NCBI RefSeq assembly: GCF_006345805.1
Contig: NC_043000.1
Span: 23,436,001 to 23,500,000 of the forward strand
Direction: 5' to 3'
DNA length: 64,000 bases
Source of the DNA: Octopus sinensis
Taxonomy: Eukaryota
Shown: positions 1 through 64,000 of the stretch, in pieces
Layout of the letters: every line of letters begins with the position of its first letter
Numbering within the stretch: position 1 is the first letter of the stretch
Translations under genes and position numbers: made by a program
The notes under the pieces: generated by a model
What the model was told of the DNA's origin: nothing
Seen by the model: only the letters and a program-made list of their open reading frames with translations
Database searches by the model: none

Positions 1-730
1 GCAGTGTGCCATAGGTTAGCCATCTTTTGTCAAGTTATAGTTAAACCTGTGTAGAGATTTTTAGTTATGCTTTGTTGATCTGAATCGCAGTTCTTTAGCT
101 GTGTTTTGTTCATGGGCATTAACTTTTTATTTTGTAAACATTGTTAAGGGGAATTATTTAATCATATTTCAGAAATATGTTTAAAATTCTGTAATGGAAA
201 GGAGATGTAGTTTGCCAGGAGTGAAGATGCTTGCAATTGAAAAATGTCAGGGAGACTGAGAAGTGGTATGTTCACCATTAGAGGTGATATGGAAGTTATA
301 GATGCTAGAGTCAAAAAAGGAATTAACGATGAAGGTACTTTACTATACAAGTATTTAGTGTGTGAATCAGCTTCTCTGTTTTGGTTTATCATCATTCCTG
401 ATTTGATCTGAGACTGTGTGTTGAAACTAAAACGATTATAATGTAGAAGGCACATGTTTGTGAAGTTAACTTCACTAAGACTGTCTTTGTGTTTTTTTTA
501 AATGGTTAATATCTGTATTCCATGCTGTAATTGATTCAGAAAGTAAATTTCTCCATACATATATTATGAAATCTATTATAGTCAGTTTAAATTCTTGGTT
601 ATTGCTTTATGAGAAGCCTGAATTTATAAACAATAGTCTTTGGGGCCGATTAATAGTTGATAGACCTTCTTAAGAATTAATAAATCTATATGTATTTTGT
701 AAAATAAATATTTTTTAATCTTTTTTTTAG

Positions 731-898
731 TCACCTTGGGCTGAGGTGGAACTCCTCAGGAACTGCTACAGTTGCTTTGGAAGGGAAAATTTGCTACATG
801 ACGACACATACTCTCCAACTCAGCCTAAAGTACCCACTTCGTCAATTCCACTCAGTTTTATGCCTTGTGAGCTTGTTATCAATGAAAGAAAAAGTTGG
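731..898 (+). CDS. Internal coding exon of + strand gene A (NRF1/EWG-like DNA-binding motif end)
   Basis: Poly-T tract + AG at 721-730, GT donor (TGG|gtaagg) at 899. 168 nt open in phase 0: SPWAEVELLRNCYSCFGRENLLHDDTYSPTQPKVPTSSIPLSFMPCELVINERKSW. Upstream exons lie outside the window. Confidence 0.75.
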
Positions 899-3429
899 GT
901 AAGGAACTTTTTTTAAATTTTAATGTTAACATCAAGTACACATGTAAAGGCTATGGATGCAGCCTCTCCTTCCAAACTAAACCAGTATTAATAGAAAAAT
1001 AAATAATTTGATCATTTTATCGCATCATTCATTCATGCCTGTTGATTATGATGGGATTATTACTCCAGGTTAAAAGAAAATAAAATGTTTGTGTAGAAAG
1101 TATGCTATTGCATGGTTTCCAAACATGAACTCTGAATGAAGAGTGTGTGCAAAAGCTGGAAAAAAATGAGGCAAGTATGCTCCATTAGATGTTCAGTGTT
1201 TGTGTGAATGAATAACAAAGCACAAAGGGTTGAGAGAAAGACAGTGTTTTAGAGAAATTGACTGTTGTGTGCAAGAAAGAAGACTGTGATGGTATGGATA
1301 AGTGATGTGTATGTAGGGTGACAGTTGGATAAAGAAGTGTCTAGCAGCTTATCTCGGGATATTAAACCCTATGAAGAAAACTGCAAAGGGCCATGACAAG
1401 TGGCATGACTGCTTACTAGAGAATGCATACAAATATGGAAGACCAGAAGTAAAATGACGATGGTAATGAATAGTTTATTGATCTCAATGTTTCAGCTGAA
1501 TTATAGCATATTTAGGCAGGTCATGTTTCCTTACAAACATATTCGTGCACCTGTACATGCATGCTATTTTGTTTGAGTTGTGAATTCACCCATTGTCAGT
1601 TGTCATGTATGATAAGAGTTTATATCTTAATAAATGCAGTTGACCAAACTTATTTGCTTTATTTCATAGGCTCTTATTTTAACAACTATTCTCTTTTAAT
1701 AAAATCCAAAAAGCCTAGTGTGTGCAGTACTGAAAGGGAAAAGAAGTTTATATAAAATCTGTTTTGATTATATTTAAGTGAAAAATTAGATACTTGACCT
1801 GTTGTACATTATCAATCACCTTTCTTAAGACTATTATCAGTCACCTCTTTTAAGACTCAGTTGATCTTTATAGTAAGAGTGACATTCTATTATCTCTTTG
1901 TTGATTGATTCTTAATTAAAATTATGACTCTGGTTTTGATGGTGGTAATAATGATTTCTCATTATTCGTGAGAATTAAGAAATAGAAAAAGGTGGAATGA
2001 AGGAATACTTTTCTAGAAGTAAAAATTGAAAATGGGTCATGGTCTCCATCAACACATCCATGTTGTGAAATTTATCTAACTCCTAACTATATGGACACTA
2101 GCATGGCTGGGTAGTTTGAAAGTTTACTTGACAACTACATCATTCTTGGTTTGATCATCTCTGTAGGAGCCTTGGCAGGTGTCTTTTACCATAACCTCGA
2201 GTTGGCCAATGACTTATGATAGAGATTTGATAGTCAGAATTTTTGTTGTGGATGTAAACTGTCATATATTTATATGCATGTGATTATCAGTGAATGATGA
2301 AACATTTGGTCAAATAACCAATAAACTGATACTTTCAAATGAAATACATTGTCATATTGGTTCTGCTCAAGTAACATGGACATCTGCCATCACAAATGCA
2401 GTGAACCAGTAACGGGCCTGTTCAGAACCTATAACCAATGACTGTTACCCACAAAATGCCACCTTAAAGTATAGAAAACTGATACATTGAATATCTTGGT
2501 AAGGATTTCAAGGCCAGTCTTTTTAATCAAGATATGTCAAATGTTGACCTGATTTGAACTAGAATTGCATATAGTGTGAGAATGTATGACACATTTTTAC
2601 TCTTTATCAGCAATGTTTGCTGTGTTACATAATGTGAAAGTCCACTGGGGTTCTTCTGTTATTATCTCATATAGAGCTGCATTGCATAATTTTATATCAT
2701 AAGTCAAGCTAGTGCAAAATTGCTCTATAGATTAATTCTACACCTCACAAATATTTGTCCACGCTTATGTCATAGAACATGCACATTATTGCTTATTTCA
2801 GTAAAAATGCTCTATACTTTTGTTTTAATGATTTCTTTTACATGACTCATGCAAGAGTGGTTTAGAGTCAAAGGGCTTTTGAAAAAAAGTACATCAGTAA
2901 CTAGAATACAAATTATTTTCAGGGAGCAAAATCATTCAATGTCATTGGGGAAATGGTTTGCGGTGATATGTAATAGAAGAATACTAAGGAACTTGTGAAA
3001 GTACATAAGACGTTGTGTGGGGTCTCTGGTAGACTCACAATAAAACAGAATTTTTGAAGTAGCTGTTGGAGCTTGTTTCTTAGAAGTTATAGATAAATTC
3101 TATCACATCAATACTAATTACTTCACATAAATGGTGACATAATTAATAAATGGGGAAATAGTGGGAATATAATTAGTAATTGTTTTTTGTTAATTCTTAG
3201 TAGAGAGAACTAATGTAAAGGCTTGAGTTTGTAGAGAAAAAGAAACCTTGAGAAGGACAGAAGGGATATGTGTTGCTAACCTATTTAATAAATAATTCTT
3301 ATCACCATTGAAGACAGCTATAATATAATGATAATGAGAAGATAACATTATACATTTGAAGATAAGCTGATAAACACTTGTGTGTGATGATCCCATATCA
3401 TTTTATGTATACTGAAAGCGTAGAAGGCA

Positions 3430-5640
3430 ATTACTGCTATGGATTTTGGCACTGATAAAAAACTATAGTTTGAAGTATATTTCAAGACTTGCTGAAAAAT
3501 CAGTAGAATGGATTACTTGATAGCTAGAAGCATCAGGCAACAATGTAGACTAATAGTTGCTTGTAGGTTGGTGACAGTTTTTGCTGGTAGGTTGGTAACA
3601 ATGGTTGCTGGTAGGTTGGTAAACAGACTACTGTTTACAAGTTAGTTGCTGACAATTAAGTTGACATTTCGATGAAAGCATTAAAAATTCAAATGCTTGG
3701 GTTTCTTCTGGGGGGTGAAGTAAAGCCACTACAATATTTATAACAGATTAAAGCTAAACCAAGCTGAAACTTAACTATATAGTTCTTCTCCAACAGTGGT
3801 TAAGTGTCATGTGGGTCCTTGAGTGATGAGATTGTCAGATCTGGAAGTTGAAGTAAGCAGGGTTTGATTATCTGGGTAGATGCATGCTGATTTCAGTTGA
3901 AGCAATCAAGTAGTGTTTTGGCAGTTGTGAAAGTTAAGCATGTTTGGTTTTATGATTCATATGCTTGAGTGTTAAATGGACAATCTAATGGCTGGCAAAC
4001 AATATCATCGTAGGTAAATGCAAACTCTTTGTTGACTTTGGTCTGGTCAGTGTTGCTTTTTGTGGTGTCAGACAGAAAATATTCTACTGGAAGTCATAGG
4101 TGGATCCTATGAGTTTGATTGTAGGAACTCCAAGGTCTTTAATAACAGTGTGAATGCCAAACTTAGATACTCCAGTTTATCAGGTTTTGGCTGACCTTTG
4201 AACTAGCTTCAAACTTGATGACTTTAAAAATATTTAATAAATTTATTGGCTGTTAGTCTGGTGTGTACAGTTTTGTCGGAAAAGTGTAGATTCATATTCA
4301 GTATTATGGTCAAAAGTTATAGTTAACAGCACTTCAAAGTGAAAAATTCACTTGGTAAGAAGTGATGATGCAAGTGTTTCTGCAGTAAATTTGGTCACTT
4401 CAAGGCAATATGTAAATTGATCACTGTGAGCAAATAATGAATGAATGATCACCTTTTGACGGAAGAAATGAACCAACAGTGTTTAGTGATACTTTGGTGG
4501 GAGAACGAGCTTCCTTTCCTGTGCAAAACAGGCTGTGTCTTTGTGTTGATTTGATGTACCTGCCATATCATTGAAGTACAGGTAGATCACCTAGTGGAGT
4601 TTTTACACCTAATAGGGATTTAGTGAGGCTACCTTCATACCTAAGTCTATGATTGTGCAGTGTTTATAGATTGAAACTGCTGTGATCTTTGCTACTCAGG
4701 TTAGTGGTCATATCCAGTGGTAATGGTGACTATTAACAGTGGTATGCAAACAGCACTTGTCAATAGGATGAGGAGAACATCTGCTTCAATGAAAACTTAC
4801 TAGAAAGTGTTAGTGTTCCATCTAGCAAAAGTTGTCACTGGGCTTTCATTGAGAGATTGTTGATGGAAGCTTGAGGTATTTCATTGATATGGCTCACCAA
4901 AGTGGTAACTGGAGATAAAGCTATTATACTTACTCTATTTAATAAAAAGTGGTGTTACTCATTGCGCTGCCATGTATTGTCATTAGTAATGGGCCCTTTG
5001 TTTCCTGAAAAATTTGTTTAGACATTTGTATTCCTTAATTTTGGTACCAAATTTGTGGTTCATCACTACAAGTTGGATGTAGGAATTGCAAAGAAGATCA
5101 ATTTGTTAACCTTGGTTGTAACAATTTGTTGACCATGATTATCAGGTCAGCTAACTTTTGCTGATCTAACAACCACTGTTGAAAAATTTGACAAGTGTGT
5201 TAAAGGAACTTTCCAAGTCCATAGAATTATGTTGGCCATTTCCACTAGTGTTAAAATCACTAATGCCAGATGTATTACCATTTGATAGTAGTTGTAGTAA
5301 AAGTTAATACAGTAAATTTTCTCAGTAGGACCATCTTGCTACAGTGTGTACATATGTGGTTCAGTAGGTGGGAATAGGACTTAAATCCCTTGATAGCTCA
5401 CTGTTTTATCTGAATGTTCCTTAGGCCAGATTTTGAAGTGTTTTAATGAGAAAATCTTTTGCGGTCTTGAATGATTTGTTGTCTATTGGAAGCAAAATGA
5501 TGATACGGTAGTCTAAGAGAAAACATTTGCAATGATATAGTTGAAATTGATGCATTCGCATGTAATATTCTTGATTTCAAATTGTCCTTCTACTTGTGCA
5601 AGTACTTGGTCCGCTGGCCAAAAAGGAGGTGTTTTATCAT
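3430..5640 (-). mobile_element. Highly degenerate LTR-retrotransposon (Ty3/Gypsy-like) pol/integrase remnant
   Basis: Minus-strand peptide fragments resemble integrase (e.g. W.SKFGI near 4150-4185; KTPLGDL near 4585-4615). Many stops and frameshifts, and no LTR recognised. Confidence 0.35.
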
Positions 5641-6007
5641 CATAGTAGATAGGATAGGAGGATCTTACTTATACATTCCATTTGTGGCATTGTTTCTGTG
5701 GCTAGGTGCCCTTCCTAAAACCAGCCACTTTATAGTGTATATGAGGTACATTTGATTTGATATCAGTACTAGAGAAGTTATTTAGTCCATGGCAAAATTG
5801 AGTTCTCTCAATATTGTCTCTATTTGTTCAAGAGGAGACCAAGAGTCTCCACTTGAACAAGAGAGGAAAGTGAAGGAGAAAACAGGAAATAATAGAAGTG
5901 TGACTGATACGCAGCTACATGTTGGTTATGGGTAAGGAATTGGAATAGGAAAACAGCATGAATGGTGGATAGGGGAAGAAAAAAAGCAATGGGAATGAGA
6001 CAGTTAA

Positions 6008-7077
6008 CCCTTTCGTTACCAAACCGCCAAAGCCGCCTGTATTTACCTATTCTTATTTAAATGAGAATATCAGAGCAAATCTCTTTAGTACATTCGTGAA
6101 AACACGTGATTATACTTCGTAAACAGTTCATCTACAGTTTTGTACAACGATCAACGTGTAACTTTAATTCCCTGGATTTTGGGAGATTTTTTTTCCAAAT
6201 TTTTTTCGGCATCGATTTTTCTTCAACTTTGAAAATGGATAGGAGTTTCATGTTATCAAGCATTGATTCCGAATTGGAAAATTTGTGAAGCAAATACTGG
6301 GTACTGTTGTGGATTTAGTTTTTATACTGGGAAACTAATGTTAGTCAGCATGGCTTAGGGTATGATGTGGTCTGGAATTTATTGTTTGAAGCGATCAATG
6401 CAGAAACAAACTTACGCAGAATGTAAACAAACACAAAATGGGGGTTCAAATTTATCGGAAAATTTGTGAAGCAAATACTGGGTACTGCGTGGATTTAGTT
6501 TTTATACAGGGAAAATAATGTTAGTCAGCATGGCCTAGGGAACGATGTGGTCTGGAATTTATCACTTCCATACCATAACCAGGGCCGTATATTATTTTTT
6601 GACCGATTTCTTTAGTTCGGTCAAACTTGCGGTGGATTCCAGTATTTCACTTTATACCTTTATGGTACACCTGTTGTGCATTAAATTCAACTGATGATAT
6701 AGTGATGTGCACAGTTCTTCTTTATCAAAATTTTGTTGCATACCCATTTGAATATTAGCTGATGATTCATTTTCTATGGTGATGTTTAAACAAAATTTTA
6801 ATATTTTTACCTTTAGCTCAATTTAAAATTTTAATATTTTTACCTTTTGCTCAATTTACCTGGATTTACCTGTAATTAAAGTCACTTTGAGACAAAAGTT
6901 ATGCAATAGAATTGATTAAGAACCCTTTCTTTAATTATGTTCCAAATATCACATTAATATGTTGATAAGTAAAAAAGTTAGTTATTTAATGAAACAAGCC
7001 TAGATTCATGATTATTTTAGAATTTAATTGAAACTCATGAGGGGTGTATTTTGGTCAGAAATATAGTAACGAAAGGG
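6008..7077 (+). mobile_element. piggyBac internal-deletion derivative
   Basis: TTAA target duplications at 6004-6007 and 7078-7081. TIRs CCCTTTCGTTAC...GTAACGAAAGGG. Frameshifted transposase remnants KWGFK, CEANTGYC, HGLGNDVVWNL..PYHNQGRILFFDRF. Confidence 0.85.
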
Positions 7078-8204
7078 TTAATGGATGTGAGAAAGTGATG
7101 GAAGGAGTAATGAGAAAAGAGATGTTAGTGAGAGTGCCCTGCACTTCATGCATTTATCATGCTCCATATGCATCAGATGTCCATAACAGTGCAGTTCTCT
7201 CTCTTGCACACTACATCTGATTCCTTTTCTATCCAGATTTTCTTTCAGTTTGTTCTACCTAATTTATGCAGACTAATATTTACATATCCAGTGGTGCTTC
7301 ATTTTTTCCTATCTTTTTCAAATCATCATTATTCTCCATACAAACTGGTTCTCGTTCTGAGAGGGGCGAGGAGAAACCCTTTGTTACTAGCTGAGGTAAT
7401 AGCTCCCTAAACTTTTTCTACTTTGTATCTTACATTAGCTTCTGTGCTTTCAACTAGCTTCCACTGCTGATTAACAAAAGCTATCAACTACTTAAAGTGT
7501 GCTTTGTAAGCATTTGAAAGAATGTTTTTTACATGTAATTATGTTGATAAATGAAATTAGATCAAAACAAGTTAAATTGCTTATATCAATATTATACAAT
7601 TATTACAGATTGAACCAATTTAAAAATAAATTTATTCCTGTGTAAAAGTGGATGTTATATTAGAACATAAAATACTAAGTTATTTACCATGAAAGAATCT
7701 TTCATATGGACCTAAGGTGCATATAAGCACTCATGTTTATACTGCTAGTAGGATATAATTGTCTGCAATTTGCTGCTGGGACTACCAGATAAGGTGATTT
7801 TGGCCTTTGTATATGCCTCTGTCAGCAATATAAATAGGATCTTGGTGCCTAGTGAGACACTGGTGGGGATAAGTATTACCTTTCAGTATTAAGGCTGCTT
7901 CTGTCACTAATAATTATTTTTTGATGAGCCCACTGGTAATTTGTGACTCCAGTGTTGATTATTTCCTGCTAGCAATATGAACATGAGTTTTTATATGCAC
8001 CACAAGTCCATATGAGAGGTTCTTTATTTTTTTAAAATATATTATCCACTGTCATTTAATGTGTGTTTTTCCATGCTTATTAAGCATTAAATTATCTAAT
8101 TCACTTATCCCATAATTGTTTCATGATGTAAAAGTGTGTTCAAATATATTTTCAACAAGCGTTGGTTTTAAATTTATTTTAATTCATTTAACTTGTAATT
8201 ACAG

Positions 8205-8271
8205 GAAGATATTGGCAAGGTACCAAATCCCTGGGATTCTGCCTCTAGTTGCAATAATCAAGATTTAACTG
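8205..8271 (+). CDS. Internal coding exon of gene A
   Basis: ttacag| acceptor and G|gtaagt donor. 67 nt, EDIGKVPNPWDSASSCNNQDLT+G. Enters in phase 0 and exits in phase 1, matching both neighbouring exons. Confidence 0.7.
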
Positions 8272-9222
8272 GTAAGTTGAAGTTTTTAATTTGAATTATC
8301 TGGTTAGAAGTTATTTTTCCTAATGAGTTTATCTGAGTACGGGTATTTTTGTGAGGTTCAGAAATTCACTTAGCAGCCATGTGCTTTTTGGTTTAATTAC
8401 ACTGCAATGGTACCTTCACTCAACTGTAAATGGGTAGCCTTCCAATCAGGTGGGATGTTGGCCTGCTCACCCAGCCATCATTCAAAAGCTATATTGATGC
8501 AAAGTGCATTGTGAACAGTGATGAGTAACGTCTGATAGTCTTGTCAATCATGTGATATTTCTTATGTTGATTGAGAGCACATAACAGTTCTGCCCAATAT
8601 GAATCATAAGGCTACTTTTTAGCAGTCTTAACTGTTTAGGTTTAAAGAGCATAGCTCTGCCATGGCTTTTTTTCAAAATATTTACTTAAAGCAATTAAGC
8701 ACAAGACAAAACTTAGAAAATTAAAAATGGCTGTTCTTATTAAAAAGGCATGTAAAAGAAATAAACTATTAATATATTATGAAAACACATCAGGAGCATC
8801 TTAGCCTGCTAGTTCCAAAATCTGAAGTTAAAAATTTAAGCAACTTAGCAATTGATCATTTTAAATGAAATATTTACTCAAGTGTTCTTTTGAGGTTAAA
8901 GCTTTGTTGGAATATAAATTTGAAGAGAATTTAACTTGAAAGATTACTTAAGATGAAATAAAAATCCTACCAAAGGATTGAAAAGCTTATTCGTACCAAA
9001 TTTATGAAAGAGTTGTTTTATTGTGTGAATTGTTGCTACTAGATCTTTTATCAAATTCTTTTAAGTCTGATTTCTTTCTTTATATTTAAATTCAAATTGG
9101 GATGTTTAGTGCATTTATATTACATTTCATATTTTAGTCAGAACTGGAGCAGTACATGTTTACTGAACCATACTCCGTGACTGACTCTAAGCTCTCTACA
9201 TCTCTGACTCCACTGCCCCATA

Positions 9223-9726
9223 TCTCTCTATATATAAACGGCAGTTTGTCTGTCTGTGTGTCTGTCAGGTTGTACCTTCACCCTAACCACGGCTTTCAAC
9301 CGATTCTGATGAAACTTGACACACACATAGCCCAATGTCATAATTCAAAACTAACGCAGCGAAAAGTTTGAAAAGTCTCCCCAGTTCTGAAAAAAATAGA
9401 TAAATTCGACATGGGGTTGAGAATCTAAGCTTTTTATTTGCAACACATTTTCTGTTGTAGTTTTCGCAACTTGCAATCGATTTCCACCAAACTCATGGTG
9501 AAGCTTAATGTTACCCTAAGAAACTTAATTCTGACATTAGTTTTCCATGCAATACCTTACCATCAGAAAAATCGATAAAATCATGCCATTTTGGGAAATC
9601 GCGTTCAAATTCAAGATGACATATTTTCGACAGTATCTTTCACAAATTGGCAGGAATTTTTTAAAAATTCACAGCAAGCATCATGTCTGCTCCAGGGGCT
9701 CTTACAATGCCGGGCTATGCTGCTAG
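9223..9726 (+). mobile_element. Non-autonomous Helitron-like element
   Basis: Begins A|TCTCTCTATATATAAA, has a (TCTG)-like repeat, and ends GCCGGGCTATGCTGCTAG|T (5'-TC, 3'-CTAG, AT insertion site). Confidence 0.6.
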
Positions 9727-11145
9727 TTTTATATAAATTACAAGACAAAAATACTTCGACTGTCAATGTGTTTAAAATCTGAAACAGCAAGTAAGGGAGA
9801 TAACTCCAGTATCAGTTAACCCAAATTTTTGAAAAATATAAAGATGATGATAGGTGCAAATCTTATATTTAAAACCAATCAGTGCTGTGGTGGACCTGTT
9901 TTGAGTTTGTTATTACACCTCCTCAGCGAAGCATATTCTACAAAGTATATTGAGAAATAAGAAATGTATTGATACTGATTATAAATATCAGCAACAGAGT
10001 TGAGTGGAGTGTTGTACATGCTAAATATACATTGAGTAGGGTCTCCACATATAAAGTATTTTGAAAAACCCTAATTAACAGGAATTATCCCTTTCAATGT
10101 TTTTCAAGATGCTAACCATTTGTAGGGAGAATTATTGTTTGTTAATTGCAGGGACAATCTCAGTTAATCAAAGTTTTTCAACTTAATATATTATATGAAA
10201 AGCCCCATCATATTGTGTAGTTTCTATCTGTGAGTTGGGAGGAGATTCCAGAGGGTCAGTGTTCTGGCAGGGATGGGCTGAGTACAGTAGCTAGTGCAGG
10301 GTCTGGAGGTTGGACACAAGAAGGGTGATGAGAGGTGGAGAGATAATTGGGTTGAATAGTAGAATCAGCCTAAGTGGTATGATGGAGGAAGAAAGAGTTT
10401 AAAGGATGGAGGTAAGCTGTTTGAAAAGAGAGTAATGATAATGAGAAAAGAGTGATGGGAGTAGGGTGAGTGGTGTATGTCAGCAGTGATAAAGGAGGAA
10501 ATAATGTATGAGGGAGAGAGTGCTGTATAGTAATAATAAAGATGGGTGATGTTAGAATACATAATAGAGGAGTGATAAATTTTTAGTTTTAGAAGGAATA
10601 AGGCAAATTACTAGTACTAGTTGCCTTAATACACTCCAAAGTGTTTGCCAAACAAGTGGAGATAATGTGGGTCCAAGAGAATGTTACAACTTCCCTAATC
10701 AGATGCCATGATAAATGCACTCAAAATAATCTGTACTAGGTGTCTTTTGAAGTGCTGCTTGCTGATAGGAAGGGCATCAGGTTGTAGAATACAAGCAAAA
10801 ATGAAACTTATGAGTAAGATATGTTCATCTAACTTTTCTAGAAAGGCAGTAACTCTGATTAAAAACTGAATTGGACTTTAATGACCAGCCAACCCATGCT
10901 AGCATAGAAAACATGTAAAGGGATGAAGAAGAGAGATTATTGTTAATAATAATGATTAAGAAGTGGAAGAGAGAGTGATAGCTGGCAATAACAAAGCAAA
11001 GTTTGATGATAATAGGAAATTGTAGATTATATTTCTTAATACCAAGTAAATTAATAAACTTTAGATACAAAGCTTTGCTTTGAATCGCAACATACTGGAT
11101 TTTAAATTTGAATACCTAACATAATCAAAGATTTTTGCTTCACTC

Positions 11146-11575
11146 CTTAACATTTCAGTTACTCTGTCAAATGTAATGCTTATTTAGTCACATTGTTTTG
11201 AATTAGTCATGCATTATTTTGTAGCTTCAAAATTTTTACAGTGTGATAGTAGTTTTTTAGAATGACATCATAGGGTAAGTTTGGCTGGTTTGAACATAAA
11301 ACAAGTATAATATTTGGGCTGGATGTGGCTGGCTTAACCCTTTAGTGTTTAAACCGGCCATATCTGGCCCAGATATTCTAAATGTTTTATATTCAAATTG
11401 GCCATATCTAGCCTCTCACATCTAACCTACATTGACATTCTAAAAATAAACAATCATATCATTGAAACCTCAAAGCTATAACGTAATGCATGATTAATTC
11501 AAAACAATTTGAGTGAAAAAGTATTACATTTAACAGAGTAATCTGAACACCAAAGGGTTAAATGTTTAAGGGTTA
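11146..11575. mobile_element. Two nested TTAA-type (piggyBac-like) MITEs of the same family in opposite orientation
   Basis: Inner copy 11338-11557 has TTAA TSDs (11334-37, 11558-61) and CCCTTTAG/CCAAAGGG TIRs. It sits in the terminal TTAA of an older reverse copy (about 11146-11333, continuing atgtttaagggtt). Confidence 0.7.
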
Positions 11576-12221
11576 TAAAAGGGTATCTCTATGCCGCTAA
11601 GATAAAAAGGCAAATGTAACAGGATCTAGTGGAGAGTAAGCTGAGTACACATGGTTGTTTTGATGTGTTTCAAGTGATTTAATATGTTGATCAGGTGCAG
11701 GTATGGCCATGTTGTTTAAGTTCACCATCTCTCTATCTTGGGTATATATCTTTTATAAAGCATAGCTTGGTCTATACCTTGTGAATGGGGTACAGTAGAC
11801 GGAAACTGGGCAGAAGCCTGTCGTGTGTGTGTGTGTGTGTTTATATCACACACACAACATCAGTCTAAAAACCAATGTTGTTCTTTATGTCTGTAACTTA
11901 ATGGTTCAGCAAAAAGAGATCTATAAAATAGGTACAGGCATTGATGTGATCAACTAAGACTTTTGATGGCTGTGCCACAGCTCAGTGACTGAAACTAGTC
12001 GTTAAATTTTAGCTATTCAGTCTCGCATGAGTTTTTGATGGGTAGATTAAAAAAATGAAAATACTGAATTAAGATTAGTTGACCAGCAGCACCTTCAGAT
12101 GAAAATGTAAATTTATTTTATGTATACTTATGAATGTATTGAATTGATTTCAAATTTATATGTATTTGTGTGTATTTTCTTGTTAGTTTAAAGCTGTTTT
12201 TTCTTTCACTTTTTTCTTCAG

Positions 12222-14617
12222 GCTGTACAGGTTTCATGGAGATATACATTTGTTATCACTGTGAAAGAGAATTCACTAATAAAGATGCAATGCGCATTCA
12301 CCAAAATGCCTGCAGTCACCGTCCAGATAATCAGCCTGGTATGCGAACTCCTCCGCCCCCACCAGCTCCCTCTTGTTCCTCCAAAAAGCTGCTATCACAT
12401 GCAGGACAACCTGTACGGCCAGTTACAAGTTTGTTGAATGAGGATGATTCCCAGAAATCTACAAAAGAAGGTTTCTTAAAATATTTCCAGTTGGTCCAAA
12501 CTCACAAAGCTGAGAAAATTAAATCTGACAAATTAAAACTGGGACAGAATACAGATGTTGACTGCCAAATAATTGATGTTGAACCCCGGGACTCTGTTCA
12601 GCAAACTTCTCCACGCACTCCTAAGTCCCTGATCTCCCAGCTAAGTCGGGAAGTAGAGCCTGGGCTCCATCGGAAACGCTTGTGTCCGACAAATACAGAA
12701 GAAAGTGATGGTGACAGTGGCTATAGCACTACTGGAAATGGAGTTGAAGAGATCGATGCATTCAAGAAGAGTTCCAAAACCAATTCATTGCTTTGTATTG
12801 ATATTTCATCTCTACTTGGCTTGCGAATTCAGAAGCATGTCAAGGCAGAAACTACACTGCAAGCTCTGCCTGATATCGAACAGTATTGTAAGACTCCAGA
12901 AAAAAATGATGCTTTAGAAAGACTACGTAGCAGACCAATTACGTATCCAATTACTTTTAGAAACTCTAAAAAAATTAACACAAAATATAGTCACGAATAC
13001 AAATTTACTAAAGCTCAAAGGAAAGAATTTATGAAACTTGTTCAGACAGGACTGAATAAACAGAGTCGCATGCTTAAACGCAGTTTAAAGATGTGTAGTG
13101 TGCGTCTTCGCCGATTAGATGAAGAGGAGATTAAGAAATGGACAGCTCCTAAAAGGGACGCTCGTGTAAACATCCAGCCTTTGACACATGATCAAATACT
13201 TTTATGGACTTCTAAACGAGAGTGCTTGAAGGACTCTCAAAATATTACTAGTATGTATCCTTGGTCTCCTCAAAAGTTTTCTAAATCTTTTCCACCTAAT
13301 AGACAATCTACACCAGTTCGTCGAATAGGTTATCATTATTACAAAATTGGTAGTCCTGTACATAAAAAAGTACGAAAATTGCCTCATCCAATGACAGTAT
13401 ATAAGAGTGTGTACTCTGCCGATTCTACCTCGAAACCCAAATCTCTTCCTGGGGTTCATCAGTTTGTTCCCTCAGTAAAACATCCCCTATCTGACTCTCA
13501 CCCATTCCCAATGAGGCATTCTGCAGAATTGTCTAGATTCTTAACTAATCATCATGCACCTCCTAAATTAGACCAAACTTCTCAACATTATAGGAACCCT
13601 TATAAACCTATTAAATCATTAAACACTGAACCCATCAGTTCTCAACCTTACATCAACCTTTCCAACAGTCCTGTCACCACACAGTTTCTTATGAAATGTA
13701 TTCCTCCAGAAACTCAAAACTGTCCATCGTCATCATCACTAATGATGATACCAGTTAGTGGAGACTCTTCCGCAAACATTGCACAGGAGCAAGCCAACCT
13801 AGAAATTGCTGCTAATCATGGATTGCCCCCATCTCATAGTGTTGTACCCAACTCTCAAGAACCATTGAAGCTTGTAATCAAATCACAAGCGAACACACCA
13901 AATGACTTAAATGTGAATGAAGCAGGGGATGACAATGTGTCTATCCACACCATATCTTCAGATTCTGAAGATGACGAACAGACATGGATTACTCGTTGTA
14001 CAATATGTAGGTGTGGTCCTTGTCAGTGTCCACCTGATGCCTGTTTTAGGTTCCCTCCCTCTCATATGCAGTCCATTCCTCACTTTCAAGTACTTGATCA
14101 CAATAATCCACGCATTAATGACCAGAACATTAACAACACAAACATTAATGCTGTTGAGAACTCACCGATGCGTGTCATTGTAAACTACAACAAACAGAAT
14201 CAGAACATAAACTATTCCGATAGCAACAATTACCTGTCCAATGCATGTGATCAACAGGTGAGTCCAAAGCATGTGTATGCTCCAATTATTAAATCTGTTG
14301 GTCATCTTGAGAAGCAGGTGCTGAAGCAGTTCCATACAGGGAGTCCTGACATATGCACAAGTAGTCCACTCAAAGTTATCAATCGTGTTGAGCAGTCTCA
14401 TAACCCTAAACACTATGCCAATGATCTGGTAGGGAGCCAGCCAGAGACAGCTGTATCTCATAATAAACACTTCAATCAACAAAGGACTAAAAATTGGCAT
14501 AGTGCTTACAATAGTAACAAAATCAGAATTCAAAGGGTTGGTCAAAGCCCAAGAGCTAATGATTTAGATGAGGATGATGACATCCAGATTCTAGAAGAAG
14601 TCATCTGTATAGATTAA
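12222..14617 (+). CDS. Large terminal coding exon of gene A: uncharacterised nuclear protein with zinc finger, basic region and long disordered tail
   Basis: Part of the 815-aa ORF, whose first 17 codons are intronic pyrimidine tract (tttttcttcag|gc, phase 1). Contains CYHCEREFTNKDAMRIHQNAC (C2HC-like finger), Lys/Arg-rich segments and CTICRCGPCQCPPDAC, and ends EEVICID-TAA. The three exons give 876 aa. Confidence 0.9.
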
Positions 14618-17400
14618 AAACAAAATTGATTTGGGTGGGGGTGAATGTTACAAAATTGCTAACATGAAGAAAAAAAATGTAGGAAATTTACAGAACTCTG
14701 TTTTAGTAGTTTGTCTACTTTCCTACTGGTGTTTATAAGGAAATACAGCTTATCTGGTCCAATTTGGTACTGGATGTCAGCTATTGTGTGTGTAAGTATG
14801 CATGCATGTTTCCATTTTGGAGCAGTCACTAAACAGGAATGTCTCCAGCAATGTAATTTTTAGAGAGCTGAAGAAGAAATGTTCTTTATGAAAAACAAAA
14901 TAAAAAGTATATGTATAAAGAGAAACCAAAAAAAAAAAAAAATTCACAAATATTGATTGTTGTAAATAGAAACATTAATACTGGAGAAGACATCTAATCT
15001 TACCTGGTCTGACACTCATGTTTCATTCTCATGTGCATATATATCCTGAGGCTAGTATTTTTCACATCTCATTCATATCACATGCTCATCACTGCTCCCC
15101 ACCAAAAATAATTTTTTTTTAATTCTGAATTTTAGAGTTAATGTGATTTAGAGATAAATAATTGATAGAAAGGTACATCGGTTGTATCTTTCTCTCTCTC
15201 TTTTTTTTCCAACCACCTTCCAAATTGTGTATACAATTGTGAAAGTTAATGTGACTGTACATGTATGTGTGTAAATAATGTGGTTTTTATGTTATTTTAT
15301 TTAAACAGTCTTGCCTCCCCTTCCCACCGTAATTTCTTTTATAATTCCTTTGATCTTCTCCATAGGAATTATCTTTTTTTTATACACACTCAGTAGAGTT
15401 AAAATTCTTCATTAAAAAATGTACATTTGGGAACGAACATCTATATTCATAGAAAAATCTTTGATAAAAACCCTTAGACTGCTAAGGAAATTACATATTT
15501 GCACTAAGTGCAAACTTGTTTTTAAATTAAAACATTTTCCTCCTCCCCTTCAATATATATTTTGATTTTTCCTTATTTTACTTGTTTAAAATTGGTCTTT
15601 ATTTTTGAAGTAGTGGACAGTTAAGAATTCTTCTATATAAACCATTTGAAATAGATTTGGGTCACGACTCATAATCCCAGAACATTGCATATGAATTATG
15701 TCAGTCATGCTCACGTAAAAGACAGACTAATTTCCAAAATAGAGGAATCAGTATTTTGAAAATTTGCTTCCCATCAAGGTCCAGGGCTAAAATGTGCTTC
15801 CATATTGTAACCCTGTTCTATTTTAACTTGCTTGAACTGTCATTGAATGTTGGTGCAGTTTGTAACCAAAGACAGAAATAAAAGCCTGAAGGGTTTCAGT
15901 TGTCTTCTGTCACTTATGCTCCACCATTTAAAAATGTATTGACTAGAAAATACCCCCATCCCCCATGTGACACTATGCACCTACAACTAAACAGTCTTCT
16001 GTATCATTAGAAATTCACTCGGATTTAATGATTAGTTTTCTGTCAGGGATTAATGCATACGTTTGTTTATGGCTGTATGTGTTTTTGAATAACTCCAGTC
16101 AGTTCCATTCAAGCAAGCTTCTCGATCAGGGATATCAATTATAATTTGTTGATTGTCTTCTGATCCAGCATATCATATACATTCTATAATCTAGTCTGGT
16201 TTCACTACACTTTCTTTCATAGCCTGGGATTGGTGTTGTATCATACATTCAACTTACTGTCCGGCCTGTATTTGTATGCCTGGAGGGTTTAGTGATGACT
16301 AGGTTTGCTTATGTGTAGAGAAAATATACTGGTTGCTTTTATGTAATAGATGCATCTTTATAGTCATTGTCAGTGTCACTTTCCAGATTCTTTCCTGGTA
16401 TATTTTATGGTAATATTGACATGTCTATTCTGTAGTATCAAACTGAAGGCCAAAATTATCATTGACCAGGTTAACAAAATGGTTAAATAGTTTAACAGTT
16501 TTTAGACTGTTTCTCTTTTTTATGCAAGTAATTAACCCCAGCACTTATTCCCCCCCCCCAGCCAAACTTATGTAGAAAGTTTTAACTATTTAAAAAAATT
16601 TTTGCTTTGTACCCAAATACAATCAAATTGTTTTTTTTTTTTTTATTTTGTTGTAATTTATAATTTTTAGTTAGGCGAAACAATTGATTTCTATAAATGA
16701 AAGAATTTTTCACAGATTTTTTTTTTTATGGAGAGGAAATGAAACAAGAAGAAAAAAAAAAGATGGGGGGTAAAAGGCCAGTGTTCACCTCTAATTGTCC
16801 TTGCCATTCATTGTGAACTTTGAGGTTGGAACCATCCTAAAAGTTTCCCGTCTTGTGTGAGGGGAAAATAGCTGTTAGTGATAAGGATTTCTCCTATGGA
16901 TAGATCCACTTTGATCATTGTCATTTGCCAGAATATCATTCCTTTCTCTGTTAACAACAGAAAATATTTTACATATTGTTTATACTGAACAGCTGAACCA
17001 GTGATTCAGTGTGATATTGAACAAAAAGCTTCTGACAAAGACGAATTGATACAACCATTTTAATAACTTTTTTTTAATCATTTTATATTATTTGTAAAAT
17101 GACACCAAGCCCACAAATCCAGTGTGATTTTTTTTTAATGCTTACTTTAGAGTAGTTCTTTATAAACTTGAACAGAAATAATATGAACAATCTGGTGGAT
17201 AGTGGTTTTACTTAATTTAGCAGAAACATTAATTATTTTCAGAAATTAAGGAGAGACTGTATTTCATCAGTTGATCTTAATAGATCTTTGATAGATTTTT
17301 CTGAATTCACTTTAACTTAATAGACTCTGTGTTGTGTCCATATTTAAGGCACTTTATTCTTCCTGCCTAATTAAGAAACTTATTTACAGATTTGATAGAT
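14618..17400 (+). other. Probable long 3' UTR of gene A (could extend to about 19.7 kb)
   Basis: Repeat-poor, U-rich sequence after the stop codon with several AATAAA (e.g. 14899-14904, cluster near 19570-19690). The end cannot be fixed from sequence alone. Confidence 0.4.
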
Positions 17401-19987
17401 GATCGAACAAAATACCTTGTGGTATTTAGCTTCACCTCTTATATCAAATTCTACTATTGGTTGACTTTGCCTTTCCATCCTTCCAGGGTCAGAAATATTC
17501 AGTTATTCCCTTCCCCACCAAATCTGAGGCCTTGTGCCTTTGTTAAATATTGTTAAGGTAGACGTTTGGCAGGACTGTTAGGTATTGGGGGGAAATGCTT
17601 TACATTCGGAGTTTGAATCCCACTGAGGTCAATAAAATACAAGACTGGTCAAGCACTGGGTTCAATTTAAATGAGTAAACCCCTCCCCCCAAAATTGCTG
17701 GGCTTTGTGCCTAAATTAGTAACACTAATTATTGCATTGAAGTTGGAAGAAATTGTAGAACATGATTACAGTATTTGGCCTTGTTCCTTTAAGGTTCTGA
17801 GTTCAAGTCCCGCCAGGGTTGACTTTGCTTTTTTCATCACTTTGAGGTTGATAAAATAAGTACTAGTTGTATACTAGGTCAGTTCAATTGATTATGTCCC
17901 TCTCCTTACAAACTTGTGGCTTCATGCTGATATGTTTCTTCCGGCTTCACATTCTGAGTTCCAATTTCACCGTGGTTGATTTTGCCTTTCATCCTTTTGG
18001 GGTTGATAAAATAGGTATCCATTGAGTACGGGATTGGGGAAGGTCAATGTAATCAACTAGCCCCCACACACACACACACACCCAAAATTTCAGGCCTTGT
18101 GCCTATAGTAGAAAGATTATTATTGTTATTATTATTATTATTATTATTACTACTACTACTATCGCCAGTACCACCACCATCACTCCCCTCCCATTATCAT
18201 CGTCATTATTATCATCACCATTATCTTCATTCTTATTTAATTTGCAAAATTCTACATTATTTCATTGAGCTTCTCTCCAGAAATACACTGCTTTAAACAA
18301 AATAAAATCCCAGGTATAATGGGTGACAACTCCAGGTGTATATGTTACCAATGATGGGTTGTGTTAATATATGGACTTCAAAACTCATGAATGAGAAACC
18401 TTGTCAAATAGTTTTGACTGTATGTAGATCGTGCAGGTGGAGTAGGACACATGTGAGGAAATAAAAAATAAAATGAGCTGAGTAACATTTGACAAGATTG
18501 ATAAGAAAACAATAAATGAGATCCAATCAACTTTTTCTACTGATGTTAATGTTTTTGTTGAATATCTTTTGTATATATAAATAAACTGCTTTATTAGCAA
18601 CTTCTTGCATCTCAATTTGTGATCTCCCATCATTCCAGTCTCTTTATATAGTTCTCAATTTTCATTTGTTTAATTCTTTTATTTCAAGTTAGATAACTCT
18701 TCAATATCTCAAATTTTGTTCATTGCATGCATTCGTGACTTCATTTTAATAGATGATTTTTTTTTCTTTTTCTCTCTCTCTCTCTCTCTTTTTTTTTTTT
18801 TTTTTTTTTACATTTTCCCCTCTTCATATTCATAGTTCAACTTATGCCAGTTTTATACCTATGCCACAAACATTTCCATTTAATCAAGAATGTCTAACTT
18901 CTATTCTTCAACTGATGCGAAAGCAGACATGAAAATGCCAAATTTACTAAACTTCTTAGTTTATTTTTCCTCCAGGAAGATGTATTTTATCTTGCATCAA
19001 ATTAGCTAAGAGATCAGTTTAGTGTTTACCGTTTTTTGGAACAAGTTGGTAGATCTCCTCCTTCTCCAAATTTTGAGAATATTTAATTTCTTTCTTAAAA
19101 AAAAAAAAAAAATCAACAGCTGAGTTTCTTAACTTGCCATTTTTTATGTTGGGTGACAGAAGTGAAACAAGGTTAAAACCTGTGACATGTAAACATAATT
19201 TTTTTTTTTTCATTGTATTTCTTCGGTAATACAATTACTTTTATTTATTTATTTTTCCCCTCAAATTTCACAACCAGTTAATCCAAATCAACACAGACAC
19301 ATTTCTATATAGATTTAAAAAAAAAAAAAAGACACAACTTTGAAATTACAGCAAATTTTTTCTCGTGTTATTCTGGAGAAGAAAAAAAAACGTCTTTACA
19401 ATATGGTTTTCTTTTATTTTTCAATTGACAAAATAATGAGAATTTTTTTTTTTAATATAATCTGGAAGTATTTAATGTTTAGTCCAGTTGGATCATGCTG
19501 ACCTGGTTTAGTAAAAATGGAAGTGGTGTGTGTGTGTGTGTGTGTCTGTGTCCATGTGCATATGTGTATTGAATAAATGAATGTGTGAGGTGGGCTAAGT
19601 TATGTGATAGTGTGAAAAAGATTTTGGAAATAAATATAAGCCATGATGTGTATAGAGTTACAAAACAGAAAAATATATCAAATAAATATGTTTAAAATGT
19701 TTCCATGTATTTGTTGCTTTCATTTCATTTCAGATTTGATATCCAAAGCTGTCCGTAAAACATCCTCATCTACAGACGTGATAAGTGCAATGTGAAATTA
19801 ACTGGTTGTAATAAAAGCATACATTTGTTTAACTGATTACTCAGAGACAATATTGGATTGTGGGAATTAGAAGAATATAATAATTTTGAAAACAAAAGCT
19901 CACTGCTCTTTTCATTCCTCTAGCAATGTTGACATCTATGAAATTTTGTTTAGTTCTGCCTGTCTTGTTCCATTCAGAAAACTTACA

Positions 19988-20310
19988 CATATCTTTATAT
20001 TCAAGTAAACACGGATGTCTTGTTAGAACACTGAATATTATGTTAATCGCCCTGAGAGAACCTCCCTTATAGGCATCTGGTCATGAATGTTGGAATTCCC
20101 ATATCTCGTAATTGCAGTCTACTGGACCTCATCTGTTGGAAGTGCCAGTCAAATCTCAATTCAGCCAGCACTTCCTACTGATGAGGTCCAGTAGACTGAA
20201 ATTACGAGATATGGGAATTCTGTCGCCCATGACAGAGGTTCTCAGAAGGCTAGTAATGCAATATTTGGTGTTCTAACAAGATATCCATGTTAAGTTGGAT
20301 ATAAAGATTG
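19988..20310. mobile_element. Inverted repeat of about 150 bp arms, probably a Penelope-like pseudo-LTR pair
   Basis: Arms about 19988-20143 and 20168-20310 are reverse complements (e.g. gaattcccatatctcgtaatt / aattacgagatatgggaattc). The right arm carries a hammerhead core. Confidence 0.7.
20172..20217 (+). ncRNA. Minimal type I hammerhead ribozyme
   Basis: Stem I ttccta/tgggaa; core CTGATGA (20178-84); stem II GGTC-cagta-GACT; GAAA (20198-201); minimal stem III T..A; AUA cleavage triplet at 20209-11. Confidence 0.7.
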
Positions 20311-20957
20311 CCTTTCAGTTTTTAATACTGCTTCCATTACTAATTTTATATATATATATTACTCTAAGTTTGTGGCATAATATATTCACAACCCTTAGCA
20401 TGTTTCAGAAAGAAGTACTACAGCCATCTCTTATAGCTAACCCAGGTTTATATGTATATATTGTCTGAGGTGGTGTAAGAGTTGTTCCTTTTTCTCCAGA
20501 TAGCAGCTAAAATTTTGAGTACGATCCAGTGTCCAACTGTTTATTTTTCCATTTAATAACCCAGCTAGAGAAAGAGACCTATACCTACATCATTGCACTT
20601 TATGAAAATGTATCTAAAAAAAAGGTTTAGAAATGTATTTTCTTTTACACACTATCTGCATCAACCAGTCTAATGAATATTGTTATACATCTCTGGTTAC
20701 AATGCAGTTCCAACTCTTTCCATCTTGGCCCAAATTGTTTAGCTCTATCATTCTTCTCATCATTGTGGAGGCCTTTCCATTCTTTTGCATACCACTTGGC
20801 AACTGCACAGGTCCAGCTGTGATCAAATAGTTTACTTTGCTCTGCTTTCTAATTATCTCATTTTTGATATGCTCCCACAGTGATATTCTAAACGAGTCTC
20901 TCCATGGCTAAGTTTTATGTGCATATATATTGCAAGGATCTGACAAATAACATGAGT

Positions 20958-21419
20958 TCATGGTTGTTTCCTGCACCAGTTTCGCATAGCAGCCCCAGCC
21001 CATCCAAAGTACCTTGGATTGCAGAACAACCTGCTGTGCTTTAGGAGACCTATTGAGTCAAGTTCATCAACATCAAAATAAATATCAAATGGAAATTGTA
21101 GTTGTGATACCTGTGCCAGTGGCATGTAAAATGCACCATCTGAATGTGGCCGATGCCAGCGCCACCTTGCCTGGCTTTTGTGCCGGTGGCATGTAAAAAG
21201 CACCAACTGATCGTGGCCACTGCCAGCTTCCCCTGGCACGTAAAAAGCACCCACTATACTCACAGAGTGGTTAGCGTTAGGAAGGGCATCCAACTGTAGA
21301 AACACTGCCGGATCAGACTGGAGCCTGGTGCAACCGCCTGGCTTCACAGACCCTGGTCGAACCATCCAACCCATGCTAGCATGGAAAACGGACGTTAAAC
21401 GGCAATGATGATGATGATC
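20958..21419 (+). mobile_element. Abundant (GAT)n-tailed interspersed repeat (SINE-like or RTE-associated)
   Basis: Shares ggaagggcatcc...acccatgctagcatggaaa.cggacgttaa(gat)n with many other copies in the window. Confidence 0.7.
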
Positions 21420-22330
21420 CAAATATTTACATAATTTCAGTCTAGGTTAAAGAAAGCAGAAAAATGCTAATTACAATAAAAGAAAGGTGTAATCAAATCA
21501 CAATATAAAGTAGTTTTCAATGAAGAACTTATTTGGCTACATAAATTAACTTACTTCAGTATATTGATTAATTTCTTGAGTTTGCATTTTTGCAGTTAAT
21601 GCTTTGATATCCAGCTGGGATAATGTTAAAGCTGTTTTAGAAAAAATAGCAAATGTTGGCATGGCCTTGTAGTTAAGAAGTTGCTTTCCAACCAATTTAT
21701 TTTCAGGTTCAATCCCACTGCATGGCTCCTTGGGTGTTTTCTACTTTAGCCCTGGGCCAAGCAAAGCTTTGTGGGTGGATTTGATAGAGGAAAACAAAAT
21801 GGAATGTGAAACAAACCTTTTGAAAATGTATGTATATAGGTTTGTATGTATATATGTGTGTGTGTGTGCAGTTCCTTGTAACACTATACAATAGTTGTAA
21901 ATGTATGTCATAAAAGCAGTGTTGTTATTTTCAATTTTCCATGGAAACACGTCCAACTATAAAAAATACGCCTCAACAAATTCCATCTGAGCCATGCAAG
22001 CTTGGAAAAGTAGGGGCTAAAACAATGATGGTGATGAGCATTGAATTCTAATATCATGTGAGGAACTACTCATAACTTCGAACGTTACAGTATTGTTGTT
22101 TATCGTTAGGAACCAGTATGGAGGGTAAAAGTACTAAAATGTTCAAAATATATACCTCAGTGACAAGGCAAAGATATGTATGGTGATATTTGAATTAAGG
22201 AGTGTAGACCATCACACTAAAAAAGAGTTATTTAACGATGCAATAATTGTGTCGTGAAAAACACCTGTTCCTATAGGACAACTACCCACTTAGTTAATTA
22301 ACCCCTCTCTAATATATTAAGAAGTTTTAA

Positions 22331-23420
22331 CCCTTTGTTACCAACCCGGCTGAAACTGGCTCTGGCTCTTTAGTATAAATGTCTTGTTTTTATAAATTTT
22401 GAATTAAAATCTTCCACCAAATCTTAGTCACAATTTATGTTCCTAACACTAGCTTAATGGTAACTAAGTTATTTTACTAAATTCTTTGTTATATTTAAAA
22501 TAATTGGAAGAAACACAAAGCATCACAAAATAAATACAGTAACATCATCATCATCATCATCATCATTTAACGTCCGCTTTCCATGCTAGCATGGGTTGGA
22601 TGGTTCAACTGGGGTCTGGGGAGCCCGAAGGCTGCACCAGGCCAGTCAGATCTGGCAGTGTTTCTACAGCTGGATGCCCTTCCTAATGCCAACCACTCCG
22701 AGAGTGTAGTGGGTGATTTTATGTGCCACCGACACAGGTGCCAGACGAGGCTGGCGAACGGCCACGCTCGGATGGTGTTTTTTATGTGCCACCGACACAG
22801 GTGCCAGACGAGGCTGGCAGACGGCCACGCTCGGATGGTGTTTTTATGTGCCACCGACACAGGTGCCAGATGAGGCTGGCGAACGGCCACGATCGGATGG
22901 TGTTTGTTATGTGCCCACAGCATGGAGGCCAGTCGATGCGGTACTGGCTACGGCCACGTTCAGATGGTTTTCTTGTGTACCACCGGCACTGGTACCACAA
23001 AGATACAAATTCCATTGATGTTCATCTATTTTGATTTGTTTTGATTTTCACTTGCCTCAACAGGTCTTCACAAGTGTCACAAGAAGGAAGGTATGCACAG
23101 GTGGACTGACTACGTCCCAGGTAGGGGCCACAGGTTATGGCCTGACTAGTCTTGCCGGGTCTTCGGATGGTGTTTTTATGTGCCACCGACACAGGTGCCA
23201 GATGAGGCTGGCAAACGGCCACGATCGGATGGTGTTTGTTACATGCCCACAGCACGGAGGCCAGTCGGTGCGGTACTGGCTACGGCCACGTTCGGATGGT
23301 TTTCTTGTGTGCCACCGGCACTGGTACCACAAAGATACAAATTCCATTGATGTTCATCTATTTTGATTTGTTTTGATTTGATTTTGATTTTGATTTTCAC
23401 TTGCCTCAACAGGTCAGGGT
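22331..23420. mobile_element. TTAA MITE whose right TIR is interrupted by a (GAT)n-tailed repeat (22544-23416)
   Basis: ttaacccctttgttacc...aatacagtaac|catcatcat...caacaggtc|agggttaa. The insert contains ~62-bp tandem units and a ~250-bp internal duplication. Confidence 0.75.
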
Positions 23421-24008
23421 TAAATTGTCATTTGTTGTTCTCAGGGGACTCCCTGTACCAGTGCCATGTAAAAGCACCCAGTACACTCTGTAAAGTGGTT
23501 GGCATAAGGAAGGCTATCCAGCCGTAGAAACCATGCTAAAACAGACATGCTACTTGGCCAGCTCCTGTCAAACCATGCCAAGACATTTCATGTTGCTATA
23601 TGCTCACTTCAGCATCTGATGTGGCACACATTGCACCTGTATGTGCAATATCGATTTGATGGAGTGAGCGAGCTAATGTACTGTACAAATATTTGACCAC
23701 TGTAAAAAAAATCACCTCAGCAGGATATTTCAGCTTTGCAGAACCCTCGTCTCGTTTTCAACCAGAGAGTCCTCCCTGATTATCATAGGGCTTTTGATTC
23801 ATGGATGTGTACAGTGGACTGGACTGTTAAGAAATTTTTGTTTCAGTAATTTATTTGGTTCATAAATAAAAGGTAATTAGTTTTGTTACTGATGGGATTC
23901 AAATCATCAACTGCTAGGTCACAACACCCTGGCCAGCCATGATTCAGGGATTATTTTGTGGTGAAAATCTTGTATGTATATATGTGTTAAGATTATATAA
24001 ACATAAAA

Positions 24009-24379
24009 GGCATAGGAGTGGCTGTGTGGTAAGTAGCTTATTTACCAACCACGTGGTTCTGGGTTCAGTCCCACTGCATGACACCTTAGTTAAGTGTCTT
24101 CTGCTATAGCCTCGGGCTGACCAAAGCCTTATGAGTGGATTTGGTAGGCGGAAACTGAAAGAAGCTTGTATATATATATATATGTGTGTGTGTGTTTGTA
24201 CCCCCAACATTGCTTGACTACTGATGCTGGTGTGTTTACGTCCCTGTAACTTAGTGGTTCAGCAAAAGCAACCGATAGAATAAGTACTAGGCTTACAAAG
24301 GGGTCGATTTTCTCGACTAAAGGCAGTGCTCCAGCATGGCCACAGTCAAATGACTGAAACAAGTAAAAAAGTAAGAGTA
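24009..24379 (+). mobile_element. tRNA-derived CORE-type SINE
   Basis: Pol III A/B-box-like head (tggctgtgtggtaag...ggttcagtccc), CORE-like body (ttgggcaagtgtcttct in intact copies), internal (TA)/(TG) repeat and conserved tail. Multiple copies in the window. Confidence 0.75.
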
Positions 24380-24690
24380 TAATGCTGTTGTTAAGTAAAA
24401 AACACCTTTCTAGTGTTGAACCTCATCGAGGCAATGACATGACCACCAAGACCTTTGGCAATATGCTGTGCTTGAGTAGAAGACCCATCAAGCCAAATGA
24501 AATGGTAATTGTGGCATGTAAAAAGTACCCATTACACTCTCATAGTGGTTGGCATTAGAAAGGGCACCCAGCCATAGAAACCATGCCAAATCAGACTGGA
24601 GTCTGGTGCAGCCCCTCAGCTTGCCAGCCCTAGTCAAACCATCCAACCCATGCCAGCATGGACAATGGACGTTAAATGATGAGGACATAT

Positions 24691-24793
<103 letters not shown>

Positions 24794-24855
24794 TGTATGT
24801 AATGTATGTGTGTGTATGGATATGCGTATTTCTATGCATATATATATATATATAT

Positions 24856-25244
24856 TACTCTTTTACTTGTTTCAGTCATTTGACTGCGGCCATGCTGGAG
24901 CACCACCTTTAATCGAGCAACTCGACCCCAGGACTTATTCTTTTGTAAGCCCGTACTTATTCTATCGGTCTCTTTTGCCGAACCGCTAAGTAACGGGGGA
25001 CATAAACACACCAACATTAGTTGTCAAGCAATGCTAGGGGGACAAACACAGACGCACAAACACACACACGCATATATATACGACAGGCTTCTTTCAGTTT
25101 CCATCTACCAAATCCACTCACAAGGCTTTGGTCAGCCTGAGACTATAGTAGAAGACACTTGCCCAAGGTGCCACGCAGTGGGACTGAACCCGGAACCATG
25201 TGGTTAGTAAACAAGCTACTTACCACACAGCCACTCCTGCACCT
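24856..25244 (-). mobile_element. tRNA-derived CORE-type SINE
   Basis: Reverse complement of the family at 24009-24379. Confidence 0.75.
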
Positions 25245-25246
25245 AT

Positions 25247-25311
<65 letters not shown>

Positions 25312-25324
25312 TATATATATATAA

Positions 25325-25925
25325 GGGGTTGGTCATATTGAGATGTGGTCCTTTATATGCTTGTCTTTTTCTTAGGCATTTAACTCTGCCTTCTATTTTC
25401 ATTTTCATTGGTAGTTATTTTGCTTCTCTGTTTGTTGTATATATGGGGGGGGGGGTGCTAATTTTATTTTAAATGCATTTATTGAGGAGTTCTTGGTGGG
25501 TGTCTCCATCTATTGCATATTGGATTTTTGTCTTGTTTGCAAAGAGGTTTTTCTGATCTCTTGTTGAAATTGATGTCTCCTTGCACATGCCAAAGAACAC
25601 AAGAAGATATCCATTACAATGAAGCTACCTACAAATGGTCTATAATGGAGCAGTGTCATAAAATGGACAAATCAGAAAAAGAAAAAATAAATGGTGTTAC
25701 CAGTGGAATTTTCAAAGATAGATACAACACACATTCTGGATTAGAAAAAAAAATGCAGTGACCTTCTCTAATTACATATGGGAATTAAGAGAAAACAGCA
25801 TAACCACAACAATAAAATGAGAAATAATTGATTGTGCACCACAGAAAAATGCTGCATTGTCAAATAAAATAAGAGGACTGAGACCATGTCTAGAGGTAGA
25901 CACCAAAACAAATTCATTTTAAGAA
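25325..25925. mobile_element. Degenerate, rearranged Penelope-like remnant
   Basis: Plus-strand GIY-YIG-like fragments (GVTSGIFKDRYNTH; NYIWELREN...; RHQNKFIL) preceded by minus-strand RT-like fragments. Many stops. Confidence 0.45.
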
Positions 25926-26332
25926 ATGATCCATGTTCCAAATAGGATATGAGAACTATCACACCCTACACACATGCAAAAGAAAAAATTACATCTACAA
26001 GAATCAAACTACAAACGATCAACAATTAACGACAGTACTTCCACATGTTTAGTTCAATGAAGAGCAGTCTTTGGTGAGAGTGATTTGATGATACAGAAGA
26101 GGGAAAGTGTTTGTAAAGAAGTGGGTGTTCACTTGAATTTTTCAAAAAGGATTCAAGATTTGCATTCAATGATGACACAACTGCATCACTTGTACCAGAG
26201 TCTTACTCTCATACAGCTGAAGAATTACTATACTGGGATATGCAATTTGAACAATCTATGTAGTGTTTTGAATTAGAGCAGAGTTTGAACCTAAAAACCT
26301 GTGGACTAATAATCTAACACTGTAATTACTCA

Positions 26333-26714
26333 TCTCTATATATATAAAGCTGAAGTTGTCTGTGTATGGCAGGTTTGGTAGCCTTCAACTAACACTATCT
26401 CCTCTGAGACCCTGCGGCGCAAGTTGACCAAAATTGAGAGTATGATAGAAGAAGGCTTGCTCTTCCTTCTGTAGAAGAAAAAATTCAAATCAGACCATGT
26501 TAACACCAAAAATTATTTACATGAAAATGGTGCTTTTTTTCTATGAAAATCCCTATTTTTTGACTGCTGTGTCACCATTTTTCGGTGTATTTCAACCAGA
26601 AAAATGTTCACTTAAAGAGAATAACAAGCTACATAATGCAAAATTTTTACTTTTCAAACATTCCAATTCTAAAGGGTTGAAACAAACCCGAGCAACGCCG
26701 GGCGATACTGCAAG
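26333..26714 (+). mobile_element. Non-autonomous Helitron-like element
   Basis: A|TCTCTATATATATAAA start; 3' hairpin-like cccgagcaacgccggg followed by CAAG|T (decayed CTAG). Same architecture as 9223-9726. Confidence 0.55.
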
Positions 26715-26927
26715 TATTTAATAAAATCAAATTTTAAGATGGTTTCTTGTGACATATGTATTGAAAAAACAACTAATGATGGTCTTTTTTTGGTACATTA
26801 ATAAGTACAAAATGGTGCAGAATATGGGATGAATTAGTTTGCAACGAAAAGGAGGAACAGATCCTGTTTGAAACATTGGACTACTGTCTTCCTCACAAGA
26901 ACTTTTTGTAATTGTTATTTCATAATG

Positions 26928-27218
26928 TTTGTTCCTTCTCAAGCCATACCTGGCTCATAAGGGCCGGTTTCCTTGACATATAGGTTCCCTACCTGGATGG
27001 GACGCCAGTCCGTCGCAGGTGAGCTGCAAGATGCAGGAGGAAAGAATGAGAAGTTGTGGCGAAAGAGTCAGTAGAAGTCCGCTATTACCTTCTGCCGGAG
27101 TCGCGTGGAACTTAGGTGTTTCGCTCATAAACACACACATAGTCTGGTCTTGAGATTCGAACCCGCAATTCCTCGACCACAAGTCCACTGCTCTAACCAC
27201 TAGGCCATGTGCCTCCAC
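26928..27218 (-). mobile_element. tRNA-derived SINE with V-domain-like core
   Basis: Minus strand: tggcctagtggttagagc...gggttcgaatc head and cctgcgacggactggcgtcccatccagg, resembling the V-SINE core (from memory). Confidence 0.6.
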
Positions 27219-27391
27219 TATTTCATAATAAATAATAAAGAAATAATTATTTCTCTCATGGTTAAAAACATATGAGAAAAAAATGAATTTGGATAAGAAA
27301 CCAGCAACAACATATTTTGTTTGTTGTTTATTTAGAAAAATGATAAATACATCCAAATAATAACAGTTCAAGCAAATCAGATAGTAAATTT

Positions 27392-27464
<73 letters not shown>

Positions 27465-28887
27465 CACGAAAGCACCAGGGTAATGCACTGTAGACAGGTA
27501 TAATTCCAATAATTTTATATATTGCATTAAAACATTTATTTATTATGCAGTTTTGAGGAAAATATTACAACTTTAAAATGCATTCTCACTCCATATAGTG
27601 GCAGGAAAAGTTCTTGTAAAAACATCAGCAGTTATTTTATAAGGAAACAATATCAAAGATAACAACATTGAACATTTTTACAAAAATAGTCATAAAAAAT
27701 AAGAGAATAAACCACTGGGATGATTTATGTTTTGTGAAAAAGTTAAAATATTTATATGTTAAACCCATAAGATTTTTAGTTTGATTCATTGCTATAGTAA
27801 CACATTGTACTCGCAACTCTAAGATTAACTTTTTAAGTCCAATGACAAAAAAAAAGTTATTCTTTAATAAATGTCACTCAGTGGAATTTTAAAACTTTGC
27901 TTCAGATAACACAAGATATACCCATAGGACACAAAAATGTGGACATCAGTTAGAAAAAGATGATTTAATTTCATCACCATAATCATAATTATCACAGTGA
28001 ATAAACTAAACATAACGATAACAACAAATGCAACGATGATAACATTAAGAGGATTGATTAAAGGTTGAGATTGTAAAATGGGAAGAAAAAAAGATAAATA
28101 GTTTCTATATATTACGATATTAAGTTTAACAATTATATGTAAGCAACACTTATTCTTTTATGCATTTCAGCCCAAAGGCTGTGGCCATGCTGGAGCAGTG
28201 CCAGTAAATATAAAAATAATTTTGCTTTATATTTCATGATCATGTTTTTGTTTTTTTTTTCTCAAAGATGGCATCAGCTTACTCCTGCATTGCATCATCT
28301 GTGAAATCCAAACAAGTTCGATCCATCCACTTCTCCAGGCTTTTCAATGTCTCTGTTTGACTGTTGTTTCCATTGTGGACTTACAACATAGTTTTTAAAC
28401 TAAGCATCCTTCATTCATTCATACTCCATAGTTCTATAAGTGAAACTGTCTTTCCTATAAATGCAATCCAATGACTTTGACACCATGTCAACTTCCTTGC
28501 CTTTCTCAAACACCAACATCTTGTACACCACACTCGATTTCATCCTTTATATTCACTACTATCAGTGTTTTACTGACAACAGCCTCACACTTCTTTTAAT
28601 TTTCTAACAAAAGAGAAACCCTTTACTGCTGACAGAAGTAACATTTCCCTCAAAATTTTTCCACCCCCTATTTTACTATTTTACTTTATATTAGTTCTAG
28701 CTCCACTGCTAGCATTAATTAAGTAAAAAAAAACTAAGCAGAAGTTTATTATTTTCATAAAAGCCGTCCAAACAATCCACAGTCTTTTAGCAACTCTCAT
28801 CAATCAAGTTGAGTCTTATTCACTCATCTTTTTTCACCGGTTTACTGGACCAATCAGAAAGCAGCAAGAATTTTCAGCCATTCTCAA

Positions 28888-29085
28888 GGCAGCGAGCTGG
28901 CAGAATCATTAGCACGCCGGGCAAAATTCTTAGCAGTATTTCGTCTGCTACTACGTTCTGAGTTCAAATTCCGCCGAGGTTGACTTTGCCTTTCATCCTT
29001 TCGGGATTGATTAAATAAGTACCAGTTACGCACTGGGGTCGATATAATCGACTTAATCCGTTTGTCTGTCCTTGTTTGTCCCCAT
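28888..29085 (+). mobile_element. tRNA-derived SINE with Meta/MESC-like central domain
   Basis: gcgagctggcagaatc...gagttcaaattc...gactttgcctttcatcctttcggg..gat.aaataagtaccag. Other copies at 33463-33674(-), 34203-34435(-), 52836-53056(+); degenerate copies at 17400-18120. Confidence 0.7.
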
Positions 29086-31663
29086 ACAGTAATCAGAGAC
29101 TTGTTGACACAGAAATTTAAAGTTCTAAATGTAAGTCTCCATCACTGCATCATTTAATAAATATATTCCTCTATTCCCAATGATATCGAGGTCAACCTCT
29201 TTTGTCATCACATGATGTTTGTCAATATACATCATCATCATCATTTAATGATACTGGCAACGGCCACGCTCAAATAGTGCTTTTTATATGCCACCTACAC
29301 AGGAGCCAGTCCAGTGACACTGGCAACGACCTCGCTCGAATGTTTTTCACGTGCCACCAGCACAAGTGCCAGTTAGGCAACGCAGGTAATGATCACGCTC
29401 AAATGGTGCTTTTTACGTGCCACCGGCACAGGAAGGAGTTTGTAGTTTTGGCAACGATCACGCTCGGATGGTGCTCTTAGCGCTCCACTAGCATGGATGC
29501 CAGTCATCGAATTTGATTTCAATTTCGATTTCACTTGCCTCAACAGGTCTTTGCAAGCAGAGTTTAGTGCCCAATGCATATTAAGCCAGTAGATGCTTGT
29601 CTTTCTGGAAGCGTGTAGAAAATGAAAGGTAACTTATGTACATCATTTATTATTCTTGTCCTTTACATCCATATTTATCCAGTTCTGATGGTTGGTCACA
29701 CTGAAAAAACTGCAATGCATTTAGAGCACCTAGTTTTAGTCTCTCATCAGATTTTCTTGTCAAAATATTTTCTTATACTTCCTCCACAGTAATAAATTCC
29801 TGCCAATCTCTTCTTGTTTCAATACCACAAAAGACCACATCCCTAATACTATTACCATTCTGCAGACCTTATCACTAACACATGTGTTTACTTCCAGGCT
29901 TTTTAATTTCAATCTTTTAATATGCATACATTAACATCTTTCTTGTCCTGAGGGTTACCAATGACCCTATCCCCATGCTATATACTTAATATATTATAGG
30001 AGTCACCAGAGATTTATACTATATTCTTAATCTACCATTGGGAGTCACCAGTGACTCCCAGTGCTGATGCTATTTCCACGGAGTGTCTCTTTACTGTGGT
30101 TCAAACCACATTATTCGAATCTGAAGAAATGTACAGAACACAGGTATCAGAAGGGTGCAAGTCACTGTCATCTCCATCATTGGAATGCTACCCTCCATAA
30201 AATAATTTTTGTGAAAAACAAGCCATTAGGGCTTATATATTCTGTAGAGAAAAAAATCCATAAATGGAAGTATAATTGATGTTTTAGCATTTATTAACAT
30301 GTGTCTCACAGGTGACTCATGCAGTTCAGAATAAATATATTTGTTATGTACGACAGGTGAATCCAGTGATACCCATGCAATAAATCAATGTGGTAGTTTA
30401 TGTGTATCATCATCATCATTATCAAAAAAATTAAAAGATGCATAATTTATAGCAAAATTAAATCATTGGTACAAAAGAAAGTATAGTACAAAATTAGATT
30501 GGCAGGCAAAATGTAAAACTTGATCAAGTATATTAAAATATAAACTTAAATGCAAACAAAACATTGTTAAACAGTGACAATGCAATAAAATTGTTGTTGT
30601 TGTTATTCAACCTCAATCAACAGTGACTGAGCAGATTTTTCCAGCCTTGGGGGGAATATGTATCTAGGCCTACAATATTTAATGTGTCCTTTTGCTTTTT
30701 AAGATGACTATCTCACATGGGAAATTTGATACAGAGCTTCCAAACCAGTAGGCAAGGTCAAGACAGTTGACAGTGAATAATGATAGACATAAGAATGTTA
30801 TATTAAATATTTGTTCAATAAAGTAAGACACAGCAAAGGTAAACTACACAATAACTAGAAAAACAAATATGCATTATATATATTATTATGTGTGTGTATA
30901 CATACACACGTATATGTGTACTTATATTTATTTTCTATTATACATATTCTACTTATTGTATAACATTACTATTTTATGTACACTCCTTCATGTACACTGT
31001 TTTACCCTACATTATTATGTTTAACCTAATAGTTTCTTATGTGGTGGTTTAATAAAGTATGTGGTTGAGTATTATCTGGTAATTGATATTTGATTTCGAT
31101 GTATTTCTCCATTTTCTTATTTTGTATATATATATATATATATATATAAATATGGTATTATAAGTTCAGCAAAAATTTAGATTCAGAGGGTATATATCTA
31201 CCCTCTTTGTAATGGAATAAGTATAAAAATGAACATTGTCAATTTAATTTTAAAAATTCCATATATGCCTGAAGAGTGCTCTACATTTTAAAACTGATGT
31301 AATACTTACATTGTTTAATTAAATGAAGTAGCATGAAACAATTGTACTACACTACCTTTGGATATCCTTGTTGCTTATTTTGAGTATATATATATAAATA
31401 TAATAGGATGGTCAGGTCAGAGGGAATGTTTAAGCTGGCAGAAGTGTAATAATTGTGTGTGTATGTTTGTGTGTGTTATATAAGTTTAATTAGAATATCA
31501 ACCAAAGGGGCAGTCATCAGTTTTTAAACTGGATCCACCATAATCTGTCTAGTAAGGGAAAAAGGAAAAAAAAACCTCCAAAAACTAGATAATATTTATG
31601 TTTGCATGGATTTCAAGAGAAGTTGTCCAGACCTGCTGAAATCCTACATGGCTACAACAGGGG

Positions 31664-31700
<37 letters not shown>

Positions 31701-31925
31701 TGAATAATGCTTATATTATTTAAAATACAAATGAATTTGCTCTGAAGACCATTCTAACAGAGACAAACATTACATTAAAAGCTGATGAACAATAAAGGTT
31801 AACATTTAAACAAATGTTTGAAAGCCCTTGTTAATAATGTTTCTATAAATATTAAGGAACTATATGACAAAATTTGAGCAAATAAACAAAATGATAATGA
31901 GGTTCAATGTTCCAAAGGAGTTTTG

Positions 31926-32290
31926 TTAGTAGACATTGGTGTCATAACCTTTCATTGCCCCATACCTCTGTGGTGAAAAGTATAAAGAGGCCGCAGGTTC
32001 TAGAGAAGGTGCAGATGGTACAGTTTGAGGTTCTGTTGAATATGGTTGTGGCATTGGAAATGTTGGTTGAGATATGCCATAATGCATAGCAAGTGGATTT
32101 GCTTGTGGTGTTGGATGGCTTGTTTTCTGGGTCTTACAAGCTGGATGGTTCATACTGTCAACCTCAGAATTGTAACAGTCTGTACAGAGAAAGATTCCCA
32201 CCCAAGATGTGATGGCTAAACTTATAATGGAAACAACAGCAATAAAAGGATATGTCGGCATGGAGAAAAATGATGGTCTTTCATTAGTTT
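31926..32290 (-). CDS. Terminal coding exon of gene B: small single-pass membrane protein (TM + Pro/Tyr-rich tail)
   Basis: Minus-strand acceptor tttctctcttttccttccag| in phase 1. Encodes TNERPSFFSMPTYP-FIAVVSIISLAITSWVGIFLC (TM)...PMPQPY...VPSAPS...GYDTNVY-stop. Confidence 0.75.
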
Positions 32291-32364
32291 CTGGAAGGAA
32301 AAGAGAGAAAAAAAAAGAAATAATTACTTGAATCATCAGATTTAACAAATTCAGTAGATATCAA

Positions 32365-33110
32365 CAAATTGTCCCATCCGTGATGCAGATTTACGCCAAT
32401 GGGTAAATGTTGTCTATAGAATACAATGTAACAAATGCAACAAGTTCTATGTGGGTAGCACAACAAGACCTTTACACTTTCGCATCAAAGAACATCTGAA
32501 CACGAGAGCCTCCTCTTTCAGAAAACATCTAGACAGATGCCGGAACACCGACAAAAGCATAACAGTCACAATTGAGGCCAATGAAAGAAATTTGGTCAAT
32601 TTAAGAATTAAGGAAGCTATACTCATACACAGACTAGGACCCCAAATTAACAACAGGCTGAAGGTTGGTAATCAATATATTATTTAGCTACATCTGGATG
32701 CGTGTTGGTTCATTTTTGATATGCTCATCTATTGTTTATAACAAAACAAAAAGAGAAGAGGAAAAAAAGGGGGGGAAGGAAGCTGCATGTATAATACATA
32801 ACTTAGAAACAGCGCCACAGAAGTACCAACACACACGAAATTGAGACATGGCCAACCTCATGCACTTCTCATGAGGAATTCCGGAAGGAGCTGTGTGAGA
32901 CCACTACTGAGAGACTTCCGAAAAAAGAAAAGCCGTTGGAAAACCGATTATAGCAGCGACTCCATCTAAGAATATCTGAAGAAGGAATTGTATTCTGAAA
33001 TATCATCGGACTAGGGATAACTAAATTACAACAGGTACAGAGTCCATTTTTTGTATTATAGTGCATTGTACCATTCAACACTTTTTATTCTTTATAAATA
33101 AAATTAAATA
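32365..33110 (+). mobile_element. Penelope-like element 3' remnant (GIY-YIG endonuclease + pLTR) in the intron of gene B
   Basis: In-frame VVYRIQCNKCNKFYVGSTTRPLHFRIKEH...NLRIKEAILI...PQIN, the typical PLE GIY-YIG. Downstream hammerhead-like core at 32976-33007. Confidence 0.8.
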
Positions 33111-34555
33111 TATTATTTCTATTATTTACGAATTCTTGTTGAGTTTGTAGCAGGAATATTAGCAGATTCCCAAACATCAACTCATTACCTTGGAATTGAT
33201 CTTGAATCACTCTATTCAGATGTGAGAGCAAGTGTCAACACCCAAACAGGATTTTGTCAGGGATCGATGAAAATAGCAATCAGCTAACCATTCAAGTCTT
33301 TGGTGGACACATTAAGAACCAGTTTACATCAGTAGCAGGGCTGACCAACAAAGATACAATAGAACCAGTAGATGCTTAACTTGTTAGAATACCAGTTGTT
33401 GTAATTAACATATTGGAATGTCATTAATGATTTTGTCTTTGGTGCTCTTTATCTGGACAAACCTATTTCTTTACTACCCACAAGGGGCTAAACACAGAGG
33501 GGACAAACAAGGACAGATAAATGGATTAAGTCAATTATATCGACCCCAGTGCATAACTGGTACTTATTTAATCGACCCCAAAAGGATGAAAGGCAAAGTT
33601 AACCTCGGCGGAATTTGAACTCAGAACGTAGCGGCAGATGAAATACCGCTAAGAATTTTGCCAGCTCGTCGCCTTTCTGGACAAACCATTAAGTATATAT
33701 GTTTGGTAACTGATAAGTGGTTATGACAAAAAAAGTCATCTTATAGGGGGAACTTACATCAGCCAAATTTGGCTACAAAATTCATCAGCTTTAACAATCC
33801 ACTTTCATTGCTGATGCACACATTTCTCACAGACAAACACAAGCTGATTCACTTTGTGTAAATTACTTCTTTTTTGTCATTCATTGAAATGACAGCATAT
33901 TTTTGTATTTGGACTTCACACAGATTTTTGTTTTTCTGTCAACCAGCCAAATATTTAGTTGTTACAAGTTAAAATTTACGAAAGAAGACAAATGTGACAG
34001 GAAATTCTAAGAAATTAATCCTACACCAGACACAGTGTTCACCAGTGGAATATAATCAATAAAAGACTTTTTATATAAAGATTGAGAATGAAGACATGTT
34101 TTCTTTTGAGCAATGTATATAAACTGTTTGTAATGCAGATTTACCAAATACTCCTTGCATACACACACACACACAGAGAGGAGAGATAGACAAACATAAA
34201 ATACCTATTCCTTTACTACCCACAAGGGGCTAAACAGAGGGGACAAACAAGGACAGACAAACAGATTGAGTCAATTACATCGACCCCAGTGCATAACTGG
34301 TACTTAATTTATCGACCCCGAAAGGATGAAAGGCAAAGTCGACCTCAGCAGAATTTGAACCCAGAACATAACGGCAGAAGAAATACGGATACGCATTTCG
34401 CCCGGCGTGCTAACGTTTCTGCCAGGTCACCGCCTTATAAAATACAGTTATGTTCAAATGTTGGTATATGTTTACACAACTGAGACCAAGAAGACGGGAA
34501 TGAGAGAAACTGTTAATCTCATAATAGAAAATGGAAAAAAAAAAAGGGTACTTAC

Positions 34556-34619
34556 CCACATTTGCAGTAACAACTTTTAGTAAAAATAACACATAAAGTA
34601 AAAAGTTATTTGTAGCCAT
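34556..34619 (-). CDS. First coding exon of gene B (signal peptide)
   Basis: ATG at 34619, MATNNFLLYVLFLLKVVTANV+G|gtaagt in phase 1, joining in frame to 32290 (142 aa total). The exon starts at 34679 after tttttactgcag, so an upstream UTR exon should exist. Confidence 0.7.
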
Positions 34620-34920
34620 ATCTTTTGTTTGTGTGTTTTGGAGTTGTTTGTTTTTTTATATATATATATTTCTGGGAATCTGCAGTAAAAATGAAAAGAA
34701 ATATTAAAAATAATAAATAATATGGATGGATGGATACATGCATAAATGTTTACACTCATACACATGACAGGCCTCTTTTAGTTTCCATCACCTGGCAAAT
34801 CCACAAACAAGGCTTGGTTTGGCCCAGGTCTATAGTAGAAAAATTTGTTCAGGGTGCTACATGAAACCATGTGGTTGGCAAGTAAAAGCCTGCATTGTAC
34901 ACAGGATAAAATATAAAAAG

Positions 34921-35293
34921 ATTCTTTACTTGTTTCAGTCATTTCACTATGGCCATGCTGGAGCATCGCCTTTAGTTGAGCAAATTGACCACAGGATTTA
35001 TTTTTTGTAAGCCTAATATTTATTCTATCAGTCTCTTTTGCCAAACTGCTAAGTTATGGGGACATAAACACACCAGCATTAGTTGTCAAGTGATGCTGGG
35101 GGGAACAAACACACACACACACATATATATACACGACGGACTTCATTCAGTTTCCATGTACCAAATCCACTCACAAGAATTTGGTCGGCCTGAGGATACA
35201 GTAGAAGACACTTGCCCAAGGTGTCACACAGTGGGACTGAAATGGAACCATGTGGTCGGCAAGCAAGCTACTTACCACACAGCCACTCCTGCG
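34921..35293 (-). mobile_element. CORE-type SINE
   Basis: Same family as 24009-24379. Further copies at 48956-49340(-) and 56021-56260(-, partial). Confidence 0.7.
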
Positions 35294-35546
35294 CATATAG
35301 TTTTCAAATTAAAAATTTAACAAAAAAAAATCTTCAAGCTTTTTAATTTCAATCTTTTGATATGCATACATTAACATTTTTCTTGTCCTGAGGGTTACCA
35401 ATGACCCTATCCCCATGCTATATACTTATTATATTATAGGAATCACCAGAGATTTATGCTATATTCTTAATCTACCATCATCATCATCATCAAAAAAATT
35501 AAAAGATGCATAATTTATAGCAAAATTAAATCATTGGTACAATGAT

Positions 35547-35976
35547 TGGACACATTGAAACTCCGACGTCTGGCAGCTGACCTGGCAGACACCCATAAAA
35601 TTATCAACCATCGCACAAACAATAACACTGAGCACCTCTTCAAACTCCACCCATCTAACACCCGTGGACATATTTACAAAGTAAGAAAACAGCACAGCTC
35701 CCATGACTTCAGGAAACATTTTTTCACGCTGAGAGTTGCTGAAGCATGGAACAAACTGCCGGCATCGGTTGTTAGTTGTCGGAGCACTGCATCCTTCAAG
35801 ACTTCCATGCTTCCTGAGATTCACCAACACTACACTTGATTTTCTTCCCTCCATACACACACAAGCATGTTCACTTTCCAGACATTTCTACATTACTGCA
35901 TGTACTTTATATGCACTTTCTGACAAGTTGTGGTGCACCTGAGCACTGTATACAATAATTTCATTATTATTATTAT
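35547..35976 (+). mobile_element. 5'-truncated CR1/L2-group LINE 3' end
   Basis: LRRLAADL..THKIIN...TRGHIYKV...RKHFFTLRVAEAWNKLPASVV...FK C-terminal motif, 3' UTR and (ATT)n tail. Same family as 47354-48043. Confidence 0.85.
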
Positions 35977-36662
35977 AAAAGAAAGTATAGTACAAAATGT
36001 TAATATATGTATATTAAAAGATTGAAATTAAAAAGCCTGAAGATAATCTTTTTTTTTTTGTTAAATTTTAGATTTGAAAACAGATTTTTTTATAACTTTA
36101 CATGTGAAATGAGCAAGTAACTCTTTTGTCCAACTTCCAGTGTACCACAAAATTAAAAAGATTAAGATCTTCACAAACTCACACACACCCACATTTATGA
36201 ACACTAAAATATGAGTAGTTATTTAACAGTTCTCTCCCTTGTAAATATTTCTTAATATCTCTGCATTCGGATTAAAGTATATTTTTTTTTTAATCTTAAG
36301 AACGGGAACGAAATTTGCTTAGGGAGTGCAAACCCAGTTTTTCAGGAGGATGTTCAAAGTGTTTTCATTGCCCCCCTCCACCCCAAAAAAAAAAAAAAGG
36401 TGTGCTTGCGTCCCCTGCACCCGAGCTTATGAAAAAAAATTGTCTTGAGGTGTAAAACTTTCACCTAAACGAATTATATTATTTTCGTAACAGAACACAT
36501 AATAACAGAATGATAGGAAATTTCTATTTTTCTCATTAAAGGATGAAACGTTTGGTTTTTCGTCGCAAAAGCAGAAATACTTTAGTTTTCTGTTATAATT
36601 TTATATTTCCATTCACATCTCGAGTGTTTTATAACAATATTAAACCGATCCAAATATTGGAT

Positions 36663-36970
36663 TCATCATCATCATCATCGTTTAGCTTCCGTTTTCCATG
36701 CTAGCATGGGTTGGACGGTTCAACTGGGGTCTGTGAAGCCAGAAGGCTTCATCAGGCCTAGTCAGATCTGGCAGTGTTTCTACGGCTGGATGCCCTTCCT
36801 AACGCCAACCACTCCGTGAGTGTAGTGGGTGCTTTTTACGTGCCAGCCACACAGGTGTCAGACAGAGCTGGCAAACGGCCACGAACAGATGGTGCTTTTT
36901 ATGCGCCACCGGCACGGGGGCCAGGCGAGGCTGGCAACAGACACAAACGGATGGTGCTTTTTACGTGCTT
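36663..36970 (-). mobile_element. (GAT)n-tailed interspersed repeat
   Basis: Same family as 20958-21419. Further copies at 29230-29575, 51603-52120, 57912-58252 and 59422-59605. Confidence 0.7.
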
Positions 36971-39792
36971 TTGGTACTTATATTTTAACAATTTCGGAAC
37001 ATCCAAAAGCGAACTTGATCTCGACTGGATCTGAACTTAAAATGTAAAGAGCCTCAACTAAATGCGATAGGCATTTAGTCTGATAGTCTAACATCTCTGC
37101 TCACCAATGATGGAAAAAGGGCGATGGTGGTACTCAAATGGTCAGCATTCGCCAACTTTTCAACTGACAAAAGTAGGAGCTTTACGATGTCTCCCTTTGT
37201 AATCTTCATTTTCATAGACCTTGGCGTACACTAAGTTCCTAAAATCCATTTTCTGACAATATTGCCATTTGATGTAGGTGTAATTTCTAAAGTGTGTTAT
37301 TAGAATGTCAGTTTGTGATATGATTAGATTTACAACAATAGTTAAAAAATACCGTATTTTAACGTGTTTAAGGAACCCCACTAATTTTGGGGTCTTAAAA
37401 TTTGGAAAAAAGGTTATCCATGAATAAGAAACTCCCATATTTTTTAGCCTAATTTTTGACAAAAAAGGGTTCCTTATACACATTGAAATATGGTATTTCA
37501 TCATTTTTTGTCAATAGATATGGTGTAGGATTATCTGTGTGTTTTTGATGTGGTTGGGAAGTGAATTTCTTAACCAAGCGGCTATGCCGGCATTTATATT
37601 TAGTCTATATAAACCTACATGTGTTTTTATCATCATTTAGTGCAGAACTTCTTTCAGTTTGCCTCAAATAGAACTGAGCCAAATTTTGATTAGTATCGAT
37701 TTATACATTAAGTTCACTGCTGACCTTAACCTTATTTTCAACATTCTCATTCGTGACATATATCTCTTGCATGTCACATGTCGTTTAGTCACAGCTAGTA
37801 TTCACATTGTCAGTCAAATGACATGAAATCATGTCAAAACATTTTTAGGTCAACAAGTGTAATTCTAAGATTTAAACACCAGTAGTCTTATCCTGATACT
37901 AGTGTCCTTCACACTTATAAAGACAGTAGTGAGTTGAGGGAGATTTTAGTTATTGTTTCTAGCAGGATGAGCAGTTTTAAGCAAAAGTTTTAATTAGGCC
38001 TCCCCAAATCAGATGTAACTCTATTAACCACCGCATAGGATATAACCTATGAATACACTTAGCGAAGTCAATTCTTTAATACTGCGATTTCAAGCGAGTT
38101 TTATTCTAAAAAGATTGAATAATGTATAAATGTAATACAGAATGTCATCTTAAGGTATGTGTAGACAGACGGGTGGTCTCACAGACTTAAGGGCATAATT
38201 ATAATCTATGTAAGTCAATAAATAAATACTGTAGGGCCCAATGAATGCATTGATTTGCCAGGGAGCCTATAGCAGTGCTAAGACAGCTCTAGAAGCAGGC
38301 ATTACGCGGACGACAAAATAAAAACATCAAACACGTGTTTACACGCTGTTGCTATTGTTTAGGTCCTGCCTGTTAACCTTAGTCGAAGAAGACCTTATGG
38401 TTAATGGCATTTCAGCTTTGACCATCCAGTGTCTTCCACCTCACATGTCAACCACGAAATTATCTAATGTGACCTTGCCCCCACTTATTATTTTTTTTTC
38501 AACATTAGGGTTTGATTTAAGGGAAGCATGATAAAGTTGTTGATAAAGTTAAAACTAATAAGGGTGGATAATAATAATAACAACAACAACAACTATTGAT
38601 GTGTTTAATCCACTGGTCATAAGTAACTGCTAAGCTCTTGCACCAGAGCTTAACACTAATTTAATTACGGCCAAGTAAAGAATTATGTCGAAATCATTTA
38701 TAAGCACCTCACGAGCTTCGTTTAGCAATTTCACAGAAATGAGATTAATGTCATGGAAGCTGCTATAGTCTTATGTAAAATAATATAAATTAATATTATT
38801 GGTCAAAACAACTTTAACAAGATGTGATAATAAAAGAAACATCGTTATTGTTGATTAAGTTGAAGCTAGAAACCAGTTATATTAATTAACTAATTAACTA
38901 GGCTCATTGAAGCAATCTGGCGACAAGTGAGACTGTGATAAGATCTGTTGGAAATAGCAGCCAACCTCTTCTCAAACCACACTGTCTTAAACAATGAAAG
39001 AATATATTCGATAATGTAGTTTGCTGTCTGGAGAAAACAGATGTGGATGGTCATGGCTGGAATGCTTTTGATTATAGATATCTGCTTGATCAAGTCTACC
39101 CTCGATTCAATAACTGAATGTGTCTCCGATCGCATCAAGTAACATCCTCTAGGCAGACGCTCAACATGCTAGAAATAGCAGCCAAATTCTTTCAGCTCAC
39201 CTTATTGTCTTAAAAAACGAGAAAGACACATTAGTCAAACGTCTTAGACGAGATAGTCGTAATTGGAACGTCTTTAATCATGAGTCTATTCAAATAATAT
39301 TGACTTTGGGACTAACAACAACGGGTCTACCACTGCAGGATATAAATAACATCGGACGATGTCAGTAAACAAGGAACTAATTATATTTTACATAAAAACA
39401 GAAACATAAAAAATGTGTCAACAAATATCTTGGCTCAAGCTTCGACTTATTTAATAAATATTTCTTTTCACATTCCTTATAAAAGATATTCTCCAATGTT
39501 GGATTCCGAAGTTATTTCGAAACTAAACAAGTTTGTCACATTTCGTTATTAATTAAAATAACGATAGTTCGAAATTCCATGCATGAAACAATATTTCTAC
39601 GCAGTACCATGGATATTATACAAGGGCTAACTTTATAAAAGGTGTATAAACAAAATATACGACTGTTTACTAAGAACAATTTTAAAATAACATCAAAATT
39701 TCCTTTACCTTTGCTGGTCACAACAAATTCGCAGCTTCGTTATAACTCCCAAGAGCAGATAACTCCACTTCAGTATGTTCTCATCTTACGTC

Positions 39793-39819
39793 AATAATAA
39801 TAATAATAATAATAATAAT
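39793..39819. repeat. (AAT)9 microsatellite at the Tx1 3' junction
   Basis: Direct inspection. Confidence 0.95.
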
Positions 39820-40100
39820 CAATTCTTTTTTATTGGCCACAAGGGCTGACACGCATGATTACATAAAGGGACAAGACAGGACGAAAGGTTACAAAGGGTT
39901 TTGCCGTTTTTTAAAAACATCGAGTAAAAATCTTTATAACAACTTATAAAATTCAACAATGAAAAACTCCCAAAAGGGGGAGACGTTTCGAAAGGTTCCT
40001 GGTGGAAAAAACCCTACAAAAGCCAACGGGAGCCTGGTCAAAAAAAGAGGGTGTAGAGAGTCTCCTTTCTTCTCCTTTTACATTACCTTTTTCTTTGAAA

Positions 40101-43100
40101 TCACAGGCGAAACCTGAGAACTGGTCCATTTATACAGGCCAGTCTCGCACAATTCACCCACCTTTCATAAAACTTGCTATCGGACAGTACTTTCCTCTCT
40201 AACCTCATCTTCCTTTTCAAGTGAAACTTGAAAAAGTTGATGAGGCCTTGACCAAAGAGGAAAGTGTCTGACTTTAGCCCTTTCAACCGAGTCCACCACA
40301 CGACTTCTTTCGCCACAGCCACAAGGCACAAGAAAACGGCCTCGCCCTCCTTGTTAAAGGAGGTCGGCGGGGCAATCTTCACTATGGATTCGGCCGATAG
40401 TCGGATCCGTCCTATACGTGACAGTAGCTGTTCGACATAAACCCATATTTCAGCAATACTCGGGCACTGAACGAGTGCGTGCAGAACGGTTTCATCGTCC
40501 TGGCAACACCTCGGCAGGCCCGGCTGACGGCACTTCCGTGCCGGTAGAGTTTATCTCGAACAGGCAGAGCCCCTCGGTAGCACTGCCAGGCGAGAGACCT
40601 CTGGAAATTATCCATCGGCCCCGGCCCGAAAGTCCTCCCGAACAGACCGCTCAGTTCGTCGTCTTCAACGCCTAGAGTTTCCCCGAGAACGTCGTCGCAT
40701 TTTTCCTCCACTAACCTCTATAGAACGCTAGAGTGGAGCTGTAACCGACCGCATTGCCCGCCTGGCGGAGGGCGGAGAGGGCTTGACGGCACTCGAGGTG
40801 CCAAGCGCCCTTTCTCGGTCTACGTTTGATCCAGGTCTGCAGCTCCGTCAAAGAGACGAGCTGCGGAAAATCGCGTCTGACAAAAGACGACCACACCTGT
40901 TCACCGTCTAGGAAGCGCTTGAGATGCCGCAGCCTGAGCGCATGTCTGCGCACACAGCAACCACGGCATTCCAAGGCCTCCGTTCAGCGGTCGTTGACAG
41001 CAGATGGATCGCCTGACCAGTGGCACCTGACCCTTCCACAAAAAGTCGAAGAGCAGGCGTACCAGCTTGGCCAACCAGCGGTCGGGACAAGGGACGACGG
41101 TCAAGCGGTAATAGATGACGGATGCGATGTACGCATTCGCCACCTCCGCTCGACCTTTCAGGGACAGCTTCCTCTCGGCCCATTTCTGGGTGAGACGTGC
41201 CACCCTGCTCGTCACCTCTTCCCAGTTCTTATCCACCTGGAGGTCCGGACCGAACCAGACCCCGAGCAGTTTAACGGGTCCGTCTGTCCAGCGCCCTACG
41301 ACGCTGTTGGACGGCATGGGCTTGCCTCTCCAGGTGCCCAGTTGCAAGCCCACAGACTTTTCCGCGTTAATCTTTGCCCCTGTCACCGCTTCGTACTGGT
41401 TTAGCGTCTCGCCAATCAGGCCAATGTGCCTGTGGCTCGACACCACCACGGTGACGTCGTCGGCATAAGCAGACACGCTGTTTCCGCCTCCTAGATCGCG
41501 CGGGATGCCCCTCAAAGCCTCCAACTTGCGCAGTAATGGCTCGAGAGTCAAAATGTACAAGAGGGAGGAGAGAGGGCATCCTTGGCGGACCGAACGCGAG
41601 ATGTCGAACGGTTCCGAAAGGTGACCGTTCACTCGTATCACCGAGCAGATGTTGCTGTATAAAGCAGCGATCCATCCGCGGAAGACTGGACCGAAGCCGG
41701 CTGCCCTGAGGACATTGCCAGGTACCGATGGTCGACCCTATCGAGGCTTTACTCTGATCCAAGTTGATCAAAGCCCCACCCGCGCCAGCGTCGTTACCCA
41801 CCCTCTCTATGATGTAGCGCATGAGATGGAGGTTGTCGTGTATCGACCTGGTCGGCACGCGCATGTCTGCGGTCCGCCGACCAGCTTGTCCACGACAAGC
41901 GCCAATCTCTTGGCTAGCACCTTGGCCAAAATCTTCAACTCTGCATTGAGCAGAGTGATGGGCCGGAAATTCCCTATAACGTCCCCCTTGTTTGGGTCCT
42001 TCTTTAGCAATGCCACCACCCCTCGACAGACAAAAGCAGGAATTCTCCCGTTTTGCTGCCAGTTGCAGTAGACGTTTGCCAACAGGTCCGCAAACAAGTC
42101 TGGCATTGAAAAGTAAAGCTCGTAGGGCAGACCATCCAAACCGGCAATCTACCTCTCGTGCAACTTTCTTCATCGCTTCCTGTACTTCCCAGGCAGATAT
42201 CGGTCCTTCGCAGCACTCTGCCTCGCTGTCCGAGAGTTGCGGCAGTCCGTCCAGTACACACCGAAGTCTGTACCGTTGGTGTCCGTTCCACCGCTCGTCC
42301 CAAACAGTTGAGCAAAGTGCCGCTGAAGCACCGTACACATCTGCTTCGGTTGGGTAACCTCGCGCCCGTTCTGGTCCACCAAAGACCGAATGGTTGCTCT
42401 GTTGCCTCGCTTCGCCTCCGCCACGCGGGCCCATCGAGCGGCTCTAGTCCCCTCCCCGCTTAGCGAACGTGCCTTAGCTCTGACAACGCAGCCTTCGTGT
42501 TTGGCGTCGAAGTGTTGGTCGAGGCCCACCTTGCCGCCAACACGTCGGTCGCGATGCCAGTGTCAAGAGCCTCGTCTAGTTTCTTAACTAAATCCCGCTC
42601 TCTCTTCCTACGTTTAATAGCTAGAGTCTTACTATACCTAATCGACTCTACTCTAATTGCTCTCTTGAGGGCAAACCACCAGTTGTTGTTGATGATTGCC
42701 CCCGTGAGCGCCCGCTTAACTAGTAAACTAATCCGGTCTCTGTAAGCTTTGCACGCCGTTAACGACGCGTTCAGCTTCCAGTAACCGGGTCCCTGTCTAT
42801 GTAGCCTATCTAAGTCGACCGTACAGATCACTAATTTGTGGTCCGTATATTCGACTAGGTGGAATTGTGGACACCCTACGCTGTCCTTATCCGCTGGCCT
42901 ACAAAACACTCTATCTAAGTACGATCTAGACGACCCGATGCGGTTTGTCCAAGTCCACATTGGCACATTCGGGTTGTCTAGTCGAAACCTGTCGGACAGC
43001 TGAAAGCGGCCGAGTAGGTTGGCGAGGCTCTTGCACCCTCCCCCTCTCCTATCAGACGCTCCCCTGCCCACACCGATCGAAACGTTCGTCTAAGACAGCG

Positions 43101-43530
43101 TTCCAATCCCCAACTAGTACTAGAGTGCGTGACGTTCCCAGGAAAACTTCCAGACGTTTGAAATAATCCGACTGCCCTGCTCCTGTCGGAGCGTAGGCAG
43201 CCAGCAGTCTGAAAGCACCGCCGTCACTACCGTCCACGTCGAGGACCACCAACTTACCTTCCGGATCCAAGAAGACTGTCCTTATTTTCAGGTCCAGGCC
43301 CTTCCGAACAACACCGCAGTACCACCACCGCCCGCTCCCGGCCGACACGGAGATAGTAATATCTCGTATCCGCCGAAAAGGGCTGCGAGTTCCTGCGGGT
43401 CGGAGAGCCTGGTTTCACTGATGGCTGCTACATCCACATCATGAAACCTCAGGTCGTTTAACAGGTGACCCTGTTTCCAAGGTGACCCGAGGCCTCTCAC
43501 ATTCAAGCAACCGATTCTAAGATTTGCCAT
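40101..43530 (-). pseudogene. Tx1-like ORF2 (AP endonuclease + reverse transcriptase + C-terminal zinc finger), frameshifted
   Basis: MANLRIGCLNVRGL...ISET; LVGDWNAVLD; SYLDRVF; TDHKLV; GPGYWKLN; DGLPYELY; NFRPITLLN..KILAKVLA.RL; RQGCPLS..LY; SAYADDVT; LGVWFG. Split into overlapping ORFs by single-base shifts. Confidence 0.9.
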
Positions 43531-43569
43531 GTTTCAAAAGTTAGGGGAAAAAAAATGCGAAAAAAGGCT

Positions 43570-44398
43570 CTACTTACTGTTGTTGGTGGTGGGGGTGGCT
43601 CCCTTGTGCTTTTGCACGGGTGCTTCAATGATATTTTTGTAAAGTTTCTGAGAGAAACTTTTCCCTAACGATCCCACATCGTTAGGGAATATTTGTTTTA
43701 TTTCGTTGTAAACTGTTTTGTTTATTTTTATTGTGAGAATGTGTGCTGGTGGTGTGTTGTGTGTAGGTATTATGAAATCTGTAATGTTTGTGCTTGTTTT
43801 GTTTTTCAAATACTCAACCAGTTCCTGGTTTCTTGTATTCACTGCTGTAATCGTGTCTGTAATTGTGTCTGTGTTTGTTTGTGTCTGTGGTAGTGGCAGT
43901 AGTGGTGTCGAAAGTGTTGTTGTTGTTGTTGTTGTTTGTTGTTGTGGGGGTGTGTTGTTGTTGATGTTGTTGTTGATGTTGGGAAGTACTATTTGTTCGT
44001 GTTTCCCCTGTAAATCTTTTTGTTTTTTCCTCCTTTTCTTTTTTGGAGGCACTATGTTCCATTCTCCTTTGTTGGAATCAGAGCTCGCACAATCCGAGAT
44101 CTCTTCATCCGGCAAAGGAATGGTTGAGGGGTCTGCTTCAGTAGCAGGACGAAAAGTTTCTGGTTCCGCCGGTATCGGTGGTGCCGCTGCTCCTGTTACT
44201 GTTGATGTCGCTGCTGTCGACCTTCGAGGTACTGGTGTCGGTGTTGGTTTGGTGGTGGTTGTCGGTGTTGTTTGGTGTTGGTTGTTTTGTTGTTGGAGGT
44301 GGTGTTGTTCGTCTTGGTGCTGGTGTTGGTGATGGTGTTGGTGGTGTGGCAGCCTTTGGTGTTTCTGCTGTTTTTGTTGTTTCTGTTGTTGTTGCTTG

Positions 44399-44429
<31 letters not shown>

Positions 44430-45451
44430 GCTGCTGCCTCTTGCTATACTCCTCCATTCTCTTTTTTTGAATGGGCAGTCCTTTTTAGGTGGCTTTCGCT
44501 ACTGCAGAGGAAACATTTTGGCTTTCGCCCCTCTACAATAACATTTAGCCTTGTCCCATCCAGCAAGATGACAAAGTCAGGTATGGCATTGATGTTTTCT
44601 GCTGGATCTGTACCAGCAGTTGAATACCCATGCCTGACCAGTTCTTTTCTCGTACCCTCCGAACATTCAGAATAGTGGCAGTGTCTTCTATGCCATAGAG
44701 GACAGCCGCCACTAGCCATGAGATTTTCTGTTCGGGGGGTATTGTGCTTATAGTTATTTTTTGTACCTTACGCCCGAGGTACGTCGGGAGGAACAAATGT
44801 TCATTTTGCAAGGGCGAAATGGCGTTCGCCCTTGCAAGCTCCTCTGTTGGGAAGCGAACCTCCACGGTTCCAAATCGCTTCCCTCTTGTCACATAGCTCT
44901 TCTGGCCCCAAATGGGCTTCAGAGCCATCTCTAACTGTTGTGGTGTGGCGTTAACAATCTTTTAGTTTTCTTTTCGAAGACTTTATAAAAGATTGTTCTT
45001 TTGTTTGTCTCTTGTGTGAGTTGTTGAGGTGTGTTGAGGAAACACTGTTCCCCTCCTTTCTCAACAAATCTTGTGCCATCTTTATGTCCTCCATCGTTAT
45101 TTCTACATCTTCCGAAATTTGCTTCGCAGCAGAAGCAAATCGTTAGAGTTTTTTACATTTTTTGTTGGTTCTTGTCTGTATTTTTGTCTGTTATAAGTTT
45201 CTTTTCCTCCCTCTTCGGTACAGCATCACTTGTTGAAGGCAGAGGAGGGAAATCAAGAGTGACGTCGAACGCGACGTCCTGGCTTGCATTCTCCTTTTGA
45301 ACCGAGCGCGTGCTCTCCGGTTCGGAAGGAGGATCTTGTTGCCTTTTACGGCTTGAAATGGGTTGTACGTAACCCGTGACGTTGCCTTTTGTTCTTGTGG
45401 AGGGGGTGTTGCAAGAAGGAGGGAAGAGCCAGCAGCTCGTTTTAAAGCCAT
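43570..45451 (-). pseudogene. Tx1-like ORF1 (gag-like, zinc knuckle, polyQ/low-complexity tail), frameshifted
   Basis: Probable start MALKRAAG at 45451. GRKPKCFLCSSESHLKRT resembles a CX2CX4H knuckle. Q/H/T-rich tail with PPKKKRRKK NLS-like motif. Confidence 0.7.
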
Positions 45452-45670
45452 TTTGTAAATGTGTGTGTGCATAAAAATGTCAATTTCAATGTAATAAAGA
45501 GCAATTTCACCCCGAAGGGGCAAAATTTCGCCCAACCGACGAGGCTCCGCAAGAAGCCGGTCGGTTTGGCTACAAAAATATTAAAAATATTCAAACCTAT
45601 TAAAAAATTTCCAATAAAATTGGCACAAAACTCACAGAGCTGATTCACGTACGTCCATCGGCGTCGGAAA

Positions 45671-45671
<1 letters not shown>

Positions 45672-45707
<36 letters not shown>
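45672..45707. repeat. (AAT)12 between the Tx1 5' end and the Dong-like fragment
   Basis: Direct inspection. Confidence 0.95.
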
Positions 45708-45708
<1 letters not shown>

Positions 45709-46367
45709 TATAAAAAACCTGGATTTGCCCCATGAAAAAAACTGGTGGGAACACAAACCACCCCCAGTGCTTGAAAATGACCACATCTCACTCCTCTGGA
45801 ACTTCACCATTCAAACTGACAGGAAGATAGATGCAAATAGGCCAGACATCATATTGAAAGACTTCAAACAAAGAACATGCCTCCTCATTGATATGACTGT
45901 CCCAATCGATATAAACGTATCTGTCAGGACCTACCAAAAACTGAGCAAATATAAAGATCATTGAAATAGAAATCAGCAAAATGTGGAAGCTGAAGACTAA
46001 ACAATACCTGTTGTCATAGGTGCCCTGGGAATGATAGCAAAAGGGGCTGATAGCTACCTAACTCAGATACCAGGAAACCCAAAATGGCAGAAGTTCAAAA
46101 GATAGTGCTCATGGGACTGCTCATATCCTACGCAAAATACTCTCTATGTAACCTCAAGGTTTAAAACAACCATAATTTCGGTTTAAAAAAAAAAAAAAAA
46201 AAAAAAACTTTTTTTTTTAGACATTCATTAGTACAACATCCCCACCCCCCAAATATATGGCACACTAGGCATAACAACAACATGAACTTCCAACCCTGTT
46301 GTCTCTTGAGGTCTCTGGGTGAGACTTGGAGCCAACTTGTACAAATATAAAGCAAAAGTCAAACATA

Positions 46368-46368
<1 letters not shown>
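45708..46368 (+). mobile_element. 5'-truncated R4/Dong-clade non-LTR element (restriction-like endonuclease domain + 3' UTR)
   Basis: WWEHKPPPVLEND..LLWNFTIQTDRKIDANRPDIIL.D......LLIDMTVP...KLSKY, then (frameshifted) IPVVIGALG...VQKIVLMG..HILRKIL. This is the RPD..D..K.KY RLE signature. Confidence 0.8.

Positions 46369-46428
<60 letters not shown>
46369..46428. repeat. (AAT)20 microsatellite
   Basis: Direct inspection. Confidence 0.95.
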
Positions 46429-47200
46429 TCGTTTATTGGCCACAAGGGCTAACAAAAATCAGTTAAATACCAAACATAAAGGGATAAAACACAGGACGAA
46501 AGTTACAAAGGGTTTTGTCCGTTTGAAAAAGTCCGTGTACAAAAGCAGGATAACAACGAAATGTAAGTAACAATAGGGGGGAGGCGCTTCGAAAGGTTAC
46601 TCGTGGAAAAACCCATAAACTCCACGGGAGCCTGGCCAAAAGGTGGGTAGAGAGCCCCTTTCTCCTTTTATATTTCCTTTTAATTTTCACAGGCGTATCC
46701 TCAGAATTGGTCCGTTCATACTGGCCATTCTTGCGACATTCGCCCACCTTTCAATAAACTTGCTATCAGACATCACTTCCCTCTCTACTCTCTACTTTCC
46801 TTTTCAAGCGAAACTTGAAAAAGTTGATGAGGCTTTCGGCAAAGAGGAAATTGTCTGACCTTAGCCCTTTCAAACGGGTCCAGCATATCACCTCTTTCGC
46901 TATAACCACTAGGCAAAGGAAAACTGCATTGCCCTCCCGGTTAAAGGAGGTCGGCGGGGCAATTCTCACTATGGATTCAGCTGATAGTTGATCCGTCCTA
47001 TACGCGACAGTAGCTGTTCGGCATAAACCCATAGTTCAGCAATATTCGGGCACTGGACGAGTGCATGCAGAACGGTTTCATCGTCCTGGGCGCACCTCGG
47101 GCAGGCCCGTCTGACGGCACTTCCGTGCCGGTTGAGTTTATCCCGAACAGGCAGAGCCCCTCGGTAGCACTGCCAGGCGAGGGACCTTTGGAAATTATCC

Positions 47201-47202
<2 letters not shown>
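46429..47202 (-). mobile_element. Second, 5'-truncated Tx1-like copy (diverged subfamily)
   Basis: MDNFQRSLAWQCYRGALPVRDKL...CPRCAQDDETVLHALVQCP matches 40400-40615. Similar 3' UTR end (gtggccaataaa). Confidence 0.9.
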
Positions 47203-47239
<37 letters not shown>

Positions 47240-47245
47240 GTAATA

Positions 47246-47287
<42 letters not shown>

Positions 47288-47353
47288 GTAATAGTAATAA
47301 TAGTAGTAGTGGTAGTAGTTAGTAGTAGTAGTAGTAGTAGTAGTAGTAATAAT
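47203..47353. repeat. (AAT)/(AGT)n compound microsatellite
   Basis: Direct inspection. Forms the tail of the adjacent CR1-type fragment. Confidence 0.95.
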
Positions 47354-48043
47354 GAAATTATTGTATACAGTGCTCAGGTGCACCACAACTTGTCAAAAGT
47401 GCGTATAAAGCATATGCAGTAATGTACAAATGACTGGAAAGTGAACAGTGAATGAGTCAGCTACATGCTTGCGTGTGTATGGAGGGGAGAAAATCAGGTG
47501 TAGTATTGGCGAATCTCAGGAAGCATGGAAGTTTTGAAGGATGCAGTGCTCCGACAACTAATAACTGATGCCGGCATTTTGTTCCATGCTTCAGCAACTC
47601 TTAGCATGAAAAAATGTTTCCGAAAGTCATGGGAGCTGTGCTGTTTTCTGACTTTGTAAACATGTCCACGGGTGTTAGACAGGTGGAGTTTGAAAAGGTG
47701 CTCAGAGTTATTGTTAGTAAGATGGTTAATAATTTTATGGGTGTCTACCAAGTCAGCTGCCAGACATTAGAGTTTCAATGTATCCATGCCCAGGGAAGTA
47801 AGGCGTTCAGAATATGGCAAATGCCTGATGGAGGGTATTCTCTTGGTTGCACGTCGCTGAACGGCTTCCAGACTATTAATATCCTGGGCAAGATAGGGGT
47901 TCCAGACCGGTGATGCAAATTCTAGGTGAGGTTGCACCATAGCTATATAAAGCTGCAGATAGATAGTTGGAGAGCGGCTCACAAAGGACTTGGTGAGTGA
48001 TGCCAAGACACCCTCAGCCTTCTTGGCAATTTTAGCAATATGG
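47354..48043 (-). mobile_element. 5'-truncated CR1/L2-group LINE
   Basis: LYIAMVQPHLEFASPVWNPY...LEAVQRRATKRIP...YSERL...TRGHVYKV...FFMLRVAEAWN. Its 3' end is identical in form to 35547-35976. Confidence 0.85.
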
Positions 48044-49729
48044 TCTTGTCACATTTTGTGTCACAATGAATCTCCCTGGCAACTACATTAAGGGTATGTG
48101 TATCAGCCACTTGCGTGTTAATTTCATGAGCAGGCTGGTTCTGTCGATCAGATCAACTGGAACGCTTGTGATCTTAACCAACAGAGCGCAGTTATATGTA
48201 CATGTGTGTGAGTGTCTGTATGTATTCACAGACATTGGTCCAGAAACAGCTTGAGAAGATTCCATGTATATAACATGCTTACACACACACACACACACAC
48301 ACACACGAAATGGCTGACACTAGAAAAGACAAAATTAATAATGGAAAATTTCCATAACACACTTGAATTTGAACTTTTGATATTTCATTTTCTAGAAATC
48401 CGAAACCCAGTAGACACTCACGATAAACCATCTCACAGCAGCAAATGGATTCAAGTAATACCATGGGAGATATTAGCATTTATGTTGAAATATAAAACCT
48501 TCAGAAATTAATTTTATGTCTCAAAAGAAACTTTCTTGTGTCATTTGTAATCTATATTAGATGTTCCACAAAGCCTAAACCAGCAAAATCTAAGTCCTCC
48601 AATCTCTAGTCACCATCAGTCTGTGCTGGTTGCCATTGGGGCCTCAGGTGTTTTCAGCCCCTGCACTACTGATTTCCTCCACAAAACCAGGATAACTATG
48701 GTCCATCTAAGAAACGAGCTCCGTAAGATGGGATGGCTGTTGCAATAAGTGCTGCTGGCCATTCTCCAGGGCAACACCTTAGCAATTATGTCCATGAGGT
48801 GTGGCCAAACATACCATTTACTCTGGGAGAGTACAACTTGTTATTTCCTCTCCCATATCTTCTGCTGCTTGCCTCTCTCCCTGTTTTTCATTTTTTTTTT
48901 TGTTTCTTTGCTGAAGTAGTTATAGGGTTTTTTCTCAATAATTTGAACTTTTAAATTCTTTTATTTGTTTCAGTCATTTGACTGCAGCCATGCTGGAGCA
49001 CTGCCTTTAGTTGAACAAATCAATCCCAGGACTTATTCTTTGTAAGCCTAGTACTTATTTTATCTGTTTCTTTTGCCGAACCACTAAGTTACAGGGATCT
49101 AAATGCACCATCATCGGTTGTCAAGTGATGGTTGGGGGGCAAACACAGACACACACACATATGTATATTTATATACACGACGGGCTTCTTTCAGTTTCTG
49201 TCTACCGAATCCACTCACAAGGCCTTGGTCAGCCTGAGGCTATAGTAGAAGACACTTGCCCAAGGTGCCATGCAGTGGGACTGAACCCAGAACCATGAGG
49301 TTGGGAAGCATGCTTCTTACCACACAGCCACACCTACATCTGTTTAATGTTTTTTTTCTTTTCTTTCTTTTCTTCCTATAAAAATATATTGTTGATATGC
49401 CTTCCACAAAAATGTAGAATGACAAGATTCTTTCTGTGTTTGCATACAAACTTCACTCCTGGGACTTTGGTATGCCTTGGGGTTTATAGTAGAAGACACT
49501 TGCCTAGAGTGCCATGAAGTAGAACTGAACTTGAAACCACATGGTTGGGAAGTGAACTTCTTAACCACCCAGCCACACCTACACTTCCATTTTTATATTA
49601 TTTTAGAATTAAGTTTCCTTCAGTGAAGATAAAGAATGAATTTGATAAAAAATAGAATGAAAAATATCAATACTGAAGATTGACTTCCTTGAGTAAGAAA
49701 GAGTGACTATGTCCCTTGGAATAGGGGTA

Positions 49730-50540
49730 GGCCAAGTGAATCGTTAGCACGCCAGGTGAAGTGCTTAGCGGTATTTCGTCTGCTGCTGCATTCTGAGTTC
49801 AAATTCCGCCGAGGTCGACTTTATCTTTCATCCTTTCAGGGTCGATAAATTAACCCTTTAGTGTTTAAACTGGCCATATCAGGCCAAAATTGTCTTCCTG
49901 TTTTATGCTCAAACTAGCCAGCTCTAACCTCTCACACCTACCCTACAAAGTCATTCTAAAAATAAACAGGGACATCATCAAAATCTCAGAGTTACAAGAT
50001 GCTGTACAAGTAATTTAAAACAATATAATTAAACAGGCTTTACATTTGCAGATTAATCTGAATGCTAAAGGGTTAAGTACCTGTGATGCACTGGGGTCGA
50101 TGTAATCAACTTAATCATTTGTCTGTACTTGTTTGTCCCCTCTATGTTTTGCCCCTTGTGGGTAGTAAAGAAATAGGTATTTCGTCTGCCATTATGTTCT
50201 GAGTTCAAATTCTGCCGAGGTCGACTTTGCCTCTCAACCTTTTGGGGTCGATTAAATAAGTACCAGTTACGTACTGGTGTTGATATAATCGACTTAATCC
50301 ATTTGTCTGTCCTTGTTTGTCCTCTCTGTGTTTAGCCCCTCGTGGGTAGTAAGGAAATAGGTATTTCGTCTGCCGTTATGTTCTGAGTTCAAATTCTGCC
50401 GAGGTTGACTTTGCCTTTCATCCTTTTGGGGTCGATTAAATAAGTACCAGTTTTGCACTGGGGTTGATGTAATCGACTTAATCTCTTTGTCCTTGTTTGT
50501 CCCCTCTATGTTTAGCCCACCTGTGGGCAATAAAGAAATA
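49730..50540 (+). mobile_element. Tandem array of Meta-like SINE bodies with a TTAA MITE (49854-50072) inserted in the first
   Basis: Three repeats of ggtatttcgtctg...aagaaata. The MITE has TTAA TSDs at 49850-53 and 50073-76. Confidence 0.75.
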
Positions 50541-51186
50541 AATATTCTGCCTAACCAAGGGTTTGGTATTTTGGCTCTATCAATATAATATGACGTAATG
50601 GTTGTGAGCTGGCAGAATCGTTATCACACTGGGCGAAATGCTTAGTGGTAATTCATCTGAGGTTGACTTTGCCTTTCATCCTTTTGGAGTCAATAAATTA
50701 AGTACCAGTTACATACTAGGTTCGATCTAATCAGCTGGCACCTTCTCCCAAAATTTTGGGCCTTCTGCCTAGAGGAGAAAAGACTATAATATGAATATTT
50801 CTATTGTTTCTCATCAATTGTGTTAAGCATTTTCAGTAAGTTTCTCTAAATATTTCTTATTAAAAGTGGCAACAACACAAAAGGACAAAGGAATCATTTT
50901 AAATGAAGAAATTTTTTATTAATTCATCATTATCATCATTTAACATCTGTTTTCCATGCTGGCATGGGTTGGGTGGTTTCACAGGTGGTGGCAAGCTGCC
51001 CAGACTCCTATTGTCTGTTTTGGCATGGTTTTCTGGATAACCTTTCTAATGCCAACCACTTTATAGAGTGTACTGGGTTCTTTTTAAGTGACACCAACAG
51101 AAGGGCTGTGAGGTGATAAGTTATCAATGATTCCATGAAGGGATCAAATATATATATGTATTGTGTTACTTATTAAATGGTGATTA

Positions 51187-52523
51187 TGTTGGGTTGAGGA
51201 ATAATTCATGAGGGTTTTTTTTTCAACTTTAAAAATGCACACAGAAATAAAATGGATTAACAAAATGTTTTATGTTATTTAAAACAAAGTTTTTGGCTCT
51301 ACAAGATAGTGTGTTTTGATTTTTTAATTTTATTGACTTTTGTGTATTTTTAGATCATTAAAATGGAATGTCAAATGGACAAAACTGAGCCTTTTTGACA
51401 CCAGTTGCTTTTTGTATTTAATCGAGGTGTTAAGGCTGCTGAAACTGCTCATGAGATTTGTGCTGTGTGTGGAGAAGGAGCAATGCTTCAAAGTACTGCC
51501 TGTCATTGGTTTCTGTGCTTCAAAAATGGGAATTTTGACCTCAAGGACAGATCACACAATAGTTGAGCAACTGAGTTCGATGAAAAGCAATTGAATCAAC
51601 TTCATCGTCATTATCATCATCATCGTTTAACACTCGTTTTCCATGCTAGCATGGGTTGGATGGTTTGACCGGGGTCTGGGAAGCCAGGAGGCTGCACCAG
51701 GCTCCAGTCTGATCTGGTAGTGTTTCTACAGCTGGATGCCCTTCCTAACACCAACCACTCCGTGAGTGTAGTGGGTACTTTTTACATGCCACCGGCACAG
51801 AGGCTAGAGGAGGCTGGCAACGTCCATGATTGGTTGGTGCCTTTTACATGCCACCAGCATGGACGCCAGTCAAGGCGGTGCTGGCATTGGCCACGTTCGG
51901 ATGGTATTTTTTACATGCCACCGGCACGGGTGTCACAACTACAATTGCCTTTGATTTTTATTTTGATGTTGATGTACTTGACTCAATAGGTCTCCTCAAG
52001 TACACAAGGTCGCCCTATGATCTGAGGTAAGCCCAGCAGACCATCCCGCAAGCCATGAACTCACTTCATTTATTGGGTTTTCCACATCAAACAGCCAGAG
52101 AATTGGTGGAGCAGATGGATTGTGATAAAAAAATCTGTGGTGAATAACCTTCACTCCATGGGCAAGGTTCACATTGCCAATATGACCAAAGCCATGATTC
52201 AAGAAGTTGAATGGGAAGTGCTACCTCATCCTCCATACTCTCCAGACTTGGTGCTGTTGGATTTTCATCTCTTTCAACTGCTTTTGAATGCTTTGCATGG
52301 CGTATCGTTCAATAATGATGTAGAATTGAGGGCTTGGTTAGACGAATTCTTTGAGTCAAGACTGGGAGATTTCTATAGCAAAGGATCAAAAAACTTATTG
52401 AATGATGGGAGGAAGTTGTAAACAACAAAGGAGAGTATATTATTGATTGATTTTTTTGTTTAAAATAAATTTGAAAAAAAAAACAAAACAAAAAGCACTC
52501 ACAAATTATTCCTAAACCTAATA
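51187..52523 (+). mobile_element. Degenerate mariner transposon, interrupted by a (GAT)n-tailed repeat (about 51603-52120)
   Basis: Imperfect TIRs (ttgggttgaggaataatt / aattattcctaaacctaa). N-terminal KAAETAHEICAV.GEGA....CHWF..FKNGNFDL and C-terminal WEVLPHPPYSPDL..DFHLF. Confidence 0.85.
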
Positions 52524-54040
52524 TATAAGGTATTAAGTCACCTACAGACACTCTCCAGACTCTGGACCACAGGAGTGCTGCCTCTTGCCTCTGACTTTTC
52601 TACCATTACTATAATGACCTCTGCTCCTCAGAGCTGGATGAGCTTATATCACCACTCAGGTATTCCTTCCCAACTTTGTCTCTCCTCCTCTTGTTGTGTT
52701 CACCCCATTCTCTGGCTATACACTAATTATTATTCTTAGTCTTTCCTTACCAGAATGTTAACCTTCTGGAATTCCTTCCCTTGACTTACAAAGCTTCAAC
52801 AGAAATATTAATGGTATCAGTAACATGAATCAAAAGGCGGTGAGCTGGCAGAAATGTTAGCAAACTGGGCGAAATGCTTAGTGGTATTTTGTCTGCCGCC
52901 ACGTTCCGAGTTCAAATTCCACCAAGGTCGACTTTGCCTTTCATCCTTTCGGGGTCGATAAATTAAGTACCAGTTACACTATGGGGTCGATGTAATCGAC
53001 TTAATTCGTTTGTCCCCTCTGTGTTTAGCCCCTTGTGGGTAGTAAAGAAATAGGTATCAGTATCGTGAACCTTAAAGAACCTGCAAAGGTGCCAAGAGCA
53101 CTGCAACATGTCTCCAGACCCAAAAAGTAACAAAGCAAAAAGAAGGAAAAAAAAAAAAAGAAAAGAAAAGACATTTATAAATGCAGGTAACATTAAAAGC
53201 AGTTTTATTGTCATCAACATTGGGACCACCATGATACTATAAAGACAGAATGGCTTGTGTTTCTTAACAAACAATTTGTATAATAAAATATTTCATTTCA
53301 GCAGAAAATTGCAACATCTGAAAGAATCGCTCTGTTGTCTTACAACAGAATCAGAATCTTTAATTTCAGTTTGGTTATATCAGTGTAGAAGAACCAGAGA
53401 TCATAAATCAGAAAACAATTTCGACAAAATAAGGGATTGGAAATAGCCCGGACAAAAATGTTATGTTTATTTAATTAATCATAAAGTAGAGCAACAGCCC
53501 TGACAACTTTACTTATCATTCTGTTCAGCAGAGTATGCATACATTAAATCATTCAGGAACAAAAGCAAAATTACAATGTGTTGAGTGTACCAGTACCAGT
53601 GGAGTTTATTTTTTGACAAAAGCACTTCACATTCATATATATATATATGTGTGTGTGAGTGTATGTATATATATATATTTTATACTTTTTGAGATCTGGT
53701 TATAAGTTATATATTATAAAAAAAAATTATTTCTATATATTTCTTAAATGGCTTATAAACACCTTCCACGCTGCAATTGTTTTCGTTTCAGCACACGATC
53801 TCAGATCAAATTACTTGCTATGCGAGTACATCTCCGTAATATATATATATTATTTGTTATTTATGTATTGGTTTACGTCTATCACTGTTTGAGTTGCATA
53901 ATAGTGGTTTTATCTCTAATTTATATATTTATACTGTGAAATTTGATTTATTACTAAATTGAATTTTTCCCTGTAAGTTTGGAGTTATACTCCCTAATAT
54001 TATCATTATTATTATATATATATATACACACATATATATA

Positions 54041-54427
54041 CAGGGTGTTCAAAAAGTCTCTCTGCAGTGAATGGATTATTTCGAAGGGACAAGGCCACTA
54101 AAATCACCTGATTTAACACTACCAGAGTTTTTTTTCTAGGGAGCAAGTAAAGGATCAGTGTACAAGAATATCCCGAAAACCATTAATGAGCTAAAAGACA
54201 CAATCATAACCTTCACATGGTTCATACCACATCAGACTCTCCAAGATGTATTTCAAAACATGTGTAGAAGAATCAATTTATGTATTGAAAATGAAGGATG
54301 AAACTTTCATCACCTCTTATAAAGTTTTTTAAAGTCTTGTAAAGTCTAATATATTCTTTTGTAGTCTTATTCCATCTTATATTTATTTTGCAATAAAATA
54401 CTGCGGAGAGACTTTTTGAACACCTTG
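54041..54427 (+). mobile_element. Tc1/mariner-superfamily deletion derivative (MITE)
   Basis: TA-flanked TIRs CAGGGTGTTCAAAAAGTCTCTC / GAGAGACTTTTTGAACACCTTG. Internal remnant SPDLT...PKTINELKD.I...RRINLCIENEG.NFHHLL. Confidence 0.8.
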
Positions 54428-57303
54428 TATATATATAAATCTCTGTTGATTCACCAGAAGCAACAAATTACAGAACTCAGTAGAAACTCTGAGTAACAGT
54501 TTTTGTGAATTCAATACAAATGTAGATTATTCTTTAATATATTATAACTGAAAGGTTCCGATTTCCAGTACTCCAAGTTGCTCCTTTCTGATCATCAGCT
54601 GGTAAACTTATCCTGACTTCCTTTGCAATAGTCACTGTCTGAATATTTTTTGAAATATGAAATGTAAGTTTGAAGGAAACGCTCACCGTTATGCTCTTGC
54701 ATTTAAGAATCTTTTGTGAACAACACGTGCAAACACGGCTGCTTGAAGCTCAAGCTTTTTATTTCATTTTTTATATAAATACAGGCCAAAGCATACAATA
54801 ATAATATAACTATAATTATGCATTTAGTACCACACACACACACACACATTAGTGAAATTATTAAAAAAATATCTAACAGTCTAATCCTTTTATATTTATT
54901 CAATATGAACAAAATTTAAATTTATACATTTTAATTAAAAACCAATTCATATAATGAGAGATCTGGAGGGATTTTTAACTTTTCCATTATTAAGCTGGCG
55001 TTAGGGATATAACAAGAGTCTTGCATAAAATTATGACGGAAGGTTTTTTTAATATGAATCCTGTAAAACGAGATATTTTGTATTACAGAACTGCAGGTGG
55101 TCTCAAGCAGATTGGTATTGAAAGGGTTAAATTGAGATACAAATTCAGATAAAAGAAAAAAAAAATGAAAAACAGCATGAACCACTTGACAAAAACGGAA
55201 AAAATATCATAGCTCAGTTTTTCCACTATCTTATTGCTATAAATTTATATTTATATATTTATATACACTCATAAAAATCCAAGATAGTCAAATATATGTA
55301 GCTTTGTTTATCACTGACCCAGGATAAAACAGTACGCTCAGTTGTGAACCATGTTATGCTTATCACAGAATGGACTGATTATCTCTCGTTTGCATATTTT
55401 ATATAAGGATTTATGTATTCGGACTCATCAACACGTCACCAGTGAACAGAGAAAATATGGAGGTGCCTGATCCCAACAAATGATGCAGATGAGTGTGTTT
55501 TCTACTGGAAAAAGTAGATCAAGAAAATAGATGATGGTAGAGGCCTTGTGGCTGTGCGCCATGATTTTGGTAGCAATGAATCTATTATTTTGTTCCATTT
55601 ACAAAGTGCATAGAGATGATTCCTTTACCAGCTTTTCCTTTTTAACCAAACCCCTTTGATAAACAAGGATAGAAGTATATGTATATATTGTAATATTTGT
55701 AGAATCAAGAGAAATTTTCAGCTTAATTTAAATCAACATTAACGATGTTAGAGAAAGGATAAAATATAAACCTTAGAAAATAAACAAATTAGTTGAATTA
55801 AAATTGTTTCTATTCAGTGAAGCATTTTAAAGAAAAAGTAAGTCTGATTATCTTAGACTTTTGGCATAATTTTAAGACTTATAACTTGAATACTGTAACA
55901 AAGAATACTCCAAACAAGAACGCAGACTTAAAAAGATGCTCTGTATTTCTCAGATTTAACTCAGATACACATTTTTAAGCTGGAATATTACAGTTCTATA
56001 TAAAATTCTTTTATTCATTCATTTGTTTCAGTCATTTGATTGCAGCCATGCTGGAGCACTGCCTTTATTTGAACAAATCGACACCAGCACTTGTTCTTTC
56101 TAAGCCTAGTACTTATCCCATCAGTCTCTTTCACCGAGCTGCTAAGTTACAGGTACGTAAACACACCAACATCGGTTGTCAAGCGATGGTGGGGGGGGGA
56201 CAAACACAGACGCAAACATTTATACACACACACACACACACATGTATATATATATATTCATGAAAAAAACAAAAAACAAAGACAGGTGGTGTAGAAAACA
56301 AACAGATGTATTAGTATAATGCTCAGGAATTGAAAATGTCTTTAACGTTTCGCGCCTACGCTCTTCCACAGAAAGAAACAAGGAGAGAAAAAAAAATGTG
56401 AGTAGTAGCTACCGATCTATCTATACTTTTTGCATAACCATCATTTTATATCTGTTTTCCAAGTTGGCATAGGTTGGAAAGGTTGCTACAGTCCAAGTTG
56501 GTTCTTATTGGGAGTTACTGCCTTCTTAGAAAGGTCAAGAGGAACACATCTTGCCCAAAGTTTAATTTTTGGTTTCATTTCTATGGTTGGGTACCTTTTC
56601 TAACACCAACCACTTTACAAAGTGTACTGGATGCATTTTATCCTGTTACTAACCCTGAAGAAGTTGTCAACTCCTTGACAAGGCTAAAGCGGACCTCTCA
56701 ATCGGTCTCAGCTCATTCACCAACTACTTTACAGCACCCTGACTACATTTTATAGTGGCACCAACACTATAAAGTTAAAAGTCTATTAATAAATTTGCAG
56801 CTACTGTTTGTACATTCAGTTTCAGTTTTAGAGTCAGTCCACTCTGTAAAGTGGTTGACAATAGGAAGGGCATCCGGCCATAAAAACCATGCCAAATCTG
56901 ATTGTGATGGTGCTGGTACCACTTGAAAAACACCCAGTCTATTCTGTAAAGTGGTTGGCATTAGGAAGGGTATCTGACCATAAAATTCATGCCAAAACAG
57001 AGGAGCTAGGTGCAGTTCTCTGCATCACTGGGTCGTCAAATTGTCTAACCCATGTCAGCATGGGAAATGGACATTAAATGATGATGATTGTAATGAAGTA
57101 ACTGGTTTATTTAAATGTAGATAAATTTATAAACTGTAGGGAGAACATAACATTGATATTTAGAAATAAAATCTTGGTCTGAGAGAAAATTCCATTTTCT
57201 TGACTCCATGGAACATCGACTTTACAGAATTATTCTTTATACACATAAATCATTGTAAATTTCTTGAGTAGTTTTTTTTTTAAAAGCTTATTCTTTAGCT
57301 TAA

Positions 57304-57523
57304 CCCTTTCGTTACTGTATTTATTTTGAGATGCTCTGTTTTTCTTTCATTTACTTTAAATACAACAAAAAATTTAGTGAAATAATTTAGTTATCATTAA
57401 GCTAGTGTTAGGAACATAAATTGTGACTAAGGTTTGGTGGAAGATTTTAATTCAGAACTTATGAAAACAAGACATTTGTACTCAGAAACAGAGCCGGTTT
57501 CAGCTGGATTGGTAATGAAAGGG
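57304..57523. mobile_element. piggyBac-type TTAA MITE (about 220 bp)
   Basis: TTAA TSDs and the same CCCTTTCGTTAC TIR as 6008-7077. Further copies at 58826-59044 and 59065-59265; diverged copy at 60530-60750. Confidence 0.8.
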
Positions 57524-58825
57524 TTAAAGCTGTTCCTTGAAAACATATAGCAATGATCCTTGACCATTTTTTCCCATGGACCCCCTTGGTTACTCTTCTA
57601 TTCTGGTGGACCCCAAAGCCATTGAATGTTTGAAAACTAGTTTTATGGATACTTTTATCCAAATTCCTATTCTATTTTTTTGATGCATTGCGTATGCTGA
57701 AGTATGTAAAACATTAGAGAAAAGAAATTTGGTGGTTTCTTGCAAGAGACACATCCAAATTAACATTTTTTCATAGATCTACCACCCTAGGAGTCATATG
57801 GCCTTCAGTTGAGAACCACTGATACACGGTGATGGAGATGTTTCCAGATTTAGCTATAAATTGTCATGAAATAAAACAGCCATCTTTACCAATACTCCAA
57901 CAATTTGTGCTCATCATCATCGTTCAACGTCTGCTTTCCATGCTAGCATGGGTTGGACGAATGACTGAGGGCTGGCGAACCAGATGGCTACACCAGGCTC
58001 CAATCTGATCTGGCAGAGTTTCTACAGCTGGATGCCTTTCCTAATGCCAACCACTCCAAGAGTGTAGTGGGTGCTTTTACGTGCCACGCTCAAATGGTGC
58101 TTTTTATGTGCCACCAGCACAGGAGCCAGTCCAGCGGCACTGGCAATGACCTCGCTTGAATGTTTTTTCACGTGCCAGTAAGGCGACGCTGGTAATGATC
58201 ACACTCGAATGGTGCTTTTTACATGCCACCGGCATGGAAGCCAGTTAGCTGCTCAATTAGTAACAAAATCAGTTAACTAAGGTAACCCATGTTTTCTTTC
58301 CCTTCAGATCAATGGCTGATGTTTACTGTTCCTATATAAATAAATAAATAAATGAACTCCCACACAAACTGGTCTCTCATTCATGGAAAGCATTGGAATA
58401 ACATTTTCCCTAATCATTATCAGTGAAAGAAAATGAATATACATGTTTCAACAATACAACTCTTTCTTCAGTTTAAGAATACCATTCATGATCATGTAAG
58501 TACCAAGTAACCATTCTACATACATTCCGTTGGCCAACAATCTTTGCTGATGTGTGTGTGTGTGTGTGTGTGCGCAAGCAAGTGTGTATGCTTGAGTCTG
58601 CTTGTTTGTGATATTGCACGATAGAGTTGTAAACGAGAGTGACTTAAACAAGCAGTGTCATCATTCGTTTCCAATATTCTGTGATAACATATCTGGCAAT
58701 AGGGAAATATTACCTGACACCTGGCACTAGAAAATCTGCCTCAATAAAAGCTTTATCCAATACAAGCAAGCAAGGAAAACTGGATGTTAAAACAACAAGG
58801 GTGGTGATACTTTGGCCTTCTTTAA

Positions 58826-59265
58826 CCCTTTCGTTACTGTATTTATTTTGAGATGCTCTGCGTTTCTTTCAATTAATTTTAAATATAAGAAAGAATTTAG
58901 CAAAATAACTTAGTTATCATTAAGCTAGTGTTAGGAACATAAATTGTGACTAAGGTTTGGAAGATTTTAATTCAGAACTTATGAAAACAAGACATTTGTA
59001 CTACAGAGCCAGAGATAGTTTCAGCCAGGTTGGTATCGAAAGGATTAAATTGATCATTTGTTAAGCCTTTTGTTACCATATTTCTATTGAGATGCTCTGT
59101 GTTTCTTTCAATTAATTTTAAATATAAGAAAGAATTTAGCAAAATAACTTAGTCACAATTTATATTCCTAACACTAGCTTAATGATAACTAAGGTTTCGT
59201 GGAAGATTTTAATTCAGAACTTTACAGAGCTGGAACCAGTTTCAGCCAGGTTGGTAACGAAAGGG
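58826..59265. mobile_element. Two adjacent TTAA MITE copies
   Basis: Both bounded by TTAA and TIR-like ends. The second has an internal micro-inversion and a deletion. Confidence 0.75.
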
Positions 59266-61207
59266 TTAAAACATTGCATTATTTAAGTTTATTTTTGTTG
59301 TTTTTGGATATTACACTGCTTAGATATTTCTTTGAATTTCATTGTTTTTTCAATTTCAATCAGAGAATTAAAAATTTTTATGAATTTGTTTTTTTATTAT
59401 TGTAATTGTCCCTCTCCAACACATCATCATCAACATAATTTAACATCCATTTTCCATGCTGGCATGGGTTGACAGTTTGACAGGAGCTGGTGAGCCAGAG
59501 GGCTATACTAGGCTCTATTTCTGTTTTGGCATGGTTTCTATGGCTGGAGGCCCTTCCTAAATGCCAACCACTATACAGAGCGTACTGGGTGCTTTTTACA
59601 TGGTACTGGCCTGAGATCCCATCACCCACCAAAAAGCAAAACAGAATTTGAAAGAACTGAGGACAGTGTACAGAAAACAATATCCTAAGTATTGTGTTAG
59701 GATCTTTTGACAGTAGAAGAATGTGAAGAGCAACTGGTCAGTTTTGGCATGCAATAAATAAATAAAATTCTAAAAAAATAAATAAGAAAAGAAAATAAAT
59801 CTGTGTAAATCTTTAGTTTATTTCAGCTGAACATCACTGATATGGGTAATGTTTTGAAGAAGAAAAGACTTGTGTATAAAACAGGCGTCTGTCAGGAAGA
59901 AAAAAAAAAGGAAAAATATGTAAACACAGACAATGAAAACCAAAAAAATAGAGGACTTTTGAATGATGATTTTGGAAGAATTCAAATATTTTGTATCATT
60001 TAAACCTTTTCAAAAAAAAAAAAAAGGAAAAAAAAAAAAGAAATGAAATGGGGATAAAAACAAGACAAAAAAATTATAAAAGAAAGGAGAAAAGAAAAAA
60101 AAAATCAACTGAAGCTGGACCTTCTGGGAATTGGTTAAACAATACAAATAAATGAAACAAACAATATCAGCAAAAATAGATTCAGAGAGAAAATTTATAA
60201 ACCAGACAAATTCTGAAGATCAATTATAGATGAGTTTAGGAACGAAAAGACTAACAATAAGGGTAGAATATAAAATAATAGTTCAAAATCTCCCATAGTC
60301 TTTGTAAACGGTGTACCTAATTGCTTTTCTTCATGATTTTAACATTAGTAGCAGCCATTTTTGTGTTTGCAGCCAAATATTAAAAAAAAAAAAAGTAAAA
60401 GAAAAAAAAAGTTTTCACTGGTCAGTTTTTGGTAAAAGTTCACTGACCACCATATAAACACCAGCTAACTTAAAGTAGCTGTTATTAAAAGTATTAGCGT
60501 TACCATCATGATCATAGGTAGATGCATCAACCCTTTTGTTACCATATTTTTGTTGAAATACACTTTGTTTCAGTCAGTTTTGAAAGTAATGAAGGATTTA
60601 GTAAAATAACTTTGCCATTACCAAGCAAGTGTTTGTAAGATAAATAAACATGAAATTTTGATGGTAGGTTTTAATTTAAATTGCTTTAAAACAGGAACTT
60701 TGTATTATAAAACCAGAGACAGTTTCGGGTGCATTGGTATCAAAAGGGTTTAAGTTAACATAGTTGCAAACTCAATCAGCGTCAACACTTAATGAAAGGA
60801 AATTATAATTCAATATGAATAGAGAGTGAGAGAGAGAGAGAGAAAAAGAAAGAAAAAGACATCTTTGGAAATCAATGATCTCACTGAAGAACTGAACAAG
60901 AAAAACTAGCAGAAAAATAGAATTGTGAAAAAAAAAAAAAAAGGGTGGGGGGCAATCTGTTTATGTCTAAACTTCTGCTATATTCACTTTTTCAGATTTA
61001 GAAGAGGAAAAAAAAAAACAAAAAACAAAAAAAAAAAACACCCATTGACTACATTTAGCGTAAGAGAATCAGCATCATCAACATCGGTGGAAACAGAATA
61101 CAGAGAGAGAAAGCCTATTTCAGGCTCAAGAAACAGGAAGGATGAACAAGATAATTGAAAATAGATCAATACCATATGCATTGTATATGTGTGTGTGTGT
61201 CTGCAAA

Positions 61208-61238
<31 letters not shown>

Positions 61239-62098
61239 AACAAGTGCAAATGCATCTGTGGAGGGGAATGTCTACAGGTTTGTGTCGTAGGAGTGTGTAA
61301 ATGTATGTGCATGTGTAAGAAAAAAAAAAAAAAATTATAGGCACAGGCATAGCCAAGTGGTTAAAAAGTTTGCTTTGCAATCGTGAGGCCTCCAGGTTCA
61401 ATCTCGTCATATGGCATCTTGGGCCAGTGTCTTTTACCTTAACCTGTGGCTGACCCAAGTCTTGTGAGTGAAACTGGGCAGATGGAAACTGTGTGGAAGC
61501 TCATCGGATGGACTATACTTGTAATTCAAAGGGACCAGCTTTGTCACACATCATCGTGTCATGCTGATTCTTCCAAAGGATTACAATAAGAGTACATTTG
61601 TCTGTGGAACACTCAGCCAGTTGGTTGCTTGTAGCTCAGTTGGATGAGCAACTGAAGCACTCAGCTTCGAAACCGAAGGCAGATCCACTTTATATATATA
61701 TGTTAATAATGCACGGATATGTCAGGATGTTGCTTTACAGATATGTCTATATAGAAGTGTACCTGAATGTCGATGTATAGCTGTTTATATAGGGGTGTAC
61801 CCTCATTTTGATATACAGATGTTTATATAGGGTGATGAATGAGGCTGTTTCTATAGGAGTGTGTGTGTGTGTGTGCGCATATGTGTGTGTAAAGTGTTTG
61901 TGTGTGAGTGTCTGTGGATGTTTACAGCAGTATTATGCATTTGTTGTATGTGGCCATATCCCTATGTTCACATACAAATATATCTCAGAACATAAATGTG
62001 GTACAGTATACCAGCATACAGGTATTACAATGAATGGGCTTATTTGTGGAAACCTTGAGCACAGCTGTTACAGCCTGTATAACAAGTACAACTACATA

Positions 62099-62134
<36 letters not shown>

Positions 62135-62207
62135 TGGATAATAAAACAAATGGTTTACACCTGGTAGCTTACTGGTAAAGCACGGTCACTTTTCACAGTG
62201 ATCGTTA

Positions 62208-62445
62208 TGTATATGGCAAATGAAAAACGGAAGATGGAATATACGAGAATTTATTATGAATCACATCAATTGTTATGACACATCTAACGTCGATCCCTCA
62301 TGGGTGGGACACTCAACAACTGGTTCAGGAGCATCCGGCGGTGCAGATGTATTTCGTCAGGTGATGCTAGATGTGTCGAAACAATTGTCCTGATTAATAA
62401 TAAACTCTTGTATATTCCATATTCTGTCTTTCATTTGCCATATAT
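62208..62445. mobile_element. Inverted repeat, probable Penelope-like pLTR pair with decayed hammerhead
   Basis: tatatggcaaatgaaa...tttcatttgccatata arms. The right arm has gatgc-tagat-gtgtc GAAA caattg TC. Confidence 0.5.
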
Positions 62446-62552
62446 ATATACTTAATCATATCAAAGAGAAATGGAAATTAATAGAAATTTTCACTTCCAG
62501 TGGCCTAACGTGTAAAAATTTAGTCCAAAGACTATGTATTAGTCATAAAATA

Positions 62553-62758
62553 CAGTGTACATTTAAACACATAAGTAATCCACTCGTGGGATTCAACACG
62601 CTAGAAAGAACAGCTATGTTTCATAACCAGGAAACTAAATGGTAAAATGTTTTTATTTTTTTCCTTTCATTCCTAATTTTGTGGTTATGGAACCTAGCTG
62701 TTCTTTCTAGTGTGTTGAATACCACGAGTGGATTCCTTATGTGTTTAAATGTACACTG
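62553..62758. mobile_element. Foldback MITE with about 80-bp TIRs
   Basis: TA|CAGTGTACATTTAAACACATAAG...CTTATGTGTTTAAATGTACACTG|TA. TA TSD suggests the Tc1/mariner type. Confidence 0.8.
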
Positions 62759-64000
62759 TATTATATATATATATATACACACACACTATATATATACTTG
62801 AAGGTAGTGTCATTTCAAGTGGGAACATTTGTGTAAGGGACACTATGTGTACCTGTATGTCTGTTTGTTTGATGAGCATTTTTTTTTTTTTTGCTTTTAG
62901 TGTATGAAAATCAAATGTGTATGTCAGTGTTATAGGTCATGTGTTGTGCATATTTTTGCATGTAGCCTGTGTTTTAGAAGGAAGAAGAGAGATATGAGTA
63001 AAAAGATATCACAAAGGAATATTTGTTTAGTAACCAGTAACATGGAAATATAACTAGAGAATCAACTGGTTCTTCATTTTTTTTGTTTTTGATTTCCCAA
63101 GTCACCCCATTCAACTCCATCAAAATAACACTTCTATCAGGAATTTTGTTCCAAATTAATTTTTTCCATTTTTTTTATATATATATTTTTTTCCCAAGTT
63201 TTTGAACAGTTTTGTTTACAATTTTTTTCAAATATTTTTCACTCTTAAAAAAAAAAAATTAAACTTCATTGTGAAAATTACTGGACATGTTTGTGGCTTT
63301 AATAAAAGGTTCTGTACAGGAATATGAAAGCCAATTTTTTGCTTTTTTTCAAGTTTTTTAAAAGTTTTTTTTAATTATCCTGATTCATGATCCTGACCAA
63401 ATCCTTCCAATATGATCCCCATAGGACTTCGCTTCAGGCCAATATATTCCATCTTGTTTGCCAATTTGTTCTTTATACTTCTCATTCTCAGAGAGGCATG
63501 TAGCAAAATTACTGGAAAATTAAAGAAAGATGAGTTAAATTTCTATTTTAAAAAACATAGGAAAGAGGAAAAAACTGACCAGAAGATTAAAAAAAAAAAA
63601 CATTTCAAACTGCAGTTAAAAATTAGCATTAAATAAAGGGGCTGATCTTAAATGGTAAACACAACGATTAACATTGAATCTCTTGTTACATAGCTGTTGA
63701 CTAAATCCAGGCTTTCTGTAAAACACAAGCAGGAAATCAAACATTATTATAGTTTCACTGTGCTAGCTTATAAAAAAAACAAACAATAGAAGTGCTATGT
63801 TTGAAAATAATCCTTTTTTAGTTTCTTTTAGAATCTGCTCCCATGCTTACATAATGTAAGCATCAATGTATTTCCTCAACAGCAGTTGTTCTCAATTGGG
63901 GTCTATATGGCCTTTGGGGGAAGTTGGGTTCCGTGTAAGATTTTGTTGTTTATACTTCTATGATCATGATGATCATCATCATCATTTAACGTCCTTTTTC

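Follow-up and report, generated by a model that had tools for sequence, protein, structure and literature searches.

A block of four LINE insertions in the genome of Octopus sinensis is best read, with a probability of about 0.68, as elements piled up in one AAT/ATT tract, with Tx1-like copies inserted in (ATT)n, a Dong/R4-like copy inserted in (AAT)n, and a CR1-like copy merely adjoining the tract by its own ATT tail. The block lies at positions 39793-48050 of the window, which is the whole stretch of DNA analysed (64,000 nucleotides; RefSeq assembly GCF_006345805.1, contig NC_043000.1, positions 23,436,001 to 23,500,000). An earlier sequence-only reading had proposed that three clades use the repeat as a landing pad. 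Genome-wide, this holds for the Tx1-like family and the family with a restriction-like endonuclease (RLE), in opposite orientation, and not for the CR1-like family (3/30).

Structure of the block

The features are listed in Table 1. The order and coordinates of the elements given by the sequence-only reading were confirmed, as was the absence of unique DNA between them. Its statement that every junction falls in the same trinucleotide repeat fails at the 5' junction of the CR1-like fragment (48043-48050), which is non-repeat DNA, so not all junctions of the block are in the repeat. A further CR1-like copy at 35547-35975, ending in an (ATT)4 tail, is real. The Tx1-B copy matches the 3' terminus of full-length Tx1-A at 81% identity and shows an AT microhomology at its 5' junction. 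The left flank of the block (39480-39792) has a single match in the genome, itself, and thus no empty paralogue is present there.

Table 1. Features of the LINE block, in window coordinates
Feature	Position	Strand	Description
(AAT)9	39793..39819		(ATT)n tract on the 3' side of Tx1-A, with unique DNA to its left
Tx1-A	39820..45671	-	Full-length (5.85 kb) two-ORF APE-type LINE; young family; this copy frameshifted
Tx1-A ORF2 region	40101..43530	-	Frameshifted in this copy; APE endonuclease, RT and a zinc-binding domain at the C-terminus
Tx1-A ORF1 region (broken)	43570..45451	-	Contains a single CX2CX4HX4C knuckle, intact in other copies, and a tail rich in Q/T/P
(AAT)12 + ATATA	45672..45713; (AAT)12 at 45672-45707		5' flank common to Tx1-A and the RLE fragment, head to head
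RLE fragment	45714 (or 45713)..46368	+	Very young Dong/R4-like element, 5'-truncated so that the end of the PD..D-K endonuclease and the 3' UTR remain
(AAT)20	46369..46428		3' flank common to two elements lying tail to tail, the RLE element and Tx1-B
Tx1-B	46429..47202	-	5'-truncated copy of 774 bp from a related, older family; zf-RVT 1.5e-10
Compound (AAT)n(AGT)n tract	47201..47353		5' flank of Tx1-B that leads into the tail of the CR1-like fragment
CR1-like fragment	47354..~48050	-	5'-truncated LINE 3' end of ~700 bp, joined at its 5' side to non-repeat DNA

The possibility that the block is an assembly error at microsatellites was weighed and is very unlikely. Each kind of junction recurs independently elsewhere, the Tx1 tail-RLE tail junction at L106, L144, L268, and L269, the CR1 tail-Tx1 junction at L261 and L265, and the CR1 tail-RLE junction at L068; the tracts inside the block span only 36-150 bp, and the family-level result does not depend on the block locus. 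A mis-join would fit the internal joins, which are all pure repeat, and the several small indels of the Tx1-A copy relative to other copies of its family, which may be consensus errors. It would also fit four public runs, examined for empty sites and for bridging contigs, in which no contig bridges the block joins and all contigs end at the repeats.

Distances to the column majority were 0/430 for the RLE copy, 11/1276 for Tx1-A, 11/636 for the CR1 copy, and 28/684 for Tx1-B. By this measure, Tx1-B is older than the CR1 copy (4.1% vs 1.7%, P=0.014), and with private changes only, the two do not separate (1.7% vs 1.2%, P=0.5); Tx1-B here is at least the same age as the CR1 copy, and seeding of the block tract by the CR1 tail is no more than one possibility. 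The likely order of insertion is the CR1-like and Tx1-B copies (either first), then Tx1-A, and then the RLE element between the Tx1 copies.

Classification of the families

The open ORF2 of a natural Tx1-like copy (L151) matched Exo_endo_phos (7.8e-17), RVT_1 (3.1e-26), and zf-RVT (1.2e-08) in Pfam, giving the N-terminal APE, RT, and C-terminal zinc-binding domain of Tx1-clade ORF2. A separate ORF1 with a CCHC knuckle is a further feature of the clade, and the motif CX2CX4HX4C was found in ORF1 of several Tx1-like copies. The closest relative of ORF2 with a solved structure is L1 ORF2p. Human L1 ORF2p scored 170 bits, and three proteins called YTX2/TX1 by their sources (the names being automatic) scored 290-330 bits; identity to fish and reptile proteins so named is ~29-34%. 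The search of the PDB with the endonuclease domain returned L1-EN and chimeras only, with weak E-values, and the ESM Atlas search returned unnamed clusters only, a look-up of clusters adding no clade name. The name Tx1-like is based on domain order, motifs, and score comparisons rather than on a tree of reference elements.

The full-length RLE element is ~4.95 kb. Its copy L166 has a natural frame of 1231 codons in which YMDD, CX2C-X7-HX4C, RHD, and PD..D..K were identified by eye and RVT_1 by Pfam (1.1e-27); this is the single ORF of Dong/R4, with RT, CCHC, and a C-terminal restriction-like endonuclease. Dong/R4 elements are described in the available part of PMC7998251 as having no N-terminal zinc finger and a divergent Myb/SANT-like domain. 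Five full RLE copies showed no zinc-finger pattern over their first 1.8 kb, and a W..E Myb-like stretch was seen by eye without a Pfam match. The PDB matches were R2 proteins only, and no named Dong/R4 protein was among the 120 matches listed. The available parts of PMC3812793 and PMC7998251 place Dong (Bombyx), DongAg, DongBg, and Darwinula Dong1/2 in the R4 clade and report the (TAA)n target of Dong elements from insects, molluscs, and cnidarians; PMC13282606 counts Dong-R4 among the elements with recent activity in Octopus vulgaris. The RLE element agrees with Dong, as described in those parts, in its single ORF, RT, CCHC, C-terminal PD..D-K endonuclease, and (TAA)n target, and differs in nothing essential. 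It behaves as Dong/R4, appears Dong/R4-like by domain order, motifs, and score comparisons, and is at most a new member of that family.

The CR1-like fragment covers the C-terminal end only and had no Pfam match, and the ESM Atlas was uninformative for it; its CR1-like label comes from a C-terminal motif.

Insertion sites

Among exact matches to the 5' end of full-length Tx1-A genome-wide, 59/62 had ATTATTAT 1-8 nt upstream, against a background of 2,864/798,400 positions (0.36%), and two of the three exceptions also lie in long ATT tracts. All copy samples other than the exact-pattern counts consisted of top-scoring or first-listed matches, not random draws; in these, the two-unit ATT test was passed by 10/20 truncated young Tx1-A copies (3/5 by the computed test plus 7/15 read by eye; background 2.0%, P about 2e-12) and by 13/36 truncated older relatives of Tx1-B (background 2%). 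The ATT preference is not absolute, since 23/36 of the older relatives fail, and the truncated Tx1-A copies are far less strict than the full-length ones (10/20 vs 59/62, P=2e-5). The family exceeds the >20% of flanks that the available part of PMC4494074 uses as the threshold of target preference in the Tx1 clade. A candidate target duplication (16 bp, including an ATC unit) was found in copy L093, the one informative case in 47 copies with both flanks, such duplications being nearly invisible inside a repeat.

For the RLE element, (AAT)n precedes 18/18 truncated ends that fall within the flank and 12/12 longer copies. In the first 30 of 70 full RLE heads, AAT occurs within 20 nt in 20 and ATT in none (background 2.8%); 6 more have AAT within about 60 nt by eye, and 2 lie in (GAA)n. 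Insertion is therefore in (TAA)n, as in Dong/R4.

Truncated 5' ends of the CR1-like family passed a lax two-unit test in 3/30 cases, none with a run of three or more units, which rules out CR1 as a third targeting clade. The family does not target the repeat; (ATT)n is its own short tail, and its truncated ends lie in ordinary DNA. CR1-clade LINEs are heavily 5' truncated and have a short tandem-repeat tail and no evident target duplication or preference, features that the CR1-like family shares. The tabulation of 5' flanks called for by the sequence-only reading gave AAT/ATT targeting for the Tx1-like and RLE families and no targeting for the CR1-like family, and its view that unrelated APE (Tx1-like) and RLE (Dong-like) types meet on the same repeat is borne out by the genome-wide flanks.

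Head-to-tail Tx1 arrays were found at five loci, with 2-3 full copies, (ATT)5-15 joints, and units 95.6-98.8% identical. Such arrays could yield read-through transcripts, and the ends of full-length copies are much more uniform than those of truncated copies, as would be expected if the 5' (ATT)n belonged to the full-length Tx1 element and were copied along with it, being no sign of a target. This is highly improbable, as half of the truncated ends still adjoin ATT units, 25 times the background, and the tracts vary by site in length and interruptions and adjoin ends of SINEs or CR1 elements that bear ATT tails when empty. SINE-like ends of this kind, with ATT tails and no Tx1, occur in the background sample; the tracts therefore pre-exist Tx1 insertion.

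Specificity might instead be set mainly by pairing, with the (ATT)n end of the Tx1-like RNA annealing to the nicked AAT strand and the endonuclease only loosely T/A-preferring. Nearly all young Tx1-like copies do terminate in ATT units, and only 36-50% of the truncated or older ones are ATT-flanked; a SINE with a Tx1-A-like 3' end (0/2000 shuffles reach its score) lies mostly outside ATT tracts (10/45 heads). However, the CR1-like family likewise ends in (ATT)n and shows little targeting (3/30), and Tx1-A copy L261 has its 3' end straight on the target DNA with only ATTAT, so that a long templated tail is unnecessary. Tx1-clade specificity is moreover known as endonuclease-driven in the available part of PMC4494074, and pairing is an unlikely explanation.

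The reading of two targeting endonucleases suggests how the pile could arise. Insertion would proceed by target-primed reverse transcription. Copies of the Tx1-like and RLE families are bordered by the repeat at either end; polarity is fixed within each family and opposite between the two, and the opposite orientations are likely due to unrelated endonucleases nicking opposite strands of the same repeat. The Tx1 APE would nick the AAT strand, possibly at a T/AA step, which can be likened to the TTTT/AA nick step of L1; the Dong RLE would nick the ATT strand. Annealing of upstream ATT in the transcript to the target may account for the almost perfect 5' junctions that full-length Tx1 copies show, and truncated copies may often lose a few target bases. 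Because the repeat remains on both flanks, each insertion leaves a fresh target, and the Tx1-like family stacks head to tail.

Source of the tracts and co-occupancy

About 347,000 AAT/ATT tracts were estimated genome-wide by extrapolation from 51 in 400 kb, and at least 3,143 exact CR1 ends with (ATT)4 were found. CR1 tails make up 3/69 5' flanks of young Tx1-A copies and about 1% of tracts, and 0/51 background tracts follow the CR1-like end. These counts reject CR1 tails as the main target source; the suggestion that CR1 creates the targets for the other families holds for a minor source of landing sites and not as a general rule. Tx1 landing sites are more often supplied by the tails of other Tx1 copies and of SINEs. 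Another Tx1 tail forms the 5' flank in 10/49 Tx1 copies vs 2/51 background tracts (P=0.014).

Tx1 3' flanks ran into an RLE end in 4/63 cases vs 1/51 background tracts, and no Tx1 was touched by 28 3' flanks or 30 5' flanks of RLE copies. Co-occupancy by the two families is not clearly above chance, so the four-element pile is an uncommon case.

Comparison with known elements

Microsatellite-targeting families of the Tx1 clade include Kibi in (TC)n, Koshi in (TTC)n, and crocodilian families in (TTCC)n/(TTTC)n (PMC4494074, PMC3812793, available parts). As described there, the Tx1-like family resembles them as an APE-type two-ORF LINE with RT and a C-terminal zinc-binding domain, inserted with constant polarity into a microsatellite that borders it at either end. 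The likeness is one of features, and the family differs in its cephalopod host and its target, (ATT)n, which is not pyrimidine-only. The literature search, made outside Repbase and the Tx1 target list in Fig. 3 of PMC4494074, found no (ATT)n target for the Tx1 clade; (ATT)n is probably an undescribed landing site for a Tx1-like LINE.

The sharing of a target class by APE and RLE elements already has published precedents and is no new kind of mechanism. In the available parts of PMC4494074, PMC4640811, and PMC3812793, U2 snRNA genes are the target of both Keno (Tx1) and Utopia (RLE), and Mino (APE) is found in AC repeats and Togen (RLE) in TG repeats. The octopus pair is like these in that one multicopy target serves endonucleases of unrelated types; unlike them, as described there, both families are young and active-looking and occur in one genome, sometimes in one tract, in opposite orientation.

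A wider reading is offered tentatively, and is rather unlikely. In an octopod Tx1 lineage, the endonuclease would have become specific for the AAT strand of the repeat, the ATT strand of which is cut by Dong; the machinery of that lineage would also copy an abundant SINE sharing its 3' end, and Tx1, SINE, and CR1 tails and flanks would resupply targets, forming a self-renewing niche for two endonuclease classes.

The Tx1 clade gains a probably undescribed target, (ATT)n, and a single genome holds a young pair of unrelated endonucleases on opposite orientations of one simple repeat. The pair suits a side-by-side test of enzyme specificity vs RNA-DNA pairing as the setter of LINE targets. In this host, LINE stacks of several kilobases can be expected often to interrupt AAT microsatellite markers and assemblies or to break them.

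Results

The block of LINEs and trinucleotide tracts is a real feature, and the coordinates of its elements and tracts bear out the sequence-only reading that unique DNA is absent between the elements. The same reading placed all junctions within the trinucleotide repeat, which fails at the CR1-like 5' junction, located in non-repeat DNA. In four public runs, contigs stop at the repeats, so that the joins are unbridged and an empty allele is not displayed.

Features of the block, followed by other features of the window
Feature	Position	Strand	Remark
(AAT)9	39793-39819		Leftmost tract of block
Tx1-A, full LINE	39820-45671	minus	Frameshifted
(AAT)12+ATATA	45672-45713		Between Tx1-A and RLE fragment
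RLE fragment	after 45713, to 46368	plus	
(AAT)20	46369-46428		Between RLE fragment and Tx1-B
Tx1-B, truncated LINE	46429-47202	minus	81% identical to Tx1-A end
Compound (AAT/AGT)n	ends 47353		Between Tx1-B and CR1-like fragment
CR1-like fragment	47354-about 48050	minus	
824-codon open frame	12143-14617	plus	No Pfam match at E 0.01
63-bp tandem units	22717-22915, 29256-29430		Within dispersed repeat family, several copies in window
SINE-like copies	28887-29083, 29566-29800, 50074-50540, 52835-53057		

For Tx1-A, a young APE-type family, APE, RT, and zf-RVT domains were found in the natural open ORF2 (1149 aa) of a copy outside the block, and ORF1 carries one CCHC knuckle. Bit scores of the protein were 290-330 for three proteins called YTX2/TX1 by their sources, 170 for human L1 ORF2p, and 78 for R2, a tree-free comparison that favours placement in Tx1; the closest named homologue is an Argonauta hians protein (66-68% identity). 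The last fragment of the block is presumably CR1, a label given from a C-terminal motif, and searches of Pfam and a protein atlas returned no match informative for clade. The RLE family, with a restriction-like endonuclease, is about 4.95 kb long; RT, CCHC, RHD, and PD..D..K motifs occur in a natural 1231-codon frame whose PDB matches are R2 proteins only, and an N-terminal zinc-finger pattern was not found in the five full copies searched. These sequence features fit R4/Dong as described in the text of PMC7998251; among molluscs, R4-Dong is reported almost exclusively from cephalopods in the text of PMC10294476.

Non-CpG distances to the column majority were 0/430 for RLE, 11/1276 for Tx1-A (P=0.08 between these two), 11/636 for CR1, and 28/684 for Tx1-B, an older relative of Tx1-A. 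Private changes were 0.3% in Tx1-A, 1.2% in CR1, and 1.7% in Tx1-B, the last two showing no separation (P=0.5). Judged by these distances, the RLE copy was likely the last to insert, with Tx1-A preceding it.

An ATT run lies immediately 5' of Tx1-A in 30/30 of the best 5'-end matches fetched, the window copy counted. An exact-pattern search gave 62 Tx1-A 5' ends in the 2.72-Gb Octopus sinensis assembly (G000, in which the window is C4:23436001-23500000), with ATTATTAT 1-8 nt upstream in 59 (distinct sites, tallied by hand); the background pass rate was 0.36% over 798,400 positions from 40 evenly spaced 10-kb stretches. Two exceptions lie inside long interrupted ATT tracts, and the third has TATTATT alone. 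A single informative candidate target duplication (16-bp) was seen among 47 copies.

Truncated 5' ends were used as the test of whether the upstream ATT is part of the element. Two ATT units within 15 nt of the junction (lax test, background 2.0%) were present in 3/5 truncated Tx1-A copies of one set and, by eye, in 7/15 of a second (20 loci minus four full-length copies and L256, which has an internal deletion). The resulting 10/20 exceeds background (P about 2e-12) and is lower than the rate for full-length copies (P=2e-5). Several of the truncated copies that fail the test (L094, L261, L267, L146, and L148) are separated by a few bases from the ATT tail of a SINE-like or CR1-like end, as if a little of the target had been deleted. 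Of the 43 Tx1-B relatives (window copy and five duplicate loci left out), 36 have a truncated end inside the flank, and the lax test is passed by 13 of these; ATT at these older ends is a preference, no strict rule.

Head-to-tail Tx1-A arrays occur at five loci, with 2-3 full copies (units 95.6-98.8% identical) and (ATT)5-15 joints. Another Tx1 tail forms the 5' flank in 10/49 non-window copies, taken as highest-scoring or first-listed matches and not at random, versus 2/51 background tracts (P=0.014). In the 3' flanks of L092, L105, L107, and L118, further Tx1 subfamilies with different 5' ends begin directly after the (ATT)n of Tx1-A tails, so the ATT preference extends over several subfamilies. 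At L261 (G000:C1:110910050-110916750), Tx1-A has entered a CR1-like tail; the target is duplicated in inverted orientation on the 5' side of the element, whose own ATT tail is nearly absent.

In the best 30 RLE matches, (AAT)n precedes all 18 copies truncated within the flank, some with short duplications of element sequence between the tract and the end, and 12/12 longer copies. Among the first 30 of 70 exact heads in G000, AAT lies within 20 nt in 20 and ATT in none (background 2.8%); six more have AAT within about 60 nt by eye. Two full-length heads (L277, L302) follow (GAA)n-rich tracts, not (AAT)n. The first few bases of the RLE element are often duplicated in short tandem arrays at its 5' junctions (L034, L037, L039, L050, L052, L282, L286, L294, L300, and L301), and these look as if they came from repeated template jumps. 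Tx1-A and the RLE family share one target repeat, in opposite orientations; (TAA)n is the Dong target in the text of PMC3812793 and PMC7998251. RLE ends occur in 4/63 Tx1 3' flanks versus 1/51 background tracts, and Tx1 contact in 0/28 RLE 3' flanks and 0/30 RLE 5' flanks; co-occupancy is not clearly above chance.

The CR1-like family was rejected as a targeting family, as 3/30 truncated ends passed the lax test and none had a run of three units. The proposal that three clades use the repeat thus holds for Tx1 and RLE and not for CR1-like elements. Perfect CR1-like tails have 0-10 units (median 3). Nor do CR1 tails appear to be more than a minor source of the targets that they had been proposed to create: they form 3/69 Tx1-A 5' flanks (L180, L261, L265), one of 30 was entered by the RLE family (L068), and exact CR1 ends with (ATT)4 (at least 3,143 in G000) represent about 1% of roughly 347,000 tracts extrapolated genome-wide. 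For the tract in the block, two origins are about equally probable: it began as a CR1 tail, or CR1 landed on the border of a compound repeat already in place.

An abundant SINE-like family of ~250 bp has 45 heads in 464 kb (L193-L232), 10 of them within ATT tracts and most outside. By eye, several copies have 13-22-bp target duplications. Its 3' end resembles that of Tx1-A with a score reached by 0/2000 shuffles (Tx1-B: 11/2000), and a Tx1-type partner may mobilise the family.

Discussion

The block holds two targeting families, not three; each is bordered by the repeat at its 5' and 3' ends, with a constant polarity opposite to that of the other family, and Tx1-A copies stack. LINEs insert by target-primed reverse transcription, in which the AAT strand would be nicked first by Tx1-A and the ATT strand by Dong. 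A Tx1-A cut at a T/AA step would differ little from the L1 consensus, TTTT/AA in the text of PMC1950540. The main rival explanation is that RNA ending in ATT pairs with a loosely nicked strand and so sets the Tx1-A sites, but the CR1-like family has an ATT tail yet barely targets, which speaks against pairing alone.

The (ATT)n repeat of Tx1-A differs from the microsatellite targets TC, TTC, TTCC, and TTTC given for Tx1 elements in the main text of PMC4494074. No ATT-specific Tx1 was found in the literature searched, although Repbase or Fig. 3 and the supplements of PMC4494074 may contain one; the passages of PMC13282606 and PMC9115989 listing active Dong-R4, L1-Tx1, and CR1 families in octopus genomes do not mention targets. 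APE and RLE elements with a common target class are already described, namely Keno and Utopia in U2 genes and Mino and Togen in AC/TG repeats (PMC4494074, PMC4640811, PMC3812793). Targeting by Dong is already known, and the Tx1-like lineage with its preference for (ATT)n probably represents a new target variant.

Follow-up and report, generated by a model that had tools for sequence, protein, structure and literature searches.

Two copies of a Tx1-like LINE in one octopus microsatellite array suggest a preference for (TTA)n

Does a Tx1-like LINE of Octopus sinensis choose (TTA)n microsatellites as its insertion sites? Among APE LINEs, site-specific families are reported only from the Tx1 and R1 clades (PMC6007223), and many Tx1-clade families are target-specific, several of them for T-rich microsatellites (PMC4494074); here and below, statements from the literature draw on portions of the cited articles. 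The published Tx1 microsatellite targets that we found are (TC)n, (TTC)n, (TTCC)n and (TTTC)n, and the same source treats a family as target-specific when one sequence type makes up more than 20% of its flanks (PMC4494074). A sequence-only reading of the window (the whole stretch of 64,000 nucleotides analysed here) had proposed a Tx1-like family specific for (TTA)n. We observed (TTA)n at the 5′ junction of both copies of this family (2/2), which share the same orientation (minus strand) and lie in one array (Table 1). The explanation that we favour, with a rough probability of 0.6 given two copies in one array, is that the octopus Tx1-like family prefers (TTA)n/(TAA)n and that this preference is set mainly by its endonuclease.

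Table 1. Coordinates of the LINE cluster, its arrays, and the sibling CR1-like copy with its empty site
Feature	Position	Strand	Content
(AAT)9 array, at the 3′ end of copy 1, outer edge of the cluster	39793..39819	.	
Copy 1, near-full-length L1-group (Tx1-like) LINE	39820..45671	minus	
ORF2 of copy 1	40101..43530	minus	APE endonuclease, reverse transcriptase, zf-RVT
ORF1 of copy 1, several frames	43570..45451	minus	RRM-like part, CX2CX4HX4C knuckle, low-complexity part
(AAT)12 array, from the 5′ end of copy 1 to the 5′ junction of the Dong-like fragment	45672..45708	.	
Dong/R4-like LINE fragment, 5′-truncated	45709..46368	plus, opposite to the Tx1-like copies	
(AAT)20 array, from the 3′ end of the Dong-like fragment to the 3′ end of copy 2	46369..46428	.	
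Copy 2, 5′-truncated Tx1-like copy	46429..47202	minus	
Compound (AAT)n/(AGT)n array	47201..47353	.	expanded 3′ tail of the CR1-like fragment and 5′ flank of copy 2
CR1-like LINE fragment, 5′-truncated, whose tail seeded the array	47354..~48048 (upper boundary approximate)	minus	
Sibling CR1-like copy, internal control	35547..35976	plus	ends in (ATT)4
Empty-site paralogue of the sibling's insertion site	30405..30494	plus	without (ATT)n

The window consists of AT-rich animal DNA, in which the region at 40–45 kb forms a GC-rich island. Outside the cluster, two other compound arrays, at 18116–18161 and 38568–38593, consist of (ATT)n–(ACT)n and (AAT)n–(AAC)n; they carry no Tx1 copy and are possibly the tails of more decayed elements. 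Abundant SINE-like repeats contain tandem units, of 184 nt in 2.6 copies at 50074–50540 and of 63 nt in about three copies at 22717–22915 and 29256–29430. A decayed mariner-like transposase was recognized by eye at 51350–52450 (plus strand), interrupted by a SINE-like repeat at about 51603–52010; HPPYSPDL near 52220 is presumably a mariner transposase motif. An open frame of 824 codons at 12143–14617 (plus strand), with an acceptor-like site near 12222, a C2H2-like motif near its start and a stop at 14615–14617, is probably a single large host-gene exon. This frame gave no Pfam match, and the protein from its first ATG was absent from the protein collection that we searched.

Copy 1 consists of a 5′ UTR of about 220 nt, ORF1, ORF2 and a 3′ UTR that ends in AATAAA..GAAT. 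Pfam identified Exo_endo_phos and RVT_1 in its ORF2, a domain set that is also found on intact relatives, and all of the catalytic endonuclease positions are conserved (7/7). The ORF2 product is identical to that of the intact relative P0004 at 664 of 911 residues. A profile of 20 relatives matched human L1 ORF2p with an E value of 4e-185, compared with 2e-52 for R2, and Foldseek analysis of a model of P0174, a relative from Argonauta (pLDDT 87), placed L1 ORF2p at ranks 1–7; the choice between L1 and R2 by profile and structure is a coarse one, because these are the only full-length LINE proteins with solved structures. PDB searches with the single sequences P0002 and P0006 and with a piece of the window returned nothing useful. 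The element had been described as encoding an APE endonuclease, and its ORF2 does combine APE, reverse transcriptase and zinc knuckle in a protein closest to L1 ORF2p.

Proteins of Argonauta hians matched the element at 60–62% over the reverse transcriptase and the C terminus. Like the 87% match of the neighbouring LINE fragment to an Octopus bimaculoides protein (see below), this indicates that the DNA comes from a cephalopod of octopus type. Four of the 13 distinct relative clusters carried names, all of them 'hypothetical protein' and three from Argonauta hians. We placed copy 1 in a tree of 163 rows, for which 162 of the 283 stored proteins were chosen by length and coverage. Copy 1 formed a group (support 99) with three close relatives, of which one is from Argonauta, and this group lies within a clade of 41 rows (support 100). 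The sister clade of 37 rows (P0005, P0008, P0171 and P0176–P0248) contains unnamed ORF2 proteins of about 1,145–1,155 aa that are 37–41% identical, and the endonuclease hairpin loops in that clade are mostly longer, at 12–15 residues. Judged from these sequence comparisons, the element is an L1-group LINE that is Tx1-like by its build, with no named Tx1 family among the rows of the tree. When bacterial and archaeal genomes were scanned with P0004, none of the 31 pattern matches was a relative, and a scan with the 19-mer common to the 3′ ends gave three matches, none further similar to the element, which we treated as chance.

A separate ORF1 with an RRM and a CCHC knuckle belongs to the build of the Tx1 clade. 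The ORF1 knuckle of copy 1, CX2CX4HX4C, is split by a frame change, and the RRM is a lead from the Atlas only, in which the second match was a cluster with RRM_1 in 18% of its members (score 0.92); Pfam gave no match for ORF1. The tail of ORF1 (43570–44484, minus strand) is a long stretch of low complexity that is rich in Thr, Pro, Gln and Asn and is built of (ACA)n and (CCA)n. ORF2 of copy 1 contains 11 frameshifts, mostly single-base losses, and no in-frame stop. Under neutral decay, the probability of finding no stop is 0.004–0.10 when 12 to 5 substitutions are assumed for each indel. This pattern suggests that the copy is young and that its long-read sequence is unpolished. The frameshifts are likely to be errors of such reads in a young, high-copy repeat.

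Copy 2 contains the last 171 codons of ORF2, including zf-RVT (Pfam E 1.5e-10) and a stop at 46687–46689, followed by the 3′ UTR; its part of ORF2 has two frameshifts and no in-frame stop. Read on the minus strand, the 5′ junction of copy 2 runs from ...TATTATTAT directly into GGATAATTTCC, and at the corresponding position copy 1 has ...GGGCCG-AT-GGATAATTTCC (40615). Because copy 1 continues above GGATAATTTCC, copy 2 is cut in the middle of ORF2 at 47202, and its first codons, MDNF of ORF2, directly follow (TAT)n, as the sequence-only reading had stated. Two nucleotides at this junction, AT (47201–47202), are common to the element and the repeat. The 5′ end of copy 1 (45671) directly adjoins (ATT)12.

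At the 3′ ends, copy 2 reads GCCAATAAAC-GAAT-(TAT)n and copy 1 reads GCCAATAAAAAA-GAAT-TG-(ATT)9. Both copies had been said to pass from AATAAA..GAAT straight into (TTA)n in a single orientation; this is correct for copy 2 and for the orientation, but in copy 1 a 2-nt interruption, TG, precedes the repeat. Neither copy has a poly(A) tail (0/2), and in both AATAAA..GAAT passes into (ATT)n. A 3′ poly(A) after AATAAA is usual for L1 but is not universal in Tx1. No conserved RNA structure was detected at the 3′ end of the Tx1-like element (z 0.95 and 0.10), and target-site duplications of the two copies are unreadable inside a repeat.

The two copies are identical at 678 of 839 columns (81%). Over 168 shared codons, with frameshifted codons dropped, dS was 0.29 and dN was 0.105, which gives a dN/dS of 0.37 (95% bootstrap interval 0.21–0.62; Fisher p 0.0002), and the differences were distributed 19/14/33 over the three codon positions. 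Purifying selection works on active source elements and not on dead copies, so this ratio indicates that the copies were made separately, from different source elements. The earlier claim that they are independent insertions therefore gains support from codon evolution, and we rejected a single insertion that was locally duplicated and then decayed neutrally, on the basis of the same ratio and of the codon-position differences. In a C-terminal tree of 17 rows, the branching did not settle whether the copies are sisters, yet each was the other's nearest row. With copies that differ to this extent, the choice of (TTA)n would have recurred in two source lineages.

We also found that the (TTA)n flanks are unlikely to have arisen by chance. 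Positions that follow a perfect (TTA)n run of 9–18 nt make up 0.11–0.18% of both strands when the cluster arrays are counted, and 0.006–0.035% outside the cluster. Two (TTA)n 5′ junctions would be expected by chance with a probability of about 1–3e-6 (at most 0.0018 per junction), a post hoc, window-based figure for two insertions that lie in one array. As a control, we examined the ends of other self-repeated segments outside the cluster, and (AAT)3/(ATT)3 was near none of them (0/92). This control missed the tail at 35963–35976 because it lies inside a merged interval, and is therefore an undercount by at least one.

The array that precedes copy 2 originated as the (ATT)n tail of a CR1-like LINE, an element that the sequence-only reading had not mentioned. 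The fragment in the cluster is 88% identical over 447 nt to 35547–35975 of a sibling copy and has one premature stop; the sibling ends at the same base, in (ATT)4 (tail 35963–35976, 14 nt). From their C-terminal motifs we take both fragments (47354–48048 and 35547–35962) to be CR1-like; neither gave a Pfam match. The sibling sits in a duplicated segment, the other copy of which (30405–30494) is empty and lacks (ATT)n; the CR1-like family thus carries its (ATT)n tail with it when it enters non-repeat DNA. About 2 nt are duplicated at the sibling's insertion, and the (ATT)4 tail arrives with the element. The duplicated segment also matches 29895–30038, and one piece of it is inverted at 35994–36081. 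In the cluster, the tail above copy 2 has expanded and has partly changed to (ACT)n. The CR1-like copy has no repeat at its 5′ side, and no target-site duplication of 5 nt or more was found for it across the whole cluster. The sibling and its empty site rule out that the upstream array is the tail of the Tx1-like element itself, a point on which the sequence-only reading was right.

CpG observed/expected ratios were 0.99 for copy 1 (ORF2), 0.85 for copy 2, 0.41 for the CR1-like fragment and 0.35 for the background. The Tx1-like copies have kept their CpGs and the CR1-like fragment has not, which fits an earlier arrival of CR1, although the contrast could come from the composition of the source elements instead of age. 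The simplest history, which we consider likely, involves one CR1-like tail and three later insertions, in an order that we infer from the anatomy. A CR1-like LINE would have inserted at a site of no special kind, the (ATT)n tail that it left there would have expanded, and the array would then have taken two Tx1-like insertions, from different sources, and one Dong/R4-like insertion.

Another possible explanation for the 5′ junction of copy 2 is that it did not form by insertion of copy 2 at all: the CR1-like element may have inserted into an older and longer Tx1 copy and eliminated the part above the junction, or a later deletion or an assembly join may have brought the CR1-like tail up against the middle of ORF2. 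The CR1-like origin of the array above copy 2 is consistent with this. Tails of the CR1 type have a few bases in common with their targets (PMC6007223), and such an overlap would account for the shared AT as well; the 11 frameshifts without a stop in ORF2 of copy 1, with their suggestion of unpolished long reads, point the same way. However, about 5 kb of Tx1 sequence would have to vanish, and neither tblastn nor blastn found any Tx1 remainder beyond the CR1-like fragment. That fragment looks older (one stop, CpG-poor), the window contains no N gaps, and the 5′ end of copy 1 adjoins (ATT)12 independently. Furthermore, about 80% of truncated L1 copies have microhomology at the 5′ junction, so the 2-nt overlap of copy 2 is typical of truncated insertions (PMC2912911). 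We regard a non-insertional origin of this junction as highly improbable.

Between the two Tx1-like copies lies a plus-strand LINE fragment, which was also absent from the sequence-only reading and which comprises a C-terminal restriction-like endonuclease region and a 3′ UTR. An RPDII..D..K-type motif was recognized by eye at 45839, and the stop is at 46149–46151. The fragment is flanked by (AAT)12 and (AAT)20 and is 87% identical to the Octopus bimaculoides protein P0006. Pfam, PDB and the Atlas gave no family name for it; from the restriction-like endonuclease motif and the flanks, we take 45709–46368 to be Dong/R4-like. The 3′ UTR has an internal A23–T9 run (46185–46207). The fragment is very poor in CpG (observed/expected ratio 0.17), and its 5′ junction may have about 5 nt in common with the repeat. 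Insertion into TAA repeats has been reported for Dong (PMC3812793, PMC1635306), and Dong-R4 elements are abundant in Octopus vulgaris (92.7 Mb, 51 families; PMC13282606). Because the fragment is opposite in orientation to the Tx1-like copies, its enzyme would nick the opposite strand.

The presence of a Dong-like insertion raises the question of whether the array itself, and not the Tx1-like family, accounts for the flanks. A fragile or Dong-nicked array could have supplied breaks to an untargeted Tx1-like family, whose flanks elsewhere would then be random. A single array holds all three of the later insertions, including the Dong-like one, and the reported use of TAA repeats by Dong (PMC3812793, PMC1635306) is in line with such nicking. 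In addition, other arrays in the window lack a Tx1 copy: none was found at two other (ATT)n/(AAT)n runs of 13–24 nt or at the sibling's 14-nt tail. With only two copies, both in one array, a trait of the family is not separable from a trait of the locus. By contrast, both copies have intact 3′ ends and share one orientation, opposite to that of the Dong-like fragment, and since they come from different source elements, an accident at a hot spot would need to happen twice. We consider a local hot spot quite improbable.

If the family does prefer this repeat, insertion would take place by target-primed reverse transcription, as expected from the class of the protein. (TTA)n on the sense side implies that the APE endonuclease would nick the (AAT)n strand. 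The resulting 3′ OH would prime cDNA synthesis at the 3′ end of the RNA, just after AAUAAA..GA, perhaps aided by (AUU) repeats on the RNA that pair with the target, and the 5′ end would then be joined within the repeat, in copy 2 through the 2-nt microhomology. An L1-type enzyme cuts TTTT/AA on the bottom strand (PMC2912911), and such a nick would be expected to favour the opposite orientation in this repeat, as seen in the Dong-like fragment.

The hairpin loop of the endonuclease is reported to tune nicking (PMC1950540). The loop of the octopus element has 10 residues, as in human L1 and two fewer than in the Tx1L graft, and its sequence varies among all close relatives that cover it (5/5). 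In the rows from which the loop was parsed (59 of 70), its length carried no information on specificity. The proposal of a (TTA)n-specific family is helped by the improbability of chance flanks but draws no extra support from an endonuclease with a loop of L1 length.

The L1-sized loop would suit a different source of the preference, namely the RNA: its 3′ tail of (AUU)n would pair with nicked (AAT)n, and the endonuclease would be as loose as that of L1. Both copies pass from AATAAA to (ATT)n without poly(A), which fits pairing of this kind. Pairing at the 3′ end has been proposed for CR1, L2, RTE, I and R1 elements (PMC6007223), and the nicking and integration preferences of an L1 loop chimera differed (PMC1950540). 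However, the CR1-like family also has an (ATT)n tail and yet entered non-repeat sites in both of its copies (2/2), so in those cases a tail that matches the repeat was not enough for targeting, and from the Tx1-like copies the 3′ repeats are indistinguishable as the element's own or the target's. We consider it unlikely that the RNA is the main determinant, and we keep to a (TTA)n preference that would be set mainly by the endonuclease. A wider proposal is possible but tentative, and we lean against it as a whole: that an undescribed cephalopod Tx1 lineage, with an APE endonuclease that recognizes the (AAT)n strand specifically, has kept this target across its subfamilies and shares the microsatellite with an opposite-strand Dong, on arrays seeded by untargeted CR1-like tails. 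If this were true, one LINE would make safe sites and two others would exploit them.

To place the element among known systems, we compared it with published LINEs. L1-Tx1 elements are annotated and abundant in octopus genomes (PMC13282606, PMC8967140, PMC10294476), with 80 families, 56 Mb and 13 recently active families in Octopus vulgaris (PMC13282606), and the family described here is probably among these annotated repeats. No insertion targets are given in the portions of those accounts, and of one supplement, that we used. Our literature search found no target analysis of cephalopod L1-Tx1 elements (including in the available parts of PMC3747384, PMC8967140, PMC9115989, PMC4640811, PMC10294476 and PMC8869645). 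It likewise found no Tx1 family specific for (TTA)n/(TAA)n, which agrees with the suggestion that the specificity is undescribed but is weak as an absence, with Repbase and Dfam outside the search.

The ORF2 of human L1 and that of Xenopus Tx1L share the APE–reverse transcriptase–zinc knuckle organization of the octopus element (PMC1950540; PDB 8uw3, 1vyb and 2v0r). The octopus ORF2 is shorter than that of human L1, with about 1,140 compared with 1,275 codons, and the octopus copies lack poly(A). Tx1L targets another transposon (PMC1950540), whereas the octopus element lies in (TTA)n. Dong of Bombyx, DongAg, DongBg and Rex6 (R4 clade) have been reported in TAA repeats, the microsatellite that is used here (PMC3812793, PMC1635306). 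The Tx1-like element does not itself belong to the Dong/R4 clade, in which a restriction-like endonuclease is C-terminal; its APE endonuclease is at the N terminus, and ORF2 ends after zf-RVT.

Closest in habit are other APE-type Tx1 LINEs of T-rich microsatellites: Kibi at (TC)n and Koshi at (TTC)n in teleosts, and crocodilian Tx1 elements at (TTCC)n/(TTTC)n (PMC4494074, PMC3812793). Compared by description, Kibi and Koshi have teleost hosts and (TC)n or (TTC)n targets, whereas the octopus element has a cephalopod host and (TTA)n flanks, which sets it apart from a Kibi/Koshi-lineage target. The preference would not represent a new kind of system, as Tx1 elements that target microsatellites and LINEs that target TAA repeats have already been described. 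If true, it would extend the few targets listed for APE retrotransposons specific to microsatellites, a kind of targeting that one review describes as poorly understood (PMC3812793). It would be a natural example of convergence by two unrelated endonucleases on a single repeat, and part of an explanation for nested LINE clusters and for how abundant (AAT)n is in octopus genomes. It would also offer, in (TTA)n against the (TTC)n of Koshi, units that are one base apart if the published unit follows the same strand convention, a one-base contrast for mapping the specificity of the APE fold.
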